From positions 195,813 through 259,812 of the forward strand of contig CAWDJM010000016.1 in the NCBI GenBank assembly GCA_963802655.1: a stretch of 64,000 bases of DNA. Reading direction: 5' to 3'. Position numbers and translations under genes: made by a program. This DNA comes from an uncultured Solirubrobacterales bacterium (GTDB lineage: Bacteria; Actinomycetota; Thermoleophilia; Solirubrobacterales; Solirubrobacteraceae). How positions within the stretch are numbered: the first letter of the stretch is position 1; each line of letters begins with the position of its first letter. A model generated the notes under the pieces. That model was not told where the DNA came from, searched no databases, and worked only from the letters and a program-made list of their open reading frames with translations. This document shows positions 1 through 64,000 of this stretch, piece by piece.

Positions 1-383
1 GGGTCGTCCTCGGCCAGCTGATGCGGCGCCTGCGGGCGGAGCCTGGGTTCCCCCTGACCCAGGGGGCGGTCCTGGGGCGATTGGACCGGCAGGGCGCGCA
101 GACCACCGTCGCGCTCGCGACCGCCGAGCGCGTACGCCCGCAGTCGATGGGACAGACGCTGTCCGAGCTCGAGTCTCAGGGCCTGATCAGCCGCCGCCCC
201 GATGAGACCGACGGCCGGCGCACGCTGCTCGAGCTGACCGACGAGGGACGCCAGGCCCTGGCCACGGACCGCCGGCGCCGCGACGGCTGGCTCGCCGAGG
301 CGATGGAGACGGGCTTCACGGCCGAGGAGCAGGGTGTCCTCGCCAATGCGATCCCACTGTTAGCCAGGCTGGCCGAGATCTAG
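1..383 (+). CDS. MarR-family transcriptional regulator (5' end probably outside window)
   Basis: ORF 21..383. The pattern TVALATAERVRPQSMGQTLSELESQGLISRRPDETDGRRTLLELTDEGRQAL is a typical MarR winged helix. The frame stays open back to the window edge, and 120 aa is short for the family. It lies directly upstream of an MFS efflux gene. Confidence 0.75.
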   Translation, partial: VVLGQLMRRLRAEPGFPLTQGAVLGRLDRQGAQTTVALATAERVRPQSMGQTLSELESQGLISRRPDETDGRRTLLELTDEGRQALATDRRRRDGWLAEAMETGFTAEEQGVLANAIPLLARLAEI

Positions 384-393
384 CTCAGAAGAC

Positions 394-1890
394 ATGGCCA
401 CCCCGTCAACCCGACGCGAGAGCAGCCGGAGGGCAGCTCTCGGTCATGGGTCTGAGCGGATCCACCCGAACGTGATCCTGGCCGTGCTGTCGCTGGCCGG
501 ACTGGCCTACGCGATCCTCAGCTCGGCTGTGATCCCGGCGTTGCCGACGATCCAGCACGACCTGCACACCACCGAGACCGGCGTCACCTGGCTGCTGACG
601 GGCTTCCTGCTCTCCGCCTCGGTCGGGACCTCGATCATCGGCCGGCTCGGCGACATGTACGGCAAGGAGCGGCTGCTGCTGTGGACGCTCGTGATCCTCG
701 CCTTCGGGACGCTGCTGGCGGCGGTCTCCAACTCGCTGGCGGTGCTGATCGTCGCCCGCGTGATCCAGGGAGTCGCCGGCGGGATCTTCCCCCTGGCGTT
801 CTCGATCATCCGCGACGAGTTCCCGCGCGAGCAGGTCGCCGGCAGCATCGGGCTGATGTCGTCGATCCTCGGCGTCGGCGGCGGCGCCGGCCTGGTGATC
901 GGTGGGCTGATCGTCGAGCACCTGAGCTGGCACTGGCTGTTCTGGCTGCCGCTGTTCGTGACCGTGCTGGCCGCGGTGGCCACCTGGCGCTTCATTCCCG
1001 AGTCCCCGGTCCGCTCGCCGGGGAGGGTCAACTGGCTGGCCGCGGCGTTGATGTCGCTCGGGATCTCGCTGGTGCTGATCGCGATCGCCCAGACCACCGT
1101 CTGGGGCTGGGGCAGCCTCAAGACGATCGCGTTGTTCGTCGCCGGCCTGATCATCTGCGCGCTCTGGGTCGGGGTCGAGATCCGCAGCGACGAGCCGCTG
1201 GTCGACATGTCGATGATGCGGATCCGTGGCGTGTGGACGACCAACCTCGCGGCGTTCCTGCTCGGCGCCGGCCTGTACGCCTCGTTCATCATCTATCCCG
1301 AGTTCGCGCAGCTGCCCACGAGCACCGGCTTCGGGTTCGGCGCCTCGGTCGTGGTCTCGAGCCTGTACCTCGCCCCGTCCGCGTTCGGGATGGGGCTGTT
1401 GGGCACGGTCGCCGGGCGCGTGGCCAGGGTGTACGGCTCAAGGCTCGCGCTGGTGGTCGGAACCGCGATCACCGGCGTCTCGTTCGCGTTCCTGGCCGTG
1501 GCGCACGCGCATCCCTGGAACATGCTCCTGTCCTCGACGCTGCTGGGGATCGGGATCGGCCTCGCGTTCTCGGCGCTCGGGAACCTGATCGTGCAGGCGG
1601 TTCCGCCGACCCAGACCGGGATCGCCTCGGGCATGAACACCGTGATGCGGACGCTCGGCGGCGCGCTGGGCGGGCAGCTGTCGGCGACGTTCATCGCCGA
1701 CCACATGGCCAATGGCTATCCCACCGTGACCGGGTTCACGCTGTCGTTCATCATGGCCGCCGCGTTCCTCGCGGTCGGCGTGGTCGCCGGGCTGCTGGTT
1801 CCCGGCCTGCCCTCGACGAACGCCACGACTCCCGAAGTCGACCCGGCACCCGGCGAACTCGAGATCGCCGGCGAGCACTCCAGCGGTTGA
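394..1890 (+). CDS. MFS transporter, DHA2 (EmrB/QacA-like, 14-TMS) drug/H+ antiporter family
   Basis: 498 aa and polytopic. It has the MFS motif GRLGDMYGKERLLL after TM2 and many hydrophobic segments. ATG at 394 is 8 nt after the MarR stop. Confidence 0.85.
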   Translation: MATPSTRRESSRRAALGHGSERIHPNVILAVLSLAGLAYAILSSAVIPALPTIQHDLHTTETGVTWLLTGFLLSASVGTSIIGRLGDMYGKERLLLWTLVILAFGTLLAAVSNSLAVLIVARVIQGVAGGIFPLAFSIIRDEFPREQVAGSIGLMSSILGVGGGAGLVIGGLIVEHLSWHWLFWLPLFVTVLAAVATWRFIPESPVRSPGRVNWLAAALMSLGISLVLIAIAQTTVWGWGSLKTIALFVAGLIICALWVGVEIRSDEPLVDMSMMRIRGVWTTNLAAFLLGAGLYASFIIYPEFAQLPTSTGFGFGASVVVSSLYLAPSAFGMGLLGTVAGRVARVYGSRLALVVGTAITGVSFAFLAVAHAHPWNMLLSSTLLGIGIGLAFSALGNLIVQAVPPTQTGIASGMNTVMRTLGGALGGQLSATFIADHMANGYPTVTGFTLSFIMAAAFLAVGVVAGLLVPGLPSTNATTPEVDPAPGELEIAGEHSSG

Positions 1891-1894
1891 CGCC

Positions 1895-3046
1895 TCAGGC
1901 CGCGCCCGCGCACAGACGCTCGGTGACGTCGGCTGCGATCGCCACTCCGCCCCGGCGGCGGACCTCGTCGCGCAGCTCCCGCAGCCGCCCGGCCCGGCCG
2001 CGCGCGTCGGCGACCGCGCCGCGCAGAGTCTCCGGAGTGGCGGCCGCGGCGGCGAGTTGGACCCCGGCGCCGATCGCCTCGAGCTGGGCCGCGTTGGCGA
2101 ACTGGTCGACGGCCTGCGGGACCGCGACCGTCGGCACCCCGTACCACAGCGACTCCACGGTGCTGCCCATCCCGGCATGGGTCACGAACACGTCCGCGTG
2201 GTCGAGGATGTCGAGCTGGGGCTGGGTGCGGGCCGCCGTCACCCCTTCGGGGAACGGCCCGAGCACGGCCGGATCCACCTTCCCGGTCGAGAGGATCAGG
2301 CGGTGGTCGGCGGCCAGCGCGGACACGCAGTCGCGATAGAACTCCGGCCGGTCGGTGTAGGAGGTGCCGAGCGACACGTAAGCCAGCGGGCGATCGTCGC
2401 CGGATGACGGCGCCCAGCCGGTGCGGCGGCGCTCGTCGATGCAGGGCCCGGCGAACACGTATTGCGGTCCCACGCGGTCGCCGTTGGGCTGCAGCACCCA
2501 CGGGATCAGCACCACGCACGCCTGCGGACGGCCGAGGAAGTCGTCGCCGCCGAGCGGGATCTCGTGCCGGTCCAGCCAGCGGCCCAGGGTCTCGAAGTAG
2601 CGCCGGCCCGACGGCGAGGCCTTGAGCGCGGCAGTGTGCTCGGCCATGTCCTGTTCGTAGCCCTCCCAGGCGACGTACGTGGGCGACAGCTGCACCGCGC
2701 GCACGCCCCACCGATGCGCGGCGGCGCGGCCGGCAAACCCGCCGATGTCGTACAGGACCGCGTCCGGCGCCCCGACGCGCTCCAGCAGCGGGTCCTCGAG
2801 CACGCGGATCTGCTCGTCGAGGAACACCTGCATCGCCTCGCCGAGGTCATCGGGCCAGGCGGTGTCGGAGTCGGGCAGCAGGGTTGGATGGCCGACCACC
2901 TCGGCCCCGGTCGCGGCGACCAGCTCGCTGAGCCGGTCTCCGATCACGTACTGGACGTCGTGACCGCGGGCCACCAGCTCCGCAATCAGCGCCAGGCTCG
3001 GGTACACGTGGGTGGGCGTCGTCGAGCCCACCATCAACAGCCGCAC
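1895..3046 (-). CDS. MGT-family (macrolide-type) UDP-glycosyltransferase
   Basis: 383 aa. The N-terminus is MRLLMVGSTTPTHVYPSLALIAELVARGHDV, and the C-terminal GT1 signature is VFVTHAGMGSTVESLWYGVPTVAVPQAVDQFANA. Confidence 0.8.
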   Translation of the reverse strand: MRLLMVGSTTPTHVYPSLALIAELVARGHDVQYVIGDRLSELVAATGAEVVGHPTLLPDSDTAWPDDLGEAMQVFLDEQIRVLEDPLLERVGAPDAVLYDIGGFAGRAAAHRWGVRAVQLSPTYVAWEGYEQDMAEHTAALKASPSGRRYFETLGRWLDRHEIPLGGDDFLGRPQACVVLIPWVLQPNGDRVGPQYVFAGPCIDERRRTGWAPSSGDDRPLAYVSLGTSYTDRPEFYRDCVSALAADHRLILSTGKVDPAVLGPFPEGVTAARTQPQLDILDHADVFVTHAGMGSTVESLWYGVPTVAVPQAVDQFANAAQLEAIGAGVQLAAAAATPETLRGAVADARGRAGRLRELRDEVRRRGGVAIAADVTERLCAGAA

Positions 3047-3058
3047 GCGACGCCCCGC

Positions 3059-3793
3059 CTACGGACGGCCGTGGAAGACCGATTCGATGTTGGCGCCGTC
3101 GGGGTCGATCACGAACGCAGCGTAGTAGCCGGGGTGGTACTGGGGGCGCTCGCCCGGCTCCCCGTTGCTCTGATAGCCCGCCGCGATCGCCGCCGCGTGG
3201 AAGTCCCGGACCGTCTGATGGTCGGGAGCCGGAAACGCGACGTGCAGGTTCTCGGTGAGCGGCCGGCCGTCGTCGATCAGCGAGAACGTCGACCATCCGC
3301 CCCGGAACTGGCGACCCCGATCCCAGGTCGCCCCCGGCCGCAGCCCTGTGTGGCGGGCGATCGCCGAGTAGAACGCGGCCGCGGCGCCGAGGTCGCGGAC
3401 GCGGATCCACAGATGGTCGACGTGACCGCCGCGGCGGGTGTCGTCGTGGTGGACCGCCTCGACGCTGTTGCCGTCGGGGTCCAGCAGGAAGCCCCCGTAG
3501 TACTCGGGGCTGTACTGCGCGCGCACGCCCGGCGCCCCGTCGTCGGCGTAGCCGGCGTCGACGCCGGCTCGCCAGAACGCGTCGACGTGGTCACGTGACG
3601 GGGCCACGAACCCGACGTGGGCGTGCCGGGTGGGCGGGCGCTGCTCGCGCGCGATGGCGATCGAGAAGTCGTCCCACTCGACCAGCGCCTCGCTCGCGTG
3701 GTTGGGCTCGACCCCGATCGCCCCGAGCACGATGCGGTAGAACCGCTCGCTGGCGGCGCGGTCGGCTACGCGGAACGTCACGTGGTCGAACAC
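3059..3793 (-). CDS. VOC (glyoxalase/bleomycin-resistance/dioxygenase) family protein, two tandem VOC modules
   Basis: 244 aa. It contains two repeats of the HV.F.V.D...FY....G module, with DPDGN at the end of each half. Confidence 0.75.
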   Translation of the reverse strand: MFDHVTFRVADRAASERFYRIVLGAIGVEPNHASEALVEWDDFSIAIAREQRPPTRHAHVGFVAPSRDHVDAFWRAGVDAGYADDGAPGVRAQYSPEYYGGFLLDPDGNSVEAVHHDDTRRGGHVDHLWIRVRDLGAAAAFYSAIARHTGLRPGATWDRGRQFRGGWSTFSLIDDGRPLTENLHVAFPAPDHQTVRDFHAAAIAAGYQSNGEPGERPQYHPGYYAAFVIDPDGANIESVFHGRP

Positions 3794-3826
3794 GCCACGA
3801 ATGTACCCGCGACGAGGCTCGGGCGA

Positions 3827-4663
3827 TCACGCGGCCGCCTCGTGCGGCGCCGGCGCGGACCGCGCGGTGACCGCGGGACGCACCGCCGGGCGTGCGCGGT
3901 CGGAGCCCCGCGCCCGGTGCTCGAGGCAGAAGATGACAAACGCCACGGTCACCGGCACCGTCGCGGGCAGCCACCCGACGAGCGGCAGCAGCATCCCCGA
4001 CCCGGTCGCCAGCGCGATCAGCAACATCGCCGCGCGGCCCTGGTAGCGGTGCCCGGCCAGAAAGCCGCCGAGCACCCCGGCCAGCACCAGGTCGGGATAG
4101 TCGGTGGCGATCGGCCCGAACGCGGCCTGATCGAACGTCGGCAGGTGCACCCTGGCGGTGGCGCCGGCCATCACCTGCGACGCCGTCTCCCCCGCGCCCG
4201 ACATCAGCAAGACCACGTCGGCGGCGCACATGCAGACCACGCCCACCAGCATCCACTTGGCGGGGATCAACCGCACCAGCCCGGCCCCCAGGGCGAGGCA
4301 CCCCAGCGCGGTTACGAGGGTGTCGGAGGTCTCGCTCAGCCAGCCGGTCACGCGCGCGGTCCCGAGCGCAAGCCCGAGCCCAGCGGCGATCAGCGCCGGC
4401 TTCGGGCCCCGGACGACAGCGAGGATCGCGACCAAAGCGAGCGCGGGCGTGGCCACCGCGGCCAGCACGACCAGGGCTCGCGCCATCGATGGCGCGGCCA
4501 GTGGGCCGAACGTCCCGATCAGGATCGATCCCGGCAGCAACGCCGCCCACGCGGGCGACCGCAAGCGATGCAGCTGAGCGAGCGCGTCGGCTCTCGGCAG
4601 GGCCACGAGTCCGCCCTCGATCGTCGCCAGAACGATGATCGCCAGGAAACTCGAGAGGCTCAA
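3827..4663 (-). CDS. integral membrane protein, function unknown
   Basis: 278 aa with about 8 hydrophobic segments and GC-rich third codon positions. I recognise no family motif. Confidence 0.5.
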   Translation of the reverse strand: MSLSSFLAIIVLATIEGGLVALPRADALAQLHRLRSPAWAALLPGSILIGTFGPLAAPSMARALVVLAAVATPALALVAILAVVRGPKPALIAAGLGLALGTARVTGWLSETSDTLVTALGCLALGAGLVRLIPAKWMLVGVVCMCAADVVLLMSGAGETASQVMAGATARVHLPTFDQAAFGPIATDYPDLVLAGVLGGFLAGHRYQGRAAMLLIALATGSGMLLPLVGWLPATVPVTVAFVIFCLEHRARGSDRARPAVRPAVTARSAPAPHEAAA

Positions 4664-4836
4664 CTCGCCCTGCCGACCACGAAACTGCTCGCCCCCGCCG
4701 TGATCCCGGGCTGGGTTACTGCGTCAAAGCGTTGGTTTCGATACGACGTCTCCAAGACGTCTTGTGGCTACCCAGGGTAGTTGCTAACACAAACATAACA
4801 AAAACCCTAAGCACTCCCTAACGGCCCGCTGAAGCG

Positions 4837-5418
4837 TCAGGCGACGCGCGCGGCGGGCATCGCCGGCGCCTGCACCGTCAGGAGCTCCGCTTCGAGCTCC
4901 CTGACCAAGGACGAGTCGGGCAGCCGCTCCGCCAGCAATAGCAGACAGCGGTTGTAGTGATCCAGGCGCCGCTCGAGCAGCCCTGGGCCCAGCGGCACGA
5001 CCACGCGCAGCTCGCGGGCCTTGGACACCTTGTCGGCGGCGAACACGGCCAGCGCGTCGGGGCCGGCGGCCGCGACGTTGTTGCGCAGCGCCGCCTTGCG
5101 GCGACCATAGTTGGCGATGCTCTCGTCCTCGCTGACCGCGGACACCAGCCCGGCCACACGATCGCCGAACCGCCCCGACAACTCGGCCCGGTCGGCCCGG
5201 GTCTTCTCGAGCGTGTCGTGCAGGACGCCGGCGGCGACCACCTCGTCGTCGGCGCCGGTCGCGGCCAGCAACGAGGCCACCTCGAGGGGGTGGGCGATGA
5301 ACGGCTTGCCGTCTGACTGGCGGCGCTGCCCTTCGTGCAGGTCGGTTGCGTACTCGAGCGCAGCGCGCGTCAACGGGAGCTCTGAGAGGAACTCCGGGGT
5401 GGGGTTCGGTCCAATCAC
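4837..5418 (-). CDS. HD-domain phosphohydrolase (RelA/SpoT-type small alarmone hydrolase-like)
   Basis: 193 aa. The motif HPLEVASLLAATGADDEVVAAGVLHDTLEKT carries the H...HD metal-binding pattern of the (p)ppGpp hydrolase fold. GTG start. Confidence 0.75.
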   Translation of the reverse strand: MIGPNPTPEFLSELPLTRAALEYATDLHEGQRRQSDGKPFIAHPLEVASLLAATGADDEVVAAGVLHDTLEKTRADRAELSGRFGDRVAGLVSAVSEDESIANYGRRKAALRNNVAAAGPDALAVFAADKVSKARELRVVVPLGPGLLERRLDHYNRCLLLLAERLPDSSLVRELEAELLTVQAPAMPAARVA

Positions 5419-5558
5419 GGGCGGCAGTTTAAGGTAAGCCGCAAAATCCGCGAAGAGTGCTTGCGCCGGGCGCCGCAGCCGTTGTCAGCGGCTGAGGGTT
5501 GTGCTAGCGCGCCGCTTCGCTGTCCACGCTAGATCACGAGCGCCTGGAGGTGCCGTCA

Positions 5559-6512
5559 ATGTCCGAGCCCGCGGATCGCCCGCTGCCCCCGCTGTCGCTG
5601 GCCGAATGGGAGCCGGCGAAGACCACGCTGCACCTGTGGACCCAGATCGTGGGCAAGATCAAGCTCGCGACCAGCCCTCCCCGCAATCACTGGTGGCATG
5701 TCCCACTGTACGTCGACGTGCGAGGCATGACCACGCGCCGGCTGCACGCGCCCAGCGGGATCACGTTCGAGATCGTGTTCGACTTGATCGACCACCGCCT
5801 GCAGGTGTTCACCAGCGAGGGCGGCAACGCGTCGTTCGAGCTCCACGACGGGCTCTCGGTCGCTGAGTTCGACGAGCAGCTGCACTGGACGCTGGCGACG
5901 CTCGACGTCGACGTGCAGATCCTCGAGCAGCCGTTCGGCGTGCCGATCACGACCCCGTTTCGCGAGGACCAGGAGCACGCCTCCTACGACCCGTCCGCGG
6001 TCACGCGCTTCTGGCGGATCCTCGACTGGACCGACGCCGTGTTCGAGCGGTTCGCCGGCTGGTACTGCGGCAAGACCAGCCCGGTCCACTTCTTCTGGCA
6101 TTCGTTCGATCTCGCCCTGACCCGCTTCGGCGGCCCCCGTGCGCCGGCGATCCCCGACGCCGATCCGGTGACCGCCGAGGCCTACTCGCACGAGGTCGTG
6201 TCGTTCGGGTTCTGGGCGGGCGACGCCAACGTCCGCGAGCCCACCTATTACGCCTACACCGCGCCGGAGCCGTCGGGCCTGCGCGACCGACCCCTGGCGC
6301 CAGGGGCCGCCCACTGGGTGCAGCAGGGCAGCGGCTCGATCGCGCTGCTGCCCTACGACGCGGTCCGCACCGCCGCCGACCCCGAGCGGGTGCTGCTCGC
6401 GTTCCTCCAGAGCGCCTATCTCGCCGGCGCCACCACGTCGGGGTACGACACCGACGACCTCACCTCGTCGTGGTGCCCAGCGCCGACCGCATCGGAGGGC
6501 CTCCTTGGCTGA
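5559..6512 (+). CDS. DUF5996-family protein
   Basis: TLHLWTQIVGKIKLATSPPRNHWWHVPLYVDVRGMTT and SPVHFFWHSFDLALTRFGG match my memory of DUF5996. ATG 5559 is preferred over GTG 5550 because GGAGG lies 8 nt upstream. Confidence 0.7.
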   Translation: MSEPADRPLPPLSLAEWEPAKTTLHLWTQIVGKIKLATSPPRNHWWHVPLYVDVRGMTTRRLHAPSGITFEIVFDLIDHRLQVFTSEGGNASFELHDGLSVAEFDEQLHWTLATLDVDVQILEQPFGVPITTPFREDQEHASYDPSAVTRFWRILDWTDAVFERFAGWYCGKTSPVHFFWHSFDLALTRFGGPRAPAIPDADPVTAEAYSHEVVSFGFWAGDANVREPTYYAYTAPEPSGLRDRPLAPGAAHWVQQGSGSIALLPYDAVRTAADPERVLLAFLQSAYLAGATTSGYDTDDLTSSWCPAPTASEGLLG

Positions 6513-7215
6513 CAGCACCGCGCAGCAGGCGGCGGCGAGCATCCGCCATCCGCTCACGATCACGCTGCTGACGCTGACGTTCTCGACCGGCCTGATCGAC
6601 GCCGCCAGCTACCTCGGGCTCGGTCGCGTGTTTACCGCCAACATGACCGGCAACGTCGTGCTGCTCGGGTTCGGTCTCGCCGGCGCGGGCGGCCTGCCGA
6701 TCATCTCGCCGATCCTGTCGCTGGCGGCGTTCCTGGTCGGCTCGGGGCTCGGCGCGGCGCTGGGTAGGCTGCCCGAACGGGCTCACACGGCCCACCTTGG
6801 GACGACGCTGACGCTCGAGGTGACGCTCGTGGCGGCGGCCGCGATCCTCGCGGCGACACTCGACGTGCACCCCAACACGTTCGCCGGCGACACGATGGTC
6901 GTGATCCTGGCGTTTGCGATGGGCGCCCGCAACGCCACCGTCAGGCGGATCGGTGTCCCCGACATGACCACGACCGTGTTGACGATGACGCTCACCGGGC
7001 TGGCCGCCGACTCGCGTCTGGCCGGCGGATCGGGGACGGGAACCGTCCGCCGGACGTCGGCCGTGGTGGCGATGCTCACCGGCGCGATCTCCGGCGCGCT
7101 CTTGCTCAAGTCGAGCCTGGCGCTACCGCTCGCGGTGGCGGCCGTGCTCGTGCTGGCCGCCGCGATCGCCTACGTGCCGCCGCGGCTGCGCGGGGAGGCG
7201 TCGGCTGCCGGCTGA
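6505..7215 (+). CDS. YoaK/DUF1275-family membrane protein
   Basis: 236 aa. The N-terminal motif is LTFSTGLIDAASYLGLGRVFTANMTGNVVLLG, with 6 predicted TM segments. The TTG start overlaps the upstream stop. Confidence 0.75.
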   Translation: MADSTAQQAAASIRHPLTITLLTLTFSTGLIDAASYLGLGRVFTANMTGNVVLLGFGLAGAGGLPIISPILSLAAFLVGSGLGAALGRLPERAHTAHLGTTLTLEVTLVAAAAILAATLDVHPNTFAGDTMVVILAFAMGARNATVRRIGVPDMTTTVLTMTLTGLAADSRLAGGSGTGTVRRTSAVVAMLTGAISGALLLKSSLALPLAVAAVLVLAAAIAYVPPRLRGEASAAG

Positions 7216-7910
7216 CGCCGGTACCCCCAGACCGCGTACCACACCGGGCCCGGCTCGACCGTCTCGGCGTCGGACAGCATCGCGATCCCGGCATCGACGT
7301 CGGGGTGCGGCGGCATCCGGTGGCGGACCGCCTCGATACCGAGCTTGAGGAGCTCGGCGTTGGCGGTCGCGCCCCTGATCACGTCGGCGTGGACGAGCCC
7401 GGCGATGTCCACCAGTCCGGCGTCCTCAAGCGTGCCGGGCAGCCTCCACGCCCACGAGTAGTCGGCGTCAGGTACCGCGTCGTGGAACGCTCGCCACATC
7501 GCGATCCAATCCGGGCTGCGTGACATGTGCACCGGGTCGGTGAACGGATCCTCGGCGATCAGTAATCCGCCGGGGACCAGCGCCGCAGTCATCGCCCGGA
7601 CGGCGTCGGCGGCACCCGGCCCGAGCTGGTGCAGCAGCGAGCGGCAGTGGATCAGGTCGTAGTGGTCGGCCTCGAGCTCGTCGTCGAGCTCGGCGGCCAC
7701 GACCGAGCCGTCGGGGCCGACGCGGTCGCGCAGCCAGCGGTTGATCGCGGCGCTCTCCGCCCCGAGCTCGAGGCACCGCGAGCCCGGCCACACGCCGACC
7801 CGGTCCAGAACGGTCACCGACCACGGGTCAAAGCCGTCGTGAGCCGTCGCGGCGACGGCGAGCGGATCCTCGTGCCGGGCGGTGTGGGAGTGGAGGCTGG
7901 AGAGCAACAT
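7170..7910 (-). CDS. class I SAM-dependent methyltransferase-like protein
   Basis: 246 aa. It has a Rossmann-like LELGAESAA segment (a degenerate motif I), then DLIHCRSLLHQL and ALVPGGLLIAED. Its 3' end overlaps the convergent gene by 46 nt. Confidence 0.55.
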   Translation of the reverse strand: MLLSSLHSHTARHEDPLAVAATAHDGFDPWSVTVLDRVGVWPGSRCLELGAESAAINRWLRDRVGPDGSVVAAELDDELEADHYDLIHCRSLLHQLGPGAADAVRAMTAALVPGGLLIAEDPFTDPVHMSRSPDWIAMWRAFHDAVPDADYSWAWRLPGTLEDAGLVDIAGLVHADVIRGATANAELLKLGIEAVRHRMPPHPDVDAGIAMLSDAETVEPGPVWYAVWGYRRQPAADASPRSRGGT

Positions 7911-7999
7911 TCGGGCTCGCGAAGGAACCTACGCGACCGGCGGGCGACGCACATCGGCCTGTGGTCGGATCTTGTGATCAGACTTTCGGAGGAGACGGA

Positions 8000-8833
8000 C
8001 TAAGCCGCGCTGTCAGCGGCGATCGCCTGCAGAAGCCTCGTCGCCGTGGCAGCGTTGGCCGGATAGAAGGCCTCGATCGACAGCTCCGCAAGCGTGATGT
8101 CGACCGCGGTCCCGAACGTGGAGATCGTGCCGAAGAACGCGAGCTCGTGGTCGCCCTCGCGAAGCCGCAGCGGCAGCACGATCTCGGCCCCGCTGATCCC
8201 GTCGTGCGGCGGCTCGGTGCTGGCCCCGGGATACGCCGAGAGCTCTTCGTGGAGGCGCTCGAGCTCGGGATCGCCGGTGACCGAAGCCTGGCGCGCCAGA
8301 CGGTGCATGAGGTGACCGCTCCACTCCTCGAGGTTGCTGATCCGGGGCGCCATCCCCTGCGGGTGCAGCGTGACGCGCAACGCGTTGGCGGGTGGCTCGA
8401 GCAACTCGGGGGCGACGCCTTCGGTCAGCAGCGAGAGCGCGTCGTTGCCCGAGATCAGGTTGTAGTGGCGGTCTACGACCACCGCGGGATACGGCTCGTG
8501 CGCCCGCAGAAACCGGTCCAGCGCCTGACGCACCGGCGCCATCTCAGGGGTCTCGAGCTGGCGCTCGGCGTACTGGGGCGCGTAGCCGGCCGCGAGCAGC
8601 AGCCCGTTGCGGTCGCGCAGCGGGACTTCGAGATGCTCGGCCAGGTGGAGGACCATCTCGCGGCTGGGACGGGCGCGCCCGGTCTCGAGGAAGCTCACGT
8701 GGCGGGATGAGACGTCGGCGTTCAACGCGAGCTCCAGCTGGCTGAGGCTGCGGCGCTGCCGCCACGTCCGCAGCAGCTCTCCGACCGGCGGCCGGGAGTC
8801 CCTGACTCCGGCCTCTGCTGTGGTGACTGCCAT
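8000..8833 (-). CDS. MmyB-like XRE-family HTH transcriptional regulator
   Basis: 277 aa. The HTH is LRTWRQRRSLSQLELALNADVSSRHVSFLETGRARPS, followed by the MmyB-type C-terminal ligand domain. Confidence 0.8.
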   Translation of the reverse strand: MAVTTAEAGVRDSRPPVGELLRTWRQRRSLSQLELALNADVSSRHVSFLETGRARPSREMVLHLAEHLEVPLRDRNGLLLAAGYAPQYAERQLETPEMAPVRQALDRFLRAHEPYPAVVVDRHYNLISGNDALSLLTEGVAPELLEPPANALRVTLHPQGMAPRISNLEEWSGHLMHRLARQASVTGDPELERLHEELSAYPGASTEPPHDGISGAEIVLPLRLREGDHELAFFGTISTFGTAVDITLAELSIEAFYPANAATATRLLQAIAADSAA

Positions 8834-8862
8834 GGCCGCAAACCTAGCGCGGTTGCGGCGGC

Positions 8863-8891
8863 CGCACGATTACCCGGGAGGTAATCGTGCG
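8863..8891. promoter_or_regulatory. perfect palindrome CGCACGATTACC-N5-GGTAATCGTGCG (operator or terminator candidate)
   Basis: 12-bp perfect arms read directly from the sequence. It lies between the MFS stop (8913) and the start of the MmyB-like regulator (8833). It shares the ATTACC-N5-GGTAAT core with the sites at 10387..10440. Confidence 0.5.
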
Positions 8892-8912
8892 GCGCCCCGC
8901 GTGCGCCCACGC

Positions 8913-10355
8913 TCATGCCTGCGCCCGCTTCGGGAGCAGCCGGGTGAGCCCCGCCACGGCCAGCAGCAGCGCCGCCAGTTCGGCCAGGCTCAGCTCGAGC
9001 GCGTGGGCGTAGCCGCCGTGCAGCGCGCCGAAGAAGATCACGCCGGTGATCGCCACCCCGAGCGCGGCGCCGACGTTCTGCATCGTGGTCAGCGCTCCCG
9101 AGGCGGCGCCGGCGTACTCGGCCGGGACGCTCGACAGGATCGTCGTGGTCAGCGGCACGATCAGCAGGCCCATCCCCGCGCCGATCGCCAGCAGGCCCGG
9201 CACCAGCGCCAACACCGAGCCGCCGACGCCGACGTCGGCCACGGCGGCGAGCAGCAACCCGTGGCCGGCCGCTAGCACCAGCGCCCCGATCGCCAGCAGC
9301 CGGCGCCCGTGACGGGCGATCAGCTGCGGCGCCCGCACGGACGTGACCACGTAGGAGACCGCGAGGATCGTGAACACCAGGCCGGAGTTCATCGCGCTCA
9401 GGCCGCGCCCCTGCTGCAGGTACAGCGCGAGCACGAGGAAGAACGACGCCTGGCCCGACCAGAACGCCAGCTGGGTCAGCAACCCGGCGCTGAACGCCCG
9501 GGCCCGGAACAGCGCCGGCGCCATCACCGGCTGCCCCCCGCGCGCGGCCAGGCGCCGCTGGTGGGCGGCGAAGCCGATCAGGATCAGCGGCGCGATCCCG
9601 AGCGACACCCAGGTCCACAGCGGCCAGTCGTGCTGGCGTCCCTCGACCAGGGGCAGCACCACCGCGGTGATCCCGGTCGTGAGCAGCGCCGTCCCGACGA
9701 GGTCGAGCCGGCTGCCCTGCTCCGAGCGCGACTCGGGCACCACCCGCCGGGCCAGGAACACCGCCACCAGTCCGATCGGCACGTTGATCAGAAAGCAGCT
9801 GCGCCAGCCCAGCCCGGCGATGTCGGCCTGGATCAGCGCCCCGCCGATCAGCTGGCCGCTGACGGCCGCAAGCCCCATCACGAGCCCGTAGGCGCCGAGC
9901 GCCTTGGCCAGGTCGGGGCCCTCGTAGGTGACGCCGATGATCGCCAGCACGTTGGGCATCAGCAGCGCAGCGCCGATGCCCTGGACCAGCCTCGCGAGCA
10001 CCAGGATCTCCGGGCTGCCGGCGACGCCGCAGGCGGCCGAGGACAGCGTGAACACGGTCAGCCCCAGCACGAACGTCCGGCGGCGGCCGATCTGGTCGCC
10101 GAGCCGCGCGGCGACGATCAGGAACACGGCCGAGGTGAGCGCGTAGCCGGCCACGACCCATTCGATCGCGCCGCCGCTGGCGTGCAGCTCGACCTGCATC
10201 GACGGCAGCGCGACGTTGACGATGAAGAAGTCCAGCACGACCATGAACGTGCCGGCGAGCACGACCGGCAGCGCCGCCCACCTGCTCGCCCGCGCCCGGG
10301 CGAGGCCCGCGAACAAGGGTGCCGGGAGAGTTGATGTGTTCTGTTGTGTGGTCAT
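8913..10355 (-). CDS. MFS transporter, DHA2 (EmrB/QacA-like) family
   Basis: 480 aa and 14-TMS-like, with the motif ARLGDQIGRRRTFVLGL. It is a paralogue type of the 394..1890 gene. Confidence 0.85.
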   Translation of the reverse strand: MTTQQNTSTLPAPLFAGLARARASRWAALPVVLAGTFMVVLDFFIVNVALPSMQVELHASGGAIEWVVAGYALTSAVFLIVAARLGDQIGRRRTFVLGLTVFTLSSAACGVAGSPEILVLARLVQGIGAALLMPNVLAIIGVTYEGPDLAKALGAYGLVMGLAAVSGQLIGGALIQADIAGLGWRSCFLINVPIGLVAVFLARRVVPESRSEQGSRLDLVGTALLTTGITAVVLPLVEGRQHDWPLWTWVSLGIAPLILIGFAAHQRRLAARGGQPVMAPALFRARAFSAGLLTQLAFWSGQASFFLVLALYLQQGRGLSAMNSGLVFTILAVSYVVTSVRAPQLIARHGRRLLAIGALVLAAGHGLLLAAVADVGVGGSVLALVPGLLAIGAGMGLLIVPLTTTILSSVPAEYAGAASGALTTMQNVGAALGVAITGVIFFGALHGGYAHALELSLAELAALLLAVAGLTRLLPKRAQA

Positions 10356-10386
10356 GCCGCCAAGTTGCCGGTCGCGCGGGCCCGTG

Positions 10387-10440
10387 TCGATTACCCAGGT
10401 GGTAAGCGCGCGGGGATTCCATTACCCCGCCGGTAATCGA
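10387..10440. promoter_or_regulatory. two ATTACC-N5-GGTAA(T) palindromes in the divergent MFS / NTF2-like promoter region
   Basis: TCGATTACCcaggtGGTAA at 10387-10405 and ATTACCccgccGGTAATCGA at 10421-10440. They lie 32-85 nt upstream of the MFS ATG (10355). Confidence 0.5.
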
Positions 10441-10502
10441 CTTCGGCGGCGGTCGGTGCGAGGTTGCGGGACGTCACTGCAACCCACCTCAGGAGGCCCC
10501 AG

Positions 10503-10868
10503 ATGGCCGATTCGAAGGAAGTCGTCGCCCGCTACATCGAAATGTGGAACGAGACCGACCCGCAGCGCCGGCGCGAGCTCGTCGCCCAGACCGTCACCGA
10601 GGATGCCCGCTACCTGGACCCGCTGATGGCCGGCGAGGGGATCGACGGGATCGCGGAGATGATCGCCGGTGCCCAGCAGCAGTTCCCCGGCCATCGGTTC
10701 GCACTGGTGGCGGGACCCGACGCCCACCACGACTGGGTGCGGTTCACCTGGTCGCTTGCCGCCTACGACGGCGATCCGGCCGCGACCGGGACCGATTTCG
10801 TGACGGTCGCCGAGGACGGGCGGATGCGGGCGATCACCGGGTTCCTCGAGCCCGCCGCCGCCGCTTAG
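10503..10868 (+). CDS. NTF2-like (SnoaL-type) family protein
   Basis: 121 aa from ATG 10503, with AGGAGG 8 nt upstream. VVARYIEMWNETD...FVTVAEDGRMRAITGF is typical of the SnoaL-like fold. Confidence 0.7.
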   Translation: MADSKEVVARYIEMWNETDPQRRRELVAQTVTEDARYLDPLMAGEGIDGIAEMIAGAQQQFPGHRFALVAGPDAHHDWVRFTWSLAAYDGDPAATGTDFVTVAEDGRMRAITGFLEPAAAA

Positions 10869-10869
10869 C

Positions 10870-11197
<328 letters not shown>

Positions 11198-11205
11198 CCC
11201 CGGCG

Positions 11206-11922
11206 CTACCCCCAGAGGTGCTCGAGCACCGCCAGGTTGAACGCGTCGGCTTGCTCGACGTTGGCCAGGTGCGCGGCGCCGTCGAGCACCCGCAGCTGAG
11301 CGTCTGGGACGCGGGCGGCGATCAGCTCGGCGGCCACCGGCGGCGTCGCGGTGTCGTGCGCGCCGGCGACCACCAGCGTGGGCGCGCGGATCTCGCGCAG
11401 CCGCTCCCGCAGGTCGAACCGTCCGGCGGCAGTCAGCGCTAGCGCGTACTCCTCGCGCGGTTTGTCGAGCTGCATCCGCAGGAACGCCTCGCGGTCGGCG
11501 AAAGCGGGCGTGAACCACGACTCGAGCATCCCTGGCGCGACCGTATCGACCCCGCCCGAGCGCACCAGCGCGATCCGCTCGTTGCATTCGGTCTCGTGCC
11601 CCAGCCGGGCCGACGTGCAGGCGAGCACCAGCCGGTCGATCCGGTTGGGCGCCGCGGCCGCGATCGTCATCCCCACCATCGCGCCGAGCGAGAGCCCGCA
11701 GAACGAGAACCGCCGCACCCCGACGCGGTCGAGCGCGTCGACGATCGAGTCGGCCAGCTCACTCACCGACGGTCGGGCGGCGTGCTCGTAGCGCACCACC
11801 GCGAACCGCCGCGCGAATGCGTCGACCTGGCGGTCCCACATCTGCGACGAGGCGCCGAGCGCGTTGGACAGCACCAGCGGCGGCGCGCCCTCAGGTCCGA
11901 TCACGGTCAGGTTGATCGTCAT
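11206..11922 (-). CDS. alpha/beta-fold hydrolase (3-oxoadipate enol-lactonase-like)
   Basis: 238 aa with a GLSLG nucleophile elbow and the C-terminal GAAHLANVEQ motif. Its ATG overlaps the stop of the upstream ABC ATPase (ATGA). Confidence 0.8.
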   Translation of the reverse strand: MTINLTVIGPEGAPPLVLSNALGASSQMWDRQVDAFARRFAVVRYEHAARPSVSELADSIVDALDRVGVRRFSFCGLSLGAMVGMTIAAAAPNRIDRLVLACTSARLGHETECNERIALVRSGGVDTVAPGMLESWFTPAFADREAFLRMQLDKPREEYALALTAAGRFDLRERLREIRAPTLVVAGAHDTATPPVAAELIAARVPDAQLRVLDGAAHLANVEQADAFNLAVLEHLWG

Positions 11923-12896
11923 ACCGGCGACGGGGTTGTGTCCTGGATCTCGGCCGCGGCGGACCCGGGGAAGCAGACGCCTCCGGTCACGCGCACGCGC
12001 ACCTGGTCGCCGGTCGCCGGGCCGGGCAGCGGCGACACCGCGTAGAGCCTGCCCTCGTCGAGCGTGAGCTCGAGCCGAACGCCGTCCTCCAGCGGAATCG
12101 ACCGGGACACGCGCGCCCGCAGCGGGCCCTCAGGGTCGAGCGTCACGTGGTGTGATCGGACGAGCTGGACCTCGCCGGTTGGCAGCGACAGCGTTCCGTC
12201 GAAGCCCAGAAAGCGCGCCACCTCGACCGTCGGCGGACGCTCGAGCAACTCGCGCGGGGGCCCGTCGGCGACCAGCCGCCCCTCGAGCAGCACCAGCAGC
12301 CGGTCGGCCAGCGCCCACGCCTCGGCCCGGTCGTGGACGACTACCAGCGCGGCCGTGGTCCAGGCGCGCAGAGCGGCTCCCGTGTCGTCGAGCATCGCCG
12401 CCCGCGTGGCCGCGTCCAGGCCGGCAAACGGCTCGTCGAGCAACAGCACGTCCGGTCGCACCGATACCGCCCGCGCCAGGTGCACGCGTCGGCGCTCGCC
12501 GCCCGACAGCGTGCTCGCGGCGCGACCCCGTAGGTGATCGGCCTTCATCGCCGCCAGCGCCCCGGCCGCCCGCTCGCGCCGCTGCGCCCGGGGCACGCCC
12601 CACCAGCCGAGCGCGAGCTCGACGTTGGCAGCGACCGTGCGGCGCGCCAGATCCGGCGACTGCAGCGCCAGCGCCACTCGACCCGAGCGCGTGATCTTCC
12701 CGCTCGCTGGCTCCAGCGATCCCGCCAGCGCCTCCAGCAACGTGCTCTTGCCGGCGCCGTTGGGCCCGAGCACGGTGACGAGCTCGCCGGCCCGCAGCTC
12801 GAAGCTCACGTCGCTGACCACCTCACGGCTGCCGCGGCGCAGGCTCAGGTGCCCGCAGCCCAGCATCGGATCGCCCGCGGCCGCGGCCATGCTCAC
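11919..12896 (-). CDS. ABC transporter ATP-binding protein, TupC-like, with C-terminal TOBE-like extension
   Basis: Walker A GPNGAGKST, signature LSGGERRRV and Walker B LLLDEP are present, followed by about 90 aa of beta-rich tail. GTGA overlap with the upstream permease stop. Confidence 0.85.
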   Translation of the reverse strand: MSMAAAAGDPMLGCGHLSLRRGSREVVSDVSFELRAGELVTVLGPNGAGKSTLLEALAGSLEPASGKITRSGRVALALQSPDLARRTVAANVELALGWWGVPRAQRRERAAGALAAMKADHLRGRAASTLSGGERRRVHLARAVSVRPDVLLLDEPFAGLDAATRAAMLDDTGAALRAWTTAALVVVHDRAEAWALADRLLVLLEGRLVADGPPRELLERPPTVEVARFLGFDGTLSLPTGEVQLVRSHHVTLDPEGPLRARVSRSIPLEDGVRLELTLDEGRLYAVSPLPGPATGDQVRVRVTGGVCFPGSAAAEIQDTTPSPV

Positions 12897-13621
12897 GTCG
12901 CCGCCGCCGTCCGGAACCGCAGCCGCAGGCCGCCGCCCTGTTGCTGGAGCAGGCTGAGGCCGCCCATCAACAGCAGGATCAGGACGATCAGCACGAGCCC
13001 GGCCGCCACCGCGTACTCATACCGCGACTGGTTGACGTAATACAGCGTCGAGCTGGCGAGCGTCTGGTCGTAGCCGTAGACGTTTCCGCCCACGATCACG
13101 ATCGCTCCGACCTCCGACAGGCTCGTCCCCAGCGACGCGATCAGGGCCGCCATCACGCCGATCCTAGCTTCGCGCAGGGCCAGGACCGAGAGCTGGAAGC
13201 CACCGGCGCCGAGTAGGCGAGCCTGCCCCACAAGCCCCGACGGGAGGCCCTGGATCGCGGCCGCGCCGAGCGCAACGACGTAGGGCAGCGCGAGCACCGT
13301 CTGCGCGACGAACACCGCCTTCCGAGTGACCGTCAGGTGAAGCCCACCGAGCGGACCCTGCGGCACGAACAGCAGGAACAGGATGAAGCCGACGACCACC
13401 GGCGGCAGCGCGAGGCTGGCGTTCGCGAGCACCTGGAGGGCACGCCGTCCCGGGAATCTCCCCAACCCGATCAACAGCGCGATCGGCAGCCCGATCACGG
13501 CCGCGCACGCGGTCGCCACGACCGCGACCTGGATCGTGAACGAGATGATCTTCCACAGCGTCGGATCGCCATGGAAGATCAGCGGCACCGCGTGGCGGAA
13601 CTCGTCCCACAGCAGCCCCAT
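12893..13621 (-). CDS. ABC transporter permease, TupB-like (copy 2)
   Basis: 242 aa. It has the EAA-loop-type segment ARLLGAGGFQLSVLALREARIGVMAALIASLGTSLSEVGAIVIVGGNV, characteristic of tungstate-type permeases. Confidence 0.85.
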   Translation of the reverse strand: MGLLWDEFRHAVPLIFHGDPTLWKIISFTIQVAVVATACAAVIGLPIALLIGLGRFPGRRALQVLANASLALPPVVVGFILFLLFVPQGPLGGLHLTVTRKAVFVAQTVLALPYVVALGAAAIQGLPSGLVGQARLLGAGGFQLSVLALREARIGVMAALIASLGTSLSEVGAIVIVGGNVYGYDQTLASSTLYYVNQSRYEYAVAAGLVLIVLILLLMGGLSLLQQQGGGLRLRFRTAAAT

Positions 13622-13622
13622 C

Positions 13623-14345
13623 TCAAGCCCCCCGGAAGCGCAGCCGCAGGCCGCCGCCGCGCTGCTGCAGCACGGTCAGGATCCCCACCAGCAGCAGGAT
13701 CAGCACGAGCAGCACGATCGCGATCGCCAGGCCATAGGGATAGTCGACGTAATCGTTGACCTGCTGGAGCACGGCGCTGGCCAGCGTCTGGTCGTAGTTC
13801 TGGATGTTGCCGCCGACGATCACCACCGCACCGACCTCCGACAGGGCCGCCCCGAGCGCCGCGATCACCGCCGCGAACACTCCGATCCTGGCCTCGCGCA
13901 GCGCCAACAGCCCAAGCTGCCAGCGGCCGGCGCCGAGTAGCCGCGCCTGGGCCAGCAGCCCGGGCGCCAGGCCCTGCACCGCGGCGGCGGTCAGCGCGAC
14001 GATGTAGGGCAGCGCCAGAACCGTCTGGGCGACGTACACCGCCTTGAGCGTGAACGCGATGTGCATACCACCGAACAACCCGTTCGGCAGCGCCAGGAGC
14101 AGTACACCGAGTCCCGCCAGCACCGGCGGCAGCGCCAGGCTGGCGTTGGCCAGCACCTGCAGCGCGCGTCGCCCCCGGAAGCGGCCGAGCCCGATCGCGA
14201 GCCCGATCGGCAGGCCGATCACCAGCGCGATCGCGGTCGAAACGAATGCGACCCGAAGCGTCACCCACAGGAGGGCGCGAATGTAGCCGTCCCCGCTGAA
14301 GATCAACGGGATCGCCTGCCGTAGCTGATCCCAGAGGTACGACAT
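13623..14345 (-). CDS. ABC transporter permease, TupB-like (copy 1)
   Basis: 240 aa and a clear paralogue of 12893..13621 (ARLLGAGRWQLGLLALREARIGVFAAVIAALGAALSEVGAVVIVGGNI). Confidence 0.85.
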   Translation of the reverse strand: MSYLWDQLRQAIPLIFSGDGYIRALLWVTLRVAFVSTAIALVIGLPIGLAIGLGRFRGRRALQVLANASLALPPVLAGLGVLLLALPNGLFGGMHIAFTLKAVYVAQTVLALPYIVALTAAAVQGLAPGLLAQARLLGAGRWQLGLLALREARIGVFAAVIAALGAALSEVGAVVIVGGNIQNYDQTLASAVLQQVNDYVDYPYGLAIAIVLLVLILLLVGILTVLQQRGGGLRLRFRGA

Positions 14346-14681
14346 TCAGCGCCGTTTCTGCGGGGGAGCGTTCTGAACGTAGACCAGCTGGCCGTTGTCG
14401 AGCCGGTAGACCACGCCGGCCTGCGTTCCACGGCCGATCGTCCGCTGGCCGGGTTTGGGCAGCGGCGCCACCGTCTGGCCGGGCTTGACGGTGACCTGCT
14501 TCGCCGGGTTCGCCTTCAGGCCGGTCTTGGTGATCGTGCCCTCGAGGTGCAGCGAGGACAGCGCGGCCAGCAGGAACGCCACCGACAGCACGATCCCGAG
14601 GTCGAACAGGTTCACCAGACCGTCGAGCGGGTCTCCGGCACGGTCCTCGCGGCGGCGCGAGCGGGGGGTGACGCTGATCAT
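14346..14681 (-). CDS. DUF2149 / ExbD-TolR-like single-pass membrane protein
   Basis: 111 aa. DPLDGLVNLFDLGIVLSVAFLLAAL resembles the ExbD/TolR N-terminal anchor, followed by a small periplasmic-type domain. ATGA overlap with the upstream MotA/ExbB-like gene. Confidence 0.65.
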   Translation of the reverse strand: MISVTPRSRRREDRAGDPLDGLVNLFDLGIVLSVAFLLAALSSLHLEGTITKTGLKANPAKQVTVKPGQTVAPLPKPGQRTIGRGTQAGVVYRLDNGQLVYVQNAPPQKRR

Positions 14682-15430
14682 GCGGTGGCCTTGTCGGTCG
14701 GTGTGGTGCGCGGATCGTTGAGGATCGCCGCGATGTACTCGAGGTCTGAGAGGTCCTGCCCGTACATGTTGTCGCGCGATAGCGAGAGGCCGAACGCGAC
14801 GGCTCCGACGAGCAACCCGACGACGGTCACGCTGAACGCGACCTGGAGGTTCGAGCTCAGCGCGGCGGTGTTGCCGTTGGCGAGCCCGGTCAGCGCGGGC
14901 GACAGCGGGATCAGCGTGCCCATCAGCCCCAGCGCCGGACCGGCCCGCACCAGCAGCCGCGTGCGCCCGAGCCGCCGCTGGGCGTCGAAGTCGAAGTCGG
15001 CCAGCGCCTTGTTGATCTCGTGGTCGCTGCCGTCGGTCCGCGAGTGCTCGACGATGAACGCGAGCGTGCCCGCCATCGCCTGGCTCTGCGCGAGGCCGCT
15101 GACCGCCGCCTCCGCGCCCTGGCGGTCGCCCTGCAGCAGCGCCTCGCGCGCCCGCTCGGCCCCGCTCGACAGCACCGCGTACCGGCGCCGCCGGCGGCCG
15201 CGCAGCTCGATCACAAAGCTGCCGAGCTCGAAGATCACCAGCGCAAGCGCGACCAGCGCGAGGATCAGCACGGGCACGCGCAGCGCGTTGGCGACGTGGA
15301 AGATGACCTCGTCGATGTCGTGGGTGGTGAGGGCGAAGATCACGAGAACGTCGGCGATGGTGCCACGGCCCTCAGTGGTTGTCCAGTAGTAGGGTCGCAC
15401 CGAGAGGTGACACCGGTGGATGGATCGCAA
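14678..15430 (-). CDS. MotA/TolQ/ExbB proton-channel family protein
   Basis: The C-terminal signature is LVRAGPALGLMGTLIPLSPALTGLANGNTAALSSNLQVAFSVTVVGLLVGAVAF. The start is uncertain. ATG 15430 and GTG 15400 lie inside the repeat element, so GTG 15343 is a plausible true start. Confidence 0.75.
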   Translation of the reverse strand: MRSIHRCHLSVRPYYWTTTEGRGTIADVLVIFALTTHDIDEVIFHVANALRVPVLILALVALALVIFELGSFVIELRGRRRRRYAVLSSGAERAREALLQGDRQGAEAAVSGLAQSQAMAGTLAFIVEHSRTDGSDHEINKALADFDFDAQRRLGRTRLLVRAGPALGLMGTLIPLSPALTGLANGNTAALSSNLQVAFSVTVVGLLVGAVAFGLSLSRDNMYGQDLSDLEYIAAILNDPRTTPTDKATA

Positions 15431-15510
15431 GGACGCAGGACCGAATGCGTAGCGGAGCTACGTCGAGGTCGACGCCGCGAGCCGCCGCCGGGGGCGACTC
15501 GAATGCGACC
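15392..15510 (+). repeat. palindromic repeat element, core copy (related to 35275..35447)
   Basis: The outer stem is GGGTCGCA...TGCGACC and the central hairpin is GCGTAGC-GGA-GCTACG (15447-15462). By eye the left arm and loop are about 80% identical to 35301-35367, in the same orientation. Confidence 0.7.
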
Positions 15511-15530
15511 GTGCTTGCGTGGGCGGCCAC

Positions 15531-16931
15531 TCAGTGGGCGGTACGCGAGCGGCGGCGGCCGCGCAGTTCGTGCCACGCGCCGAGGCCGAGCAATGCGGCT
15601 ACCGCCAGCCCGGCGCCGATCGCGGTCAGCGGCGATGTGGTCACGCTCGTGGCCTGCCGTACGGTCGGCGCGGCGGACGCGGTGGCGGGCACGAGCGGGC
15701 TCGAGCTCTGCGGCAGCGGCGTGACGTCCGCGATCAGCCTGCCGGTGACCAGCGGGCCGGTTGCGGTCGGAGCGGGCTTGTGTGAGGTGGTCCGCTTCGG
15801 GGGCGCACGGTGGGGAGTCGGCGGCGCGGGCGTGGTCGTGGGCGTGGTGGTGGCCGGCGTGGACGCGGTCGGCGTGGTGGTCGTCGATGTGGAGGACTGC
15901 GGCTTTGGCTGCTGGCCGCTCGACGTCGGACTGGACTGTCCTGACGAGTAGCCATTCTGGTTCGAGTTCCCGGACTGCTTGGAGCCGCCGGTGCCGGGGT
16001 TCTGGTTGGGCCCGCCGTTGTCCTTGCCGGTCGGGGACTTCGAGTTCGTGTGCTTGTGGCCGCCGCTCTGTTTGTGGTTGCTCGGAGCGGGTTGGGTAGG
16101 GGTCGTGACCCGGGTCGTGGCGGTGCCCGCGTTGCCGCTCGCCGGGTCGGTCACCTGAACGCTCACGAAGTACGAAGCCCAGGTTGACCCGTGGACGACG
16201 CTGGCCTGCGTCGACGTCTTTCCAGTGTCCTGAAACGTCCATTGCCACTTCAGCGAGGACGGCGGGACGGCGGCCCCGTCGGAAGTGACCGACGCTGAAA
16301 ACTTCAATGCCGTACTGCCTGGGACCGAACGTGTCTTGACCAAGACCGCCAACGGCTGGCTCTTAACCCAAACCAGGATCGTGATCGGCCCGTCGGCGGT
16401 GACGCTGTCCTTGCTGTTGTCATCGCTGCCCCCGCGAAACGGCCGGGCATAGTAGTTGGGACCTGACGGACCGTTGGACGCGATAACCGGCACCGCACCC
16501 GGGTCCTGTGGGTCGTGGTAACTCGTCGGGTCGACTAGATCGGCGTTGGATAGGGGATCTTCGAACCCACTTCCGTTTGCCCGTTGCACCTGAACGTTCG
16601 TCACGTCACTGGTCGGGATCTGCAGGGCGCAGCTGAGCACGGTCGCCAGCGTCCAAGTGGAGCCCGACGGCAGGTTGCCGCCGGGGGACGGTGGGGGTAC
16701 GTACAGCTGGGTCTCGTCGGTCGCCTGACACTCCTGTAGAGCCTGCAGCGCGAGCACGCGTGTGCCCGAGCCCGGATACACGGTCGCGCTGACCACGGGC
16801 ACATCGGCGGACGCGGTCGCCGCCGCGCACGCCGCGACCACCAGCGAGCCCGCGAGCGATAACCACAACCGCCGCCCCGGGAAAACCCCGGGGCGGCGGT
16901 TGAAAGAGCTCCCAGATTGGGTCCGGCGCAA
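15531..16931 (-). CDS. exported PKD-like / Pro-Thr-Ser-rich protein with C-terminal membrane anchor
   Basis: 466 aa. It has a signal peptide (LWLSLAGSLVVAACAAATASA), a PKD-like stretch LKWQWTFQDTGKT...VSVQVTDPASGNAGTATTRV, and a long low-complexity linker rich in S, T, P, G, N and Q. A terminal TM helix is followed by RGRRRSRTAH. Confidence 0.7.
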   Translation of the reverse strand: MRRTQSGSSFNRRPGVFPGRRLWLSLAGSLVVAACAAATASADVPVVSATVYPGSGTRVLALQALQECQATDETQLYVPPPSPGGNLPSGSTWTLATVLSCALQIPTSDVTNVQVQRANGSGFEDPLSNADLVDPTSYHDPQDPGAVPVIASNGPSGPNYYARPFRGGSDDNSKDSVTADGPITILVWVKSQPLAVLVKTRSVPGSTALKFSASVTSDGAAVPPSSLKWQWTFQDTGKTSTQASVVHGSTWASYFVSVQVTDPASGNAGTATTRVTTPTQPAPSNHKQSGGHKHTNSKSPTGKDNGGPNQNPGTGGSKQSGNSNQNGYSSGQSSPTSSGQQPKPQSSTSTTTTPTASTPATTTPTTTPAPPTPHRAPPKRTTSHKPAPTATGPLVTGRLIADVTPLPQSSSPLVPATASAAPTVRQATSVTTSPLTAIGAGLAVAALLGLGAWHELRGRRRSRTAH

Positions 16932-16934
16932 GGC

Positions 16935-19016
16935 CTACTTGACGTTGATCGTCTTGAGGCCCGAGTTGCTCGAGGCAAGTCCGTTCTGGTTGTTCACCAG
17001 CCGGAGCACCCAGCGCACGCCCTGCTTGAGCTTGAAGTGCGCCGTGAACGCGGTCTTGCCCTGCTTGACCTTGACCTTGGCCTTCTCGCCGAAGCTGGCC
17101 GAGCCGCCGGACGTCCGCATCGCGAGGACCTCGAGGGTCGCGCCGCCCTTGACGGCACCGGGCTTGATCGCGCCGTTGAGCGTGACCGAGCCCTTGTTGA
17201 CCTTGACCGACTTGAAGCTGACGCCGGTCTTGGGCTTGGCCTTCACGTTGACGTTCGTGGTGCGCGTACGCGCGGCCGTGACGACCTTCGAGTCGCTGTA
17301 TTTGACCTGGAGCAGCCACTTGCCCGGCGCGAGCTTCGCGACCGCCGCGAAGTTGGCGTCGTTGGCGGCCAGCTTCGTTGTGGCGACCTTCTTGAAGCCC
17401 TTCTTCGATCCGACCTGCTTGGCCAGGATCGTGACGGCTGCCTTGCTGGAGTGGCTGTTGCCCGGTGACACCGTTCCGAAGATCAGCGCCTGACCGGTCT
17501 GCGCCCGCACGTTGAGCTTCGTGATCGCGCTGGTGACCGAGACCTTGGACTGAGCGGTCACGGCCGGCGACAGCAGGTCGCCGAACACCGGGTTCAGCTT
17601 GCTGTCCTCGATCATGGAGATCTGTGCGGTCGACACCACGTAGTTGCCGGTCTTGGGCGGGACGAAGCTGATGCTGAACTTCCCGTTGCCGTCCGTCTTG
17701 CCCTTGGCGACCTGCACCTGCACGTTGCCGTTGAGGTTGGCGATCGAGACCTGCTTGCCCGACAGCACCGGATAACCGGGCTGCGCGTTGGTCAGCGTGC
17801 CCTTCACGGTCACCTTCTTGCCGGCGGCGGCGACGAACTTCCCGGGGAATCGCGTGCCCGACAGGAGCGGCGACGCGGTCGGCGTGAACGGAGCGCCGCC
17901 GGTGTCGGCGGTGTGGGCCAGGTAGGCGCCGACCTGCTTCTGCACGTCCGGCGACGTGATGTAGTTCATGAACGCCTGAGCGGCGGGCAGATTCACCGTC
18001 TGGCCGGGCTTGTTCGGATTGATGATGTAGCCGTGGAAGTAGTTGATCAGCTCGAACTGACCACCGGGCGCCGAGGCGCTGTTGTCACGCGAGACGATCG
18101 TCAGCGCCGGAATCGCCCCGGCCGGGTCGGTCCCGGACGCGAGGTAGTCATACGTGCCGCGGTCGGTGAACACGTAGCACGAGTTGGGGCCGCTGGGGAA
18201 GCCGTTGCAGGCGTTGGCCGCCTGTACGTTGGGACCCTGGGTCAGGCCCGTGGCCACGTACCACTTCGGCAGCGCGGCGCCCTTGGGCAGCGCGCCGGCG
18301 CCTGGGCACTCCTGGCCGGAGGCGGTCACGCCCTGGCCTGCCGCGATCGGGGTCCACCCACCGCCGTTGGCGGAGCTGACCCCGCACAGCAGCAACCCGG
18401 CCGGACTTAGACCCGACTGCGCCATCAGCTGCCAGATCAGGTGCTCCTGGACGGTCGTGCCGGGGGTTCCCCCGCGGGACACGAACGTCGACTTACCGGC
18501 GATCCCGGACGCCGCGACGCCGGCGAATGCCCGCGCGATGTCGTGAAGGCCAGTGGTCTTGACGCCCGCCGGATCGGCGTTGGGTCCGCCGAGCACGAAG
18601 TCGTTGATCCACAGCGCGCGGCCGTACTGCTCCTGCGAGTAACCGTTCGCGACGAACTGGTTCTCGAGCGAGGCGGCGTGGACGATCAGGACGCTGGCGC
18701 CGGCGGAGCCGGACTCGGCAGTCGAGATCGCGTTACCGGTCCCGGTCCCGATGTACTTGAACGCGTACTGGGGGAACTGCTTCTGGAAGCCGGGCTGGAT
18801 CACATTTGGAATCAGTCCGGAGTCACTCACGTCGCTCGTACCGATGACGGTCAGAGTCGACGACGTATCGGCGCTCGCCATCCCAGGAGCGATCATCATG
18901 ATCGCGGCCGCGGCGAGGGCCAGGACGGGAGCCAGGACTATCTTTCGTGCCCCGACTCGTCCCGGTGTTTGGCGCGTCCATCCGAGACGGCAGCGCGGGA
19001 TAAGTATTTCAAACAT
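16935..19016 (-). CDS. TupA-like periplasmic-binding-protein domain fused to three Ig-like beta-sandwich repeats (exported)
   Basis: The signal peptide is ...VLAPVLALAAAAIMMIAPGMASA. The PBP part contains LTVIGTSDVSDSGL and KSTFVSRGGTPGTTVQEHLIWQL (compare TupA FISRGD.SGTH..E..LW). The C-terminal roughly 300 aa is repetitive and K/V/T-rich, in CarboxypepD_reg-like modules. ATG 19016 is the only canonical start that retains the signal peptide. Confidence 0.75.
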   Translation of the reverse strand: MFEILIPRCRLGWTRQTPGRVGARKIVLAPVLALAAAAIMMIAPGMASADTSSTLTVIGTSDVSDSGLIPNVIQPGFQKQFPQYAFKYIGTGTGNAISTAESGSAGASVLIVHAASLENQFVANGYSQEQYGRALWINDFVLGGPNADPAGVKTTGLHDIARAFAGVAASGIAGKSTFVSRGGTPGTTVQEHLIWQLMAQSGLSPAGLLLCGVSSANGGGWTPIAAGQGVTASGQECPGAGALPKGAALPKWYVATGLTQGPNVQAANACNGFPSGPNSCYVFTDRGTYDYLASGTDPAGAIPALTIVSRDNSASAPGGQFELINYFHGYIINPNKPGQTVNLPAAQAFMNYITSPDVQKQVGAYLAHTADTGGAPFTPTASPLLSGTRFPGKFVAAAGKKVTVKGTLTNAQPGYPVLSGKQVSIANLNGNVQVQVAKGKTDGNGKFSISFVPPKTGNYVVSTAQISMIEDSKLNPVFGDLLSPAVTAQSKVSVTSAITKLNVRAQTGQALIFGTVSPGNSHSSKAAVTILAKQVGSKKGFKKVATTKLAANDANFAAVAKLAPGKWLLQVKYSDSKVVTAARTRTTNVNVKAKPKTGVSFKSVKVNKGSVTLNGAIKPGAVKGGATLEVLAMRTSGGSASFGEKAKVKVKQGKTAFTAHFKLKQGVRWVLRLVNNQNGLASSNSGLKTINVK

Positions 19017-19575
19017 GCGCCGAATATATAGGCATTGCTTAGGCAAACACGGTTCCCACTCGTATTCAGACCGCGTGGCTGGCCCCGCTGAGACCCGTGC
19101 AAGACCTAGATGCAGGCTGGCGTTCCGCCCGTTGATCGGGATCGCCGTCGCCGTCGCGGTCACGGCGTGCGGCAGCTCCTACACCAAGCAGGATTTCATC
19201 GCCCGCGCTAACGGGATCTGCACCGACACGCTGGGCCAGACCCGGGCGATCGCGCCGTCCGGCGCGCCCCAGAGCAACCGAGCCCTGGCTGCCTACCTGC
19301 GCCAGGTGCAGCCGATCCTCCAGCAGGAGGCGACCCAGCTGCGAGCCCTGCGGCGACCGCCCGGCAGCGACGCCGACAAGGCGGCGCTCGACCGCTACCT
19401 GTCGGCGCTCGACGGCCAGGTGGCCGCGACCAAGCGACTGCGGGACGCCGCCGCCCGTAACGACGGCGACGGGGTGTCCGCGGCCGAGAACGACCTGCAG
19501 GCGAGCCAGGCCGCCTCGCTGGCCGCGAGGTACGGCCTGAAGTCCTGCGCAGCGCCTGGCTCGACCGCCGTCTGA
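19015..19575 (+). CDS. putative lipoprotein, function unknown
   Basis: Lipobox AVAVTACGS, followed by a helical domain with paired Cys residues (ICTD...LKSCAAP). The start is uncertain. ATG 19015 is the only canonical start upstream of the signal peptide, and TTG 19132 is an alternative. Confidence 0.55.
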   Translation: MRRIYRHCLGKHGSHSYSDRVAGPAETRARPRCRLAFRPLIGIAVAVAVTACGSSYTKQDFIARANGICTDTLGQTRAIAPSGAPQSNRALAAYLRQVQPILQQEATQLRALRRPPGSDADKAALDRYLSALDGQVAATKRLRDAAARNDGDGVSAAENDLQASQAASLAARYGLKSCAAPGSTAV

Positions 19576-19599
19576 GGCGGTACCGTCCGGGTCAACGTA

Positions 19600-19995
19600 A
19601 TGCCCCCGGATCTGTCACTCGGCGAAGCGGCGGCGGCGCTCGGCGTCAGCGTCGACACGCTGCGCCGGTGGGACCGCAACGGCCGCCTGCGGACCAAGCG
19701 CGACAGCCGCAACCGCCGCCTGGTGCCCGCGTCGGAGATCCGCCGCCTCAGCGCGCGCCCGACTCGGCACCGGACCGGCACCGAGGGCTCGGCGCGCAAC
19801 CGCTTCAGCGGGGTCATCCGCTCGGTCGAGGCCGACGGAGTGATGGCGCTGGTCGAGCTCGAGGCCGGCCCGTTCCTGGTCACAGCGGCGATCACCCGGG
19901 ACTCGATCGAGGAGCTCGGCCTGGCCGCCGGCGTCGAGGCGACCGCGGTCGTCAAGGCCACCTCGGTGATGATCGAGCGCGGCGGGACCGCCTAG
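19600..19995 (+). CDS. MerR/excisionase-type HTH fused to Mop/TOBE molybdate-binding domain (ModE-like regulator)
   Basis: 131 aa. The HTH is LGEAAAALGVSVDTLRRWDRNGRL, and the Mop part is SARNRFSGVIRSVEADGVMALVELEAGPFLVTAAITRDSIEELGLAAGVEATAVVKATSVMI. Confidence 0.8.
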   Translation: MPPDLSLGEAAAALGVSVDTLRRWDRNGRLRTKRDSRNRRLVPASEIRRLSARPTRHRTGTEGSARNRFSGVIRSVEADGVMALVELEAGPFLVTAAITRDSIEELGLAAGVEATAVVKATSVMIERGGTA

Positions 19996-20522
19996 CCCGA
20001 GCCCAGCAGCTCGTCGATGAACCTGATCGCCGCCCGCGTCGACTCGAGCCGCCACCTGATCAGCACCCGGTCGAACCCGTCGGCGGCCTCAGCCGCCTCC
20101 TCCAGCCGGCGCTCCTGAGCCGAGAAGCTCTCGCGCTGGGCATCAAGCAGCGGTGCCGGGTCCTGGCCGCGCCTGCTGAGGAACAGGAGCTTGAGCATCA
20201 GCAGCGAGCGCGCCTCGCGCACGTGACCGACCGGCTCCACCAGCCACTCGTCGACGGCCGCACGCCCGCCGTCGGTCGCCGCGACCACCGTGCGCCGCGG
20301 GCCCGAGGGGCTGGGCACGGTCCCGGTCGGCGCCGCGAACCCCATCTCCGACAGCGAGTCGATCGCCCGGTAGACGAGTGGGCGCCGGACCGACCACACC
20401 TTGCCGATCTCGCCGTCGGGCGCGAGCGCGCGGCCGACCGCGAACCCGTGCGTCGGCTCCTCGGCCAGCAACGCCAGCACGGCCCAGTCGCCGGCTCCGA
20501 GTTCGTACCGTGATCGCGCCAT
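19992..20522 (-). CDS. PadR-family transcriptional regulator
   Basis: 176 aa. The winged helix is WAVLALLAEEPTHGFAVGRAL...WSVRRPLVYRAIDSLSEMG. Confidence 0.85.
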   Translation of the reverse strand: MARSRYELGAGDWAVLALLAEEPTHGFAVGRALAPDGEIGKVWSVRRPLVYRAIDSLSEMGFAAPTGTVPSPSGPRRTVVAATDGGRAAVDEWLVEPVGHVREARSLLMLKLLFLSRRGQDPAPLLDAQRESFSAQERRLEEAAEAADGFDRVLIRWRLESTRAAIRFIDELLGSG

Positions 20523-20572
20523 CTGACCCCAGACGCTAACGGCGCCCGGCCGGTTTCGATTGTTTCTTGCGT

Positions 20573-20630
20573 GGTAGTCAGATTTGGACTACCTTGCGCA
20601 ACCAGCGTCGGTAGTCAACGTCGGACTACC
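20573..20630. promoter_or_regulatory. two identical-arm palindromes GGTAGTC-N7-GACTACC (candidate PadR operators)
   Basis: The sites are at 20573-20593 and 20610-20630, with perfect 7-bp arms and centres 37 bp apart. They lie in the divergent spacer between the PadR gene and the aldehyde dehydrogenase gene. Confidence 0.55.
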
Positions 20631-20688
20631 GAGAGCGCGGGTAGCACCCGTCATCCGCGAGCGCCGCTCGCGCAGAGAGGAGAACACC

Positions 20689-22179
20689 ATGGCCGTAGCC
20701 GTACCCGAACAGCAGGCGGACAGCTTCGTTCGCTCCCAGCACAAGCTTCTGATCGGCGGCGAGTGGGTCGAGCCCGCATCTGGCGAGACCTTCGAGACGA
20801 TCAACCCTGCCACCGAGGAGACCCTGGCCGAGGTGTCCTACGGACAGGCCGAGGACATCGACCGCGCCGTACGCGCGGCTCGCAAGGCTTTCGACGAGGA
20901 CTCTCCGTGGCGGAAGATGAACGCGTCGGACCGCGGACGGATGATCTGGAAGATCTCCGAGCTGATCGAGGAGAACGCCGACGAGCTGGCCATGCTCGAG
21001 ACGCTCGACAACGGCAAGCCGTTCGCGATTGCGCGCGCCGCCGACGTGGCGCTCGCGGCCGACCTGTTCCGCTACATGGCCGGGTGGCCGACGAAGATCG
21101 AGGGCACGACCGTCCCGATCTCGGCGCTCCCCGCCCCCGGCGAGTACCTCGCCTACACGCTGCGTGAGCCGGTCGGTGTCGTCGGCCAGATCATCCCGTG
21201 GAACTTCCCGTTGCTGATGGCGGCCTGGAAGCTCGGGCCCGTGCTGGCCTGCGGCTGCACCGTGGTGCTCAAGCCCGCTGAGCAGACACCGCTGTCGGCG
21301 CTGCGCCTCGGCGAGCTGATCCAGGAGGCCGGTCTGCCCGACGGCGTCGTCAACATCGTCACTGGGTTCGGCGACACCGGCGCGGCGCTGGCCGCCCACG
21401 ACGACGTCGACAAGGTCGCGTTCACCGGCTCGACCGAGGTCGGCAAGCTGATCGTCCAGGCGGCCGCCGGCAACCTGAAGAAGGTCAGCCTCGAGCTCGG
21501 CGGCAAGTCGCCGAACGTCGTCTACGCGGACGCCGACATGGAGGCTGCGATCCCGGGCGCGGCCAATGCGATCTTCTTCAACCACGGGCAGTGCTGCAAC
21601 GCGGGCTCGCGCCTGTACGTCCAGAAGCAGATCTTCGACGACGTCGTGTCGGGCGTGTCCGACATCGCCAACTCGATCCAGGTAAAGCCCGGGACCGACC
21701 CCGCGGCGCAGATGGGGCCACTGATCTCCGACGAGCAGTTCTCCAAGGTGCTCGGCTACCTGAAGTCCGGCAAGGAGTCGGGCGCGCAGGCCGCCGTCGG
21801 CGGCGACCGCGTCGGCGACCGCGGCTACTTCGTGGCGCCGACCGTGCTGACCGAGACCTCGCCCGACATGAAGGTCGAGCGCGAGGAGATCTTCGGCCCG
21901 GTCGTATGCGCGATTCCGTTCGACTCGGCGGACGAGATCATCACCCCGGCCAACGACACCAACTACGGCCTCGCGGCCGGAGTGTTCACCAGGGACATCT
22001 CCAAGGCGCACAGGACCGCCAAGCGCCTACGGGCCGGGACCGTGTGGATCAACACGTACCACGTGTTCGACGCCGCGATGCCGTTCGGCGGCTACAAGGA
22101 GTCCGGTTGGGGACGGGAGATGGGTCACGCCGTCCTGAACAACTACCTGGAGACGAAGTCGGTCGTCACGGCCCTGTGA
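20689..22179 (+). CDS. NAD(P)-dependent aldehyde dehydrogenase
   Basis: 496 aa from ATG 20689, with GAGAGGAG upstream. ALDH signatures are present: FTGSTEVGK, ELGGKSP and FFNHGQCCNAGSR (catalytic Cys). Confidence 0.9.
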   Translation: MAVAVPEQQADSFVRSQHKLLIGGEWVEPASGETFETINPATEETLAEVSYGQAEDIDRAVRAARKAFDEDSPWRKMNASDRGRMIWKISELIEENADELAMLETLDNGKPFAIARAADVALAADLFRYMAGWPTKIEGTTVPISALPAPGEYLAYTLREPVGVVGQIIPWNFPLLMAAWKLGPVLACGCTVVLKPAEQTPLSALRLGELIQEAGLPDGVVNIVTGFGDTGAALAAHDDVDKVAFTGSTEVGKLIVQAAAGNLKKVSLELGGKSPNVVYADADMEAAIPGAANAIFFNHGQCCNAGSRLYVQKQIFDDVVSGVSDIANSIQVKPGTDPAAQMGPLISDEQFSKVLGYLKSGKESGAQAAVGGDRVGDRGYFVAPTVLTETSPDMKVEREEIFGPVVCAIPFDSADEIITPANDTNYGLAAGVFTRDISKAHRTAKRLRAGTVWINTYHVFDAAMPFGGYKESGWGREMGHAVLNNYLETKSVVTAL

Positions 22180-23096
22180 GGATCTCGGCATCGCCCGCCC
22201 CCTACGCCCCGTCGCTGCATCCGGGCAGCCCGGGGCGTTGGGACCGGGACTCGATCATCGAGGCATTGGGCGCCTGGGCCAACGAGGTCGGCAGCGCCCC
22301 GCGCCGGCAGGACTGGTCGGGCGAACGGCCGCAGTGCGCCGCGCCGGCGCAGCGCAAGTGGATGCGGGAGCACCCACGCTGGCCGTCGAGCTCATGCGTC
22401 GCGAACCACTTCGGCTCCTGGAGCAAGGCGCTCCAGGCCGCCGACCTACCCGCGCGGTGCCTGACGTTTGAGGACTCGGTCTGTGAGCGCGTCGAGACGG
22501 CGTGGCGGCTGGCCGCCGCCGGGCACACGTTGCGGACGATCGCCGACCAGCTCGGGGTGTCGGTCTCGAGCGTCAACAACTACCTGCGCGCCCGCGCTTG
22601 CCCGGACTGCGGCGGCCCGGTGACCAACCCGCGCGCCGCCCGCTGCCGGACGTGCACCGTGCACGAGCCCACGACCCCCCGGGCCTGGAAGCACGACGGG
22701 GTGTGCGCGGCGATCCGCGAGTGGCAGCTCGAGCACGGGCGGCCTCCCCGCTACCACGAGTGGACACCGTCGCGCACCGAGCCCGGCCGCTGGGAGGCCG
22801 AGAGCCCGCGGTGGCCCAGCGCAGCGGTCGTCTGCGAGCTCTACTGCGAGCACGGCGACCCGTGGAACGCGGCGCTCGCCGACGCCGGCGCCGAGATCCG
22901 CTTCCGCCGCTGGTCAGACGACGCGATCCGCGCCGCGCTGGCCGGCTTCTGGGCCCGCACGGCCCGCGCTCCCGAGGCCGCGGACCTTCGAACCGAAGCG
23001 TGGCAGGGACCGACCGCGCCGACGATCAGACGTCGCTACGGCACGATCGAACGGGCCTGGGACCTGCTCGGCCCGGTCCCCGTGTCGCCTGCCTGA
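22176..23096 (+). CDS. protein with three homing-endonuclease-associated (HNH_repeat-like) repeats, a central HTH and a zinc ribbon
   Basis: The repeats are WDRDSIIEALGAWANEVG...FGSWSKALQAADL, WKHDGVCAAIREWQLEHGRPP...WNAALADAG and WSDDAIRAALAGFWARTARAP...IERAWDLLG. The HTH is TLRTIADQLGVSVSSVNNYL and the ribbon is CPDCGG...CRTC. The GTG 22176 start overlaps the ALDH stop (GTGA). Confidence 0.6.
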   Translation: MRISASPAPYAPSLHPGSPGRWDRDSIIEALGAWANEVGSAPRRQDWSGERPQCAAPAQRKWMREHPRWPSSSCVANHFGSWSKALQAADLPARCLTFEDSVCERVETAWRLAAAGHTLRTIADQLGVSVSSVNNYLRARACPDCGGPVTNPRAARCRTCTVHEPTTPRAWKHDGVCAAIREWQLEHGRPPRYHEWTPSRTEPGRWEAESPRWPSAAVVCELYCEHGDPWNAALADAGAEIRFRRWSDDAIRAALAGFWARTARAPEAADLRTEAWQGPTAPTIRRRYGTIERAWDLLGPVPVSPA

Positions 23097-23129
23097 CCCG
23101 AGCACACTCACAGACGCAGAAGGGGCGCG

Positions 23130-23420
23130 ATGACGACCGTTGACCTGGCCCGCCAGGAGCTTCTGATCGGCGGCGATTGGACCGAAGCCCGCTCCGGGCG
23201 CGAGTACCACCAGAACTTCCCGTTCACCGGCTCCCCCGCGGGTACAGCCGCCGCCGCGGGGCGCGGGGAGGCCCGCGCCGCTGTCGACGCGGCCGCTGCC
23301 GCATTCGGAGAGTGGTCGCGCAGGGCGCCGGCGATGCGGCGGGCGATCCTCTCCAAGGCCGCCGACCTGTTGATGGAGCGACAGGTGGAGATCGCCGGGA
23401 TCGTCACCGAGGAGACCGGA
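23130..23420 (+). pseudogene. aldehyde dehydrogenase N-terminal remnant (about 97 codons)
   Basis: MTTVDLARQELLIGGDWTEA...AFGEWSRRAPAMRRAILSKAADLLMERQVEIAGIVTEETG aligns with ALDH N-termini. Similarity stops where the convergent gene ends (23430), and the rest of ORF 23130..23849 is antisense read-through. Confidence 0.6.
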
Positions 23421-23429
23421 GTACCCGAT

Positions 23430-25133
23430 CTAGGCGCCCCGGCTGATGGGCGCGGCGAGGCGCTGGTGAATCAGCCGCACCGCCATCGACCCCTCGCCGA
23501 CCGCGGAGGCGACGCGCTTGATCGACCCCGAATGGACGTCGCCGACGGCGAAGATCCCGGGCTGGCTTGTCTCCAGGAAGTAGGGGCGCTCGCTGCCGTA
23601 GGCGCCCAGCTGGTCGTCGCGCAGGTCTCGCCCGGCTACCAGGAAGCCGTGCTCGTCCATCTCCACGTGGCCCCGGAGCCAGTCGGTGCGCGGGTCGGCG
23701 CCGATGAACACGAACAGCGCCTTGACGTCCAGCTCGCGCTGCTCGCCGGTGCGCTTGTCGTTGACCACGACCCCCTCGAGGCCCTGCTCGCCCTTCAGTT
23801 CGACGACCTCGGACTGGGTGACCAACTCGACCTGAGGCCGGTTGGATAGCTCGTCGATCAGGTACCGCGACATCGACTTCGCGAGGTCGTCGCCGCGGAT
23901 CATCAGCCTGCAGCTGGAGGCGTGTTGGGAGAGGAACATCGCCGCCTGGCCGGCGGAGTTGCCGCCGCCGACGATCAGCACCGGGTCGCCGTAGCAGAGC
24001 AGCGCCTCTGACTGGGTCGCGGCGTAGTACACGCCCACCCCCTCGAAGCGTTCGAGCCCGGGGACCGGCAGCTTGCGGTAGTGGGCTCCGGTGGCCACGA
24101 TCAGGGTGCGCCCGTTGACCTCGTCGCCGCCGGCCAGCTTGATCGCGAAGTGGCCGTCCTCGCGCTCGAGGCCTACGGCCTCGGCCGGCACGACCATCCG
24201 GGCGCCCAGGCGCTTGGCTTGGATCTGCGCGCGCTCGGCGAGCTCGCTGCCCGAGACCCCGGTGGGGAAACCGAGGTAGTTCTCGATCCGCGCCGAGGTG
24301 CTGGCCTGGCCGCCGAAGGCGACCGCGTCGATCGCCTGCGTGTCGAGACCTTCGGAGGCGCCGTACAGGGCCGCCGACAGTCCCGCCGGCCCGCCGCCCA
24401 CGACCACCAGGTCGCACAGCGGCGGCGGCGTCCCGCGGGCGCTCAGGCCGAGCAGCTGGGCCACGTCGGCGTTCGACGGGTTGCGCAGCACTCCGCGCGC
24501 TCCCACCACCACCGGGGTCTCCGACGCCGCGACGCCGAGCGCTCGCAGCAGCGACTCAGCCTCCTCGTCGGCCTCCAGGTCCACCCAGTGGTGGGGCACC
24601 CGGTTGCGGGTCAGGAACTCGCGCAGCCGGCGGGTATCCGGCGAGTAGCGCGAGCCGATCACTCGCACGCCGCCGCCGATCTCGATCAGCAGCGACCTTC
24701 GGGCCAGGTAGGCGCGAAGGATCAGGTTGCTGAGCTCCTCGTCGCGGGCGACCAGCTCGCGCAGGCGATCGAGCGGGACGTGGATCAGCTCGCCGGCGTC
24801 GCGGACGACCGCGGTCAGATACACCCGCCCGCCGGTCAACAGGTTCAACTCGCCGAGGAAGCGGTGACGTCCGTGGATCGCGATCACGTGGTTCTCGGTG
24901 CCGTAGCCGCGGACGATCGCGACCGCCCCCGACTCGACCACGAAGAAGTCGTAGCTGTCGTCGCCATCCTGGAATAGCACTTCGCCCGGCGCGACCTTGC
25001 GCAGCTCGCCGACCGCGAGCAGCCGCGCGCGCTGGTCGTCGTCGAGCCTCGGGAACGCGCCGTTGCGATCCGGCGGCTCCTCGATCCCGACGCCGAGTGG
25101 CTCCCCCGCTGCCTCCTCGCTGTCGGAGCTCAC
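23430..25133 (-). CDS. cyclic-nucleotide-binding domain fused to thioredoxin-reductase-like FAD/NAD(P) oxidoreductase
   Basis: The cNMP domain is FPRLDDDQRARLLAVGELRKVAPGEVLFQDGDDSYDFFVVESG...FLGELNLL. The TrxR-like part has VVVGGGPAGLSAALY and VGGGNSAGQAAMFL. The GTG 25133 start overlaps the upstream stop (GTGA). The longer 653-aa ORF would overlap the upstream gene. Confidence 0.8.
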   Translation of the reverse strand: MSSDSEEAAGEPLGVGIEEPPDRNGAFPRLDDDQRARLLAVGELRKVAPGEVLFQDGDDSYDFFVVESGAVAIVRGYGTENHVIAIHGRHRFLGELNLLTGGRVYLTAVVRDAGELIHVPLDRLRELVARDEELSNLILRAYLARRSLLIEIGGGVRVIGSRYSPDTRRLREFLTRNRVPHHWVDLEADEEAESLLRALGVAASETPVVVGARGVLRNPSNADVAQLLGLSARGTPPPLCDLVVVGGGPAGLSAALYGASEGLDTQAIDAVAFGGQASTSARIENYLGFPTGVSGSELAERAQIQAKRLGARMVVPAEAVGLEREDGHFAIKLAGGDEVNGRTLIVATGAHYRKLPVPGLERFEGVGVYYAATQSEALLCYGDPVLIVGGGNSAGQAAMFLSQHASSCRLMIRGDDLAKSMSRYLIDELSNRPQVELVTQSEVVELKGEQGLEGVVVNDKRTGEQRELDVKALFVFIGADPRTDWLRGHVEMDEHGFLVAGRDLRDDQLGAYGSERPYFLETSQPGIFAVGDVHSGSIKRVASAVGEGSMAVRLIHQRLAAPISRGA

Positions 25134-26128
25134 GCGGGCTCCCGCGAGGCGCGCGGGTTGACCAGCGGGGTCAGCGTGGCCTCGAGCCGCTCGCGCAGGT
25201 GCTCGTGCTGCGGAGGCAGCCGCAACGCCTCGCCGAGGTGCTCGGGGTCCTCGTCGGTCGCGAATCCCGGGCTCGGAGTCGCGAGCTCGAACAGGATCCC
25301 GCGCGGCTCGCGGAAGTAGATGCTGAAGAAGTACTGGCGGTCGATGATCGGCGTCGGGTGGGCCCCGGCAAGCCTGAGCGCGTCGCCCCACAGCGCGTGC
25401 TCCTCGTCGCGGTCACACCATGCGATGTGGTGCACGGCGCCCGCGCCCTGCAGGCCGACGTCCGCCGGTGGCTCGTCGTAGCCGTAGGTGGCGGTCCGCT
25501 TCCCTCCCTTCAGCTCGTACTCGCCCGGGGAACCGATCGTGAACCCGAGCGGCCCGGTCAGCAGGTCGTTCTCGCGCTCTCGGGCGGCGCCGTACGCGCG
25601 GACGCCCTCGAATCCCTGAAGCGCGTGCTCGGCCGGGATGTCGTCGGCTCGGGCCACGAGCGGCTCGTCGTCGGTCTGCACCACCGCGAACTCGAGGCCG
25701 AGGCCCTCGGGGTCGCGGAATCGCAGCGCCCGGTCGCCCCCGCCGCCGTCGAGCGTCACGCCCTCGGCGCCCAGCCGTTGCGCCCAGAACGACAGCGCCT
25801 GCTCGGAGGCCACGCGCCAGCGCAGCCGGTGGATCATCCCGGCGCCGGCCCGGCCCGGAGCCGCGTCGGGAAACTCGAAGAACGTGAGGATCGAGCCCGG
25901 GGCCCCCCGCTCGTCGCCGTAGTACAGGTGGTACACGTCCGGGGCGTCGAAGTTCACGGTCTTCTTGACCATGCGCAAGCCGAGCACGCGCGCGTAGAAG
26001 TCGACGTTCTGGGGCGCGTCCGCCGTGATGCAGGTGATGTGATGGATGCCGTCGAGCTGCAAGGGTCCGCTCCTCAATTTGTTCTCGCCTGACACCACCT
26101 TGCCGAAGCTGTCAAGCGGACGCGTCAC
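25130..26128 (-). CDS. ring-cleaving dioxygenase, VOC superfamily (MhqO/MhqA-like)
   Basis: 332 aa. The pattern GIHHITCITADAPQNVDFYARVLGLRMVKKTVNFDAPDVYHLYYGDERGAPGSILTFFEF is typical of hydroquinone-type extradiol dioxygenases. Confidence 0.8.
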   Translation of the reverse strand: MTRPLDSFGKVVSGENKLRSGPLQLDGIHHITCITADAPQNVDFYARVLGLRMVKKTVNFDAPDVYHLYYGDERGAPGSILTFFEFPDAAPGRAGAGMIHRLRWRVASEQALSFWAQRLGAEGVTLDGGGGDRALRFRDPEGLGLEFAVVQTDDEPLVARADDIPAEHALQGFEGVRAYGAARERENDLLTGPLGFTIGSPGEYELKGGKRTATYGYDEPPADVGLQGAGAVHHIAWCDRDEEHALWGDALRLAGAHPTPIIDRQYFFSIYFREPRGILFELATPSPGFATDEDPEHLGEALRLPPQHEHLRERLEATLTPLVNPRASREPA

Positions 26129-26397
26129 GACCCGCCTCTACTGCGCCAATCCGCGGGACCCCGGTGGCCCGGGCCGGCCCACGTCGCGCCTGCTTCACCA
26201 CCAGCGGAGAGAATTCGATGGCTGTTGTAGCCCGCCGATCCAAGGCGCTGCTGACCGTGGCGGCGGCGGTGCTCGCCGCATCGCGCTGATCGGACCGGGC
26301 TGGGGTCAGCTCGGCTCGACCGACGCCAACTCCAAGGCCGAGCCCGCCCTGGGCGTGGACGGGACCACCCACCCGATGGGCGGCCGCTGGCCAGCGC

Positions 26398-26865
26398 TCA
26401 GAGGCGCTTTTCCAGGGACGTAGCCAGCTCTTCGTATCCCATCCGGTCCTCCCAGAAGGGAACGGAGAGCGGGCTGCCCTGGAACGTGGTCGTCTCCGCG
26501 ACCGTGGCCCCGGACTGGCGGCCCCACTCCTCGGCGGTCTCCACCAGGCGCGTCCCGATGCCGGTGCGCCGGCGGTCGGCGGAGGTCGCCAGGTAGCTGA
26601 TCAGTAGCCGCTTCTCGGCCGGGTCCGGTTCGCCGCCATGGCCGTTGCCGTTCTCGTCGCTCGTCACCCTCGCGGCCAGCACGCCGACGATCTCGCCGTC
26701 GACCTCGGCCACCAGGCGCAGGGCCGGGCCGCCCGCCGCCGTCGGCTGTTCAGAGGGACGCGGAGCCCCCTGGCCGTAGTACTGGGCGACGTCGGCGTGT
26801 ACGAGCTCGAGCGCGTCGGCGTCGCCCGGCAGCGCCTCGCGGACGCTGATTTCGCCACCGTACAT
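26398..26865 (-). CDS. GNAT-family N-acetyltransferase
   Basis: 155 aa. The acetyl-CoA-binding segment is YLATSADRRRTGIGTRLVETAEEWGRQSG. Confidence 0.8.
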   Translation of the reverse strand: MYGGEISVREALPGDADALELVHADVAQYYGQGAPRPSEQPTAAGGPALRLVAEVDGEIVGVLAARVTSDENGNGHGGEPDPAEKRLLISYLATSADRRRTGIGTRLVETAEEWGRQSGATVAETTTFQGSPLSVPFWEDRMGYEELATSLEKRL

Positions 26866-26971
26866 GGCGGCAAGCTTAGATTGCCCCCGTGGTCGGGCGC
26901 CGTGCGGTCGGTGCTACTTTTAGGTGGCGATACTTGAATTCAGTCGTCGCTGCGCTATACGTTGCACGGAC

Positions 26972-27745
26972 ATGGACGGGCTCAGCGCAAGCATTCCGCG
27001 CACCCTTGAGACGCGTAGGCTGTTCGAGCGGTGGCGGCGGGATCGCGATCCTCGGGCGCGCGAGTTGTTGGTCGAGCGCTTCATGCCGCTGGCCCGCAAG
27101 CTCGCCCGGCGGTACGCGGGTCGGGAGACCTCGGACGATCTGATCCAGGTGGCCAGCCTGGGGCTGCTGAAGGCGATCGACCGGTTCGATCCCTCGCGCG
27201 GGACCGCGTTCACTTCGCTTGCGGTGCCCACAGTCCTGGGCGAGCTCAAGCGATATTTCCGCGACGCCGGATGGTTCGCGCACGTGCCGCGGGGCGTGCA
27301 GGAGTTGGCGCTGAAGGTCCAGCAGGCAGATCGCACACTGAGCGCCAAGACCGGCCGTTCGCCCACAGCGCAGGACATCGCCAACTACCTCGAGCTCGAT
27401 GTCGAGGAGGTGCTCGACGCGCTGTGCGCGATCGCCGCGCACCGCTCGGTGTCTCTGGACGCGCCGATCGGAGACGGCGACTCGGACCGGCTCGCAGAGA
27501 CGTTCGGCGAGGAGGACGAGCGCTACGAGCGAGTCGAGGCGGCCGCGACGATCGCCGGTGGCCTGCGTTGCCTCGCCAAGCTCGATCGCCAGGTGCTGAC
27601 GATGTACTACCTCGAGGAGCGGACCCAGGTCCAGGTGGCCGAGGAGATCGGGGTGTCCCAGATGCAGGTGTCGAGGATCCTGCGCCGCGCTACGCGCCGG
27701 CTGCAGGAGCTGACGGCGTCCGAGGGCTCCTTCGCTGGACGCTAG
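26972..27745 (+). CDS. SigB/SigF-type (group 3) RNA polymerase sigma factor
   Basis: Region 2 is DDLIQVASLGLLKAIDRFDPSRGTAFTSLAVPTVLGELKRYFRD and region 4 is RTQVQVAEEIGVSQMQVSRILRRA. ATG 26972 is preferred because the upstream part of the ORF is AT-rich and promoter-like. Confidence 0.85.
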   Translation: MDGLSASIPRTLETRRLFERWRRDRDPRARELLVERFMPLARKLARRYAGRETSDDLIQVASLGLLKAIDRFDPSRGTAFTSLAVPTVLGELKRYFRDAGWFAHVPRGVQELALKVQQADRTLSAKTGRSPTAQDIANYLELDVEEVLDALCAIAAHRSVSLDAPIGDGDSDRLAETFGEEDERYERVEAAATIAGGLRCLAKLDRQVLTMYYLEERTQVQVAEEIGVSQMQVSRILRRATRRLQELTASEGSFAGR

Positions 27746-27839
27746 TCGCGATCGGGCGGCGCCGGCGCCGATCAGCGTCAACGGCAATCACGCACGCTCG
27801 GGACTTCAGATCGAGCGCGTCGATGGCGACCGCGGACCG

Positions 27840-28103
27840 ATGCTCGTGCTCCGCGGCGAGTTCGACCTGACCGGCGTCCGCCAGTTCGATGAGGCCATCG
27901 CCGGCGTCGCTCCGACCGGGTCGCTGGTGCTCGACCTCCGCGACCTGTCGTTCATGGACTCGTCGGGCCTGGGGGCCCTGATGGGCCTGTACCGGCGCGG
28001 GGTCGCCGAGGGCTGGTCGCTCGTCCTGGCCGCTCCCCAGCCTCAGGTCTCGCGTCTGCTGCAGATCACGGGCGTGGACGCGCGGCTGACGGTGATCGAC
28101 TGA
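27840..28103 (+). CDS. STAS-domain anti-sigma-factor antagonist (short)
   Basis: LDLRDLSFMDSSGLGALM is the SpoIIAA/RsbV-type phosphorylatable-Ser motif. The frame is open from 27714 and encodes a plausible first beta-strand, but it has no ATG, GTG or TTG before 27840. Confidence 0.7.
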   Translation: MLVLRGEFDLTGVRQFDEAIAGVAPTGSLVLDLRDLSFMDSSGLGALMGLYRRGVAEGWSLVLAAPQPQVSRLLQITGVDARLTVID

Positions 28104-28537
28104 TGCCGACCCTCCCGGAGGTTGTCGCCGCCCACCGCGACGACATCCTCAGCGAGTGGGTCCTCGTCCAGGAGGACTCCGTCGGCCGGGCACCGCACGG
28201 CCTCGGCGAGCTCAATCTGGCCCGGGAGTCTCAGGAATTCCTCGGCCTGTTCGCGACCGCGGTGGCCGACGACGAGTCCGGCGAGATTGGCGGCCCCGGA
28301 TGGGAGCCGGTGCGGTCGTTCCTGAGCGCTATCGCCCGGGCTCGCGCCGCCGCGGGCTTCTCCCCCGCCGAGGCGGCGACGTTCATGTTTTCGCTCAAGC
28401 AGCCGCTGTTCGCCCGGCTCGCCAACGAGCTCCAGGACGACGCCGTCGGCCTGATCGCCTCGATCCTCGAGACGACCGAGCTCGTCGATCAGCTCGGCCT
28501 GTTCATGGTCGACGAGTACGCCAAAGCCGCCGGCTAG
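28103..28537 (+). CDS. RsbRD_N-domain protein (stand-alone RsbR-type N-terminal sensor domain)
   Basis: 144 aa. ILSEWV...SQEFLGLFATAV...ARAAAGFSPAEAATFMFSLKQPLFARL matches the RsbR N-terminal non-haem globin-like domain. The ATG shares one base with the STAS gene stop. Confidence 0.7.
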   Translation: MPTLPEVVAAHRDDILSEWVLVQEDSVGRAPHGLGELNLARESQEFLGLFATAVADDESGEIGGPGWEPVRSFLSAIARARAAAGFSPAEAATFMFSLKQPLFARLANELQDDAVGLIASILETTELVDQLGLFMVDEYAKAAG

Positions 28538-29436
28538 CGTCGGGAGCGACCGAGGATGTCGCGCAGCTGCGCGGCGTTGCGCACGCCGAAGTCGCGGTAG
28601 CAGTTGTTCATCAGCAGGTGGCTCTCGCGCGCCTGCTTGGAAACGTCGGCGATCGGGTGCGCGAGCTCCTCGAGCTCCTCCTCGGAGTACAGGTAGCGGA
28701 ACCGCTCGGCGGCCGAGCGCGCCCCTCCGGACCAGGTGCTGTCCGAGCGGCCGTGGAAGCGGACCACGAGCAGATCGGGGTTGGTCACCGCCAACAGCCG
28801 CGGCAGCCTCGACGCCTCCGGCGCGTCGACGCACACGTAGATCAGTTCGTGCCCGGACAGCAGCTCGAGCGTCCGCTCGCGGTCGCGATCCTCGGCCAGC
28901 CATCGGGGCGAGCGAAACTCGACGCACAGGCGGTAGTCGGGGAGCCGCTCGCGGAGCTTCTCGATCTCGGCCCGGTTGTCGCCGCGCGGGCCGAACCAGG
29001 GCGGGTACTGGAACAGCACCGCCCCGAGCTTGCTGGCCTCGTGCAGCGGCCGCAGCGCGCGGTCGAACCGCCGCCACGCCTCCTCGAGCGCCTCGGTGCT
29101 CAGGTGCGAGGCGTAGATGTTGCGCTTCTCCAGCACTTCCTCCGGCAGCTCCTCGCGAAGGTCTGGCCAAAGGCTGCGCGGGCGGGTCGGGTGGCCAGTC
29201 AGCAACGAGTACGCCTTGACGTTGAAGCGAAATCCCTCGGGCGTACGCTCCGCCCACAGACTCGCCTGGCGCTCGGCCGGCGGCGCGTAGTAGGTCGAGT
29301 CGATCTCGGTCAGCGGGAACTGCGACGCGTAGTAGCGCAGCCGCTCCTCCGGCGTCATCGTCCGCTGCGGGTACCAGTCGCTCTCCTCGACGAGCGTCTT
29401 GTCCGCCCACGAGCAGGTGCCGGTGAGGACGCTCAA
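28534..29436 (-). CDS. DUF72 (YecE-like) family protein
   Basis: GTCSWADKTL...YYASQFPLTEIDSTYYAPP...FRFNVKAY...GAVLFQYPPWF are DUF72 hallmarks. The TTG 29436 start avoids overlap with the upstream gene. The ORF track extends to 29514. Confidence 0.8.
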   Translation of the reverse strand: MSVLTGTCSWADKTLVEESDWYPQRTMTPEERLRYYASQFPLTEIDSTYYAPPAERQASLWAERTPEGFRFNVKAYSLLTGHPTRPRSLWPDLREELPEEVLEKRNIYASHLSTEALEEAWRRFDRALRPLHEASKLGAVLFQYPPWFGPRGDNRAEIEKLRERLPDYRLCVEFRSPRWLAEDRDRERTLELLSGHELIYVCVDAPEASRLPRLLAVTNPDLLVVRFHGRSDSTWSGGARSAAERFRYLYSEEELEELAHPIADVSKQARESHLLMNNCYRDFGVRNAAQLRDILGRSRR

Positions 29437-29449
29437 CCCGGCACCCCGG

Positions 29450-30337
29450 TCAGCGCCCGCCCACCGCCGCAGGGTTCGCGGCGGCGACCGCGTCACGCAG
29501 CGTCTCGAGCTCATCCGCGGTCAGCTCCAGCCGCGGCGGTCGGCACGGCCCGCCCCCGATCCCGAGTTCGTCGAGCCCTGCCTTGAAGTACTGGACCAGC
29601 TTCGGCGTCATGTCCAGGCGACCCAGTGGCAGGAGCACGGCGTAAAGCTCGCGCGCGGGCGCGAGATCGCCGGCGGCGCACAGGTCCCACAGACGCACGC
29701 TCTGCACCGGGAACACCACCCCTACGCCCGAGATCCAACCGGCCGCGCCCGCGCAGAACCCCTCGAGCGCCCAGTCGTCGCCGCCGACCATCACGTCGAC
29801 GTCCGGGCACAGGTTGACGAGCTCGGCGATCCGGCGGGCGTCGCCCGAGCTCTCCTTCAGCGCCCCGACGGCGGGCACCGCACGGGCGATCTCGGCCAGC
29901 AACTCGGGGGCGAGGTCCGACCCGCTCGCGGTCGGGTTGTTGTAGATCATCACCGGCAGGTCGGCGGCCGCGGCCACGTCGCCGAAGAACCGCAGCAACT
30001 CGCGCCGGTCGGCGCGATACAGCAGCGGCGGCAGCGTCATCACGCCGTCGGCGCCGGCGGCCCTGGCGTCGCGGGCGTAGTCCGAGGCCTGCCCGGCGGT
30101 GGGCGCCGACACGCCGGCGCACACCGGGACGCGTCCGGCCGCCGCCTCGACCACGGTCTCGAGCACGGCACGGCGCTCCTCGCGGCTGAGGCTGCCGCCC
30201 TCGCCGACGGTGCCGTTGGGGACGATCCCGCGGATCCCGCCCTCGATCAGCCGCTGGACCTGCGCCGCGACCGCATCGTGATCGACGGCGAGGTCGGAGT
30301 GAAAATGCGTGACGATCGCGGCGTGAACACCTTTCAT
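29450..30337 (-). CDS. DapA-family aldolase/deaminase (likely pyrroline-4-hydroxy-2-carboxylate deaminase)
   Basis: 295 aa. GIVPNGTVGEGGSLSREER and PVMIYNNP are DHDPS-family motifs. The function is inferred from hydroxyproline-pathway neighbours. ATGA overlap with the upstream gene. Confidence 0.85.
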   Translation of the reverse strand: MKGVHAAIVTHFHSDLAVDHDAVAAQVQRLIEGGIRGIVPNGTVGEGGSLSREERRAVLETVVEAAAGRVPVCAGVSAPTAGQASDYARDARAAGADGVMTLPPLLYRADRRELLRFFGDVAAAADLPVMIYNNPTASGSDLAPELLAEIARAVPAVGALKESSGDARRIAELVNLCPDVDVMVGGDDWALEGFCAGAAGWISGVGVVFPVQSVRLWDLCAAGDLAPARELYAVLLPLGRLDMTPKLVQYFKAGLDELGIGGGPCRPPRLELTADELETLRDAVAAANPAAVGGR

Positions 30338-31641
30338 TGAGATCCTCCGATCGTGGCTTGGTGGTTGGCCCGCGACGCGCGCCTGGCAAATCGCGCGGGG
30401 TCGAACGCCGACAGGAGCGGATCACGCTCCCCGTCGAGCAGCAACTTGCTGAGCAGCTCGCCGGTGCCCGGCGCCAGCGTGATCCCCAGCGTCGCGTGAC
30501 CGGTGGCGAGGTGGATCCCGTCGAGGCCGGGCAGCGGCCCGATCAGCGGCAGGCCGTCGGGCGACAGCGACCGCATTCCAGCCCAATCGCGCGACCGTCC
30601 GGGCATCCGCCAACCCGGCATCGCCCGCTGGGCGGCATCCGTGATCGCGGCCAGGCGGCGCGGCGACAGCGCCAGGCCGGTGGCGCCGAGCTCGAGCGTC
30701 CCCGACACCCGTACGCCGCCGTCGAACACGCTGACCGCCACCTTCGGACCTTCGAGATATAGGGCGCGCCGCGGCGCCGTCGGGCCCGGCTCGTAGGTGC
30801 GGCTGTAACCCTTGGCCGCCGCGATCGGCAAACTCACGCCGATCCCGGCGAGCAGCCGCCGGCAGGCGATCCCGGCGGCCAGCACGACGTTGACGGCTCG
30901 TACCGTCGCGCTCGGTGTGTGCACCAGCCAGCCGCCGTTGTCGCGAGCCAGCGTCGTGACCGGCGCGCCCTGCCGCACGCTGGCGCCGCGCGCCTCGAGC
31001 GCCCGGCGCAGGCCCGCGGTGAATAGTTCTGGACGTACCCGGCGCTCCCCCTCGGCGATCACGCCGCCGAGCAGCTCCGGGCCGAGTGCGGGCTCGAGCT
31101 CGCGCAACTCGCCGGCCGAGATCTGCCGCAGCGTCTGCGTAGCGCCGGCCTCGCGAAGCTCGCCGGCGATCCGCAGCAACAGCTCGAGCTCAGAGCGTTC
31201 GAATGCGGTGTACAGGAGCGGTTGCTCGTGATGTTCGAACTCGACGCCGCGCTCGGCCAGCCGGTCGAACGCCGGCCCGGCCGTCGCGGCGGCGCGCTGC
31301 AGCGCGGCCAGCCCGCGGCCGTACGCCGATCGCGAGCAGCTGGCCGTGAACCGCGCGATCCAGTCCAGCAGCGCGGGCGACAGCGTCGGGCGGATCCACA
31401 ACGGGCCCGACGGGTTCACCAGCCACCGCAGCGAGGTGCCGATCACCCCCGGTCCCGGAACCGGGATCGCCAGCGACGGCGTTACCCAGCCGGCGTTGCC
31501 CGCCGATGCGCCCGCGCCGGGCCGATCAGCCTCGAGCACGGTCACGTCGGCGCCGCGGCTGGCCAGGGACTCGGCCACGGCGAGCCCCACGGCGCCGGCG
31601 CCGACCACGACCGTTGGCCCCGGCGAGGTCGGCGCGGTCAC
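30334..31641 (-). CDS. FAD-dependent (DAO-family) oxidoreductase, likely D-hydroxyproline dehydrogenase
   Basis: The dinucleotide fold TVVVGAGAVGLAVAESLASRGADVTVLE lies at the N-terminus from GTG 31641, which overlaps the upstream stop (GTGA). The 678-aa ORF in the track is an artefactual extension. Confidence 0.85.
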   Translation of the reverse strand: MTAPTSPGPTVVVGAGAVGLAVAESLASRGADVTVLEADRPGAGASAGNAGWVTPSLAIPVPGPGVIGTSLRWLVNPSGPLWIRPTLSPALLDWIARFTASCSRSAYGRGLAALQRAAATAGPAFDRLAERGVEFEHHEQPLLYTAFERSELELLLRIAGELREAGATQTLRQISAGELRELEPALGPELLGGVIAEGERRVRPELFTAGLRRALEARGASVRQGAPVTTLARDNGGWLVHTPSATVRAVNVVLAAGIACRRLLAGIGVSLPIAAAKGYSRTYEPGPTAPRRALYLEGPKVAVSVFDGGVRVSGTLELGATGLALSPRRLAAITDAAQRAMPGWRMPGRSRDWAGMRSLSPDGLPLIGPLPGLDGIHLATGHATLGITLAPGTGELLSKLLLDGERDPLLSAFDPARFARRASRANHQATIGGSQ

Positions 31642-32639
31642 AGCGCGAATCCGGTCGGGAACGGGTCGGTGGGGTCCAGCAGGTACTGACCCATCGCGGT
31701 GATCCAGGCGCGCCCGCTGACCTCCGGGATCACGCCCGGCAGCGCGCCGACGGACGTCTCCTGCACCAGCCGGCCGACGAACCGGCTGCCGATCACCGAC
31801 TCGTTGACGAACTCCTCGCCGATCGCCAGCTCGCCGCGGGCGTGCAGCGCCGCCATCCGCGCCGAGGTCCCGGTGCCGCACGGAGAGCGGTCGAGCCAGC
31901 CCGGATGGATCGCGGTCGCGTTGCGCGCGTGCGCCCCGTCGTCGCCACCGGCGTGGAACACGACGTGCTTGCAGCCTCCGATCGCGGCGTCGAGCGGGTG
32001 CACTGGCCGCGCCGAGCGGTTGATCTCGCTCGCGATCGCCAGCCCGGCATCGATCAGCCGCTGGCCGCTGGCCGGGATCGGGTCCAGGCCGACCGAGTCG
32101 GCGGCCACGAGCGCGTAGAAGTTGCCGCCGAACGCCATGTCGTAGCGGACCGTCCCGAATCCGTCGACCTCGACCTCGGCGTCGAGGCCGACCACGAACG
32201 CGGGCACGTTGCGCAGCGACACGCGCTCGGCGCGGCCGTCGCGGACGGCGACCGAGGCCTCGACCAGCCCGGCCGGCGTGTCGAGCGCGATGATCGTCTC
32301 GGGCTCGGTGACCGCGACCATCCCGCACTCGACCAGCACCGTGGCCACCCCGATCGTTCCGTGCCCGCACATCGGCAGCAGCCCCGAGACCTCGACGAAC
32401 AGCACGCCCCAGTCGGCGTCGGGGCGCGTCGGCGGCTGCAGGAACGCTCCCGACATCGCCGAGTGCCCGCGCGGCTCGCGCATCAGCAGCAGCCGCAGGT
32501 CGTCCAGGTTGCGCTCGAAGTACAGCCGACGCTCCTGCATCGTGGCACCGGGCACCGCGCCGAGACCACCCGTGATCACCCGGGTGGGCATCCCCTCGGT
32601 GTGCGAGTCGACCGCTGAGAAGTAGCGGGACGCCCTCAT
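31638..32639 (-). CDS. proline racemase family protein (4-hydroxyproline 2-epimerase-like)
   Basis: 333 aa from ATG 32639. It contains VDSHTEGMPTRVI, LLPMCGHGTIG and DRSPCGTGTSA, which carry the two catalytic Cys motifs. ATGA overlap with the GntR gene stop. Confidence 0.85.
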   Translation of the reverse strand: MRASRYFSAVDSHTEGMPTRVITGGLGAVPGATMQERRLYFERNLDDLRLLLMREPRGHSAMSGAFLQPPTRPDADWGVLFVEVSGLLPMCGHGTIGVATVLVECGMVAVTEPETIIALDTPAGLVEASVAVRDGRAERVSLRNVPAFVVGLDAEVEVDGFGTVRYDMAFGGNFYALVAADSVGLDPIPASGQRLIDAGLAIASEINRSARPVHPLDAAIGGCKHVVFHAGGDDGAHARNATAIHPGWLDRSPCGTGTSARMAALHARGELAIGEEFVNESVIGSRFVGRLVQETSVGALPGVIPEVSGRAWITAMGQYLLDPTDPFPTGFAL

Positions 32640-33397
32640 CGCCGGGGCGGCTCCTGCCCGGCCTGACCGGTCTGGGTCATGTACTTGCGGACCCGGCGGA
32701 TGTGTTCGCGGGAGTACAGCTCGGCGGCTGCTGCGTCGCCCTCGCTGACCGCCTCGTAGATCATCCGGTGCTCGGCGATGTGGATCCGCATCCGGCTCGC
32801 GTCCGACAGCGAGTCGTCGCGAAGCCGCCGCCACAGCGGCTGGTCCATGATCGCCGCGAGCTGGTCGCAGATCGCGATCACGACCGGGTTGCCGGTCATC
32901 ACACCGATCTGGCGGTGGAACGTTCGGTCGGCCTCCGACCAGATCGCCCGCTGATCCGAGCTGGTCGGGTCCGACAGCCGCTCCATCTCGTCCAGCAGCC
33001 GCTCGGCGAACGCGTCAGGGCGGGCGCGGTCGGCCGCGATCCGGGCGACAGCGGGCTCGAACGCCTCGCGCGCCTGCAGCAGCGCGAACGGGCTGGCGTC
33101 GTGGGCCCGGAGCACCGGCGGGGACTCGTCGTGCAACCGGGCTGTGGCGTCGGCGGCCACGAACGAGCCCGAACCGGGGCGCGTCTCCACGATCCCGTCG
33201 ACCTGCAGCACCCCGATCGCCTCGCGCACCGACGAGCGGCCGACCTCCATCTGCCGGGCGAGCTCGCGCTCGGAGGGCAGCTTCTGCCCGGGGGCGAGCA
33301 AGCCGACCTGGATGTCCTGCACAATCCTCCGCGCAATCTGCTCGTAGACCTGCTCGACGCGAAGCGGACCTATCGTCAAACCAGTTTCGACGACCAC
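32636..33397 (-). CDS. GntR-family (FadR/FCD subfamily) transcriptional regulator
   Basis: The HTH is LPSERELARQMEVGRSSVREAIGVLQVDGIVETRPGSGSFV, followed by a helical FCD domain. The start is GTG 33397 or TTG 33379. The longer ORF would run through the divergent ALDH start. Confidence 0.8.
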   Translation of the reverse strand: MVVETGLTIGPLRVEQVYEQIARRIVQDIQVGLLAPGQKLPSERELARQMEVGRSSVREAIGVLQVDGIVETRPGSGSFVAADATARLHDESPPVLRAHDASPFALLQAREAFEPAVARIAADRARPDAFAERLLDEMERLSDPTSSDQRAIWSEADRTFHRQIGVMTGNPVVIAICDQLAAIMDQPLWRRLRDDSLSDASRMRIHIAEHRMIYEAVSEGDAAAAELYSREHIRRVRKYMTQTGQAGQEPPRR

Positions 33398-33436
33398 CGG
33401 TTTGAACCTTACACCACTTCGCGCCGTGGTTCTGAT

Positions 33437-34993
33437 ATGAACCAGTCGATGGCCGACACGACGTTTGCGGCGCACGATCCGCGCACCGGCGCGGTGCTCC
33501 AGACCTACACCGACGCGACCGACGGCCAGATCGCCGCGGCCTGCGCCGCCGCCCGGGAGGCGGTCCCGGCGCTGCGCGACGACGCCGTCCGCGCGGGGCT
33601 GCTGCGCGCGATCGCGCGGCGGCTGCGCGAGGCCGGCGACGAGCTGCACGACATCTGCGAGCTCGAGACGGGTCTCCCCCGCGCCCGCCTCGAGGGCGAG
33701 CTCGAGCGCACCTGCGTGCAGCTCGAGTTGATGGCCGACGCCGCCGCCGGCGGCAGCCACGTCGAGGCGATCATCGACACCGCCGAGCCCGACGCTCCGA
33801 TCGCGCCGCGCCCCGATCTGCGGCGGATGCTCGTCCCGCTCGGGCCGGTTGCGGTGTTCGGCGCCAGCAACTTCCCCTATGCGTTCAGCGTCGCCGGCGG
33901 CGACACCGCGTCCGCCCTGGCCGCCGGCTGTCCGGTCGTGGTCAAGGGCCACCCGTCGCACCCTGGCACGTCGGAGCAGGTCGCCGCCTGCGTGACCGCT
34001 GCCGTGGACGAGCTCGGATTGCCGGCGGGCACGTTCTCGCTCGTGCACGGCGCCTCCAGCCATGTCGGCGAGCAGCTGGCGCGGGCCGAGGAGATCGAGG
34101 CGATCGGCTTCACCGGCTCGCTCGTGGGCGGCCGCGCGCTGTTCGACGTCGCCGCCGCGCGGGATCGACCGATCCCGGTGTACGCCGAGATGGGGTCGGT
34201 CAACCCGACGGTGATCAGCCCGGGCGCGCTGCGCGCCCGCAGCGATGCGATCGCCGAGGGACTGACGGCCTCGATCACCGGCGGCACGGGTCAGTTCTGC
34301 ACCAAGCCCGGGGTCGTGCTGGTCCCGGCGGGCGCCGACGGGGACGCGTTCGCCGATGACGTCGCCCGGCGCCTGGCCCAGGTCGAGGCCGCGCCCTTGC
34401 TCAACGCGCGGATCTGTTCCGCGCTGCGCGCCGCGCTGGCCGACCTCGACCGCGATCCTGACGTGACACGGCTCGGGCCTGGTGGCGAGGATTCGGAGGG
34501 CGCAGCCGGCGGTGGCTACCTGCAGGTGCCCGTGCTGTACGCGATCGACGCCGCGACGGCGACGCGCCGGCCGGAGCTGCTCGACGAGCACTTCGGACCG
34601 ACGGCGCTGCTCATCCGCTACGACGGGCTCGAGTCCGCCGCCGGGGTGATCGGCGTGCTGGGCGGCCAGCTGACCGGGACGCTCCACGCCGAGGCCGACG
34701 AGCTCGACGGGTTGCGGGGGATCGTGGCCGGGCTCGAGGAACTTGCTGGACGCGTGATCTTCAACGGGTTTCCGACGGGGGTCGCGGTCACCCACGCGAT
34801 GCAGCATGGCGGGCCGTACCCCGCGACGACCGCGCTGCACACGTCGGTCGGGACCACTGCGATCCGCCGCTTCCAGCGCCCGGTGACCTGGCAGAACGCT
34901 CCCGCCGAACTGCTGCCCGCCGCGCTGCAGGACGCCAACCCGCTGGGAATCTGGCGGCTGGTCAACGGCGAGTTCACGCGCGACGCGGTTTAG
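33437..34993 (+). CDS. aldehyde dehydrogenase, alpha-ketoglutaric semialdehyde dehydrogenase-like
   Basis: 518 aa from ATG 33437. It contains FGASNFPYAFSVAGGDTASALAAGCPVVVKGHPSHP and FTGSLVGGRAL, and its size and motifs fit the KGSADH type. It is divergent from the GntR gene with a 39-bp spacer. Confidence 0.85.
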   Translation: MNQSMADTTFAAHDPRTGAVLQTYTDATDGQIAAACAAAREAVPALRDDAVRAGLLRAIARRLREAGDELHDICELETGLPRARLEGELERTCVQLELMADAAAGGSHVEAIIDTAEPDAPIAPRPDLRRMLVPLGPVAVFGASNFPYAFSVAGGDTASALAAGCPVVVKGHPSHPGTSEQVAACVTAAVDELGLPAGTFSLVHGASSHVGEQLARAEEIEAIGFTGSLVGGRALFDVAAARDRPIPVYAEMGSVNPTVISPGALRARSDAIAEGLTASITGGTGQFCTKPGVVLVPAGADGDAFADDVARRLAQVEAAPLLNARICSALRAALADLDRDPDVTRLGPGGEDSEGAAGGGYLQVPVLYAIDAATATRRPELLDEHFGPTALLIRYDGLESAAGVIGVLGGQLTGTLHAEADELDGLRGIVAGLEELAGRVIFNGFPTGVAVTHAMQHGGPYPATTALHTSVGTTAIRRFQRPVTWQNAPAELLPAALQDANPLGIWRLVNGEFTRDAV

Positions 34994-35573
34994 TGTCCGC
35001 GACGCCGCGCCCGCCCGACAGCGTCAGCCGGTTCTTGGCCGAGGCCAACCCCGCGGTGATCGCGACGATTGCGCCCGGCGGCGAGCCGCACACGGTTGCC
35101 ACCCGGTACCTGTGGGAGGACGGCCGGTTGTTCGTCAACATGGACGCGGACCGCAAGCGCCTGCAGCACCTCCGGCGCGACCCGCGCGTGTCGCTGACCG
35201 TGCTCGGCAAGGACGATTGGTCGGTCCACGTGACGCTCGCCGGGCGGGTCGCCTCGCTCGATCCCGACCCGGATCTAGTGTCGCGTTTGGGAAGTTCGTG
35301 GGCACCGAGAGGTGCCACTGGTGGATGCTTGGCGAGGACGCAGGAGCCGTGGCGTAGCGGAGCTACGCGAGGCGACGAGGACGAAGCCGAGCGCCGCCAG
35401 GGGTGCCTCGAATGCACGCGAATTTTCCAAACGTGACACTAGTGTCGATCGACCGCCTGGCCCGGCACTACACCGGCGAGCCGTTCTCCAGGCGCGACCG
35501 CCGGCGCGTCAGCGCCTGGATCGACGTCGATCACTGGCACGGGTGGGCCGGCGCCGGGCCCTGGGACGGTTAG
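34993..35573 (+). pseudogene. PPOX-class (pyridoxamine 5'-phosphate oxidase / F420-dependent) protein gene interrupted by a 164-bp insertion
   Basis: The N-terminal part runs to ...VASLDPDPDLVS (35283). The C-terminal part IDRLARHYTGEPFSRRDRRRVSAWIDVDHWHGWAGAGPWDG* resumes at 35448 in a different frame. Removing the insert restores one ORF. Confidence 0.75.
35275..35447 (+). mobile_element. MITE-like palindromic insertion with flanking direct repeats
   Basis: The 9-bp direct repeat CTAGTGTCG occurs at 35275-35283 and 35439-35447. Imperfect terminal inverted repeats of about 29 bp are present, and the element folds as a long hairpin centred on GCGTAGC-GGA-GCTACGC. It has no coding capacity. 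Confidence 0.7.
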
Positions 35574-35658
35574 CGGCGACAGGCGCCCACGGACCGGGTC
35601 ACATGATCAACGCCCCACTCCAGGTGTCCCGGCCGAACCGTGGGACGTTGACCACGTC

Positions 35659-36141
35659 TCACGTGACTAACGCCCCGCGGTCCGTCCAGAAGGGCTCGAG
35701 TGGGGCGTTCGCCCGGCCGATGGCGCCCGGCGGAAGCAGCTGTCCGTCGGAAATAGTAGGTTTTCGCAGGATTCTGCAAATTCTGCGGATCTGACCCATG
35801 CAGACACGTGGGAACTGTGACGTGGGCTCGGGCACGGTCGACAAGCCCCTGTAGACCGGGACTCGGCGCCTGCGACGCAGGCTCCGGCGCCGATCGTTTC
35901 GCCTGGCGATCGGCGCCGTAGCTCTGCCCTCAGCGCTCGGGACTGCCCCAGGCTGCGCGGCGGCGCCGGAACGAGCCTCGCGCCGCAACCGCCGCGCCAG
36001 CTCACTCGCCCGGTCCAGCGCCAGCGGCAGCTCGTCGCACCGGTTCGAGGCGATCGCCGCGAACTCGCGCAACCTCGCGTTCGCCAGCTCGCGCTCGGCT
36101 ACCTCGCCGATCTGGTGCAGCTTCGAACTCGTGAGCTCCAC
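35659..36141 (-). CDS. hypothetical protein (weak)
   Basis: 160-aa ORF. The first 55 or so codons have strong GC3 bias and a helical sequence (LANARLREFAAIASNRCDELPLALDRASELARRL). The 3' half runs through a repeat-rich, lower-GC region and may not be coding. Confidence 0.25.
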   Translation of the reverse strand: MELTSSKLHQIGEVAERELANARLREFAAIASNRCDELPLALDRASELARRLRREARSGAAAQPGAVPSAEGRATAPIARRNDRRRSLRRRRRVPVYRGLSTVPEPTSQFPRVCMGQIRRICRILRKPTISDGQLLPPGAIGRANAPLEPFWTDRGALVT

Positions 36142-36266
36142 CGGAGCGTTTCGGCGAAGCCCACGTGGTCCGCACGCGAACGGGACCGTTCACGCGCGCA
36201 CCGCCCTGGTATCACGCGCGGATCGCGCGCTCGCACCACAGCAACCTGACCCCACAGCAATCGACG

Positions 36267-37109
36267 ATGGGGATCCGGTCGCAGGCTCTCGATAGCCTCG
36301 ACCGGATGCAAGCTGCACGCTTCACCCGCTACGTGGCGATCGGCGACAGCACCACCGAGGGGCTCGACGACCCGTCCCCGGACGGGCTCGGCTACCTCGG
36401 GTTCGCCGACCGCCTGGCGGCGCGGCTGGCCCAAGACCAGCCCGGTCTGCTGTACGCCAACCTGGGCATCCGTGGCCGTAAGCTGCGCCAGATCCGCGAC
36501 GAGCAGCTCGAGCCCGCGCTGGCGCTGGACCCCGACCTGGCCAGCGTGGTCGGCGGCCTCAACGACATCCTCCGTCCTCGCTGCGACATCGGGACGCTGG
36601 CCGCGATCCTCGAGCAGATGGTCGCGGCCCTGACCGCCCGCGGTGCGACCGTTCTGGGGATGACGTTCCCCGATGCCGCCAAGGTGATGCCCGCCGCGCT
36701 CCCGGCGCGCCGGCGGATGCAGGCGTTCAACGCCGCGATCCGCTCGATCGGGGAGCGTCACGGGATGCTCGTCGCCGACCTCGACCGCAACGGCGTCATT
36801 GACCCGCGGCTGTGGGCGGTCGACCGCCTGCACGCGAACACGGCCGGTCACATCCGCATCGCGGCGGCGATGGAGCAGGCGCTCGGCCTCGAGCCCGCGG
36901 AGGACCCCTGGGCCCTGTTGCCGCCCGCGCCCGGCGTCTCCCGGGCCGCGGTGTGGCGCCGCGAGGCGCTGTGGATGGGGCGCCACGCGGCCCCGTGGAT
37001 CATGCGCCGCGTCCGCGGCCGCTCCTCAGGCGACGGCCGCAGCGCCAAGCGCCCGGAGCTGGCGCCGGTCGTGCTGACAGAGGCAGACACGGCCGCCGAG
37101 CCCGTTTGA
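36267..37109 (+). CDS. SGNH/GDSL-family hydrolase
   Basis: Block I is YVAIGDSTTEG, block III is GGLNDI, and the C-terminal D..H is in DRLHANTAGH. The start is ATG 36267 or 36306. Confidence 0.8.
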   Translation: MGIRSQALDSLDRMQAARFTRYVAIGDSTTEGLDDPSPDGLGYLGFADRLAARLAQDQPGLLYANLGIRGRKLRQIRDEQLEPALALDPDLASVVGGLNDILRPRCDIGTLAAILEQMVAALTARGATVLGMTFPDAAKVMPAALPARRRMQAFNAAIRSIGERHGMLVADLDRNGVIDPRLWAVDRLHANTAGHIRIAAAMEQALGLEPAEDPWALLPPAPGVSRAAVWRREALWMGRHAAPWIMRRVRGRSSGDGRSAKRPELAPVVLTEADTAAEPV

Positions 37110-37153
37110 GCTCGACGACCGCGTCTGAGGCTTGTGGTGCAGCGGCAGTCCGG

Positions 37154-38119
37154 TTAGGCGGCGTTGCGGAGCCCATCGAGCTCCGGTCGACCGGCCAGCC
37201 GGGTCAGCGCGCGCTCTTCGAGCTCACGTGCCCGCTCGGCCGAGAAGCCGAGCTCGCTGCCGGTCTGCCGCAGCGTCCGCGGATCCTCTCCGGCGAGGCC
37301 GAAGCGGAGCTTGATGACGTTGCGCTCGACCTCCGGGAGCGTGTCGATCACCTGGCTGAGGCGCTGGTCGCGGTCAGCCGTGGCGACCTCCTCGATCGGC
37401 TCGGGACGCTCGCTGGCCAGCAGGTCCCCGAGGGCGGTCTCCCCGTCCTCGCTGACGGCCTGATCCAGGCTCGCCAGACCGCGGCTCAGCTCGCGCAGCT
37501 CCGTGACCTCGTCGACGGACAGCTTCGCCACTTCGGCGACCTCTTCGTCGGTGGGCTCACGTCCAAGCTTCGTGCTCAGCTCGGCCTCGATCTTGCGGAC
37601 CTTGACCTGACGCTGAGCAACGTGGACCGGAACCCGGATCGTCCTCCCGTGGTTCTGTAGGCCGCGCTGGATCGCCTGACGGATCCACAGCGTCCCGTAG
37701 GTGGAGAACTTGAAGCCGCGCCGCCAGTCGAACTTCTCGACGGCACGGATCAATCCGAGCATCCCTTCCTGTACGAGGTCCTCCATCGGTAGCCCGTGGC
37801 CCTGGTACCGGCGCGCCTGGGAAACGACCAGGCGCAGGTTCGAGTTGATCATCCGCTCCTTGGCCTCGAGGTCGCCGCGCTCAATCCGCTTGGCGAGCTC
37901 GACCTCCTCGGCGGCGGTCAGCAGTGGATGCGCACGAGCACTACGGAGGAACAGCTCAAGCGAATCGCGAACCCCGGCACCACCGTCGGTGCCGGTGGCA
38001 GCCCGGAGCTCAGCCGAGTCGGCATGAGCGCCCCGTCTGCGGTTCTGCCGCTTGTTCGACGCCGCGGCGGCAGGCCGCCGGGCGCGATTTCTCTGAGTGT
38101 TGTTTTCGTCGCCACGCAC
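37154..38119 (-). CDS. RpoD-family (group 1/2-like) sigma-70 factor
   Basis: 321 aa. Region 2 is [56 protein letters not shown], region 3 is RTIRVPVHV, and region 4 is [21 protein letters not shown]. It has a basic N-terminal tail and no long region 1.1. Confidence 0.85.
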
Positions 38120-38176
38120 GCGGGAAACGTCGCGGCGCTGGGATTCAGTATTCAGTTCGATCTCCGTGTACTGAAG

Positions 38177-38229
38177 ATTGTTCGATACTCATCGAATTAT
38201 AGCATTGTTCGACCGTGATCGAACAATGC
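38177..38229. promoter_or_regulatory. three ATTGTTCGA boxes, two forming a perfect palindrome GCATTGTTCGA-N6-TCGAACAATGC
   Basis: The boxes are at 38177-38185 and 38204-38212 (direct) and 38219-38227 (inverted). They lie in AT-rich DNA 60-110 nt upstream of the sigma-factor start (38119). Confidence 0.45.
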
Positions 38230-38342
38230 CCGGAGCCCCCTAAAACGTCATGCTCCATGAGAACCTACGTTCGAAGACGCCACGAGTTACCGCAGCGTTC
38301 CCGTTCTTATGAATGCCTTCGGTTCGGGTCCGGGTTCAGGAC

Positions 38343-38549
38343 TCAAGCGGACTCAAGCGCCGACTGCGCGGCCGCCATACGGGCGATCGGCACGCGAAAC
38401 GGCGAGCACGACACGTAGTCCAAGCCGGTCGCGTCGAAGAACGCGATCGACTCCGGATCTCCTCCATGCTCCCCACAGATGCCGAGTTTCAAGCTCGGAT
38501 GCTCCTCCGAGCCTCTACCCTGGCCCGCGCAGCGAGCTGTCTCCGGTCC
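38343..38549 (-). pseudogene. pyruvate,phosphate dikinase (PEP-utilising enzyme) C-terminal remnant
   Basis: The minus-strand frame opens only after a TAG and has no upstream start. It reads ...[52 protein letters not shown], the highly conserved PPDK C-terminus. Confidence 0.65.
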
Positions 38550-38558
38550 CTACGCCGA

Positions 38559-39623
38559 TCAGTTCTCCTGGATGTGGTCGGCCTCGCGCGCGCCGCCGAA
38601 CGGGCGCGTCAGGCAGAAGCGGTTGAGCGCGGCCTCGGGGACGCCCTCGACCCCGGGCGTGTCCGACGCCTCGCCCTTGGTGTGCGGATCGTCGGAGAAG
38701 CCACCGACCTCGACCGAGTGCTGGGGGCTGCGGTAGCCGGAGATCCCGACCAGGTGCAGCTGCAGCGCGCGCCCGAGCTGGTCGAGCCTGGCGGCGATGA
38801 TCGGCTCCTGGTTGACGCTGTAGTCGGTGCCCGCGGCCGGGAAGAAGCCGTAGGACCCGCCGTGGGCGACGAACGGGGTGTTCGCGCACGAGCCGAGCGG
38901 CACCGGAGCGCCGCCGGACGGACCCGCACCGGCGCCCGCGGCGCGGGCGGCGGCGGCGGCCTGCCGGTCGAGGATCGTCGCCTGCCGGGTCAGCGTCTTG
39001 CGCAGCGAGATCAGCTCGGCGGCCGTGCGGCTGCGGGCGTCGACGTAGGACAGGCGGCGGCGGACGATCGACAGGCGCAGCTGGGCGACGTTGTCGCGCT
39101 CGGTCAGCACCGACGTGACCGCGCGCTGCTTGCGCGACTCGATCGACGCCAGCCGCTTGGTCTGAGCGGTCACGGCTGTTCGCGCCTGCTTGACGTGGAG
39201 CACCGTCTCGGTGCTGTGGCGCTCGACCGTGCGCAGGTCGTTGACGCGGTTGAGGAGATCGTCGAACCCTTGCGCGTCGACCACCACATTCATCAGCGTG
39301 GGCGGCGGGGACTCATATTGGGCGACGAGCTGGGCGCCCAGGATCCGCCGGCCGCGCTCGTACCTGGCCTGCAGGCTGGTCAGCCGCGTGCGCGCGTGAT
39401 CCAACGACGCCCTCACCTCCGACAGCTGGCCCTCCTCGACGGTGATGCTGCGCTGAATCGCTCCCAGACGCTGCTCCAGGTCGCCGATCGAGCCGTCGAA
39501 GCCCTGGATCCGGGTCGAGTCCGACTGGATCTCCGACTGCAGCTGACCGGCCCGCTGCTTAGCCGCCTGATAGCGGCTCGACAGATCGGCGCTGCTCGAT
39601 CCGGCGAGCAGCGCGATCGCCAC
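38559..39623 (-). CDS. coiled-coil protein with C-terminal M15 (VanY / D-Ala-D-Ala carboxypeptidase-like) peptidase domain
   Basis: A long heptad-like region is followed by GISGYRSPQHSVEVGGFSDDPHTKGEASD...ADH (the H..D...H zinc-ligand pattern of M15). The GTG 39623 start truncates an obvious signal peptide that is encoded upstream in frame. Confidence 0.7.
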   Translation of the reverse strand: MAIALLAGSSSADLSSRYQAAKQRAGQLQSEIQSDSTRIQGFDGSIGDLEQRLGAIQRSITVEEGQLSEVRASLDHARTRLTSLQARYERGRRILGAQLVAQYESPPPTLMNVVVDAQGFDDLLNRVNDLRTVERHSTETVLHVKQARTAVTAQTKRLASIESRKQRAVTSVLTERDNVAQLRLSIVRRRLSYVDARSRTAAELISLRKTLTRQATILDRQAAAAARAAGAGAGPSGGAPVPLGSCANTPFVAHGGSYGFFPAAGTDYSVNQEPIIAARLDQLGRALQLHLVGISGYRSPQHSVEVGGFSDDPHTKGEASDTPGVEGVPEAALNRFCLTRPFGGAREADHIQEN

Positions 39624-39855
39624 GATCGCGCCCAGCAGCGGCAGGGCGGCGATCGAGGCGCTACGTCGAAATTGGTTCGATCTGCGTCTCAGACGGCGGC
39701 GAAGCTACCAGGGGGTCGCGCGATCCCGAGCGCCTCGTGGGGCCATGAAGCGAAACTTGCAGGGGCAGGAACCGTTGCGTAGGTTCAGACGGCTGGTCTG
39801 TACGGGGGTACGATCACCCTGCAGGGGCAAGCCACGACCAACCATTGATGACCGT

Positions 39856-42318
39856 ATGCAGCGGCTTTCGATCGCGCGATCCCTCCGGCTGGCGCTCGTC
39901 GGCCTGACCCTGGCGCTGGCGATCGTCGCTGCGTTCGGCGTGGCGACCCTCTACAAGTCCCGTCAACGCTACGAAAACCGGCTGCTGGAGACCTCGGCGC
40001 TTTCGACCGCTGCCGCTAACCTGGCGGGCGCGGGCGTCGCGGAGGACGAGGCGCTTCGCGACACGCGCGGGCCTCGTTCGGCCGGAGAGCGGGCCAAGGC
40101 CCAGGCCACCTACCTGACCGCCGCTCACACGGTCAGCTCGCTCGCGATGGAGGATCCACCGAGCCGCGTCCTCGCCCAGAAGCAGATCGCGGCCGAGACG
40201 AGGGCCCGTCGGCTGGCTGCTAACGGCCAGTACACCGCCGCGACCGCCCCCGACGGGCCGCTGAATGAGGCGCGCACGCTGGCCACGCAGCTGCAGGCGC
40301 GCCAGCTGACCCGCCAGCAGATCGCCCACGCTAATGCCCGCTCGGACGCCAAGCGGGCGATCATCATGGTCGGGATCGCCGGACTGCTGGCGGTGGTCGG
40401 CGCGCTGACCCTGATCGCGCTGCTGATCCGGGGAATGCGACGGCCCCTCGACGACCTCGTCCAGGCGACCCGCAGTCTGGCCTCGGGCGACCTCGGCCGC
40501 CGGGTCGAGCCGTCAGGCCCGCGGGAGCTCCAGGAGCTCGGCACGGCGTTCAACGCGATGGCCGACGACCTGCGCGGGGCCCAGCGCCAGATCGAGGAGG
40601 AGCGCCGGGCGCTGGCGGTCACGATCGAGAGCCTCGGCGACGCGCTGATCGTCACCGAGCCCGGCTCGAGCAAGATCTCGGCGGTCAACCCGCGGGCCAC
40701 CGAGCTCGTCCCCGAGCTCGTCGTGGGATCGTCTGCCGACTGCGATGAGAGTCCGCTGCCGTCGCTGACTGAGGCGCTCAGCGGCGAATCGATCGTCCGC
40801 CATCACGAGCGCACCCTCGCGGTGACCGCGGCGCTGCTGGGCAGCGAGACCGACGGCGTCGTGTGGACGGTGCGCGACATGAGCGAGCGCGCCCGCCTCG
40901 AGCGCGCCAAGAGCGAGTTCGTGGCCACGGCCTCCCACGAACTGCGCAGCCCCCTGACCTCGATCAAGGGCTTCGTCGAGCTGCTGGAACGGTCACCTGA
41001 GGGTATGTCCGAGCGCCAACGGGAGTTCGTCGACATCATCCTGAAGTCGACCGACCGGCTCGTCGACCTGGTCAACGACCTGCTCGACGTGGCCCGGATC
41101 GAAGCCGACCACGTCGAGATCAACCGGCGCCCGATCGACGTCGGCGAAGCCGTCACCGAGGTCACCGAGCTGATGGGCCCGCGGATCGCCAACAAGGGTC
41201 AGCAGCTCGACGTCCACATCGCCCCCACGCTGGCGCCGGCGATGGCCGATCCGAGCCGGGTGCGCCAGATCGTCGCCAACCTGGTCACCAACGCCCATCT
41301 GTACACGCACGAGGGCGGCCGCATTCAGGTCGCCGTCGAGCCCGATCGGGCGTGGGTGCAGATCAAGGTCTCCGATTCCGGGATCGGCATGACCGAGGAG
41401 GAGACCTCGCGCGTGTTCGAGCGGTTCTTCCGCGGCGGCAACGGCAGCGCCTCGAGCCCCGGCACCGGCCTGGGCATGTCGATCGTGAAGTCGCTGGTCG
41501 ACCTGCACAGCGGCGAGGTCGAGGTCGAGAGCGAGCTCGGGCGCGGCACCACGTTCCGGGTGCGGCTGCCGGCCGCGATCCGCGGCCCGCAGTCGGCGCA
41601 GTCGCTGGCGGCGATCCGCGGGCGGCACGTGCTGGTGGTCGATGACGAACGCGAGATCGCCGAGCTGATCGCCGGGCAGCTGGCCCCGCTTGACGTGTCC
41701 GCGACGATCGCCACCAACGGCGACGAGGCGCTCGAACTGCTGCGCAGCGGGCGCTACGACGCGGTGACGCTCGACATCCTGATGCCCGGCCTCGACGGCT
41801 TCGAGGTGCTGCATGCGATCCGCCAGGACCGGATGCTGCGGACGACTCCGATCGTGTTCGTGTCGGTGTTCTCGGGCTCGCACGCGCTCGCCGGCGAGTG
41901 GGTGGTGGCCAAGCCGATCGACGCCGATGAGCTCCGCGACGTGTTGGGCGCCGCGGTCCGCGCGGGGCGCTCCAGCGTGCTCGTGGTGGGGCGCGCCGAG
42001 CTGCAGCCGGTGCTCGAACCGGCACTCGACGAGTTCGGGATCGAGCACCACTGGGAGCTGACCGGCCCGGCCGCGGCCAGGGTCTGCGAGGAGCGCCGGT
42101 TCGAGGTCGCGCTGGTCGACGTCGGAGTCCGCAACCCTCAAGCCGTACTCCAGGCTCTGGACCTGAGGGGTCGTCGGCTCCGGCGGGCGGTGATACTGTT
42201 TTCCGACAGCGAGACGCCTACTCCTAACGGAGTTAACAGGCTTGGCATGGAAGTCATTCCGGCCGAAGAGGCCGCCGGGGCAGTATTAGCAGCGCTCCGC
42301 GCGGAGCGGGAAGGATGA
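39856..42318 (+). CDS. hybrid sensor histidine kinase (TM-HAMP-PAS-like-HisKA-HATPase-REC-REC-like)
   Basis: The H-box is FVATASHELRSPLTSIKGF, the N box is LVTNAHLYT, and the G boxes are DSGIGM and GTGLGMSIV. The receiver is VLVVDDEREI...AVTLDILMPGLDG. ATG 39856 precedes TM1. Confidence 0.85.
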   Translation: MQRLSIARSLRLALVGLTLALAIVAAFGVATLYKSRQRYENRLLETSALSTAAANLAGAGVAEDEALRDTRGPRSAGERAKAQATYLTAAHTVSSLAMEDPPSRVLAQKQIAAETRARRLAANGQYTAATAPDGPLNEARTLATQLQARQLTRQQIAHANARSDAKRAIIMVGIAGLLAVVGALTLIALLIRGMRRPLDDLVQATRSLASGDLGRRVEPSGPRELQELGTAFNAMADDLRGAQRQIEEERRALAVTIESLGDALIVTEPGSSKISAVNPRATELVPELVVGSSADCDESPLPSLTEALSGESIVRHHERTLAVTAALLGSETDGVVWTVRDMSERARLERAKSEFVATASHELRSPLTSIKGFVELLERSPEGMSERQREFVDIILKSTDRLVDLVNDLLDVARIEADHVEINRRPIDVGEAVTEVTELMGPRIANKGQQLDVHIAPTLAPAMADPSRVRQIVANLVTNAHLYTHEGGRIQVAVEPDRAWVQIKVSDSGIGMTEEETSRVFERFFRGGNGSASSPGTGLGMSIVKSLVDLHSGEVEVESELGRGTTFRVRLPAAIRGPQSAQSLAAIRGRHVLVVDDEREIAELIAGQLAPLDVSATIATNGDEALELLRSGRYDAVTLDILMPGLDGFEVLHAIRQDRMLRTTPIVFVSVFSGSHALAGEWVVAKPIDADELRDVLGAAVRAGRSSVLVVGRAELQPVLEPALDEFGIEHHWELTGPAAARVCEERRFEVALVDVGVRNPQAVLQALDLRGRRLRRAVILFSDSETPTPNGVNRLGMEVIPAEEAAGAVLAALRAEREG

Positions 42319-42328
42319 GCCCGAAGGA

Positions 42329-43081
42329 ATGGCAGTCCAGAGCGATGTCGAGTTGATCGAAGAGCTGGAGCGTTTGCGCGGCGAGCTGGCCGTCCGCGAG
42401 CAGGAGGCCGCCGACAAGGACCGCCAGCTCGAGCGCTACGCCGCGGATCTCCGCGAGACGTTCAAGCAGGAGCGGGCCCGTGCCCACGAGCTTCAGCGGT
42501 CCTACATGGCGACCGTGCGCGCCCTCTCCAACGCCGTCGAGGCGCGCGACGCCTACACCAGCAAGCACGCCGAGCGGGTCACCGCCTACGGGCTGGAGAT
42601 CGCCCGGGCAGTGGGCCTGTCGGTGTCGGACGTGGCCGACCTCGAGTTCGGCTTCCTGCTGCACGACATCGGCAAGCTCGCGATCCCCGACTCGATCCTC
42701 TACAAGCCGGGGCAGCTGACCCCCGAGGAGCGCGCGCTGGTCGTGCAGCACCCGGTGGTCGGCGCGGAGATCGTGCGCGACATCGAGTTTCTGGCCCAAC
42801 CGATGCAGGTGGTGCGCCACCACCACGAGCGCTGGGATGGGACCGGATACCCCGATCGGCTCGCCGGCACCAAGATCCCGCTGTCGGCGCGGATCTTCGC
42901 GGTCGCCGACGTACTCGACGCGCTGACCAGCGATCGCCCGTACCGCACCGCCTCGCCGCTGGATGTCGCCCGCGAGATGATCGTGGCCGAGTCAGGCCGG
43001 CACTTCGACCCGCGGGTGATCGAGGCGTTCAAGACGATCCCCGACGAGACGTTCGAGCGGATCCGGCGCGAGACTCGATGA
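42329..43081 (+). CDS. HD-GYP domain protein (putative c-di-GMP phosphodiesterase)
   Basis: It contains HAERV, LLHDIGK, HHHERWDGTGYP and DVLDALTSDRPYR. Confidence 0.85.
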   Translation: MAVQSDVELIEELERLRGELAVREQEAADKDRQLERYAADLRETFKQERARAHELQRSYMATVRALSNAVEARDAYTSKHAERVTAYGLEIARAVGLSVSDVADLEFGFLLHDIGKLAIPDSILYKPGQLTPEERALVVQHPVVGAEIVRDIEFLAQPMQVVRHHHERWDGTGYPDRLAGTKIPLSARIFAVADVLDALTSDRPYRTASPLDVAREMIVAESGRHFDPRVIEAFKTIPDETFERIRRETR

Positions 43082-43109
43082 ACCGGCGGGCGCCCGCGGG
43101 AGCCCGGGG

Positions 43110-43487
43110 ATGAATCGAGGCGTGCTGATCGTCGACGACGACCAGTTCATCCGCAAGCTGATCGCGACCACGCTGGAGGACGTCACGCAGTTCGACCTGC
43201 ACGAGGCGGGAGACGGGCTCGAGGCCGTCGAGGTCGCCAAGCGCGAGCACCCGGCGATCGTGTTCCTCGACGTCGACATGCCGCGGCTCGACGGGATCGA
43301 GGCCTGCCGGCGGCTGCGCGCCGACCGCGACACCAGTAAGACCACGATTGTGATGCTCACCGCGGCGCACGGGGACACGGTCCAGGCCGAGGCCGAGGAG
43401 GCCGGCGCCGACCTGTTCCTGACCAAACCGTTCAGCCCGCTCGACCTGCTTCGGCTCGTCGACCGACTCGACGAACAGTCTCGCTGA
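43110..43487 (+). CDS. single-domain response regulator (CheY-like)
   Basis: 125 aa with VLIVDDD, FLDVDMPRLDG and LTKPF. Confidence 0.85.
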   Translation: MNRGVLIVDDDQFIRKLIATTLEDVTQFDLHEAGDGLEAVEVAKREHPAIVFLDVDMPRLDGIEACRRLRADRDTSKTTIVMLTAAHGDTVQAEAEEAGADLFLTKPFSPLDLLRLVDRLDEQSR

Positions 43488-43489
43488 CC

Positions 43490-44440
43490 GTGTCGCGCCG
43501 GGCCTGGCTCGCGTTCGCGGCGATGTCGCTGATCTGGGGGGTCCCGTACCTGTTCATCAAGATCGCCGTCGATGGCGGCGTCACCCCGCTGATGCTCGCC
43601 TGGAGCCGGGTGACGCTGGCCGCGATCGTGCTGCTCACGCTCGCCTGGCGCGCGGGGACACTGGGCTCGGTGCGGGGCCGGGGGCGCTGGCTGCTCGCCT
43701 ACGCCGTCGCCGAGATCTCACTCCCGTTCCCGCTGATCGCGGCCGGCGAGGTGCACGTGGCCTCGTCGGTGAGCGCGATCATCATCGCCGCCGTCCCGCT
43801 GGTCGGGGCGCTCCTGGCGATGCGCTTCGACCACTCCGAGCGCCCCACCGTGGCCCGGGCGTTCGGGCTGATGCTCGGGTTCGGCGGCGTGATCGTGCTC
43901 GTTGGCGTCGACATCGCCGGCAACGCCCAGGAGCTGCTGGGCGCCGGCGCAATCCTGTTGGCCGCGTGCGGCTACGCGGTCGGGCCGATGGTGATCAAGC
44001 ACCGCCTGGCTGGGCTGGATCCGCGCGCGACGATGGGCACCAGCCTGGCGATCGCCGCGTTGGTGCTGGCGCCCGGCGCGGCGATCGACCGCCCGCACTC
44101 GGCGCCGACGCCGGGAGCGGTTGGGTCGGTGGTCGTGCTCGGGCTGCTCTGCACCGCGCTGGCGTTCGTGATCTTCACGGTGCTGATCCGCGAGGCCGGC
44201 ACCAGCCGCGCGACCGTCATCACCTACGTCAACCCGGTGGTCGCGGTCGCGCTCGGGGTGGCGCTGCTCGGCGAGCGTCCGGGCGCCGGCGCGGTCGCGG
44301 GCCTGCTGCTGATCCTGGCCGGGTCGTGGCTGTCGACCGACGGCCGGCTGCCGCCGCCGCTCAGAGGGCTGGTCGGGCGCCGGCGCGGCACCCGCGCGCC
44401 CCTCGACGCCGGGCCGCTACCATCCGGCGGCGATGGTTGA
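43490..44440 (+). CDS. EamA/DMT-family transporter
   Basis: 316 aa with 10 hydrophobic segments in two EamA-like halves (WGVPYLFIKIAV...). Confidence 0.8.
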   Translation: MSRRAWLAFAAMSLIWGVPYLFIKIAVDGGVTPLMLAWSRVTLAAIVLLTLAWRAGTLGSVRGRGRWLLAYAVAEISLPFPLIAAGEVHVASSVSAIIIAAVPLVGALLAMRFDHSERPTVARAFGLMLGFGGVIVLVGVDIAGNAQELLGAGAILLAACGYAVGPMVIKHRLAGLDPRATMGTSLAIAALVLAPGAAIDRPHSAPTPGAVGSVVVLGLLCTALAFVIFTVLIREAGTSRATVITYVNPVVAVALGVALLGERPGAGAVAGLLLILAGSWLSTDGRLPPPLRGLVGRRRGTRAPLDAGPLPSGGDG

Positions 44441-44663
44441 AACGATCCTCAGCGTCGTGCAGGTGTTCATCTGCGTCGTCCTGATCTTCCTGGTGCTGAT
44501 GCACTCGGGTAAGGACGCCGGCCTGTCCGGCGCGTTCGGCGTGGGCACCGGCGCCGGTCCGTTTGGCGGTGGCTCGCTGGTCGAGCGCAACCTGAACCGC
44601 TGGACGATCGCCTTCGCGATTGCGTTCGCGATCAACGCGATCATCCTGATCAAAGTCAGCTAG
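44433..44663 (+). CDS. secG: preprotein translocase subunit SecG
   Basis: 76 aa. It has two TM helices and the typical LIFLVLMHSGKDAGLSGAFG.G segment. Confidence 0.8.
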   Translation: MVETILSVVQVFICVVLIFLVLMHSGKDAGLSGAFGVGTGAGPFGGGSLVERNLNRWTIAFAIAFAINAIILIKVS

Positions 44664-47307
44664 CGCCGTTGGCGGAGCTGGGTCCCGCGCGGGACCCGGG
44701 CGCCTCCGCGTGCGGCTCCTGCTGGTGTGCGTCGCTCTCGCCCTGGATTCGGTCGAGCTCGGAGAGGATCTCGATCGCCTCGGCCCGCAGGCCCCGGTCG
44801 ACGATCTCGAAGTCGGAGTCAGACAGCTTGCCGGTGCGATGGTCGAGCTGGGCGTCGCGGATCTCGCGGTACTTGGCGTCCCGCGCCGCCTCGAGCTCGG
44901 CGACCTCGCTGAAGCCGATCGGGCCCGCCTCGCGCTCTGGGCCGGCCGGCGCGGCCCCCGGGGCGGCAGGTCGCTGCACTCGCGCGATCCGGGCTCGGCG
45001 GATCGGCATGCCGACGATCACCACGACCGCCGCCAGGATCGCGAGCACGATCAGGAACTGCAGCACCGGGTTAACCGGTTCGCGCGCGGGCAGCGCCGGC
45101 TGGGGGCGGTGGCCGCCGGCGCCCGCCGCCGCCGGCGAGGTGGCCCGCCGCCGCGCGAACGTGGGGACCGGCCACAGCGCGATCAGCCCGCCCAGCGCGA
45201 TGATCAGCGCGCCCAGCCAGATCCAGGTGACAAGCGGCGAGACGATCATCAGGAAGTTCACCGCCCACGGGTGGGTCACGAACCGATGCGTGAGGCCGGT
45301 GATCGCCGCGTCGCGCTCGGAGAACAGCGAGTTGAGCGCCTGCTGGGTCTGGGCCGGGGGCAGCGACGCCGCCTTGGACATGATGTTCGCCTCGTCGGCG
45401 GCGAACAGCTTGTCGCCCTTGTTGATCAGCGGCTGCAGTGGGGTGAGATCGGGGTTGATCACCGTCCAGATGTCGTGGGTGATCCCGGCGTCGAGGCCCA
45501 CGTTGCTGTCGGCCTGGCCGTTGAAGAAGCGTCCGATCACCCCCAGGCTCGCGTCCTGGGCCGGGTAGAAGCCGCGCGTGGTCCGCAGCGTGGTCACGTG
45601 GTTGCCCTTCTTGGAGACGTCGAGCACGGCGCCGAACGAGATCTTCTGGGCCGACGCCGACGCGGTCGGGCGGACATAGCGGATCGTGTAGCCGTTGACG
45701 ACGACGCTCTGGCCCGGCTTCAGTGTGACGTCGTGGGAGTGCTGGAACGAGGACGACGCAGCCACGCCGACGAGCAGTACCGCGAGGCCGGCATGGACGA
45801 TGTAGCCGCCGTAGCGCCGGCGGTTGCGGCGGACCAGCTGGCCCAGCGCGATCGGCACCGGGTCGCGCGTCATCGCGCGCCGCGCCGACACCCCGCGCCA
45901 GAACTCCTGGACGACGGTCGCCACCACGAATGCGGCCAGCGCGAACATCACCAGCGCGAACGGGCGCGAGCTGGTGCCGCCGCCGGCGACCAGCAGCACG
46001 ATCAGCGTGGCCACGCCGACGCTCACCGGGATCGTGAAGTTGCGCCGCAGGTTGGCAGCCGTCACCCGGCGCCAGGCGATGATCGGCCCGATCCCCGACA
46101 GCAGCACCAGGACCAGCGCCAGCGGCACGATGAACGGCCGGAACGCCGGGGGCCCGACCGACACCTTGGTCCCGGTCACGGCCTCGGAGATCAGCGGGAA
46201 GAACGTGACCCAGAAGATCACGAACACCATCGCCACGAGCACCACGTTCTGGAACAGGAACACAGCCTCGCGCGACAGCAGCGAGTCCAGCTGCGAATCG
46301 GATCGCAGCTGCGGCCGGCGCCAGACGACGAGCCAGACCGAGCCGGCCACCATCGCCCCGATCAGCAGCACGAACGGGATCCCCAGCGTCGAGGCGCCGA
46401 ACGCGTGGATCGAGTCCAGCACCCCGGAGCGGACCAGGAACGTGCCGATGATCGCGAGCGTCGCGCTGCCCAGGATCAGCGATGCGTTCCACACCTTCAG
46501 CATCCCCCGCTTCTCCTGGATCATCGCCGAGTGGATGAACGCGGTCACGGCCAGCCACGGCATCAGCGCGGCGTTCTCGACCGGGTCCCACGCCCAGTAG
46601 CCGCCCCAGCCGAGCTCCGTGTAGGACCAGCGGGCGCCGAGCAGGATCCCGATCCCCAAGAACAGCCACGCCGCCAGCGCGAAGCGCCGGGTGACAGCGA
46701 TCCACTCCGACCCGAGGCGGCCGGTGATCAGCGCGCCGACCGCGAACGCGAACGGAATCGTCAGCAACGTGTACCCCGAGTACAACATCGGCGGGTGGAT
46801 CATCATGCTCGGGTGCAGCAGCAGCGGGTCCAGGCCGGCGCCCTCGGTCGGCGGGTTGTGGGTGGTGGCGAACGGGTTGGCCCAGAACACCGTCAGCATC
46901 GAGAAGAATGAGGCGAACCCGAGCAGCACCGCGGTCGCGTACGGGGCGATCTCCCGGACCCGGCCGCGCGTCAGGAACAACACCAGGCTCGACCACAGCG
47001 ACAGCAGCCACACCCACAGCAGCAGCGACCCCTCCTGGGATGACCACGGCGCGGTCAGCTTGTAGAACGTCGGCGTGGTCGTCGATGAGTGCCCGGCGAC
47101 GACGTTGAACGTGAAGTCCGACCGCAGGAACGCCGACTCGAGGATCACGAACGCGATCGTCATCAGCCCGGCCAGCGCGTACACGGACCGCCGGCCCGAG
47201 TCGATCCACTCGCGCCGGCCCGTGCGGGCCCCATACAGCGAGGCGCCCGCGCCGTACAGCGCGACCAGCAGGCCGATGATCAACAGCGCGCGACCGGTCA
47301 GCGCCAT
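44656..47307 (-). CDS. ccmF: cytochrome c-type biogenesis protein CcmF (haem lyase) with roughly 190-aa C-terminal extension
   Basis: The N-terminal roughly 690 aa is CcmF-like (SDFTFNVVAGHSSTTTPTFYKLTAPWSSQEGSLLLWVW and the WGGYWAWDPVENA W-rich motif). An extra TM helix and a charged helical tail follow (AELEAARDAKYREIRDAQLDHRTGKLSDSDFEIV). Confidence 0.85.
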   Translation of the reverse strand: MALTGRALLIIGLLVALYGAGASLYGARTGRREWIDSGRRSVYALAGLMTIAFVILESAFLRSDFTFNVVAGHSSTTTPTFYKLTAPWSSQEGSLLLWVWLLSLWSSLVLFLTRGRVREIAPYATAVLLGFASFFSMLTVFWANPFATTHNPPTEGAGLDPLLLHPSMMIHPPMLYSGYTLLTIPFAFAVGALITGRLGSEWIAVTRRFALAAWLFLGIGILLGARWSYTELGWGGYWAWDPVENAALMPWLAVTAFIHSAMIQEKRGMLKVWNASLILGSATLAIIGTFLVRSGVLDSIHAFGASTLGIPFVLLIGAMVAGSVWLVVWRRPQLRSDSQLDSLLSREAVFLFQNVVLVAMVFVIFWVTFFPLISEAVTGTKVSVGPPAFRPFIVPLALVLVLLSGIGPIIAWRRVTAANLRRNFTIPVSVGVATLIVLLVAGGGTSSRPFALVMFALAAFVVATVVQEFWRGVSARRAMTRDPVPIALGQLVRRNRRRYGGYIVHAGLAVLLVGVAASSSFQHSHDVTLKPGQSVVVNGYTIRYVRPTASASAQKISFGAVLDVSKKGNHVTTLRTTRGFYPAQDASLGVIGRFFNGQADSNVGLDAGITHDIWTVINPDLTPLQPLINKGDKLFAADEANIMSKAASLPPAQTQQALNSLFSERDAAITGLTHRFVTHPWAVNFLMIVSPLVTWIWLGALIIALGGLIALWPVPTFARRRATSPAAAGAGGHRPQPALPAREPVNPVLQFLIVLAILAAVVVIVGMPIRRARIARVQRPAAPGAAPAGPEREAGPIGFSEVAELEAARDAKYREIRDAQLDHRTGKLSDSDFEIVDRGLRAEAIEILSELDRIQGESDAHQQEPHAEAPGSRAGPSSANGAS

Positions 47308-47322
47308 CTCACTGCCCGACCA

Positions 47323-47739
47323 TCAATACGACGAGCTCGCTGCCTGGTATTTGGAGGGGCACTTGGTGGTCAGCGAGTTCTGCTCGCCGACGAAGGTCGA
47401 GGTCGAGGTCGAGCCCTGCTCCTTGACCGTGACCAGCACGCCCCGGCCCTCCGCGAACGGGTCGGGAACGATGCCCGTGTAGCGCACCGGGACCGACAGC
47501 TTCTGCTTCGGGTCGCGCACGCGGAACAGCAGCGTCGAGCCCTGGTGGCGGACAGATCCGGCGAGCACGGTGCCCGCGAGGATGTAGGACTGCCCGGGCT
47601 TGGCCTTCTGCAGAAGCTGCGATGCGGTGACCTCGTCGCGGCCTGCGGCGAAGCTCGTATAGACCAGCGCCGACGCCAACAGCAGTGCGGCGGTGAGGGC
47701 GACGGTCAGGCGGATGGCACGCTTGCGGCTTGGATCCAT
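47323..47739 (-). CDS. ccmE: cytochrome c maturation haem chaperone CcmE, CxxxY variant
   Basis: 138 aa with an N-terminal anchor and an OB-fold (LFRVRDPKQKLSVPVRYTGIVPDPFAEGRGVLV). The C-terminal motif is KCPSKY where canonical CcmE has HxxxY. Confidence 0.8.
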   Translation of the reverse strand: MDPSRKRAIRLTVALTAALLLASALVYTSFAAGRDEVTASQLLQKAKPGQSYILAGTVLAGSVRHQGSTLLFRVRDPKQKLSVPVRYTGIVPDPFAEGRGVLVTVKEQGSTSTSTFVGEQNSLTTKCPSKYQAASSSY

Positions 47740-47898
47740 GCCTGGCGCAATTCTCCCACACCAGGCCGCCGCTCCGTCCCGGGCCCGATCGGCGGCCCCC
47801 AGTGCTAACGGGGCCTTCTGGCCGATTAGCTTCTTGTTAGCGCCAGGAATTAATCGCTCGCAACGCGAAACAAAACCCGGGTAGGGGCGTTACGAGTT

Positions 47899-48183
47899 AT
47901 GAGCATGATCGTCAGATCAAAGCGGGGAAACACCAACAGCCGGCTTCGCACTCGGAGTCGGACTGGCCGAAACGTTGAGCGTCCCACCGGCGTAAACGAG
48001 CCGTTGACCGAGCAGCGTGGAGGGATCGCGTCCGAGCGACCAGCCGCGCCCAGCTCCCGCGCGCGCCACGGCGGACCCTCCGAGGACCGAGCCGTCTACA
48101 GCTGTCAGTGCGGCTTCGTGTTCGAGGAGCAGGTCTCGACGACGGTCGGCTGTCCGCACTGCGGGCACACCCAGGCCTGGTAG
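47899..48183 (+). CDS. small zinc-ribbon protein (hypothetical)
   Basis: 94 aa with a basic, disordered N-terminus and the C-terminal pattern YSCQCGF...GCPHCGH (CxC...CxxC). Confidence 0.45.
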   Translation: MSMIVRSKRGNTNSRLRTRSRTGRNVERPTGVNEPLTEQRGGIASERPAAPSSRARHGGPSEDRAVYSCQCGFVFEEQVSTTVGCPHCGHTQAW

Positions 48184-48309
48184 ACCGCCAGACCCGGCGG
48201 GGACCGCGGCGCGCCTACACGCGCGTAGCTTCGCGCCGCGCGCGTCGGTGAATCGTGATTCAATACCCGGCCGGAGAGAGAGACGTCGCAGGCGCACGGA
48301 GGAGCGAAC

Positions 48310-49926
48310 TTGAGACGAGCAGTCATCTGCGCAGTGATCGGTGTGGCGACCGTGCTTGCGCTCGCCGCGCCGGCGTTCGCCTCCAACGGCGTCGAGCACC
48401 TGCACTTCGCCGCGGGCCCGTATCTGATCAAGTCCGGCGCGAACCTGATCCTCACCGACACCAAGGACGTCCCCAAGCCCGACGCCAACGGGTTCATGAC
48501 CCGGGTCGCGCCGAACCTCCACTACGCCAAGGCCAACGGCAAGTGCTGCGGCGCGATCCCGCGCGTGGACGTCATCCACCTGCATCACGGCGTGTGGCTG
48601 ACCGACGGTGCGGCCGGCGAGGGCGAGGGCAACGGCCAAGCGGGCCTGTACCCGTTCATGGCCTCCGGCGAGGAGAAGACGATCTACCAGTTGCCGAAGG
48701 GCTACGGCTACCCGGTGGGCTCGGCCGACCACTGGATCCTGAACTACATGATCCACAACCTCCGCCGCCGGCCCGCCAAGGTCTACATCACCTACGACAT
48801 GGACTTCATCCCCGACAGCTCGCCCGCGGCGAGGGGGATCACGCCGGTGCACCCGATCTGGATGGACGTCGAGGACCACAACCTCTACCCCGTGTTCAAC
48901 GTCTACCGCCACAGCGGCCGCAACGGGAAGTTCACGTTCCCCGACATGGCCAAGAACCCCTACAAGGGCGGCCCGCCGCTGAACCTGTTCACGGTCGACC
49001 ACCCCGGCAGGCTGGTGGCCACCGCCGGCCACCTGCATCCGGGCGGGCTCTACGACGACCTCGATCTGATCCGTGCGGGGACCAAGGACACGAGCAAGAC
49101 GCCCCGGGGCACCCAGCGCAACTCGGTCCGATTGTTCCGCTCGAGCGCCGACTACTTCGACAAACGCGGCCCGATCTCGTGGGATATGGCGATGACCGCG
49201 ACCCCGAAGAACTGGCGCCCGCACGTCAACGCCGGCGACGTGATGCGGATCAGCACGACCTATGAGACCAAGCGCGCGTCCTGGTACGAGTCGATGGGGA
49301 TCATGGTCGTGTGGGAGGCCTGGGACGACCAGACCGGCCTGGACCCGTTCACCGGCGTGCGCGACACCCGGGCCCGCGTCGCCGCCGGCGTCGACCCGTT
49401 CCGGCGGACGATCGACGAGACCGGGCACATCACCCACGGCCACCTGGCCGAGAACAACCACCACGGCGGCACCACCTGGCTGACCGTCGACCCCAACACG
49501 CTCCGCAGCTGCAAGAGCCGCACCGTCCAGATCGCCGGCTTCACGTACACGCCCGGCGATCTCGAGGCGCCGCCGACCGCACAGCGGTGTGCCCCCACCG
49601 CCCGCGAGGGCCAGTCGGTGATCTTCCACAACGACGACGCCAGCCCGCTGTCACCCGGGCTCCCCGGGCTGGACCCGAGCGCGGCGTACATGCAGTCGAT
49701 CTTCCACACGGTCACCGCCTGCCAGGACCCCTGCGGTCTGGACACCGGGATCTCCTACCCCCTGGCCAACGGCGCCGGCGGCTTCGACTCGGCTCAGCTC
49801 GGCGTCGGGGCGCCGGCCTCGGGCAAGCTCAGCTGGAGCACCCCGAAGAACCTCAAGCCGGGCGTGTACACGTTCTACTGCCGGATCCACCCGTTCATGC
49901 GCGGCGTGTTCCGGATCGTCGGCTAG
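48310..49926 (+). CDS. exported protein with C-terminal cupredoxin (type-1 copper) domain
   Basis: The signal peptide is MRRAVICAVIGVATVLALAAPAFA (TTG start, with GGAGGAG upstream). The C-terminus YTFYCRIHPFMRGVFRIV is a plastocyanin/amicyanin-type C..H..M ligand loop, with an upstream His in IFHNDD. Confidence 0.75.
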   Translation: MRRAVICAVIGVATVLALAAPAFASNGVEHLHFAAGPYLIKSGANLILTDTKDVPKPDANGFMTRVAPNLHYAKANGKCCGAIPRVDVIHLHHGVWLTDGAAGEGEGNGQAGLYPFMASGEEKTIYQLPKGYGYPVGSADHWILNYMIHNLRRRPAKVYITYDMDFIPDSSPAARGITPVHPIWMDVEDHNLYPVFNVYRHSGRNGKFTFPDMAKNPYKGGPPLNLFTVDHPGRLVATAGHLHPGGLYDDLDLIRAGTKDTSKTPRGTQRNSVRLFRSSADYFDKRGPISWDMAMTATPKNWRPHVNAGDVMRISTTYETKRASWYESMGIMVVWEAWDDQTGLDPFTGVRDTRARVAAGVDPFRRTIDETGHITHGHLAENNHHGGTTWLTVDPNTLRSCKSRTVQIAGFTYTPGDLEAPPTAQRCAPTAREGQSVIFHNDDASPLSPGLPGLDPSAAYMQSIFHTVTACQDPCGLDTGISYPLANGAGGFDSAQLGVGAPASGKLSWSTPKNLKPGVYTFYCRIHPFMRGVFRIVG

Positions 49927-50012
49927 CCGCTCGCGACACTAGCCGCCCAGCAGCGGGCGCAGCTCGGCGCTCCTTGGCCTCCAGGAACGGACCGTCGGTG
50001 ACCGCGGGTACT

Positions 50013-51338
50013 TCATCGGTACTGCTCGGCGGCGTAGGACTCCAGGCCGCGCTCCCGGAGCCGCTCCACCGGTGCCCGGAACGTCACCTGCACGACGCCG
50101 GGGTGGCGGCCGATCTCGATCGCGCCCGAGATCGTGGCCCGGTTTGAGACCTCGGGGACCGACATCCCGAGCAGCTCGGCGGCCCGCGCGAGCCCGTTGT
50201 CGGTGGCGCTATTGAGGTCGGGGCCGGTTCCGATCACCGAGATCGGCAGCGACTCCTCGAGCTCCTCGACGCCATAGCGGCGCCCCAGCGCCAGCGCGCG
50301 TGTCCGCTCCTCGTCGGTCAGCGGACGAGCCAGGAACGGCAGGTCCTCGGCCACCGGGAACAGCAGCGGCCCGTCGATCCCGAGTCCCTTGATCACCTCC
50401 ACCTGCAGCGTGACCGTGCCCGCCACGTCGCAGGTGTGGCCGGCGATCTCACCGTCGCCCTGGAGCGCGTGCATGTCACCCAGGTAGATCCCGCCGCCGT
50501 CGACCTTGACCGGGCACACCAGCGTCGCGCCCGCGCGCACGGCGTCGACGTCCATGTGGCCGTCGGTCTTGTGGTCCTGCAGCTCCTGCGCGCTCACGGC
50601 GTAGCGGTGCTGGGCGCCGATCAGGAACGACCCGAAGTCGCCGGCGTTGTGGGAGTCGGGGAGCATGATCGACGGCGACGTGCCGATCTGGCCCAGGAAC
50701 GGGCGACACCGCGTGGCCAGCGCCACGAGGTCGTGGGGGGCGAAGCCCAGGATCGGGTTCTGCACCGACCTGTCGGGCAGCGCCGCGAACCGCGCCGCGT
50801 CGCGCGCGAAGCCCTCGGCGGCCTCCTGGGGCACGGTGACGCCGACGGTGTGCATCTCGTCGAACGCGATCGTGTAGCCGTTGGTGAACGTGAACGGGGT
50901 CGCGTCGGCGCCGCACTTCGCGCAGCGCACCGACTCCGGCCCGATCCCCTCGACGGTCGTCTCCGTCCATTCCGTCCCACAGCCCGGGCACACCGGCGCG
51001 CAGAAGGGGTCGCCGACGAACCGACCCTCCATCGGCTGGTCGTTGCCCGACGAGGTCGCCAGCGAGGTCACGTCGATCGCCTTGATCCGGATCGCGATCG
51101 CGTCGCCGATCTCGGCGCCGGCCACCGCGACCGGCGTGCAGACCTCGTGGCCGCCGCGGATCGACGGCGTGATCATCGGCCCCCAGCAGCCCGGCGTGGA
51201 GTTCCAGACGATGTGGCCGCCGTCGGCGACCGGTCCGGCCATGTGGACCTCCGGCCCGAGCAGGCCGTCGGTGAACGTCTCCACGAACACCGTCCGCCGC
51301 GCGCGCTTGGTGACAACTTCGGCCGGTTCGATCGCCAT
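50013..51338 (-). CDS. acetamidase/formamidase-family amidohydrolase
   Basis: It contains GDMHALQGDGEIAGHTCDVAGTVTLQVEVIKG and the Cys cluster CPGCG...CAKCG. ATG 51338 has AAGGGAG 7 nt upstream. Confidence 0.85.
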   Translation of the reverse strand: MAIEPAEVVTKRARRTVFVETFTDGLLGPEVHMAGPVADGGHIVWNSTPGCWGPMITPSIRGGHEVCTPVAVAGAEIGDAIAIRIKAIDVTSLATSSGNDQPMEGRFVGDPFCAPVCPGCGTEWTETTVEGIGPESVRCAKCGADATPFTFTNGYTIAFDEMHTVGVTVPQEAAEGFARDAARFAALPDRSVQNPILGFAPHDLVALATRCRPFLGQIGTSPSIMLPDSHNAGDFGSFLIGAQHRYAVSAQELQDHKTDGHMDVDAVRAGATLVCPVKVDGGGIYLGDMHALQGDGEIAGHTCDVAGTVTLQVEVIKGLGIDGPLLFPVAEDLPFLARPLTDEERTRALALGRRYGVEELEESLPISVIGTGPDLNSATDNGLARAAELLGMSVPEVSNRATISGAIEIGRHPGVVQVTFRAPVERLRERGLESYAAEQYR

Positions 51339-51381
51339 GTGTGTGCTCCCTTCGAGGGGGGTCGTGGGTGTGGGCTTGGGG

Positions 51382-51657
51382 TCATCCACCGGCCACCGGG
51401 GTCAGCAGCGCGACCTCGTCGCCGTGCGCCAGCGCGCGGTCGCGCTTGACGTGCGCTCCCCCGACCAGCGGCAGCGCCGAACGGAGCGCGGGCGCGAGCT
51501 CGGGATGACCGTCGGCCAGCCGCTCGTACAGGTCATCGACGGTGGCCCCGTCGGGCAGCTCCAAGCTCATTGAGGGCGCCGGCGCGAGCCTCGCGATGGC
51601 GCTGCCAAGTCGGATCCGGACCTCCACGTGGTTGCTCCGCACGCGTAACAAAGACAT
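51382..51657 (-). CDS. MoaD/ThiS-family ubiquitin-like sulfur-carrier protein
   Basis: It ends in ...GDEVALLTPVAGG (a C-terminal Gly-Gly) and has a beta-grasp-like pattern. The start may be GTG 51627 (81 aa). Confidence 0.7.
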   Translation of the reverse strand: MSLLRVRSNHVEVRIRLGSAIARLAPAPSMSLELPDGATVDDLYERLADGHPELAPALRSALPLVGGAHVKRDRALAHGDEVALLTPVAGG

Positions 51658-51719
51658 GCCCGCGTAGCTGTGATGTTACGCACACTTGAACCCTCCGAGG
51701 GCCTTGCTATACACGAGTT

Positions 51720-52493
51720 GTGCGGCAAAACCGCAGCCAAGCGACTCAGGTGGGAGAGGCGCCACGGCAAGGCGTGGCTGTGGGCGCGCGTGACCTCGTG
51801 CGCACCTACGGTGCAGGCGACACCGCCGTGCACGCGCTCCGTGGCGTGACCCTTGACGTCCCCAACGGCGAGCTGCTCGCGGTCATGGGACCGTCGGGAT
51901 CGGGCAAGTCCACGCTGATGCACATCCTGGCCGGTCTGGACAAGCCGACCAGCGGCTCGGTCACGATCGCCGGCACCGAGATCTCGAATCTCGACGACGC
52001 TCAACTGACCCGCATTCGCCGAGAGCACATCGGGTTCGTGTTCCAGTTCTTCAACCTTCTGCCGATGCTGACGGCCGAGGAGAATGTGACATTGCCGCTG
52101 TCGATCGCCGGCGAGCACCCCGACCGGGAGTGGCTGGAGGAGCTGCTGAGCGCCACCGGGCTCGCCGACCGGCGCAAGCACCGCCCGTCGGAGCTGTCTG
52201 GCGGCCAGCAGCAGCGCGTCGCGCTCGCGCGGGCGCTGGTGACCCGACCGACGATCGTGTTCGCCGATGAGCCGACCGGGAACCTCGACTCCAGGACGAG
52301 CGAGGAGATCCTCGAGCTGCTCCGGTCCTCGGCCGAGAAGTACAGCCAGACGATCGTGATGGTCACGCACGAAGCCCACGCCGCCGCGATCGCCGACCGG
52401 ATCCTGGTCCTGGCCGACGGGCAGATCGTCAGAGAGCTCACCGACGCGACCCCGGGGGAGGTCGTCGAGGTGATGAGCACCCTGCAGTCGTGA
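51720..52493 (+). CDS. ABC transporter ATP-binding protein (MacB/LolD/FtsE-like)
   Basis: Walker A GPSGSGKST, signature LSGGQQQRVALARAL and Walker B VFADEPTGNLD are present. The start may be GTG 51774. Confidence 0.85.
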   Translation: MRQNRSQATQVGEAPRQGVAVGARDLVRTYGAGDTAVHALRGVTLDVPNGELLAVMGPSGSGKSTLMHILAGLDKPTSGSVTIAGTEISNLDDAQLTRIRREHIGFVFQFFNLLPMLTAEENVTLPLSIAGEHPDREWLEELLSATGLADRRKHRPSELSGGQQQRVALARALVTRPTIVFADEPTGNLDSRTSEEILELLRSSAEKYSQTIVMVTHEAHAAAIADRILVLADGQIVRELTDATPGEVVEVMSTLQS

Positions 52494-55054
52494 CCAAGGT
52501 CGCTCTCGCCGGACTCGCCGGGCGCAAGCTCCGGGCAGCGCTGACCGCGATCGCGATCGTGCTCGGGGTGACGATGATCAGCGGCACCTACGTGCTCACC
52601 GACACGATCCAGTCGGCGTTCTCGACCGTCTTCACCCAGGCTAACAAGAACTCCGACGCCGTCGTCAGCGGCAAGAGCGCGGTCAGCAGTAACGGCAACG
52701 GCGGCAACGACCCGTCAACGCCGTCGCTGCCCCAGTCGCTGCTCACCAAGGTGCAGTCGCTGCCCCAGGTCCTCCAGGCGTCGGGCGGGATCTCCGACAG
52801 CGCCCAGCTGGTCGGGCGCAACGGCAAGGTCATCTCCCGCGGCGGCGCCCCCGGGCTGGCGTTCAGCTACTCGCCCCAGGGCCAGCGCTTCAATCCGCTG
52901 ACGCTGACCGCGGGCGGCTGGCCGACCGGCCCCGACCAGGTCGTGATCGACGCCGACACGGCCAGCAAGGACAACTTCAAGGTCGGCGATCAGATCGGCG
53001 TCGTCGCACGCGGTCCGGTCGACCGGTTCCGGATCGTGGGCACGGCCAAGTTCGGCGGCGTGTCGTCGCTCGGCGGGGCGACGATGGCGATCTTCTCGCT
53101 GCCGACCGCACAGCGGATCTTCCACAAGGTCGGCAAGCTCGACTCGATCAGCGTCGCCGCCAAGTCCGGCACGAGCCCCGAGCAGCTGGTCCATGCGATC
53201 CAGCCGCTGCTGCCGCCGGGCAGCCAGGTCAAGACCGGCCAGCAACAGGCCGCCCAGCAGACTCACGACACCAGCTCGTTCTTGAACATCTTCCGGTCGT
53301 TCCTGCTCGCGTTCGGTGGAATCGCGCTGTTCGTGGGGAGCTTTGTGATCGCCAACACGCTGTCGATCACGGTCGCCCAGCGCACCCGCGAGCTCGCGAC
53401 CCTGCGCACGCTCGGCGCCAGCCGGCGGCAGGTGCTCACTTCGGTGCTGCTCGAGGCGTTCCTGATTGCCGTGGTGGCGTCGGTGATCGGACTGTTCTTA
53501 GGGCTCGCGCTGGCCAAGGGCCTCAACGCGCTGCTGGTCTCGTTCGGGATCGACCTACCGTCGGCCGGCACCGTGTTCAAGACGCGGACGATCGTGGTCT
53601 CGCTGCTGGTCGGGATCGTGATCACGATGCTGGCCGCGCTGCGCCCGGCGCTGCGATCGACGCGGGTTCCGCCGATTGCCGCCGTACGCGAGGGCGCCGT
53701 GCTGCCTCCGTCTCGGTGGGCCCGGTTCGGCGGCACCGCCGCGGCCCTGACGGTCGCGGCGGCGGTTGCGCTGCTGCTGGTCGGGCTGCTCGTCGGCGGG
53801 CTGTCCACGCCGGTGCGGCTGATCGCGCTGGGCCTCGGGACCGTACTCGTATTCATCGGCGTGGCGATGCTGTCCTCGCGGCTGGTGCCGCCGCTGGTCC
53901 GCGTGCTCGGTTGGCCGGCCACCAAGATCGGTGGGGGTGCCGGCAAGCTCGCCCGTGGCAACAGCGGCCGCAATCCCAGCCGGACTGCCTCGACCGCCTC
54001 GGCGCTGATGATCGGCCTGGCGCTGGTGACGTTCGTCGGCGTCCTGGCCGCGGGGCTGAAGTCGCGCTTCTCCGATGCCGTCAACCAGGTGTTCGTGGCC
54101 AACTACGCCGTGACCGCGACCGACAACTTCTCGCCGATCAGCGTGTCGTCGGAGAACACGCTCAAGCGCGTCCCCGGGGCCGTCGTGGTCACGGGCGTGC
54201 GCGCGGGCGACGGCAAGGCGTTCGGATCGAAGATCAACGTCACCGGCGTGCCGGGCGACGTGAGCCGGGTGATCAAGGTCGACTGGCAGCAGGGAAGCCC
54301 GGCCACGCCGGCCACACTGGGCAACGCCGGCGCGTTCGTGAACCACGACTACGCCAAGGCCCAGCACCTCCAGGTCGGCTCGCCGATCGACGTGCTGACC
54401 CCGACCGGTTCCACGCTGCACCTGAAGCTACGCGGGATCTTCTCGCCGCCGAAGGGCGGCACGCCCTACGGTGACGTGACGATCTCGACGGCGCTGTTTG
54501 ATCGCAGTTACCAGAACCCGCAGAACCTCTACACGTTCGTGAACATGGTCGGCGGGGTGACCGACGCCAACACCCACCGGCTCGACGCCGCGCTCAGCGG
54601 CTTCCCCGACGCCAAGGTCCAGACCAAGTCGCAGTTCAAGAACAACCAGCTCCAGGGCCTTGACCAGCTGCTCAACATCCTCTACGTGCTGCTGTCGCTG
54701 TCGATCATCATCAGCCTGTTCGGGATCGTCAACACGCTGGTGCTGACCGTGTTCGAGCGCACGCGCGAGATCGGGATGCTGCGCGCGATCGGGATGAGCC
54801 GCCGGCAGCTGCGGCGGATGATCCGCCACGAGAGCATCATCACCGCGCTGCTGGGCGCGACCTTTGGGATCCCGCTCGGGGTGGCGCTGGCGCTGATGGT
54901 CGGGGTCGCGATCAAGTACCCGGCGTTCACGATCCCCTGGGGCACGCTGGTCGTATTCGTGATCGCCGCGATCCTGTGCGGGATCATCGCCGCGATCTTC
55001 CCGGCGCGGCGCGCCGCCAAGCTCAACGTGCTTCAGGCGCTCCAATACGAGTAG
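52490..55054 (+). CDS. ABC transporter permease with two FtsX domains (MacB-type)
   Basis: 854 aa. It has two FtsX-like 4-TM modules (RTRELATLRTLGASRRQV... and RTREIGMLRAIGMSRRQL...) separated by large extracytoplasmic domains. The GTG start overlaps the ATPase stop (GTGA). Confidence 0.85.
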   Translation: MTKVALAGLAGRKLRAALTAIAIVLGVTMISGTYVLTDTIQSAFSTVFTQANKNSDAVVSGKSAVSSNGNGGNDPSTPSLPQSLLTKVQSLPQVLQASGGISDSAQLVGRNGKVISRGGAPGLAFSYSPQGQRFNPLTLTAGGWPTGPDQVVIDADTASKDNFKVGDQIGVVARGPVDRFRIVGTAKFGGVSSLGGATMAIFSLPTAQRIFHKVGKLDSISVAAKSGTSPEQLVHAIQPLLPPGSQVKTGQQQAAQQTHDTSSFLNIFRSFLLAFGGIALFVGSFVIANTLSITVAQRTRELATLRTLGASRRQVLTSVLLEAFLIAVVASVIGLFLGLALAKGLNALLVSFGIDLPSAGTVFKTRTIVVSLLVGIVITMLAALRPALRSTRVPPIAAVREGAVLPPSRWARFGGTAAALTVAAAVALLLVGLLVGGLSTPVRLIALGLGTVLVFIGVAMLSSRLVPPLVRVLGWPATKIGGGAGKLARGNSGRNPSRTASTASALMIGLALVTFVGVLAAGLKSRFSDAVNQVFVANYAVTATDNFSPISVSSENTLKRVPGAVVVTGVRAGDGKAFGSKINVTGVPGDVSRVIKVDWQQGSPATPATLGNAGAFVNHDYAKAQHLQVGSPIDVLTPTGSTLHLKLRGIFSPPKGGTPYGDVTISTALFDRSYQNPQNLYTFVNMVGGVTDANTHRLDAALSGFPDAKVQTKSQFKNNQLQGLDQLLNILYVLLSLSIIISLFGIVNTLVLTVFERTREIGMLRAIGMSRRQLRRMIRHESIITALLGATFGIPLGVALALMVGVAIKYPAFTIPWGTLVVFVIAAILCGIIAAIFPARRAAKLNVLQALQYE

Positions 55055-55066
55055 CGCCCTCGTCGC

Positions 55067-55732
55067 TTAGGGGTGACTTTGACGGCCGATGTGGCCGCCA
55101 AAGTCGGGCCTCCAGGCGAATTTGTCGATCATCCCGACCAGCCAGCCGCGCACCGCCGCCGCGACCCCGTTGAGGTCGCTCGACAGGCTGTGGTTGCCGC
55201 GCACGGTCTGGACCTTGCGGTTACGAGCGCGCGGCGGCAGCCCGAACGGGTCGCTCTGCCCCTGGACGATCAGCGTGGGCACCCGGACGGCGTCGAGCTC
55301 GGACTGGCGGGTCTTCTCCGGCCTCCCGGGTGGGTGCAGCGGGAACGCCAGGCACAGGACCCCGGCCGCCTGCGTGTCGGCCGCCGTCCGGCAGGCCACC
55401 CGCGCGCCCGACGACCGCCCACCGGCAATCACGGGCAGCCCGTCGAGCTCGCCGCTGCGCAGGACCGTGACCACCGCTCGCCAGGCCGTGTCCAGCTGCG
55501 TCGCGGGGGCCGGGCTGCGCTTGCCGGCGACCTTGTAGGGCTGCTCGACCAGCGCCGTGGTCAGCCCCAGCGCCACCGCCACGTCGGTCGCGCACACCAG
55601 GTCGCGCGCGCGCACGCCGCCGTTGGCGCCGTGACCGAGGATCAACGCGCCGACCGGCTCGACGTGCGCCGCGTGCAGGTGGACCCGGGCAGGGCCGTAT
55701 GGGGTGTCGATCTCGAGTACCGGGGCGGCCAT
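55067..55732 (-). CDS. alpha/beta hydrolase (KANL3/Tex30 / dienelactone-hydrolase-like)
   Basis: 221 aa from ATG 55732. It has GHGANGG, a GGRSSGA nucleophile elbow, LIVQGQSDPFG and GNHSL. Confidence 0.7.
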   Translation of the reverse strand: MAAPVLEIDTPYGPARVHLHAAHVEPVGALILGHGANGGVRARDLVCATDVAVALGLTTALVEQPYKVAGKRSPAPATQLDTAWRAVVTVLRSGELDGLPVIAGGRSSGARVACRTAADTQAAGVLCLAFPLHPPGRPEKTRQSELDAVRVPTLIVQGQSDPFGLPPRARNRKVQTVRGNHSLSSDLNGVAAAVRGWLVGMIDKFAWRPDFGGHIGRQSHP

Positions 55733-55790
55733 CGACGCGGATCGTAGCCCGGCCGGGGCGGGGTTCACTAGATTCGTCGCCGTGGCAGGC

Positions 55791-56510
55791 GTGACCCCGT
55801 CCCGGCTGACGCGAGCCGTGAGGCTGCGCGCGACGGTGCGCGCGCACCGGGGCAACGCGGTCTTCTGCCCGCTGTGCGAGGGGCACTTCGACCGCTTCAA
55901 GGACGACTGGAACCGCGCCGACGCGCTGTGCTGGCGGTGCGGTTCGCACGAGCGCCACCGCGCCCAGTGGCTGCTGTTCGAACGCCGCCCGGAGCTGCTG
56001 CGCGAGGCCGGGTCGCTGCTGCACTTCGCCCCCGAGTGGGCGCTGCGACGCCGATTTGAACATGTAAGAGAGTTGCGGTACGTAACGGCCGATCTGGATC
56101 AGCCAGGGGTCGACCTGTCGCTCGACGTCAGAGCGATCGCGCTGCCCGACGCCAGCTTCGACGCGGTTCTGTGTTCGCACGTGCTCGAGCACGTCGACGA
56201 CGATGCCGCGGCGATGGCCGAGCTGCGGCGGATCACCGCGCCGGGCGGGTGGTGCGTGGTGATGGTCCCGCTCGACCTGGGCCGCGAGCGCACCTACGAG
56301 GACGCGGCGATCACCGCGCCCGCCGACCGCGAGCGGGCGTTCTGGCAGCGCGACCACGTCCGCCTGTACGCGCCCGACATCGGCGCGCGCCTGGCCGCGG
56401 CCGGCTTCGACGTCGAGCGGATCCGCCCCGACGCCGAGTTCGGCCCCGAGCTGACCGCCCGCTGCCGGATCGGCGCGGCCGACGACATCTGGCTGTGCCG
56501 GCCGGGGTGA
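55791..56510 (+). CDS. class I SAM-dependent methyltransferase with N-terminal Cys4 zinc-ribbon-like segment
   Basis: CPLCEG...CWRCGS is followed by FDAVLCSHVLEHVDDDAAAMAELRRITAPGGWCVVMVP. The start is GTG 55791 or 55782. Confidence 0.7.
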   Translation: MTPSRLTRAVRLRATVRAHRGNAVFCPLCEGHFDRFKDDWNRADALCWRCGSHERHRAQWLLFERRPELLREAGSLLHFAPEWALRRRFEHVRELRYVTADLDQPGVDLSLDVRAIALPDASFDAVLCSHVLEHVDDDAAAMAELRRITAPGGWCVVMVPLDLGRERTYEDAAITAPADRERAFWQRDHVRLYAPDIGARLAAAGFDVERIRPDAEFGPELTARCRIGAADDIWLCRPG

Positions 56511-56543
56511 CCGTGGCCCTGGCCGGAGGCAGCCGGGTTCGAT

Positions 56544-56578
56544 GATGAAAAAGGTCGCATATGCAGACCTTTTTCATC
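56544..56578. terminator. bidirectional intrinsic terminator hairpin
   Basis: GATGAAAAAGGTC-GCATATGCA-GACCTTTTTCATC is a perfect 13-bp inverted repeat, with an A-run on one side and a T-run on the other. It lies between convergent genes ending at 56510 and 56587 and is a conspicuous AT-rich island. Confidence 0.7.
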
Positions 56579-56586
56579 AATGAATG

Positions 56587-57393
56587 CTACGGAGCGCCGG
56601 CGCCTGCCTGGGTCAGGCAGAGCGCCCCGCACCGCGCCCCCAGCGCCGCCGCCTCGGCCACCGACGCGCCCTCGGCCAGCCCGAACGCGACCCCCGCGGC
56701 GAATGAGTCGCCGCACCCGTAGGCGTCGCGCGGCTCGCCCGACGGCGCGACCGGATCCCAGCGGCCCTCGGACTCGCCCCACCACCGCCCGCCGGCAGCC
56801 CCCTCGGTGGCGAACAGCAGCCGCATCCGGGCCTCGACGCGGCGCGCCCACTCGCTCTCCCCCGCGTCGCGAGCGCTGTAGATGAGCGCGTCGATCGGCG
56901 TCGCCGTCCGTTCGAGCGCGGTCCGGGCCCGCGGCGAGGCGACCACGACCCGCGCGCGGCGGGCGTGCTGCAGCGCGCCGTCGTCGCCTGCGGTGAAGTA
57001 CACGCCGCCGGCGTCGCGCAGCCGGCCCCAATCGAGCTCGTCTGACCCCAACGGCTGCAGGCGCTCACCCAGCGTGATGATCGTCCGCTCGCCGGCGCCG
57101 TCGAGCAGCGTCACCGCGCGCCGGGTGGGCTCCTCGCGCCAAGCCACATGGGTGCGCACCCCCAGACGACGCAAGCGCTCGTCGGCGTCGTGACCCAGCC
57201 GGTCGTCGCCCAGCGCGCAGAAGAAGTCGACCTCGGCGCCGAGCCGGGCGAGGGCCACCGCCACCACGGCCCCGCCCCCGCCGGCGCGGGTGAACGCGCC
57301 GCGGGCGTGGAGGATCTCCCCGGGGGCCGGGAACCGCTCCACCGGGACGAAGTCGACCCACTCGACGTGGCCGACGACGGCGACGCGCGTCAT
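56587..57393 (-). CDS. PfkB-family carbohydrate kinase
   Basis: 268 aa. The ribokinase-like fold has GGGGAVVAVALARLG near the N-terminus and the C-terminal DAYGCGDSFAAG anion-hole motif. Confidence 0.8.
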   Translation of the reverse strand: MTRVAVVGHVEWVDFVPVERFPAPGEILHARGAFTRAGGGGAVVAVALARLGAEVDFFCALGDDRLGHDADERLRRLGVRTHVAWREEPTRRAVTLLDGAGERTIITLGERLQPLGSDELDWGRLRDAGGVYFTAGDDGALQHARRARVVVASPRARTALERTATPIDALIYSARDAGESEWARRVEARMRLLFATEGAAGGRWWGESEGRWDPVAPSGEPRDAYGCGDSFAAGVAFGLAEGASVAEAAALGARCGALCLTQAGAGAP

Positions 57394-57406
57394 CGCGGCG
57401 GCGGCC

Positions 57407-57757
57407 TCAGCCGGCCCGCAACAGCTCCTCGGGGGACTCGGCGACGTTGAGCAGGTCGCCCACGCCGGTCAGGTCCAGCAACCGCTCGATCTGGGCGCCG
57501 CCCTGGACCACGGCGAAGCGGCGGCCGGCCTCGTGGGCCTGCTTGTGGGCCTTGACCAGCGCGTGCAGGCCGGTGGAGTCCATGAACCTCAGGTCACGCA
57601 GGTCCACGATCAAGAGGTCGACGTCGGCGTCGCGGACGCGCTCGATCTCCCGCTCGAGCGTCGGGCTGGTGGCGAGGTCGAGCTCGCCGGCCACCGCGAA
57701 CACGATCGCCCGGTCCTCGCTGCGCACATCCACGTGGAAATCGTCATGATCACTCAT
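57407..57757 (-). CDS. STAS-domain anti-sigma-factor antagonist
   Basis: 116 aa. VAGELDLATSPTLE...LIVDLRDLRFMDSTGLHALV has Thr at the usual phospho-Ser position. Confidence 0.8.
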   Translation of the reverse strand: MSDHDDFHVDVRSEDRAIVFAVAGELDLATSPTLEREIERVRDADVDLLIVDLRDLRFMDSTGLHALVKAHKQAHEAGRRFAVVQGGAQIERLLDLTGVGDLLNVAESPEELLRAG

Positions 57758-57822
57758 CGTCCGGGGTTCTCCTGGTCCACCAGTTCATCGTATCCGGGAG
57801 CGGATCGGCCGATCGTCAGCGC

Positions 57823-58798
57823 TCACCCGCTCGACGGCTGTCCCGGGTCTGCGGCGCCCTCGCGCTCATCGCGATCCGCCCATGCCAGCAGCGGATCGAG
57901 CGCGAACACCGCGTCGTCGATGCCCTCGTGCAGGTCCCCGAGCCGGGCGAATCGCTCCGGAACGGTGGCGATCGTGAAGTCCTGGGGCTCGACGTCGTCG
58001 ATCTCGTCCCACCGCACCGGGGTCGACACCGTTGCATCACGGACCCCGCGCACCGAGTAGGCGCTGGCGATCGTGTGATCGCGGGCGTTCTGGTTGTAGT
58101 CGACGAACACCTTGTCGACCTCCCGGTCCTTGCGCCACCAGGTGGTGGTAGCGTCAGCCGGCGCCCGGCGCTCCACCTCGCGGGCGAACGCCAGCGCGGC
58201 GCGGCGGACGTCGTGAAAACCCCACCGCGGCGGGATCCGGACGTAGATGTGAAGCCCCGAGCCACCGGACGTCTTCGGCCAGCCGACGGCGCCTAGCTCG
58301 TCGAGCACCTCGTGGGCGACCCCGGCCACTCGCCGGACCGTGTCGAGCTCGCACTCGGGCATCGGATCGAGGTCGATCCGCCACTCGTCGGGGCATTCGA
58401 CGTCGGCGCGGCGCGAGTTCCAGGGGTGAAACTCGACGGTCGCCATCTGCACCGCCCAGATCACGCTGCCGAGCTCGGTCACGCACAGCTCGTCAGCGTG
58501 GCGGCCGGACGGGAAGTCGACCCGGACCGTCTGCACCCACGCTGGCGCGCCCTTGCGGGATCCGCTTCTGGTGGACCTTCTTGTCGTCCACGCCCTTGGG
58601 GAACCGGTGCAGCATGCACGGGCGCTCGCGGAGCGCCCGCACAATCCCGTCGCCGACGCCGATGTAGTAGCGGGCCAGGTCGAGCTTGGTCTCGCCCCGG
58701 GCGGAGAAGTACACGCGGTCGGGGCTCGAGATCCGGACGGTCCTGCCTCCGACCTCGAGCTCGACCGCAGGTGTGCTGTTCGCGGGGGTCACGGTCAT
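57823..58798 (-). pseudogene. stand-alone LigD polymerase/primase domain gene, frameshifted
   Basis: The N-terminal part (frame of ORF 58493..59218) is MTVTPANSTPAVELEVGGRTVRISSPDRVYFSARGETKLDLARYYIGVGDGIVRALRERPCMLHRFPKGVDDKKVHQKRIPQG. The remainder (ORF 57823..58644 frame) is APAWVQTVRVDFPSGRHADE...EFHPWNSR...KTSGGSGLHIYV. The 976-nt span is 3n+1, and the junction is near 58545-58560. Confidence 0.75.
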
Positions 58799-58859
58799 GG
58801 CAATTAGACCGCTCCGGCGCATTCCCTTCATCGCCCATATGGGCGGCTTGGCCCGTTCG

Positions 58860-59357
58860 TCAACCTCCCCGTGCTGGCGGCGGGTCGGCGGGCGAATCGC
58901 TGTCGACCAATCCACGGCGCTCGGCCGCCTCGCGATCCACCTCGACGGTGTCGCGGCCCGACGTGTCACGGCCGGTCGCGTCACTGCCGGCGCCTCCCCG
59001 GTCGGCGGCGTCATGGTCGCCGGCGTCCGTCTCGCGTAAAGAGCCGTCCTCGTTGGTGAGCTCGTCGTCGGCGAGCCCATGTTCGTGGGCGCGCGCGGTC
59101 TCCTCGTGGATCTGAGCCTCCGCCCGCTCGCGCTCGGCCTCGGCGGCGGCGATCCGGGCCTTGCGCTCGGCCACGTCGGCGCGCTGCTCCCGGGCCTGTG
59201 CGACCTGGCGGTGTTCACCGGCGGCCTCGTCTCGACGACGTTCCAGCTCGCGTTCCCGCCGGCGTGCCGCCATCCGCCCCCGCATCGAGAACAGCGCGAT
59301 CAACACGACGATCAACACCACCACGACGATGATCACGACCAGCAATCCGGTCGACAT
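58860..59357 (-). CDS. membrane-anchored charged coiled-coil protein (hypothetical)
   Basis: 165 aa. The N-terminal TM is LLVVIIVVVVLIVVLIALF, followed by a helical region rich in R, E and A, and an acidic tail. Confidence 0.5.
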   Translation of the reverse strand: MSTGLLVVIIVVVVLIVVLIALFSMRGRMAARRRERELERRRDEAAGEHRQVAQAREQRADVAERKARIAAAEAERERAEAQIHEETARAHEHGLADDELTNEDGSLRETDAGDHDAADRGGAGSDATGRDTSGRDTVEVDREAAERRGLVDSDSPADPPPARGG

Positions 59358-59504
59358 ATTTCAACCTCCCTGATTTGACTGTCCGAAGGCTTCTGCCCCC
59401 CTCGGCACAGCCCAAACTCAGCTTCGGTCAGGCGCCCCCGACGAACTCCAGCCGGTTGTCGAACGGATCCGCGGCGAAGACGTGGTCGAGCCCTACGATG
59501 AAGC

Positions 59505-60347
59505 TCACGAGCGCCCCGCGGCCAGATCGTCGGCTGAGTCAGCGGTGTCTGCGAACAGCCGCTCCAGCACGCGCGCCACTCCCGCGTCGTCGTTGGCGGC
59601 GGTGATCTCGTCGGCGATCGCCAGCACGTCGGGGTGAGCGTTGGCGACCGCGACGGCGTGGCCGGCCCACTGGAGCATCGCCAGGTCGTTGGGCATGTCG
59701 CCGAACGCGACCACGTGCTCACGGGAGATCCCGCGCTCGGTGCATACGCGCTCGAGCGCGGTCGCCTTGCTGACGCCCGCGGCGGCGATCTCGATCAGGC
59801 TCTCGGCCGAGTTGGAGTGCGACAGCTCGGCGAGATCGCCGACCAGCGCCTGCGCCCGCTCGAGCAGCGCGTCGGCGGTGTGCCGCTCGTGGCGGAACAT
59901 CAGCTTGTGCGACGGCTCGGTCACCAGCGACTCGATCGCGGCGACGGTCGTCTCCGGCGGGATCGGCCAGCGCGACCAGTAGGCGGGTTCGCGGCCGAAC
60001 CCGCTGGAGCGCTCGACCGCCCACACCCCGCCGGGGAACTCCTCCTGCAGCAGCGCCACGACCTCGCCCGCGATCCCGGGGTCGAGCGGGAAGTCCTCGA
60101 GCACCGACTCGGTGTGCAGATCCCACAGCACGCCGCCGTTGGAGCAGATCGCGACCCCGCGGTGGCCGGTGGCCTCGGCGAGCGGCCGCATCCACCGCGC
60201 CGGGCGCGCCGTGCAGATCACGAACATCGCCCCGGCCGCCTCAACCGCGGTCAGCGCGCGGCAGCTGCGGTCGTCCAGCGATCCGTCGGATCGCAGCAGG
60301 GTGCCGTCGAGGTCGGTGGCGATCGCCTTCGGGCGCGTCGGGGACAT
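59505..60347 (-). CDS. Cof-type HAD-IIB family hydrolase
   Basis: Motif I is IATDLDGTLL and motif IV is AFGDMPNDLAML. The cap region is of Cof type. Confidence 0.85.
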   Translation of the reverse strand: MSPTRPKAIATDLDGTLLRSDGSLDDRSCRALTAVEAAGAMFVICTARPARWMRPLAEATGHRGVAICSNGGVLWDLHTESVLEDFPLDPGIAGEVVALLQEEFPGGVWAVERSSGFGREPAYWSRWPIPPETTVAAIESLVTEPSHKLMFRHERHTADALLERAQALVGDLAELSHSNSAESLIEIAAAGVSKATALERVCTERGISREHVVAFGDMPNDLAMLQWAGHAVAVANAHPDVLAIADEITAANDDAGVARVLERLFADTADSADDLAAGRS

Positions 60348-60366
60348 CTCCCCAGATGCTGGCAGG

Positions 60367-63300
60367 TCACTTCGGAACGGTGACGCCGTGGAGCATCACC
60401 GGTCCCTGCGTCGGGTCTAGCTCGGTCGCCTGCGAGACGCCGTCCGGCGTGATCGTGTCGACCACCTTGGGGACCGTCGCAGGATCGACCGCGCAGATCG
60501 GGCTCGCCTTACCGGGCTGGCAGACGCCGAACGCGAACGCCTGCGGCGTCGAGGCGAACGCCCTCGCCTGATCGGGGCTGAATCCGTCCTGGCCGGTCAG
60601 CGCGACCGTGAACTTCCAGCCGCCGCCGACCGTCCCGAACTGCGCCGTCGGGACCACGATCGTGGCGGTGGCGTTGGCGCTGTCGACCACGAACTGAGCC
60701 GAGCCGACCGTGTTGCCCGAGGGGTCGACCCACGCCGGGCCGGCGAATCCCTGGACCTCAAGCCGCTGGCTCCAGGCATCGTCGGTCGCGATCGTGTAGT
60801 TGCGCGTCGCGAACGGCGCGGCGGTAGACGTGGCGGTCTTGGACGGATCGCGGACATAGAGGTCGAGCAGCTGCGCGCCGAAAGTTCGTCGCGAACGTCG
60901 GGGTCAGGTCTCCGAGCTTGAACTGGATGAACACGTCGGTTGGGGTCTGATTGACCTGCATGCCCTCGAGGTCGAACGCCCCGGGCTTGAAGTCGCCGCT
61001 GGTCGGATACCCGTACGTGCCCGGCCCGTTGTCGTCGCCGGTCGGGTCGGTGGCGCTGAACACGGTCGGCCCCGGCACCAGTGTGTCGGTGACCGACGTC
61101 TGCGCGTAGCCGGTGCGGCGGGCGAGTGTGCTCGTGGCCGTGATCACGGCAGGCCCGAAGCTGACCGCCACCGGCACCGACCAGGCGCCCGAGGCGTCGG
61201 CGGTGGTCGTGGCGATCGCCGTCGCCAGCGGTCCCCACAACTCGACCACGACCTTGGCGCGCGGTGCGGTGGTGCCGCTGACGGTCACCGACGAGCTGCC
61301 GATCGTCGTGCCCGCGGCCGGCGAGCCGATCGTGAGCGCCAGTGAGCCGGGCATCCCGTGGGCGACGTAGCGGTCCGAGACGATCTGCGGCGTCTCGAGG
61401 TTACGGCCCGCGCCCAGGTCGACGGCCAGCCGGGCGTACGTCGCCTGCGCCCACGTCAGCGGGCTGGCCGAGCCGGTCGGCTGCCCGGGCTCGAACCCGA
61501 TCGACGCGGTGGTCGGGTCGGTCCCGAACGGCGACGGGGCGACGGCCGGGTCCTCCCAGGCCTGCTCGGGCTCGAGGTAGCCGCCGGAGGTCATGTTCGA
61601 GATCGCGTCCAGCAGCGTTGCCGCCGGCCCGCGGTCGCCGGACGCGACGTCGAACTCGCCGCGCTCGCCGGCCAGCACCGGCCACAGGTGCCCGGAGCCG
61701 ACGTTGGGCGTCGGCTGGCCGGGGGCGACGTTATTCGTCGGCCACGGCTTGCCGGTGGGAGTGCAGTTGGTCGGGTCGGGCTCGTAGCAGTCTCCGTACC
61801 CGTCCTCGGAGCCGGTCGCATCGGTGCCGTACCGATAGAAGCCGGTACCGTTCGGCGTCTGGCGCTCGATCACCCGATCGACGACCGCCAGCGACGACGC
61901 GATCGTGGGGTCGCTCGCCGGCAACACGCCCAGGCGCACGAGCTCGAGGAAACCGGCGTCGATGACGGAGCGCTGGTCAACCATGACGCTGCCGTTACCC
62001 AGGTTGTAGGGGCTCGCCACATTCGGGTCCCCGGTCTTCGACAGCCGGATGAAGTAGCTGGACCCGTACGGCCCGGTCGTGGTCACCGTCCAGTTCTTGA
62101 TGTTGCGTGCGAAGTCGTCAGCGGTGGCCTGATAGACCGCCGCGTGCTCGGAGTCGCCGTTGACCCGAGCGATGCTCGCGGCGGCGGTCAGCCCGGCGAT
62201 CTCGGCCGAGATCGTCGACGGCGAGTAGCCGGACTGCTCCTCCCAGCGCTCGACGCCGTCCGACGGGCCGTGGGCGACGAGGAAGTCGGCGGCCGGCACC
62301 ACGTGGTCGCGGTACAGCCGGCGATTGCCGGCCAGCCCCGACTGCCAGTCCATCAGGATCGGATACGAGGTCTCGTCGAGCTGCAGGCCGCCGGTGTCGG
62401 GCGCGACCTTGCCGTTGAGCAGCGAGTTTCGCGGCATCGAGCCGTCGGACTGCTGCTGGCGATCGAACAGGAACCGCGTGGCTGCGCGTGCCGTCCGCAG
62501 ATCGCCGGCGACCAGCAACCCGGTGAACGCCTCGTACAGGTCACGGGCGAACACCTCGCGGTAGGAGCCGAAGTACGTCGGCTTGCCGTTGGTGGCGTTA
62601 CCGGCAGGCACGGCCTGGCCCCACGGGGAGGCCAGCCCGGCGGCGATCGCACCGCTGAACGTCTTGTCCTCGCTGGCCTTGACCACGTTGACCGAGCGGT
62701 AGTACTGGCGCGCGACCGACTGCCCGAGGCGCGGGGACGGTCGGCGCAGGCTCGAGTCATACCGCTGCCACTGGCGGTCATAGCGGGTCCACGCGCGCGT
62801 GAACGGCTGGTCGACCGACTGATCGGCGGTGCGTAGCGCCCGCTTCTCGGTGGTGCCGAATCCGAGCGCCAGGCTCACGTCGCGGTCGCCGCGCAGGCGC
62901 AGCCGCGCGGTCAGGGCGACGTGTCCGTTCGGAGCGGAGTGAAATCTCGTCAGCGCGTGATCTGAGTCGAGCAGCTGCTGGCCGTCCGAGGACGTGCCGG
63001 CGTAGCCGACGCTGGCGGCCGAGAACCCGCCGGAGGACTGCAGCGCCTCGAACGTCGGCACCGCGTAGTCGCGGTTGACCGCCTGGGTGACGGTGTTCGT
63101 GTTGAACGCCACTGGCACCGGATCGCCGCGGCGGCTGTCCAGCTTGGCGCTGTTGGCGCCGGAGTTCTGGTCTCCCCCACCCCCGGTCCCGCCGGCCAGG
63201 GGCTCGAGCCGCACGTACACCTGGTCGGCCGCCGGGCCCTCGAACCGCGTGCGCATCAGCACCGCGTCGCGCGCGGGGTCGGCGAGGTAGGTGGTCACCA

Positions 63301-63673
63301 GCCGGTAGTGGTGCGCGCTGCTGGAGGCCACGACCGTGCAGGCCATTCCGGTCGGATCGGAGAAGCTCCGGTAGGTCATGTCGCGCGTCTGCAGGTCGGT
63401 GAAGCTGCGCCCGTCGCTGACCTCGTACTGCAGCGTCTTGACGTTGGTGGCATCGACGTTGGGCCAGTAGACGTCCGACAGGACCCCGCCGGCGACCGTG
63501 AACCACACCTTGGAGCCCGCGTCGCGGGCGGTGCCGACGCAGTCCTTGCGCGCGAGATCGAAGTAGCTCGGAGTACCCGGAGCGCCGGGAGCGACAGCGG
63601 CGCGGACCGCCGGGGCAAGTCCACAGGCGAGTGCGCCCGCAACCAACAGGGTGCTGATGACACGACGTTTCAT
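60367..63673 (-). pseudogene. GH15 glucoamylase/glucodextranase-like exported glycoside hydrolase, single-base frameshift near its 3' end
   Basis: The signal peptide is MKRRVISTLLVAGALACGLAPAVRA, followed by a GH15 N-domain and an (alpha/alpha)6 catalytic part (ERWEEQSGYSPSTI). The C-terminal glucodextranase-type domain continues in another frame after ...TPTFATNF (FGAQLLDLYVRDPSK...VVDSANATATIVVP..., which is ORF 60367..60690). The 3307-nt span is 3n+1, and the shift lies at the AAA run at 60881-60883. Confidence 0.8.
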
Positions 63674-63736
63674 CTCCCGACCTCCCTTTAGTGCGATCGG
63701 CGCAGATCATCTCACGCCCACGCGGGCGTCGCGCCG

Positions 63737-64000
63737 TCAGGCTCGGCGTCGCAGCGGCCGCGCGCGCAGGCTCGCCGCCCACGCAGCGAGGATCATCGCC
63801 GCTCCGGCCGCGAACACGATCCACGGGACCACCGACGGAGATGACGTCGTCGTCGCTGCCGGGGTTGCCTGCGGCGTCGGCAGCTGATGTCCGGCCGCCG
63901 CCGCCAGGCGCTGGACGGCGGTCAGCGCCGCGGTGGCCAGTCCGCCTCCGCCGGCCGAGATTGGGACCCCCCGCAGCGCGGACTCGCCGCTCGCCACGGT
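63737..64000 (-). CDS. C-terminal end of a surface/exported protein with terminal TM anchor (5' part outside window)
   Basis: ...TPQATPAATTTSSPSVVPWIVFAAGAAMILAAWAASLRARPLRRRA* is a Thr/Pro linker, a TM helix and an Arg-rich tail, the same tail architecture as 15531..16931. The frame is open to the window edge. Confidence 0.4.
   Translation of the reverse strand, partial: TVASGESALRGVPISAGGGGLATAALTAVQRLAAAAGHQLPTPQATPAATTTSSPSVVPWIVFAAGAAMILAAWAASLRARPLRRRA

Follow-up and report, generated by a model that had tools for sequence, protein, structure and literature searches.

A tungstate/molybdate-type ABC import operon with genes for a putative proton motor and a long-stalked surface protein in its middle

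Why should the operon of an ABC importer, in a bacterium without an outer membrane, carry the genes of a putative proton-driven motor? MotA/ExbB-type proton motors are, to our knowledge, normally known only in bacteria with an outer membrane, and the canonical TupABC and ModABC importers function without such a module. The question is raised by a tungstate/molybdate-type import operon in the window (the whole stretch of 64,000 nucleotides that was analyzed), the middle of which encodes a putative motor pair of this kind together with a long-stalked surface protein. The carriers are a Gram-positive bacterium from soil and no fewer than 75 species related to it, and we found no published description of such an operon in the literature. 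The comparison set consisted of 80 species-representative genomes, anchored on DUF2149. On comparative-genomic grounds, we give about an even chance to the proposal that an extracytoplasmic step in the uptake of a Mo/W-type oxyanion is driven by a PMF-powered stator working on a stalk that spans the wall. A TupABC-type importer would thus be joined to a three-protein energy-transducing module in monoderm Solirubrobacterales.

Gene order and junctions

All eight minus-strand open reading frames reported by the first-pass annotation are present at the coordinates it gave (Table 1). Along the minus strand of 11206-19995 they encode a TupA-like binding protein, a PKD/Pro-Thr-rich protein (the stalk protein), a MotA/ExbB-like protein, a DUF2149 protein, two TupB-like permeases, an ABC ATPase and a hydrolase, with the gene of a MerR-Mop regulator divergent from them. 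The tight packing ascribed to these genes, with overlaps or gaps of 0-3 nt, holds at the six junctions read directly in the sequence. The binding-protein and stalk genes are separated by 3 nt (TAG-GCC-TTG), the MotA-like and DUF2149 genes overlap (ATGA), DUF2149 abuts permease 1 (TGA followed by ATG, gap 0), and 1 nt separates the two permease genes (TGA-G-ATG). Permease 2 and the ATPase overlap by GTGA (with ATG 12890 as the start codon they would be 2 nt apart), and the ATPase and the hydrolase overlap by ATGA. The packing fails between the stalk and MotA-like genes, where a 147-nt insertion accounts for a gap of ~187 nt. The insertion is missing from one compared locus (L002; flanks 99.8% identical, gap 27 nt) and present in another (L003), and a partial copy lies at 35302-35367 of the window. 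Its position upstream of MotA could disturb expression coupling in this strain. The MotA-like protein most likely starts at GTG 15343, giving the 221 residues called in sister contigs; TTG 15430 was set aside in favor of this start.

Table 1. Features of the operon and its upstream region (window coordinates).
Feature	Position	Strand	Basis
Alpha/beta hydrolase, PcaD-like	11206..11922	-	NCBIfam match under cut-off
ABC ATPase with weak TOBE-like C-terminal domain	11919..12896	-	ABC_tran 99.7 bits
TupB-like ABC permease 2, paralogue	12893..13621	-	65% identical to permease 1
TupB-like ABC permease 1	13623..14345	-	NF038017 149.5 bits; TupB 115; ModB 86
DUF2149 protein, 111 aa, putative stator B subunit	14346..14681	-	PF09919
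MotA/ExbB/TolQ-family membrane protein, 221 aa, putative stator A subunit	14678..15343	-	PF01618
Strain-variable 147-nt insertion between stalk gene and MotA	~15379..15525	.	Flanking CCACTGAG direct repeat
Stalk protein (PKD/Pro-Thr-rich)	15531..16931	-	PKD by orthologue profile; conserved C-terminal motifs
Secreted TupA-like solute-binding protein with C-terminal extension of ~290 aa	16935..19016	-	PBP_like_2; TupA structures; orthologue motifs
Putative promoter/operator-like element TTTGCCTAAGCAATGCCTATATATTCGGCGC	19017..19047	-	Directly abuts binding-protein ATG; kept across species
Small lipoprotein-like ORF, uncertain start codon	~19075..19575	+	Sister-contig calls; lipobox VTAC
MerR-type HTH plus Mop/TOBE regulator, predicted molybdate/tungstate sensor	19600..19995	+	TOBE, MerR, TIGR00638

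The importer and its probable substrate

The binding protein matches PBP_like_2 (59 bits); among solved structures, it is best matched by the TupA entries 3lr1 and 5my5, both tungstate-binding (E ~1e-15). The motifs VGTSDvxDSGL, LIVHAasLENQFV, FVSRGGTPGT and TDRGTY are invariant among 18 orthologues. The protein has a type-I signal peptide, and neither a lipobox nor a transmembrane (TM) segment was found across the orthologues examined, so a monoderm must retain it by other means. It had been described as a TupA-like domain fused to three Ig-like repeats. The TupA-like domain is well founded, whereas for the repeats the profiles speak to the first module only (weak matches to CarboxypepD_reg, 22-24 bits, and Big_1, 18 bits), the other two having been drawn by eye. 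The extension is basic (net charge +36) and of beta-sandwich/Ig-like character.

Both permeases contain BPD_transp_1 and pass NCBIfam NF038017 (~150 bits, cut-off 100), and their mutual identity agrees with the earlier view of them as TupB-like paralogues. Two permeases occur in 61 of the 80 genomes; there is a single one in Nocardioides, Frondihabitans, Mycobacteriales and Frankiaceae. The ATPase was likewise correctly assigned, its TOBE-like tail scoring 19.9 bits against TOBE_2, under the cut-off of 21. The hydrolase gene is present as described, but it follows the ATPase in only 4/80 genomes and is, by this distribution, a lineage-specific passenger outside the conserved system. The regulator unites MerR (38.7 bits), TOBE (58 bits) and TIGR00638 Mop (59.5 bits, cut-off 55) matches, as the first-pass annotation had proposed, and the motifs SARN and VKATSV can be read in its sequence. 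In half of the set (40/80), the operon has a homologue of the regulator no more than 10 kb away, divergent or downstream. It would switch the operon with Mo/W supply.

The features of the importer stay within the substrate class assigned to it at first. As in TupABC and the related ModABC and WtpABC, a type-I ABC importer with a PBP_like_2 binding protein is combined with TupB/ModB-like permeases, an ATPase with a TOBE-like tail and a regulator with a genuine Mop domain. Every orthologue examined keeps the TupA pocket residues His59, Arg118, Thr124 and Asp170 (5my5 numbering, PMC5517513). The differences from TupABC are also of note. In the TTTS signature of TupA the Ser points at the anion (PMC5517513); the binding proteins here have an invariant GTSD instead, with Asp at the anion-facing Ser position. 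The scores fall far under the equivalog cut-offs, both for TupA (60 bits, cut-off 400) and for TupB (109-115 bits, cut-off 320). The lineage also has two permease paralogues and an unanchored binding protein with a long basic extension, and the stalk, MotA-like and DUF2149 genes lie inside the operon. Given the low scores and the GTSD sequence, the substrate may differ. The importer could take a complexed form or an oxyanion of another class, such as vanadate, chromate, sulfate, phosphate or arsenate, and the GTSD pocket and the surface proteins would reflect this different substrate; searches of the vicinity for a Moco riboswitch and for Mo-enzyme genes returned none, as this alternative would have it. 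We regard it as possible though doubtful, because the equivalents of the four pocket residues are all invariant, the nearest solved relatives bind tungstate, the Mop domain of the regulator exceeds a curated cut-off and carries the SARN motif, and the permeases match the TupB and ModB models best. A Mo/W-type oxyanion is thus the preferred, putative substrate.

The MotA-like/DUF2149 pair, the stalk protein and their possible work

The MotA/TolQ/ExbB family assignment holds, the protein scoring 34 bits against MotA_ExbB PF01618 (cut-off 22.9). Its R.LV..GP.LGL.GTLIP and AF..T..G motifs are invariant from Actinomycetota to a sphingomonad, and the conservation of the TM2 and TM3 motifs is a stator-like feature; the match to solved MotA structures is marginal (E 0.27). 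The downstream gene had been called DUF2149/ExbD-like. The first half of this label is sound (PF09919, 57.9 bits, cut-off 27.1); for the second, a profile search against the PDB gave no ExbD/TolR match, and no similarity to ExbD, TolR or MotB was detectable. The protein begins with a basic N-terminus, crosses the membrane in a single TM helix that carries the near-invariant Asp27, and has a short beta element on the extracytoplasmic side. N24 and F26 are invariant and D27 is conserved at 90% or more; such an Asp in the TM helix is, like the MotA motifs, a stator-like feature. An AF2 model (mean pLDDT 67.5) places a helix at 18-47 followed by three short strands, the modeled ectodomain being very small (~65 aa) and of low confidence. 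By analogy, we infer that DUF2149 acts as the functional counterpart of ExbD/TolR/MotB.

The stalk protein comprises a signal peptide, a head of ~150 aa, a PKD domain, a Pro/Thr/Ser-rich linker of ~140 aa, a C-terminal TM helix that ends in a conserved G-A-x-x-E-x-R, and an Arg-rich tail. The linker and the TM segment agree with the C-terminally anchored PKD/Pro-Thr-rich protein of the first-pass annotation. The copy in the window scores under the PKD_4 cut-off (23.8 bits, cut-off 27), and the orthologue profile matches collagenase PKD domains at 1e-16 to 1e-26. For the head, no Pfam or PDB relative was found in profile searches, and its predicted model is of too low confidence to be used (pLDDT 51.6). 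The VxGxL(I/L) and LL..GA..E.R motifs of the C-terminus are kept across orders. Head-plus-PKD homologues were found at 72/80 loci by iterated HMM search, with the stalk gene always directly 5' of MotA. The linker, C-terminal TM and basic tail are present at 63 of 71 testable loci of its own clade, and, in a second clade whose head is a different domain, at 30-34 of the 36 loci.

Adjacency in this operon is not a matter of chance. MotA adjoins DUF2149 in 79/80 genomes, a TupB-like permease is directly next in 75/80, the ATPase follows in 72/80, and a TupA-like protein is encoded upstream in 66/80, most misses being truncated contigs. The order of binding protein, stalk, MotA, DUF2149, permease(s) and ATPase is kept in 75/80 across several Actinomycetota orders and at least five actinobacterial lineages (Solirubrobacterales, Nocardioides, Frondihabitans, Mycobacteriales and Frankiaceae). 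MotA (dN/dS 0.07-0.22) and DUF2149 (0-0.06) are under purifying selection as strong as that on the permeases (0.06-0.12), with the ATPase at 0.13-0.15 and the stalk highest in the operon at 0.40-0.56. The low values for the pair argue against vestigial genes. Incomplete Ton systems of monoderm Actinobacteria have been called "likely non-functional" (PMC12204202), and the insertion that closely precedes MotA in this strain might be read in the same sense, with the ExbB-like gene and its partner as functionless Ton remnants or a chance insertion. This is hardly credible, as the reading frames are intact and the catalytic-type residues invariant; gene-order conservation and dN/dS together effectively refute it.

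In diderms, the MotA/DUF2149 pair corresponds to HmuU and HmuV in the HmuT/HmuU/HmuV set of the Bacteroidota hmuYRSTUV heme operon, a pair for which the literature has no agreed function (PMC12583661, PMC12094164). HmuU belongs to the MotA/TolQ/ExbB family, the gene directly after it codes for the DUF2149 protein HmuV, and a high-affinity uptake system lies alongside. In the Hmu systems and their sphingomonad equivalent (L087) the pair accompanies a TonB-dependent receptor, a CobN-like dechelatase and a polytopic membrane protein. In contrast, the present operon has no outer membrane, receptor or CobN to serve, its upstream partner is a single-pass, C-terminally anchored stalk, and its neighbors are ABC genes; the DUF2149 proteins of the two groups are only ~30% identical. 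The likeness to TonB-ExbB-ExbD and TolA-TolQ-TolR lies in the set of components and in their setting. A MotA/ExbB-family protein is joined by a partner that crosses the membrane once and carries an Asp there, a further protein is anchored in the membrane and extends a Pro-rich spacer into the envelope, and there is a tie to scarce-nutrient uptake completed by an ABC transporter. Here, however, TonB/TolA homologues, TonB-dependent receptors and an outer membrane are lacking, and the topology of the stalk is opposite (C-terminal anchor, N-terminal head).

The conserved core is the triad of stalk protein, MotA and DUF2149, and the constant partner of the putative stator would be the PKD stalk protein and not the ABC genes as such. 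In four genomes (L066, L074, L077 and L078, Aeromicrobium included) the triad stands without ABC genes, from which it follows that the module can serve other functions. In the second clade it lies beside an ECF-type importer, namely a double ABC ATPase, an ECF S-component-like protein and proteins with transcobalamin-like domains. These settings, the TonB-dependent receptor and CobN of the sphingomonad, and the fast evolution of the stalk, as for exposed surface proteins, would suit an autonomous envelope module (a Tol-like positioner of wall or surface proteins, or an adhesin) that is co-regulated with the importer and does not energize it. We consider this unlikely, as the three genes sit between the binding-protein and permease genes, with stop and start codons that overlap or abut, and keep this internal position in 75/80 species across orders. 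Moreover, the neighbors in both monoderm clades and at the diderm Hmu-type loci always serve the uptake of scarce cofactors or metals, with no envelope-biogenesis genes among them.

According to the preferred reading, the module would consist of the MotA/ExbB-like channel, DUF2149 with its membrane-embedded Asp, and the stalk protein, whose head and PKD domains would be held off the membrane by the long linker and anchored by the TM helix with its conserved Glu. Proton flow through the MotA/DUF2149 stator would perform mechanical work on the TM and juxtamembrane segment of the stalk, which would in turn drive an extracytoplasmic step beyond the reach of ATP. In the candidate step, an oxyanion held very tightly by the binding protein, which is unanchored and would be associated with the wall, would be handed over or released to the permease; alternatively, capture proteins may be retracted through the cell wall. 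The tiny DUF2149 ectodomain, with no recognizable peptidoglycan-binding or partner-binding fold, and the lack of an encoded TonB/TolA-like protein would instead suit a role of the pair as PMF sensor or ion channel, in which it would gate or regulate the importer, or supply protons for anion release, and do no mechanical work on the stalk. This alternative leaves the strictly conserved upstream stalk and its conserved TM end unexplained, and all characterized members of the MotA/ExbB/TolQ family that we know of are force-generating stators; we judge it decidedly improbable. Wall-anchored relays that feed Gram-positive ABC importers, such as the Isd NEAT-domain heme relay and the "anchored repeat-type" ABC transporters of Actinobacteria (TIGR03771 family), share with the present operon surface-displayed proteins encoded next to an ABC importer in monoderm hosts. 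Those relays are sortase-anchored and are not known to have a PMF-driven component, whereas the anchor here is a TM helix next to a putative stator.

The upstream region

The regulator had been placed immediately upstream of the operon and divergent from it. The divergence is correct and the immediate adjacency is not, since a lipoprotein-like ORF intervenes, co-directional with and upstream of the regulator gene. Its product has two Cys, is predicted to be helical and gave no Pfam or PDB relative; a homologue is found near the operon in 54/80 genomes, at varying positions. The TTTGCCTAAGCAATGCCTATATATTCGGCGC element is kept in 7 further species, even where the gene order is rearranged, and this conservation supports ATG 19016 as the binding-protein start, which is probably leaderless. 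A sigma-70 consensus scan gave no match. In some copies, the element contains a perfect TGCCTAGGCA palindrome.

Composition, conservation and selection of the operon

The window, with a G+C content of ~71%, matches soil-metagenome contigs of uncultured Solirubrobacterales (Actinomycetota, Thermoleophilia), a Gram-positive, single-membrane group. Over 11 kb the operon region is 99.6-99.9% identical to two ENA contigs of near-identical strains (L002 and L003), and its DUF2149 protein is 100% identical to the copy encoded on CAWHRT010000018.1. The eight minus-strand ORFs of the first-pass annotation were all present at their coordinates (table), and profile searches (Pfam, NCBIfam) agreed with the labels given to them. 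The two permeases, described as TupB-like paralogues, indeed share 65% identity and each carry a BPD_transp_1 domain, with TupB and then ModB as the best specific models (below cut-off). The junctions are as tight as had been claimed, except for a gap of ~187 nt between the MotA gene and the gene for the PKD/Pro-Thr-rich protein with a C-terminal membrane anchor, hereafter the stalk protein. A 147-nt insertion between duplicated copies of CCACTGAG accounts for most of this gap; the insertion is found in this strain and in L003. The 99.8% identical strain L002 is without it and has a gap of 27 nt at this junction. A partial copy lies 20 kb away, and the insertion is possibly a small mobile element.

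Coordinates of the features discussed (window positions, unless a related contig is named)
Feature	Contig	Position	Strand	Remarks
3′ flank of the operon	window	10870-11200		repeat-dense intergenic region
Two tandem ~57-nt units	window	10946-11002; 11004-11060		21-23 bp hairpin each
Hydrolase	window	11206-11922	minus	PcaD-like alpha/beta hydrolase
ABC ATPase	window	11919-12896	minus	marginal TOBE_2 tail
Permeases	window	12893-13621; 13623-14345	minus
DUF2149	window	14346-14681	minus
MotA-like protein	window	14678-15343	minus
147-nt insertion	window	15379-15525		CCACTGAG direct repeat on both sides
Stalk protein	window	15531-16931	minus
Binding protein	window	16935-19016	minus
Putative promoter/operator element	window	19017-19047	minus	abuts binding-protein ATG at 19016
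Lipoprotein-like ORF	window	~19075-19575	plus	between operon and regulator; two Cys, no known family
MerR-Mop regulator	window	19600-19995	plus
PadR-like regulator gene	window	19992-20522	minus	convergent overlap with end of MerR-Mop gene
Partial copy of the insertion	window	35302-35367		66-nt stretch, 83% identity
Split binding-protein and stalk genes	L001/L007 (CAWHRT010000018.1)	5735-9234		several ORFs
Stand-alone triad	L074 (Aeromicrobium stalagmiti)	7960-10371
Second-clade loci	L104; L145	770-8495; 4636-8531

On the GTDB representative contig, from a long-read MAG, the binding-protein and stalk genes are split, whereas they are unbroken in the window, L002 and L003; the broken ORFs are probably homopolymer assembly errors and not real pseudogenes. 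The 3′ flank holds, beyond its hairpin units, ~13 copies of CCGCCCGA and ~5 of CGGACCGAG, and the length of this spacer varies between sister strains.

A DUF2149 alignment of representatives clustered at 50% identity was used to scan GTDB with a single genome for each species, and relatives turned up in at least 588 genomes. The best 80 loci were taken with 10-kb flanks and their ORFs were compared with the window proteins. The proposed association of MotA, DUF2149 and TupB-like genes held in this set: MotA adjoined DUF2149 in 79 of the 80 loci, and a TupB-like permease lay directly 3′ in 75. The ATPase was found in 72 loci, a TupA-like protein 5′ in 66 (the misses being mainly short contigs), two permeases in 61, a homologue of the lipoprotein-like ORF in 54, the MerR-Mop regulator in 40 and the hydrolase in 4. 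Many of these loci are from Solirubrobacterales, and Conexibacteraceae, Nocardioides, Frondihabitans, Mycobacteriales and Frankiaceae are also represented. Because the distant genera have a single permease and a downstream regulator, we regard the two-permease state as a lineage-specific duplication and the hydrolase as a passenger.

The dN/dS values (Nei-Gojobori, against three sister species) were 0-0.06 for DUF2149, 0.07-0.22 for MotA, 0.06-0.12 for the permeases and 0.13-0.15 for the ATPase, and these low ratios indicate that the genes are kept by selection. The stalk gene gave the highest values of the operon, 0.40-0.56, as expected for an exposed protein. Chance adjacency is ruled out by the gene order across the 80 loci together with the dN/dS values. 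The same two results contradict a reading of the genes as vestigial, which we consider highly improbable. Incomplete Ton systems of monoderm Actinobacteria have been described in print as probably non-functional (PMC12204202), and the purifying selection seen here contrasts with that view.

Binding protein and regulatory region

The binding protein is of the PBP_like_2 family, and its only solved relatives are the tungstate binders 3lr1 and 5my5 (E ~1e-15). Against the TupA equivalog model NF041772 it reached 60.3 bits, through the N-terminal lobe only, compared with a cut-off of 400. The permeases scored 109 and 115 bits against the TupB equivalog NF041773, below its cut-off of 320, and both passed the ABC_perm1 subfamily model NF038017 (~150 bits, cut-off 100). 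The anion pocket proposed for tungstate in TupA comprises a TTTS motif, His59, Arg118, Thr124 and Asp170 (PMC5517513). The equivalents of these His, Arg, Thr and Asp residues do not vary among 18 orthologues drawn from all lineages. The TTTS motif differs: it is replaced in the 18 orthologues by an invariant GTSD, which sets an Asp in place of the anion-facing Ser of TupA. In view of this exchange and of a score far below the equivalog cut-off, the binding protein is, judging from sequence, a distinct TupA-like subfamily and not a TupA equivalog. With the Mop-domain regulator taken into account, the simplest guess at the substrate is a group-6 oxyanion. The GTSD exchange leaves room for another oxyanion, which would be compatible with the main model; given the retained pocket residues and the tungstate-binding relatives, we think this rather unlikely.

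All orthologues of the binding protein carry a type-I signal peptide, and a lipobox or TM anchor is present in none of them. An unanchored binding protein in a monoderm must rely on the wall or a partner for its retention. The C-terminal 293 residues have a net charge of +36.

The element TTTGCCTA(A/G)GCA-N3-GCCTATATATTCGGCG, which abuts the start codon of the binding-protein gene, is kept in eight species (that of the window and at least seven others), two of which have the binding-protein gene moved downstream of the ATPase. This conservation suggests a leaderless promoter with a palindromic operator. A scan for sigma-70 and terminator consensus sequences gave nothing above chance, and Rfam found no riboswitch, the Moco type included, in the window. 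The regulator had been placed immediately upstream and divergent. It is divergent, and its C-terminus passes the curated Mop cut-off (TIGR00638, 59.5 bits against 55, with SARN and VKATSV motifs), but the lipoprotein-like ORF intervenes. The Mop domain is shared with ModE, whereas the DNA-binding domain is MerR-type and not ModE-type. The lipoprotein-like ORF has no Pfam or PDB relative, and its homologues lie upstream and divergent, upstream and co-directional, or downstream; the ORF may belong to the system as an additional component. The PadR-like gene beyond the regulator has homologues in only 14 of the 80 loci and is probably unrelated to the system.

The MotA/DUF2149 pair and the stalk protein

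Stators of the ExbB/TolQ/MotA type are textbook drivers of outer-membrane events or of the flagellum. The MotA-like protein passes the Pfam gathering score (PF01618, 34 bits against 22.9), as do its orthologues in L074 and L104 (32-33 bits). It has the three-helix layout of ExbB/TolQ, with TM2 and TM3 motifs that are invariant in all clades; against the PDB its best E-value was only 0.27. DUF2149 likewise passes its gathering score (PF09919, 57.9 bits against 27.1), with DUF2149 as the only Pfam assignment. It is predicted to have a single N-in TM helix, a basic N-terminus and the acidic residue typical of ExbD/TolR, D27 within the TM helix being present in at least 90% of the sequences. The AF2 model places a helix at residues 18-47 (pLDDT 85-93) and, with a mean pLDDT of 67.5 and otherwise only a small low-confidence beta element, is too weak for comparison with the ExbD fold. 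A search of the complete set of PDB chains with the family profile (E ≤ 10) returned only noise and no match to ExbD, TolR or MotB. The earlier label of DUF2149 as ExbD-like is thus borne out by B-subunit hallmarks, namely the basic N-terminus, the TM Asp and the translational coupling to the MotA-like gene through an ATGA overlap, but not by sequence similarity to ExbD. Since these hallmarks accompany the three-helix layout of the MotA-like protein, we consider DUF2149 a putative B subunit and expect the pair to work like ExbB/ExbD, and we do not place DUF2149 in the ExbD family. A channel or sensor that does no mechanical work seems to us quite improbable. PADLOC models, including those of Zorya-type defence stators, matched none of MotA, DUF2149, the stalk or the binding protein.

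The gene directly 5′ of MotA encodes a signal peptide, a globular head, an Ig-like domain, a long Pro/Thr/Ser-rich linker, a C-terminal TM helix and, last, a basic tail. The layout recurs in 63 of the 71 testable loci of the window clade, and homologues of the head plus PKD region were detected in 72 of the 80 loci by an iterated HMM of the window region. The PKD domain of the window protein itself scored 23.8 bits, below the cut-off of 27, whereas orthologues reached 40-68 bits and the family profile matched the PKD domains of ColG/ColH at 1e-16 to 1e-26; by these profile matches the assignment is solid at the family level. The head, ~150 aa long, shows a conserved RP(L/W/F)R...D.N motif and has no relative in Pfam (three head domains, E up to 10) or, with the family profile, in the PDB. 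A sulfite-oxidase/YedY-type head was dropped, as the Pfam searches of the three heads gave it no support. The AF2 model of the head drew on only 7 homologues (mean pLDDT 51.6), and its PKD part alone is credible. Past the linker, conservation is highest in a VxGxL(I/L) segment and at the end of the TM helix (LL..GA..E.R), whose Glu is kept in Solirubrobacterales, Aeromicrobium and Frondihabitans. Judged by gene order, the constant partner of MotA/DUF2149 is the stalk protein, and we refer to the three as the triad. Stalk homologues also occur in four genomes with the triad alone (L066, L074, L077 and L078). These would agree with an autonomous envelope module that merely travels with the importer; considering also the permease directly 3′ in 75 of the 80 loci, we regard such a module as unlikely.

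Related modules and a possible mechanism

The MotA/DUF2149 pair is known as HmuU/HmuV in the hmuYRSTUV haem operon of Bacteroidota, which is strongly iron-regulated and in which suggested roles of the pair include powering HmuR and inner-membrane transport (PMC12583661, PMC12094164). A sphingomonad locus (L087) has the pair in the same setting: a TonB-dependent receptor and a polytopic protein of 193 aa precede MotA and DUF2149, and CobN follows. A CobN-like dechelatase and a HmuT-like protein thus stand beside the pair there, whereas in the actinobacterial loci, by the 80-locus order, it is flanked by the stalk gene and permease genes. TonB-dependent uptake needs TonB and an outer-membrane receptor, whereas the window operon is without both; judged by conserved gene order, neither occurs in the 20-kb loci of the 80 relatives.

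When metagenomes were scanned with a divergent subgroup of DUF2149, a second clade (L089-L167) surfaced, of high G+C (0.70) and from freshwater and sediment. Its gene order is DUF4430 proteins, a fused double ABC ATPase, an ECF S-component-like protein, a stalk, MotA and DUF2149, and DUF4430 is the type of C-terminal domain found in transcobalamins (PMC4350170). In the stalk directly before MotA, an alpha/alpha-toroid head with Big_13 is followed by a Pro/Thr-rich linker and then the C-terminal TM helix; 30-34 of 36 testable loci contain such a stalk. With L087 proteins as queries, no CobN or HmuT-like ORF and no match to the receptor was seen in second-clade loci, and Rfam found no riboswitch, cobalamin included, within 8 kb in eight of them. 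In the monoderm-type clades the pair is accompanied by a C-terminally anchored stalk (63/71 and 30-34/36 testable loci). A recurrent pattern is the association of the pair with systems that take up scarce metals or cofactors at high affinity.

We propose that MotA/DUF2149 may form a proton-driven stator within the cytoplasmic membrane, whose output would act on the TM helix and juxtamembrane part of the stalk, with the stalk head displayed in or past the wall. The work done could power extracytoplasmic capture of the oxyanion or its hand-over among stalk head, permease and the untethered binding protein. Such a mechanism would be the monoderm counterpart of TonB action, the transducer having reversed topology. 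We give even chances that the module is functionally coupled to uptake; the specific pulling model for the triad is tentative, and we would sooner doubt it than adopt it. Equally speculative is the wider proposal that the triad is a new class of PMF-to-envelope force transducer without an outer membrane (a 'reverse-topology TonB'), in which a 5:2-type proton motor would pull wall-spanning ligand-capture proteins with C-terminal anchors and feed TupABC-like importers for Mo/W oxyanions here and, in the second clade, an ECF-like system with transcobalamin-like proteins. HmuU/HmuV would on this view be the missing energy source of extracytoplasmic steps in the haem system of Bacteroidota.

All parts belong to known superfamilies, and MotA/DUF2149 is already catalogued in hmu operons. 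What is new is the pair inside an ABC importer operon of bacteria without an outer membrane, the stalk as a conserved third component, and the GTSD-type binding protein with its tail. Our search of the literature on DUF2149, ExbB in Actinobacteria and monoderms, and stator phylogeny brought up no paper describing an operon of this kind, and the chance is substantial that it stands for a new class of energy transduction at the envelope. A stator pair under selection in monoderm importer operons suggests that the PMF is used for extracytoplasmic capture of trace nutrients without an outer membrane. It also offers a testable role for DUF2149 and for HmuU/HmuV of gut and oral Bacteroidota, and names the stalk as the conserved third partner. 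The TupA-like subfamily, with its GTSD motif and basic beta-sandwich tail, bears on how abundant soil Actinomycetota acquire Mo/W. Culturable carriers for tests are Frondihabitans sp. PhB188, Nocardioides and Aeromicrobium stalagmiti.

The four stand-alone triads have no ABC genes within 10 kb. Two plus-strand 'large proteins' 5′ of the Aeromicrobium triad were rejected as shadow ORFs of minus-strand genes, based on third-position codon GC. The neighbours of this triad are a TetR regulator and a ferredoxin-reductase-like gene.

Follow-up and report, generated by a model that had tools for sequence, protein, structure and literature searches.

A TA-targeted hairpin MITE that splits a PPOX gene belongs to a previously undescribed superfamily in Solirubrobacterales-type soil Actinobacteria

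Introduction

Bacterial MITEs form a class of elements, 100-200 bp long, that carry terminal inverted repeats (TIRs), have TA at their termini and form long stem-loops (PMC2229807). The Correia, ERIC and RUP elements lie mostly between genes, are co-transcribed with their neighbours, and are occasionally found within genes (PMC2229807). In IS630-type chemistry a TA is duplicated and the inverted repeats are 24 bp long (PMC2170065), and the IS5 family is widespread in Actinomycetales, with CTAG repeats in Actinobacteria (PMC9241763). For the Solirubrobacterales (Thermoleophilia), we found no description of mobile repeats in the literature.

Here we analyse a stretch of 64,000 nucleotides (the window) from an uncultured Solirubrobacterales bacterium, in which a PPOX-family gene is split by a palindromic insert. 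A preliminary description, made from the letters of the window, had read this insert as a 164-bp MITE-like element with a 9-bp target duplication. We conclude with high confidence that the insert is a non-autonomous, non-coding transposable hairpin, a bacterial MITE, that occupies 35278-35439, has a TA target and was probably moved in trans. The insertion event itself is ordinary. The family to which the element belongs has some unusual features and is a previously undescribed MITE superfamily, Correia/ERIC/RUP-like, in Solirubrobacterales-type soil Actinobacteria.

Results

A palindromic element interrupts a PPOX gene

An imperfect palindrome at 35278-35439 reads GTGTCG...GACAC, is bordered by TA at 35276-77 and 35440-41, and separates the two parts of a PPOX gene. 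The features of the locus are these:

34993..35277, + strand: 5' part of the PPOX/PNPOx_N gene, residues 1-95; its last Leu codon, CTA, holds the insertion TA, and residue 38 is R where orthologues have an invariant W
35276..35277, no strand: left TA target copy, from the family TA flanks
35278..35439, + strand (the well-folding strand): the element, subfamily A1, GTGTCGCG...CGTGACAC, 162 bp, profile match E = 1.3e-38
35278..35304, + strand: left terminal inverted repeat, ~27 nt
35334..35382, + strand: conserved core, with GAGGACGCAGGA (35334-45), GCGTAGC-GGA-GCTACGC (35352-68) and CGAGGAC (35376-82), invariant or nearly so in 26 aligned copies from all subfamilies
35413..35439, + strand: right terminal inverted repeat
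35440..35441, no strand: right TA target copy, from the family TA flanks
35442..35447, + strand: patch GTGTCG, the element's first 6 nt over ancestral GCCGGA (AG to VS), from the empty-site comparison
35448..35573, + strand: 3' part of the PPOX gene, IDRLARHYTG...WDG and stop, out of frame with the 5' part in the window genome

The open reading frame that starts at 34993 enters the element and meets a stop at 35434-35436; the C-terminal frame is open from 35358, with IDRLARHYTG... beginning at 35448. Removing 164 bp yields a 138-aa protein that matches positions 3-119 of the 120 in the PF01243 PNPOx_N profile (E = 7.6e-16) and has 1392 homologues. The closest of these are 137 aa long, 82-89% identical and labelled PPOX-class F420-dependent enzyme, and they align to the restored protein without a gap at the junction. 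The profile match upholds the preliminary assignment of the frame from 34993 as a PPOX-type N-terminal part, and the reading of the frames agrees that the family-typical C-terminus resumes at 35448 in another frame. Excision of the insert with one repeat copy was said to restore the gene, and it does give an in-frame, full-length PNPOx_N protein, but the ...DLVSIDRL... at its junction is not ancestral, the orthologues reading DL(A/E)(G/A)IDRL.

Aligning orthologues across the junction, a check that had been proposed, returned the uninterrupted 137-aa relatives and syntenic empty sites, from both of which the insert is absent. The empty sites (L034-L040) are 81-91% identical to the window at the nucleotide level. 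The window and its relatives share the order Pro_racemase, GntR, Aldedh, PNPOx, GDSL lipase and sigma-70, and in most syntenic relatives PNPOx is followed by a MerR gene. Since the syntenic orthologues are uninterrupted, the insertion is real and derived.

The element belongs to a dispersed family

The family comprises at least 45 copies of ~160 bp each, found in Solirubrobacterales MAGs and soil metagenomes. Scanning one genome per species with the 21-mer terminus (the arm consensus) gave 32 matches, of which 6 are relatives in Solirubrobacterales/Actinomycetota MAGs. About 25 of the 32 were set aside as chance matches inside conserved coding sequence of unrelated bacteria, which we take, judging by eye, to encode an ABC-type ATPase. 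Two Solirubrobacterales MAGs hold full-length copies at unrelated loci, 95.0% (L005) and 94.4% (L012) identical to the window element. Copies with the same termini and a different interior make up subfamily B (L019 and L030, 161 bp, and L025, apparently truncated), and the arm-consensus scan also gave a mini version of 77 bp. The exact 23-mer left terminus had no match in the JGI metagenomes; the central core identified 39 further loci in a scan of these metagenomes, the copies being 156-162-bp hairpins with GTG...CAC tips. A plasmid collection gave only short chance matches to the family, viral contigs gave none to two core patterns, and our literature search turned up no paper containing the core sequence. 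The proposed count of copies and empty sites thus found many dispersed copies together with syntenic empty sites. Each genome seems to hold few copies.

With the family profile, a single copy is detected at each locus, two are detected in the window (35278-35439 and 15375-15530), and L037, the closest relative's syntenic locus, also holds one. Comparison with L037 further exposed a stub of a C-type member, so that the window holds, besides the PPOX copy:

15375..15530, + strand: second member, decayed A3-type, 156 nt, with TCA on both sides, profile E = 3.7e-26
36131..36164, - strand: internally deleted stub of a C-type member, 34 nt, made of 14 nt of left arm and 20 nt of right arm, from the L037 comparison

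The 15.4-kb copy separates two minus-strand genes, with the stop of a 466-aa gene on one side and the start of a MotA/ExbB-like gene on the other. The stub lies upstream of a degraded merR gene, and L037 keeps a full copy at the same site. Another stub is present in L034-36, and this merR-upstream site holds a full copy, a stub or nothing, depending on the relative. Elsewhere in the window, the terminal 21-mer of the PPOX copy occurs only as its own inverted partner. A generic scan of the window for GTG...CAC hairpins gave 23 matches against 3-8 in shuffles, and among the candidates beyond the known copies none had TA flanks or an end-to-end hairpin; one of them tried as a further member, 56133-56357, reached only z = -2.1.

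The target duplication is TA, and the right flank carries a copy of the left tip

The perfect direct repeat CTAGTGTCG is present at 35275-35283 and 35439-35447 as first described, with a spacing of 164 nt. The reading of it as a 9-bp target duplication is refuted: the empty sites lack CTAGTGTCG, and GTGTCG lies inside the element at unrelated loci. Because GTGTCG is part of the element, the reading that the preliminary description had offered as its alternative, a TA duplication with TIRs beginning at GTGTCG, is the correct one; other copies hold GTGTCG internally, with TA outside. Across the family, TA is found at 23 of 33 left ends and 19 of 29 right ends, mostly with C before and G after it, which gives a CTAG-like target. 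Of the 164-bp MITE-like insertion, then, the split gene and the non-autonomous type stand; the element proper is 162 bp, and the duplication is TA.

We then compared the flanks with the empty sites. The closest of these read GAT CTG GCC GGA ATC, and the window minus 164 bp reads GAT CTA GTG TCG ATC, so that six of seven consecutive nucleotides differ between sequences that are 90-91% identical overall, with one other difference in the ~30 nt on either side. At the overall divergence, such a cluster has P ~1e-3, a value that does not count in the match of the new bases to the element's tip. A search of 5.8 billion clustered proteins gave no intact allele reading LVS.

Other copies likewise have their left tip repeated in the right flank: over 7 nt in L078, over 8 nt in L060 (after a 1-nt spacer) and over 4 nt at the 15.4-kb copy. 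The flanking direct repeats are perfect over 8 nt at the L060 and 15.4-kb copies and span 9 nt with one mismatch at L078. Among the family copies compared, we found no genuine example of the mirror image, a left flank bearing the right tip. Upstream of merR, the window, L034 and L040 have the ancestral right flank, G(T/C)TCG, and L037 has GTGGG, which matches the left tip of L037's own element and leaves the length unchanged. Judged from these comparisons, some right flanks were overwritten, in register, once the element was in place, as seen at three or four other copies.

As a working idea, the overwritten flank may stem from hairpin re-priming. The nascent '+' strand would snap into its strong hairpin, re-prime at the left junction, with which it shares CTA, and recopy a few bases; the copied tail would then be fixed over the right flank when the element re-anneals. 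Re-priming of this kind would account for both the kept length and the one-sidedness. Alternatively, and by analogy with known enzymes, the bases might be donor flank carried over through imprecise 5' cleavage; on linear substrates, cleavage by the ISY100 transposase falls 1-8 nt outside the end (PMC2170065).

One strand of the hairpin folds better in every copy

The window element is predicted to fold into a single long hairpin with a DNA minimum free energy of -52.1 kcal/mol (z = -6.9), and 0 of 200 shuffles were as stable. Its inverted arms, at 35275-35304 and 35413-35442, each span 30 nt and show 83% complementarity. The imperfect terminal inverted repeats noted at the outset are therefore present, at 27-30 nt and 83% complementarity, as is the long imperfect hairpin centred on GCGTAGC-GGA-GCTACGC, whose apex is 35352-35368.

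The same architecture holds across the family. Aligned, 26 full-length copies form one end-to-end hairpin of 34 consensus pairs, 18 of which show compensatory double changes. Cells of the alignment are paired in 92.3% of cases, as compared with 30-41% when partners are slid, and double-change cells number 131 as compared with ~44; none of 500 shuffles reached the observed values. The outer arms vary between subfamilies yet co-vary, and the centre is near-invariant. Across subfamilies the core is conserved more than the TIRs, an invariance due in part to the search pattern, outside which the purine motifs lie; these motifs persist in the L037 copy despite its different apex. In four copies, drawn from three subfamilies, the right arm has an additional branch hairpin, always at one position, with the conserved loop GCGAGGC(C/G)GGATGCCGAGCGGGCC.

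Other origins for the fold were considered. There is no 3-nt periodicity and no frame open across all copies, and an origin as a small protein was rejected for want of a conserved ORF or periodicity. ARAGORN gave no match that would suggest a tRNA-like origin. Rfam covariance models gave no relevant match at E <= 1 in the PPOX-locus region (window 34000-37000), and nothing at E <= 0.5 in 7 loci from other subfamilies.

The two strands of the element are not equivalent. The '+' (purine-rich) strand has the more stable fold in 26 of 26 copies, by a mean of -29 kcal/mol as RNA and -13 as DNA, and the same advantage is found in subfamily B, the L037 copy and the stub. Non-Watson-Crick cells in the 26 copies are G:T in 104 cases and A:C in 6. 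As random decay of a palindrome would give both types of mismatch equally, the fold of one strand appears to be maintained, a pattern in the sequences that a purely double-stranded TIR model does not predict.

Copies lie on stop codons and in gene gaps

For many copies an open frame ends only 2-5 nt away, its TAG stop being formed by TA and the element's terminal G. The L005 copy, for example, sits between rplX and rplE in a ribosomal-protein operon, and the TAG stop of rplX uses the element's last base. In L046, L066 and L041 the element occupies the space between convergent genes. TAs are few in a 71%-GC genome and many are in stop codons, so a TA-specific element lands largely on stops.

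Copies point both ways relative to host genes (by manual reading ~5 are sense, 11 antisense and 3 convergent; not significant), and host-driven transcription does not account for the strand asymmetry. Of ~45 copies, only the PPOX one is intragenic. Three other copies (L078, L060 and L047) had seemed intragenic and in frame, and were rejected as such: their ORFs are upstream read-through of genes that start just past the element.

The gene has three fates in close strains

The window and L033 share the 164-bp frameshifting insert and R38; L080, L081 and the orthologues examined have W, and in an alignment of 35 sequences that includes the L080 allele and not the window's, this position never varies. 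The extra 164 bp put the two parts of the gene in different frames, leaving ORFs of 147 and 56 aa, and the gene is thus a pseudogene in the window genome.

Over ~6.5 kb, L080 differs from the window by 8 substitutions and one indel. The indel is a +G at 35399/35400 (G4 to G5), which makes the insert 165 bp and restores a single 193-aa ORF; the random chance of a frame-restoring indel is ~0.6-2%. AlphaFold models the 193-aa form with the PNPOx barrel kept (pLDDT 81-91) and the 55-aa insert as a low-confidence loop, residues 94-148. In L081, a different +C restores the frame; this assembly is rich in indels, and its PPOX gene also has a 74-nt deletion. The window state at both indel positions is common to other family copies; the frameshift is therefore ancestral and the in-frame form secondary. 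We suggest from the allele sequences that the in-frame L080 form is a secondary change that was possibly selected. One intragenic insertion thus appears with three fates in close strains: frameshifted and decaying, restored to a 193-aa frame, and further deleted.

Searches for the mobilising enzyme

We propose that a CTAG arose inside the PPOX gene through one synonymous change from the CTGG of the closest relatives; the element integrated at the TA of that CTAG, and the TA was duplicated. The element was probably moved in trans by a TA-targeting DDE transposase encoded outside the window. Given the TA duplication, the CTAG preference and the ~27-bp TIRs, the mover was by analogy probably of the IS630/Tc1-mariner type or of the IS427 group of the IS5 family, a group that duplicates the central TA of a YTAR target.

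A Pfam search of ~50 window ORFs found no transposase, integrase or HUH family, in agreement with the earlier statement that the window holds no transposase. An IS with matching TIRs, another suggested check, was found in none of the collected loci, plasmids or viral contigs, and family-like end pairs 0.06-4 kb apart in all collected loci were only the MITEs themselves. The host encodes a LigD primase-polymerase gene.

Three known single-strand systems were tried and rejected. A REP/RAYT element should have a GTAG head, no duplication and a single-copy RAYT gene with REPs beside it, and the family has GTG...CAC tips and TA, with no Y1/HUH gene in the window. The RYYYAAC...GTTRRRY (R''/R' core sites) of an integron attC site, which would adjoin a cassette ORF, is not in the termini, the contexts are ordinary operons, and the window has no integrase. 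The element is a single end-to-end hairpin with TIRs and TA, not the separate subterminal hairpins of an IS200/IS605 PATE, which has neither TIR nor TSD and inserts 3' of a tetra- or pentanucleotide. A plain double-stranded TIR/DDE model, for its part, predicts neither the greater conservation of the core than of the TIRs, nor the one-strand fold, nor overwriting on the right only.

Alternative explanations

Two readings would do away with the element as we define it, and to both we give almost no credence. The insert could be an artefact of assembly or of long reads (a palindrome inserted spuriously, or a fold-back), as the contigs are metagenome-assembled from long reads and the assemblies differ by single-base indels inside the element. 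However, the same insertion is present in four non-identical assemblies from different samples, which differ by SNPs elsewhere, and it is thus not an assembly artefact; related copies also occur in dozens of independent assemblies from two sequencing programmes. The other reading, a transposon with a genuine 9-bp target duplication in the style of IS903, IS4 or IS1 and ends within GTGTCG, would draw on the perfect repeat in the window and the 8-9-nt repeats at the L060, 15.4-kb and L078 copies. Yet GTGTCG is kept as the first 6 nt of the element and pairs with the right arm, right flanks differ from copy to copy (GTCCAG in L005, GGCAGG in L012, GTTCAG in L046), and the empty sites have no CTAGTGTCG. 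A third reading, which we consider unlikely though far less so than these two, accepts the element and holds that the insertion is tolerated and translated in frame, as with the Rickettsia RPE, the window frameshift being a one-base homopolymer error or a very recent lapse. The +G of L080 is the sole indel over ~6.5 kb and yields the 193-aa ORF (chance ~0.006-0.02), the modelled barrel accommodates the insert as loop 94-148, and in-frame MITE fusions are known (PMC2229807). But the window and L033 agree on G4, as do all other copies, which makes the 164-bp state ancestral; the window allele also carries W38R at a position invariant in 35 sequences; and the second 'rescue', in L081, comes from the indel-rich assembly with the 74-nt deletion in the same gene.

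The remaining alternative concerns how the element moves. That it is a strand-specific hairpin replicon or transposon, in which the '+' strand (ssDNA or RNA) is active, and not a passive double-stranded MITE, seems to us quite improbable. Its fuller form, a single-stranded mobile element whose folded '+' ssDNA or RNA is copied or recombined with the purine-rich core as recognition module, we likewise consider improbable. The CAC-TA-GTG junction and the overwritten flank would be its footprints, left by a circular '+' strand, by copy-out, or by recombination like that of REPIN/RAYT, attC or IS200/IS605. On such a reading, the core GGACGCAGGA, the GGA triloop and CGAGGAC, with the optional GGATGCCGAGCGG branch, may form a putative site for a mobilising or host factor, and the 5-8 nt of in-register overwriting may be a mechanistic scar of hairpin re-priming or of a CAC-TA-GTG circle junction. 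If this were true, the 9-bp direct repeat lengthened by the scar should favour precise, reversible excision. Consistent with it are the better fold of the '+' strand in every copy with its excess of G:T over A:C (104 to 6), the same asymmetry in subfamily B despite a different interior, arms that co-vary around a fixed core, an optional branch hairpin at one fixed position in three subfamilies, and a flank effect confined to the right side. Against it, the TA duplication, ~27-bp TIRs and CTAG-like target are a classic DDE signature, the window has no HUH, Y1 or integrase gene, the defining features of REP, attC and IS200/IS605 elements are absent, and orientation relative to host genes is mixed. 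We therefore favour a MITE moved in trans.

Discussion

The family adds a MITE superfamily for abundant, poorly studied soil Actinobacteria. It also illustrates the niche open to a TA-specific element when GC is 71%: largely the TAs of stop codons, with TAG rebuilt by the element's terminal G. Its members are shorter than 300 bp and non-coding, with TIRs, a short target-site duplication, dispersed copies, and filled and empty sites, as is characteristic of MITEs.

Several known systems share part of this picture. With REPIN/RAYT, attC sites and IS200/IS605 PATEs, the family has in common imperfect palindromes, a fold that matters on one strand, variable arms and short motifs; those systems, however, are without TA duplication and long TIRs. 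The Rickettsia RPE is palindromic, MITE-like, inserted inside conserved protein genes and tolerated there as an in-frame translated segment, to which the 193-aa L080 allele is similar. Unlike RPE, the window family adds 162 + 2 bp, which is not a multiple of 3, so that arrival causes a frameshift and in-frame status needs a second mutation, and just 1 of ~45 copies is intragenic.

The likeness to insertion sequences with DDE transposases is closer. IS630/Tc1-mariner elements (IS630, ISY100) have a TA target and its duplication and inverted repeats of ~24-27 bp, as does the window family, and their transposases move short derivatives in trans, RUP being attributed to IS630-Spn1. Strand-specific folding and a conserved core are found only in the window family, and no IS630 element with matching ends was found. 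The CTAG (YTAR) target is common to the IS5 family and ours, although the IS5 group proper gives 4-bp repeats. IS5/PIF-Harbinger termini carry GTTTGG-like or CCGAAA-like motifs, which the family's arms appear to resemble.

The closest counterparts are Correia/NEMIS of Neisseria, ERIC/IRU of enterobacteria and RUP of S. pneumoniae, which have the same size, TA termini and stem-loop. To our knowledge, no transposases are known for the Correia and ERIC elements. Correia elements have length variants with an optional internal segment, and the window family likewise has an optional branch module. In contrast to Correia, ERIC and RUP, with which it shares no sequence similarity, the window family lives in another host phylum at 71% GC, has a conserved purine-rich core amid diverged TIRs and one better-folded strand, sits on stop codons, and has some right flanks overwritten by the left tip. 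If the fold and the overwriting reflect transposition chemistry, the family would offer a tractable case of how hairpin MITEs, Correia and ERIC elements among them, are recognised and copied.

Read-through alleles of the PPOX gene

The PPOX gene split by the element exists in more than one form among the sister assemblies that share the insertion, and in two of these the reading frame passes through the element.

L080 3001-3582 (equivalent to window 34993-35573), read-through PPOX allele
L081 3001-3435, read-through PPOX allele

In L080, a G gained at window 35399/35400 turns G4 into G5 and yields a fused 193-aa ORF across the element. L081 restores a frame through the element via a different insertion, a C at approximately window 35418, and has also lost 74 nt at the equivalent of window 35022-35095. 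The codon at window 35104 is CGG (Arg38) in the window and in L033, and is TGG in L080, L081, and all orthologues examined. With the L080 allele substituted for that of the window, this Trp is invariant in 35/35 sequences.

Decay next to the PPOX gene

In most syntenic relatives examined, the next gene after PPOX belongs to the merR family. Upstream of it is an insertion site for a C-type member of the element family.

Window 35662-36130, minus strand, degraded merR-family gene (compared with L037 3818-4294)
Window 36131-36164, minus strand, C-type stub
L034-L036 approximately 4390-4420, stub at the same site
L037 4242-4424, C-type element at the same site

Relative to L037, the window merR gene is missing approximately 205 nt, corresponding to the HTH region, and the remnant is no longer recognised by Pfam. 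As this loss lies beside the broken PPOX gene, this genome has two adjacent degraded genes. The single ancestral insertion site occurs in four states: a full C-type element in L037, a 34-nt stub in the window, a shorter stub in L034-L036, and an apparently empty site in L040. The stubs form by internal deletion, which removes the hairpin interior and keeps the tips.

Structure and flanks of other copies

L005 1444-1605, copy 95% identical to the window element, between rplX and rplE
L047 approximately 5290-5350, L059/L067, L061/L076, and L068, optional branch hairpin in the right arm
L042 10427-10585 and L055 5385-5544, C-type copies with a common left flank
Window 15371-15378 and 15530-15537, direct repeat around the decayed 15.4-kb copy

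The L005 copy sits inside a ribosomal-protein operon, where the TAG stop of rplX borrows the last base of the element and rplE starts 14 nt from it; its hairpin must be transcribed within this essential operon. Elements of three subfamilies carry a branch hairpin of approximately 60 nt at one fixed position, directly 3' of CGAGGAC, with the conserved loop GCGAGGC(C/G)GGATGCCGAGCGGGCC. Two readings apply to this hairpin: a structural module, or another tiny element whose target would be very specific. The L042 and L055 copies have an identical AT-rich left flank (tgtgttacttagtgatgattgcggc) and different right flanks, a pattern that suggests either that a rearrangement took place at the element or that a larger unit is repeated. 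The decayed 15.4-kb copy has an 8-bp direct repeat, CTCAGTGG (TCA + GTGG), on both sides. The TCA on the right, read as TGA on the minus strand, is where the upstream 466-aa gene has its stop codon.

A match to the terminal 21-mer GTGTCRCGTTTGGRAARTTCG also occurs in unrelated phyla, inside a highly conserved coding stretch that by eye we take to be an ABC-type ATPase, making this terminus a trap in pattern searches.

L001-L004, L006-L011, L013-L018, L020-L024, L026-L029, and L032, loci with the coding-stretch match

Host repair

Window 57826-58788, minus strand, LigD primase-polymerase domain protein (PF21686, E = 5.5e-74)

NHEJ is probably present in the host, which bears on repair following transposon excision.
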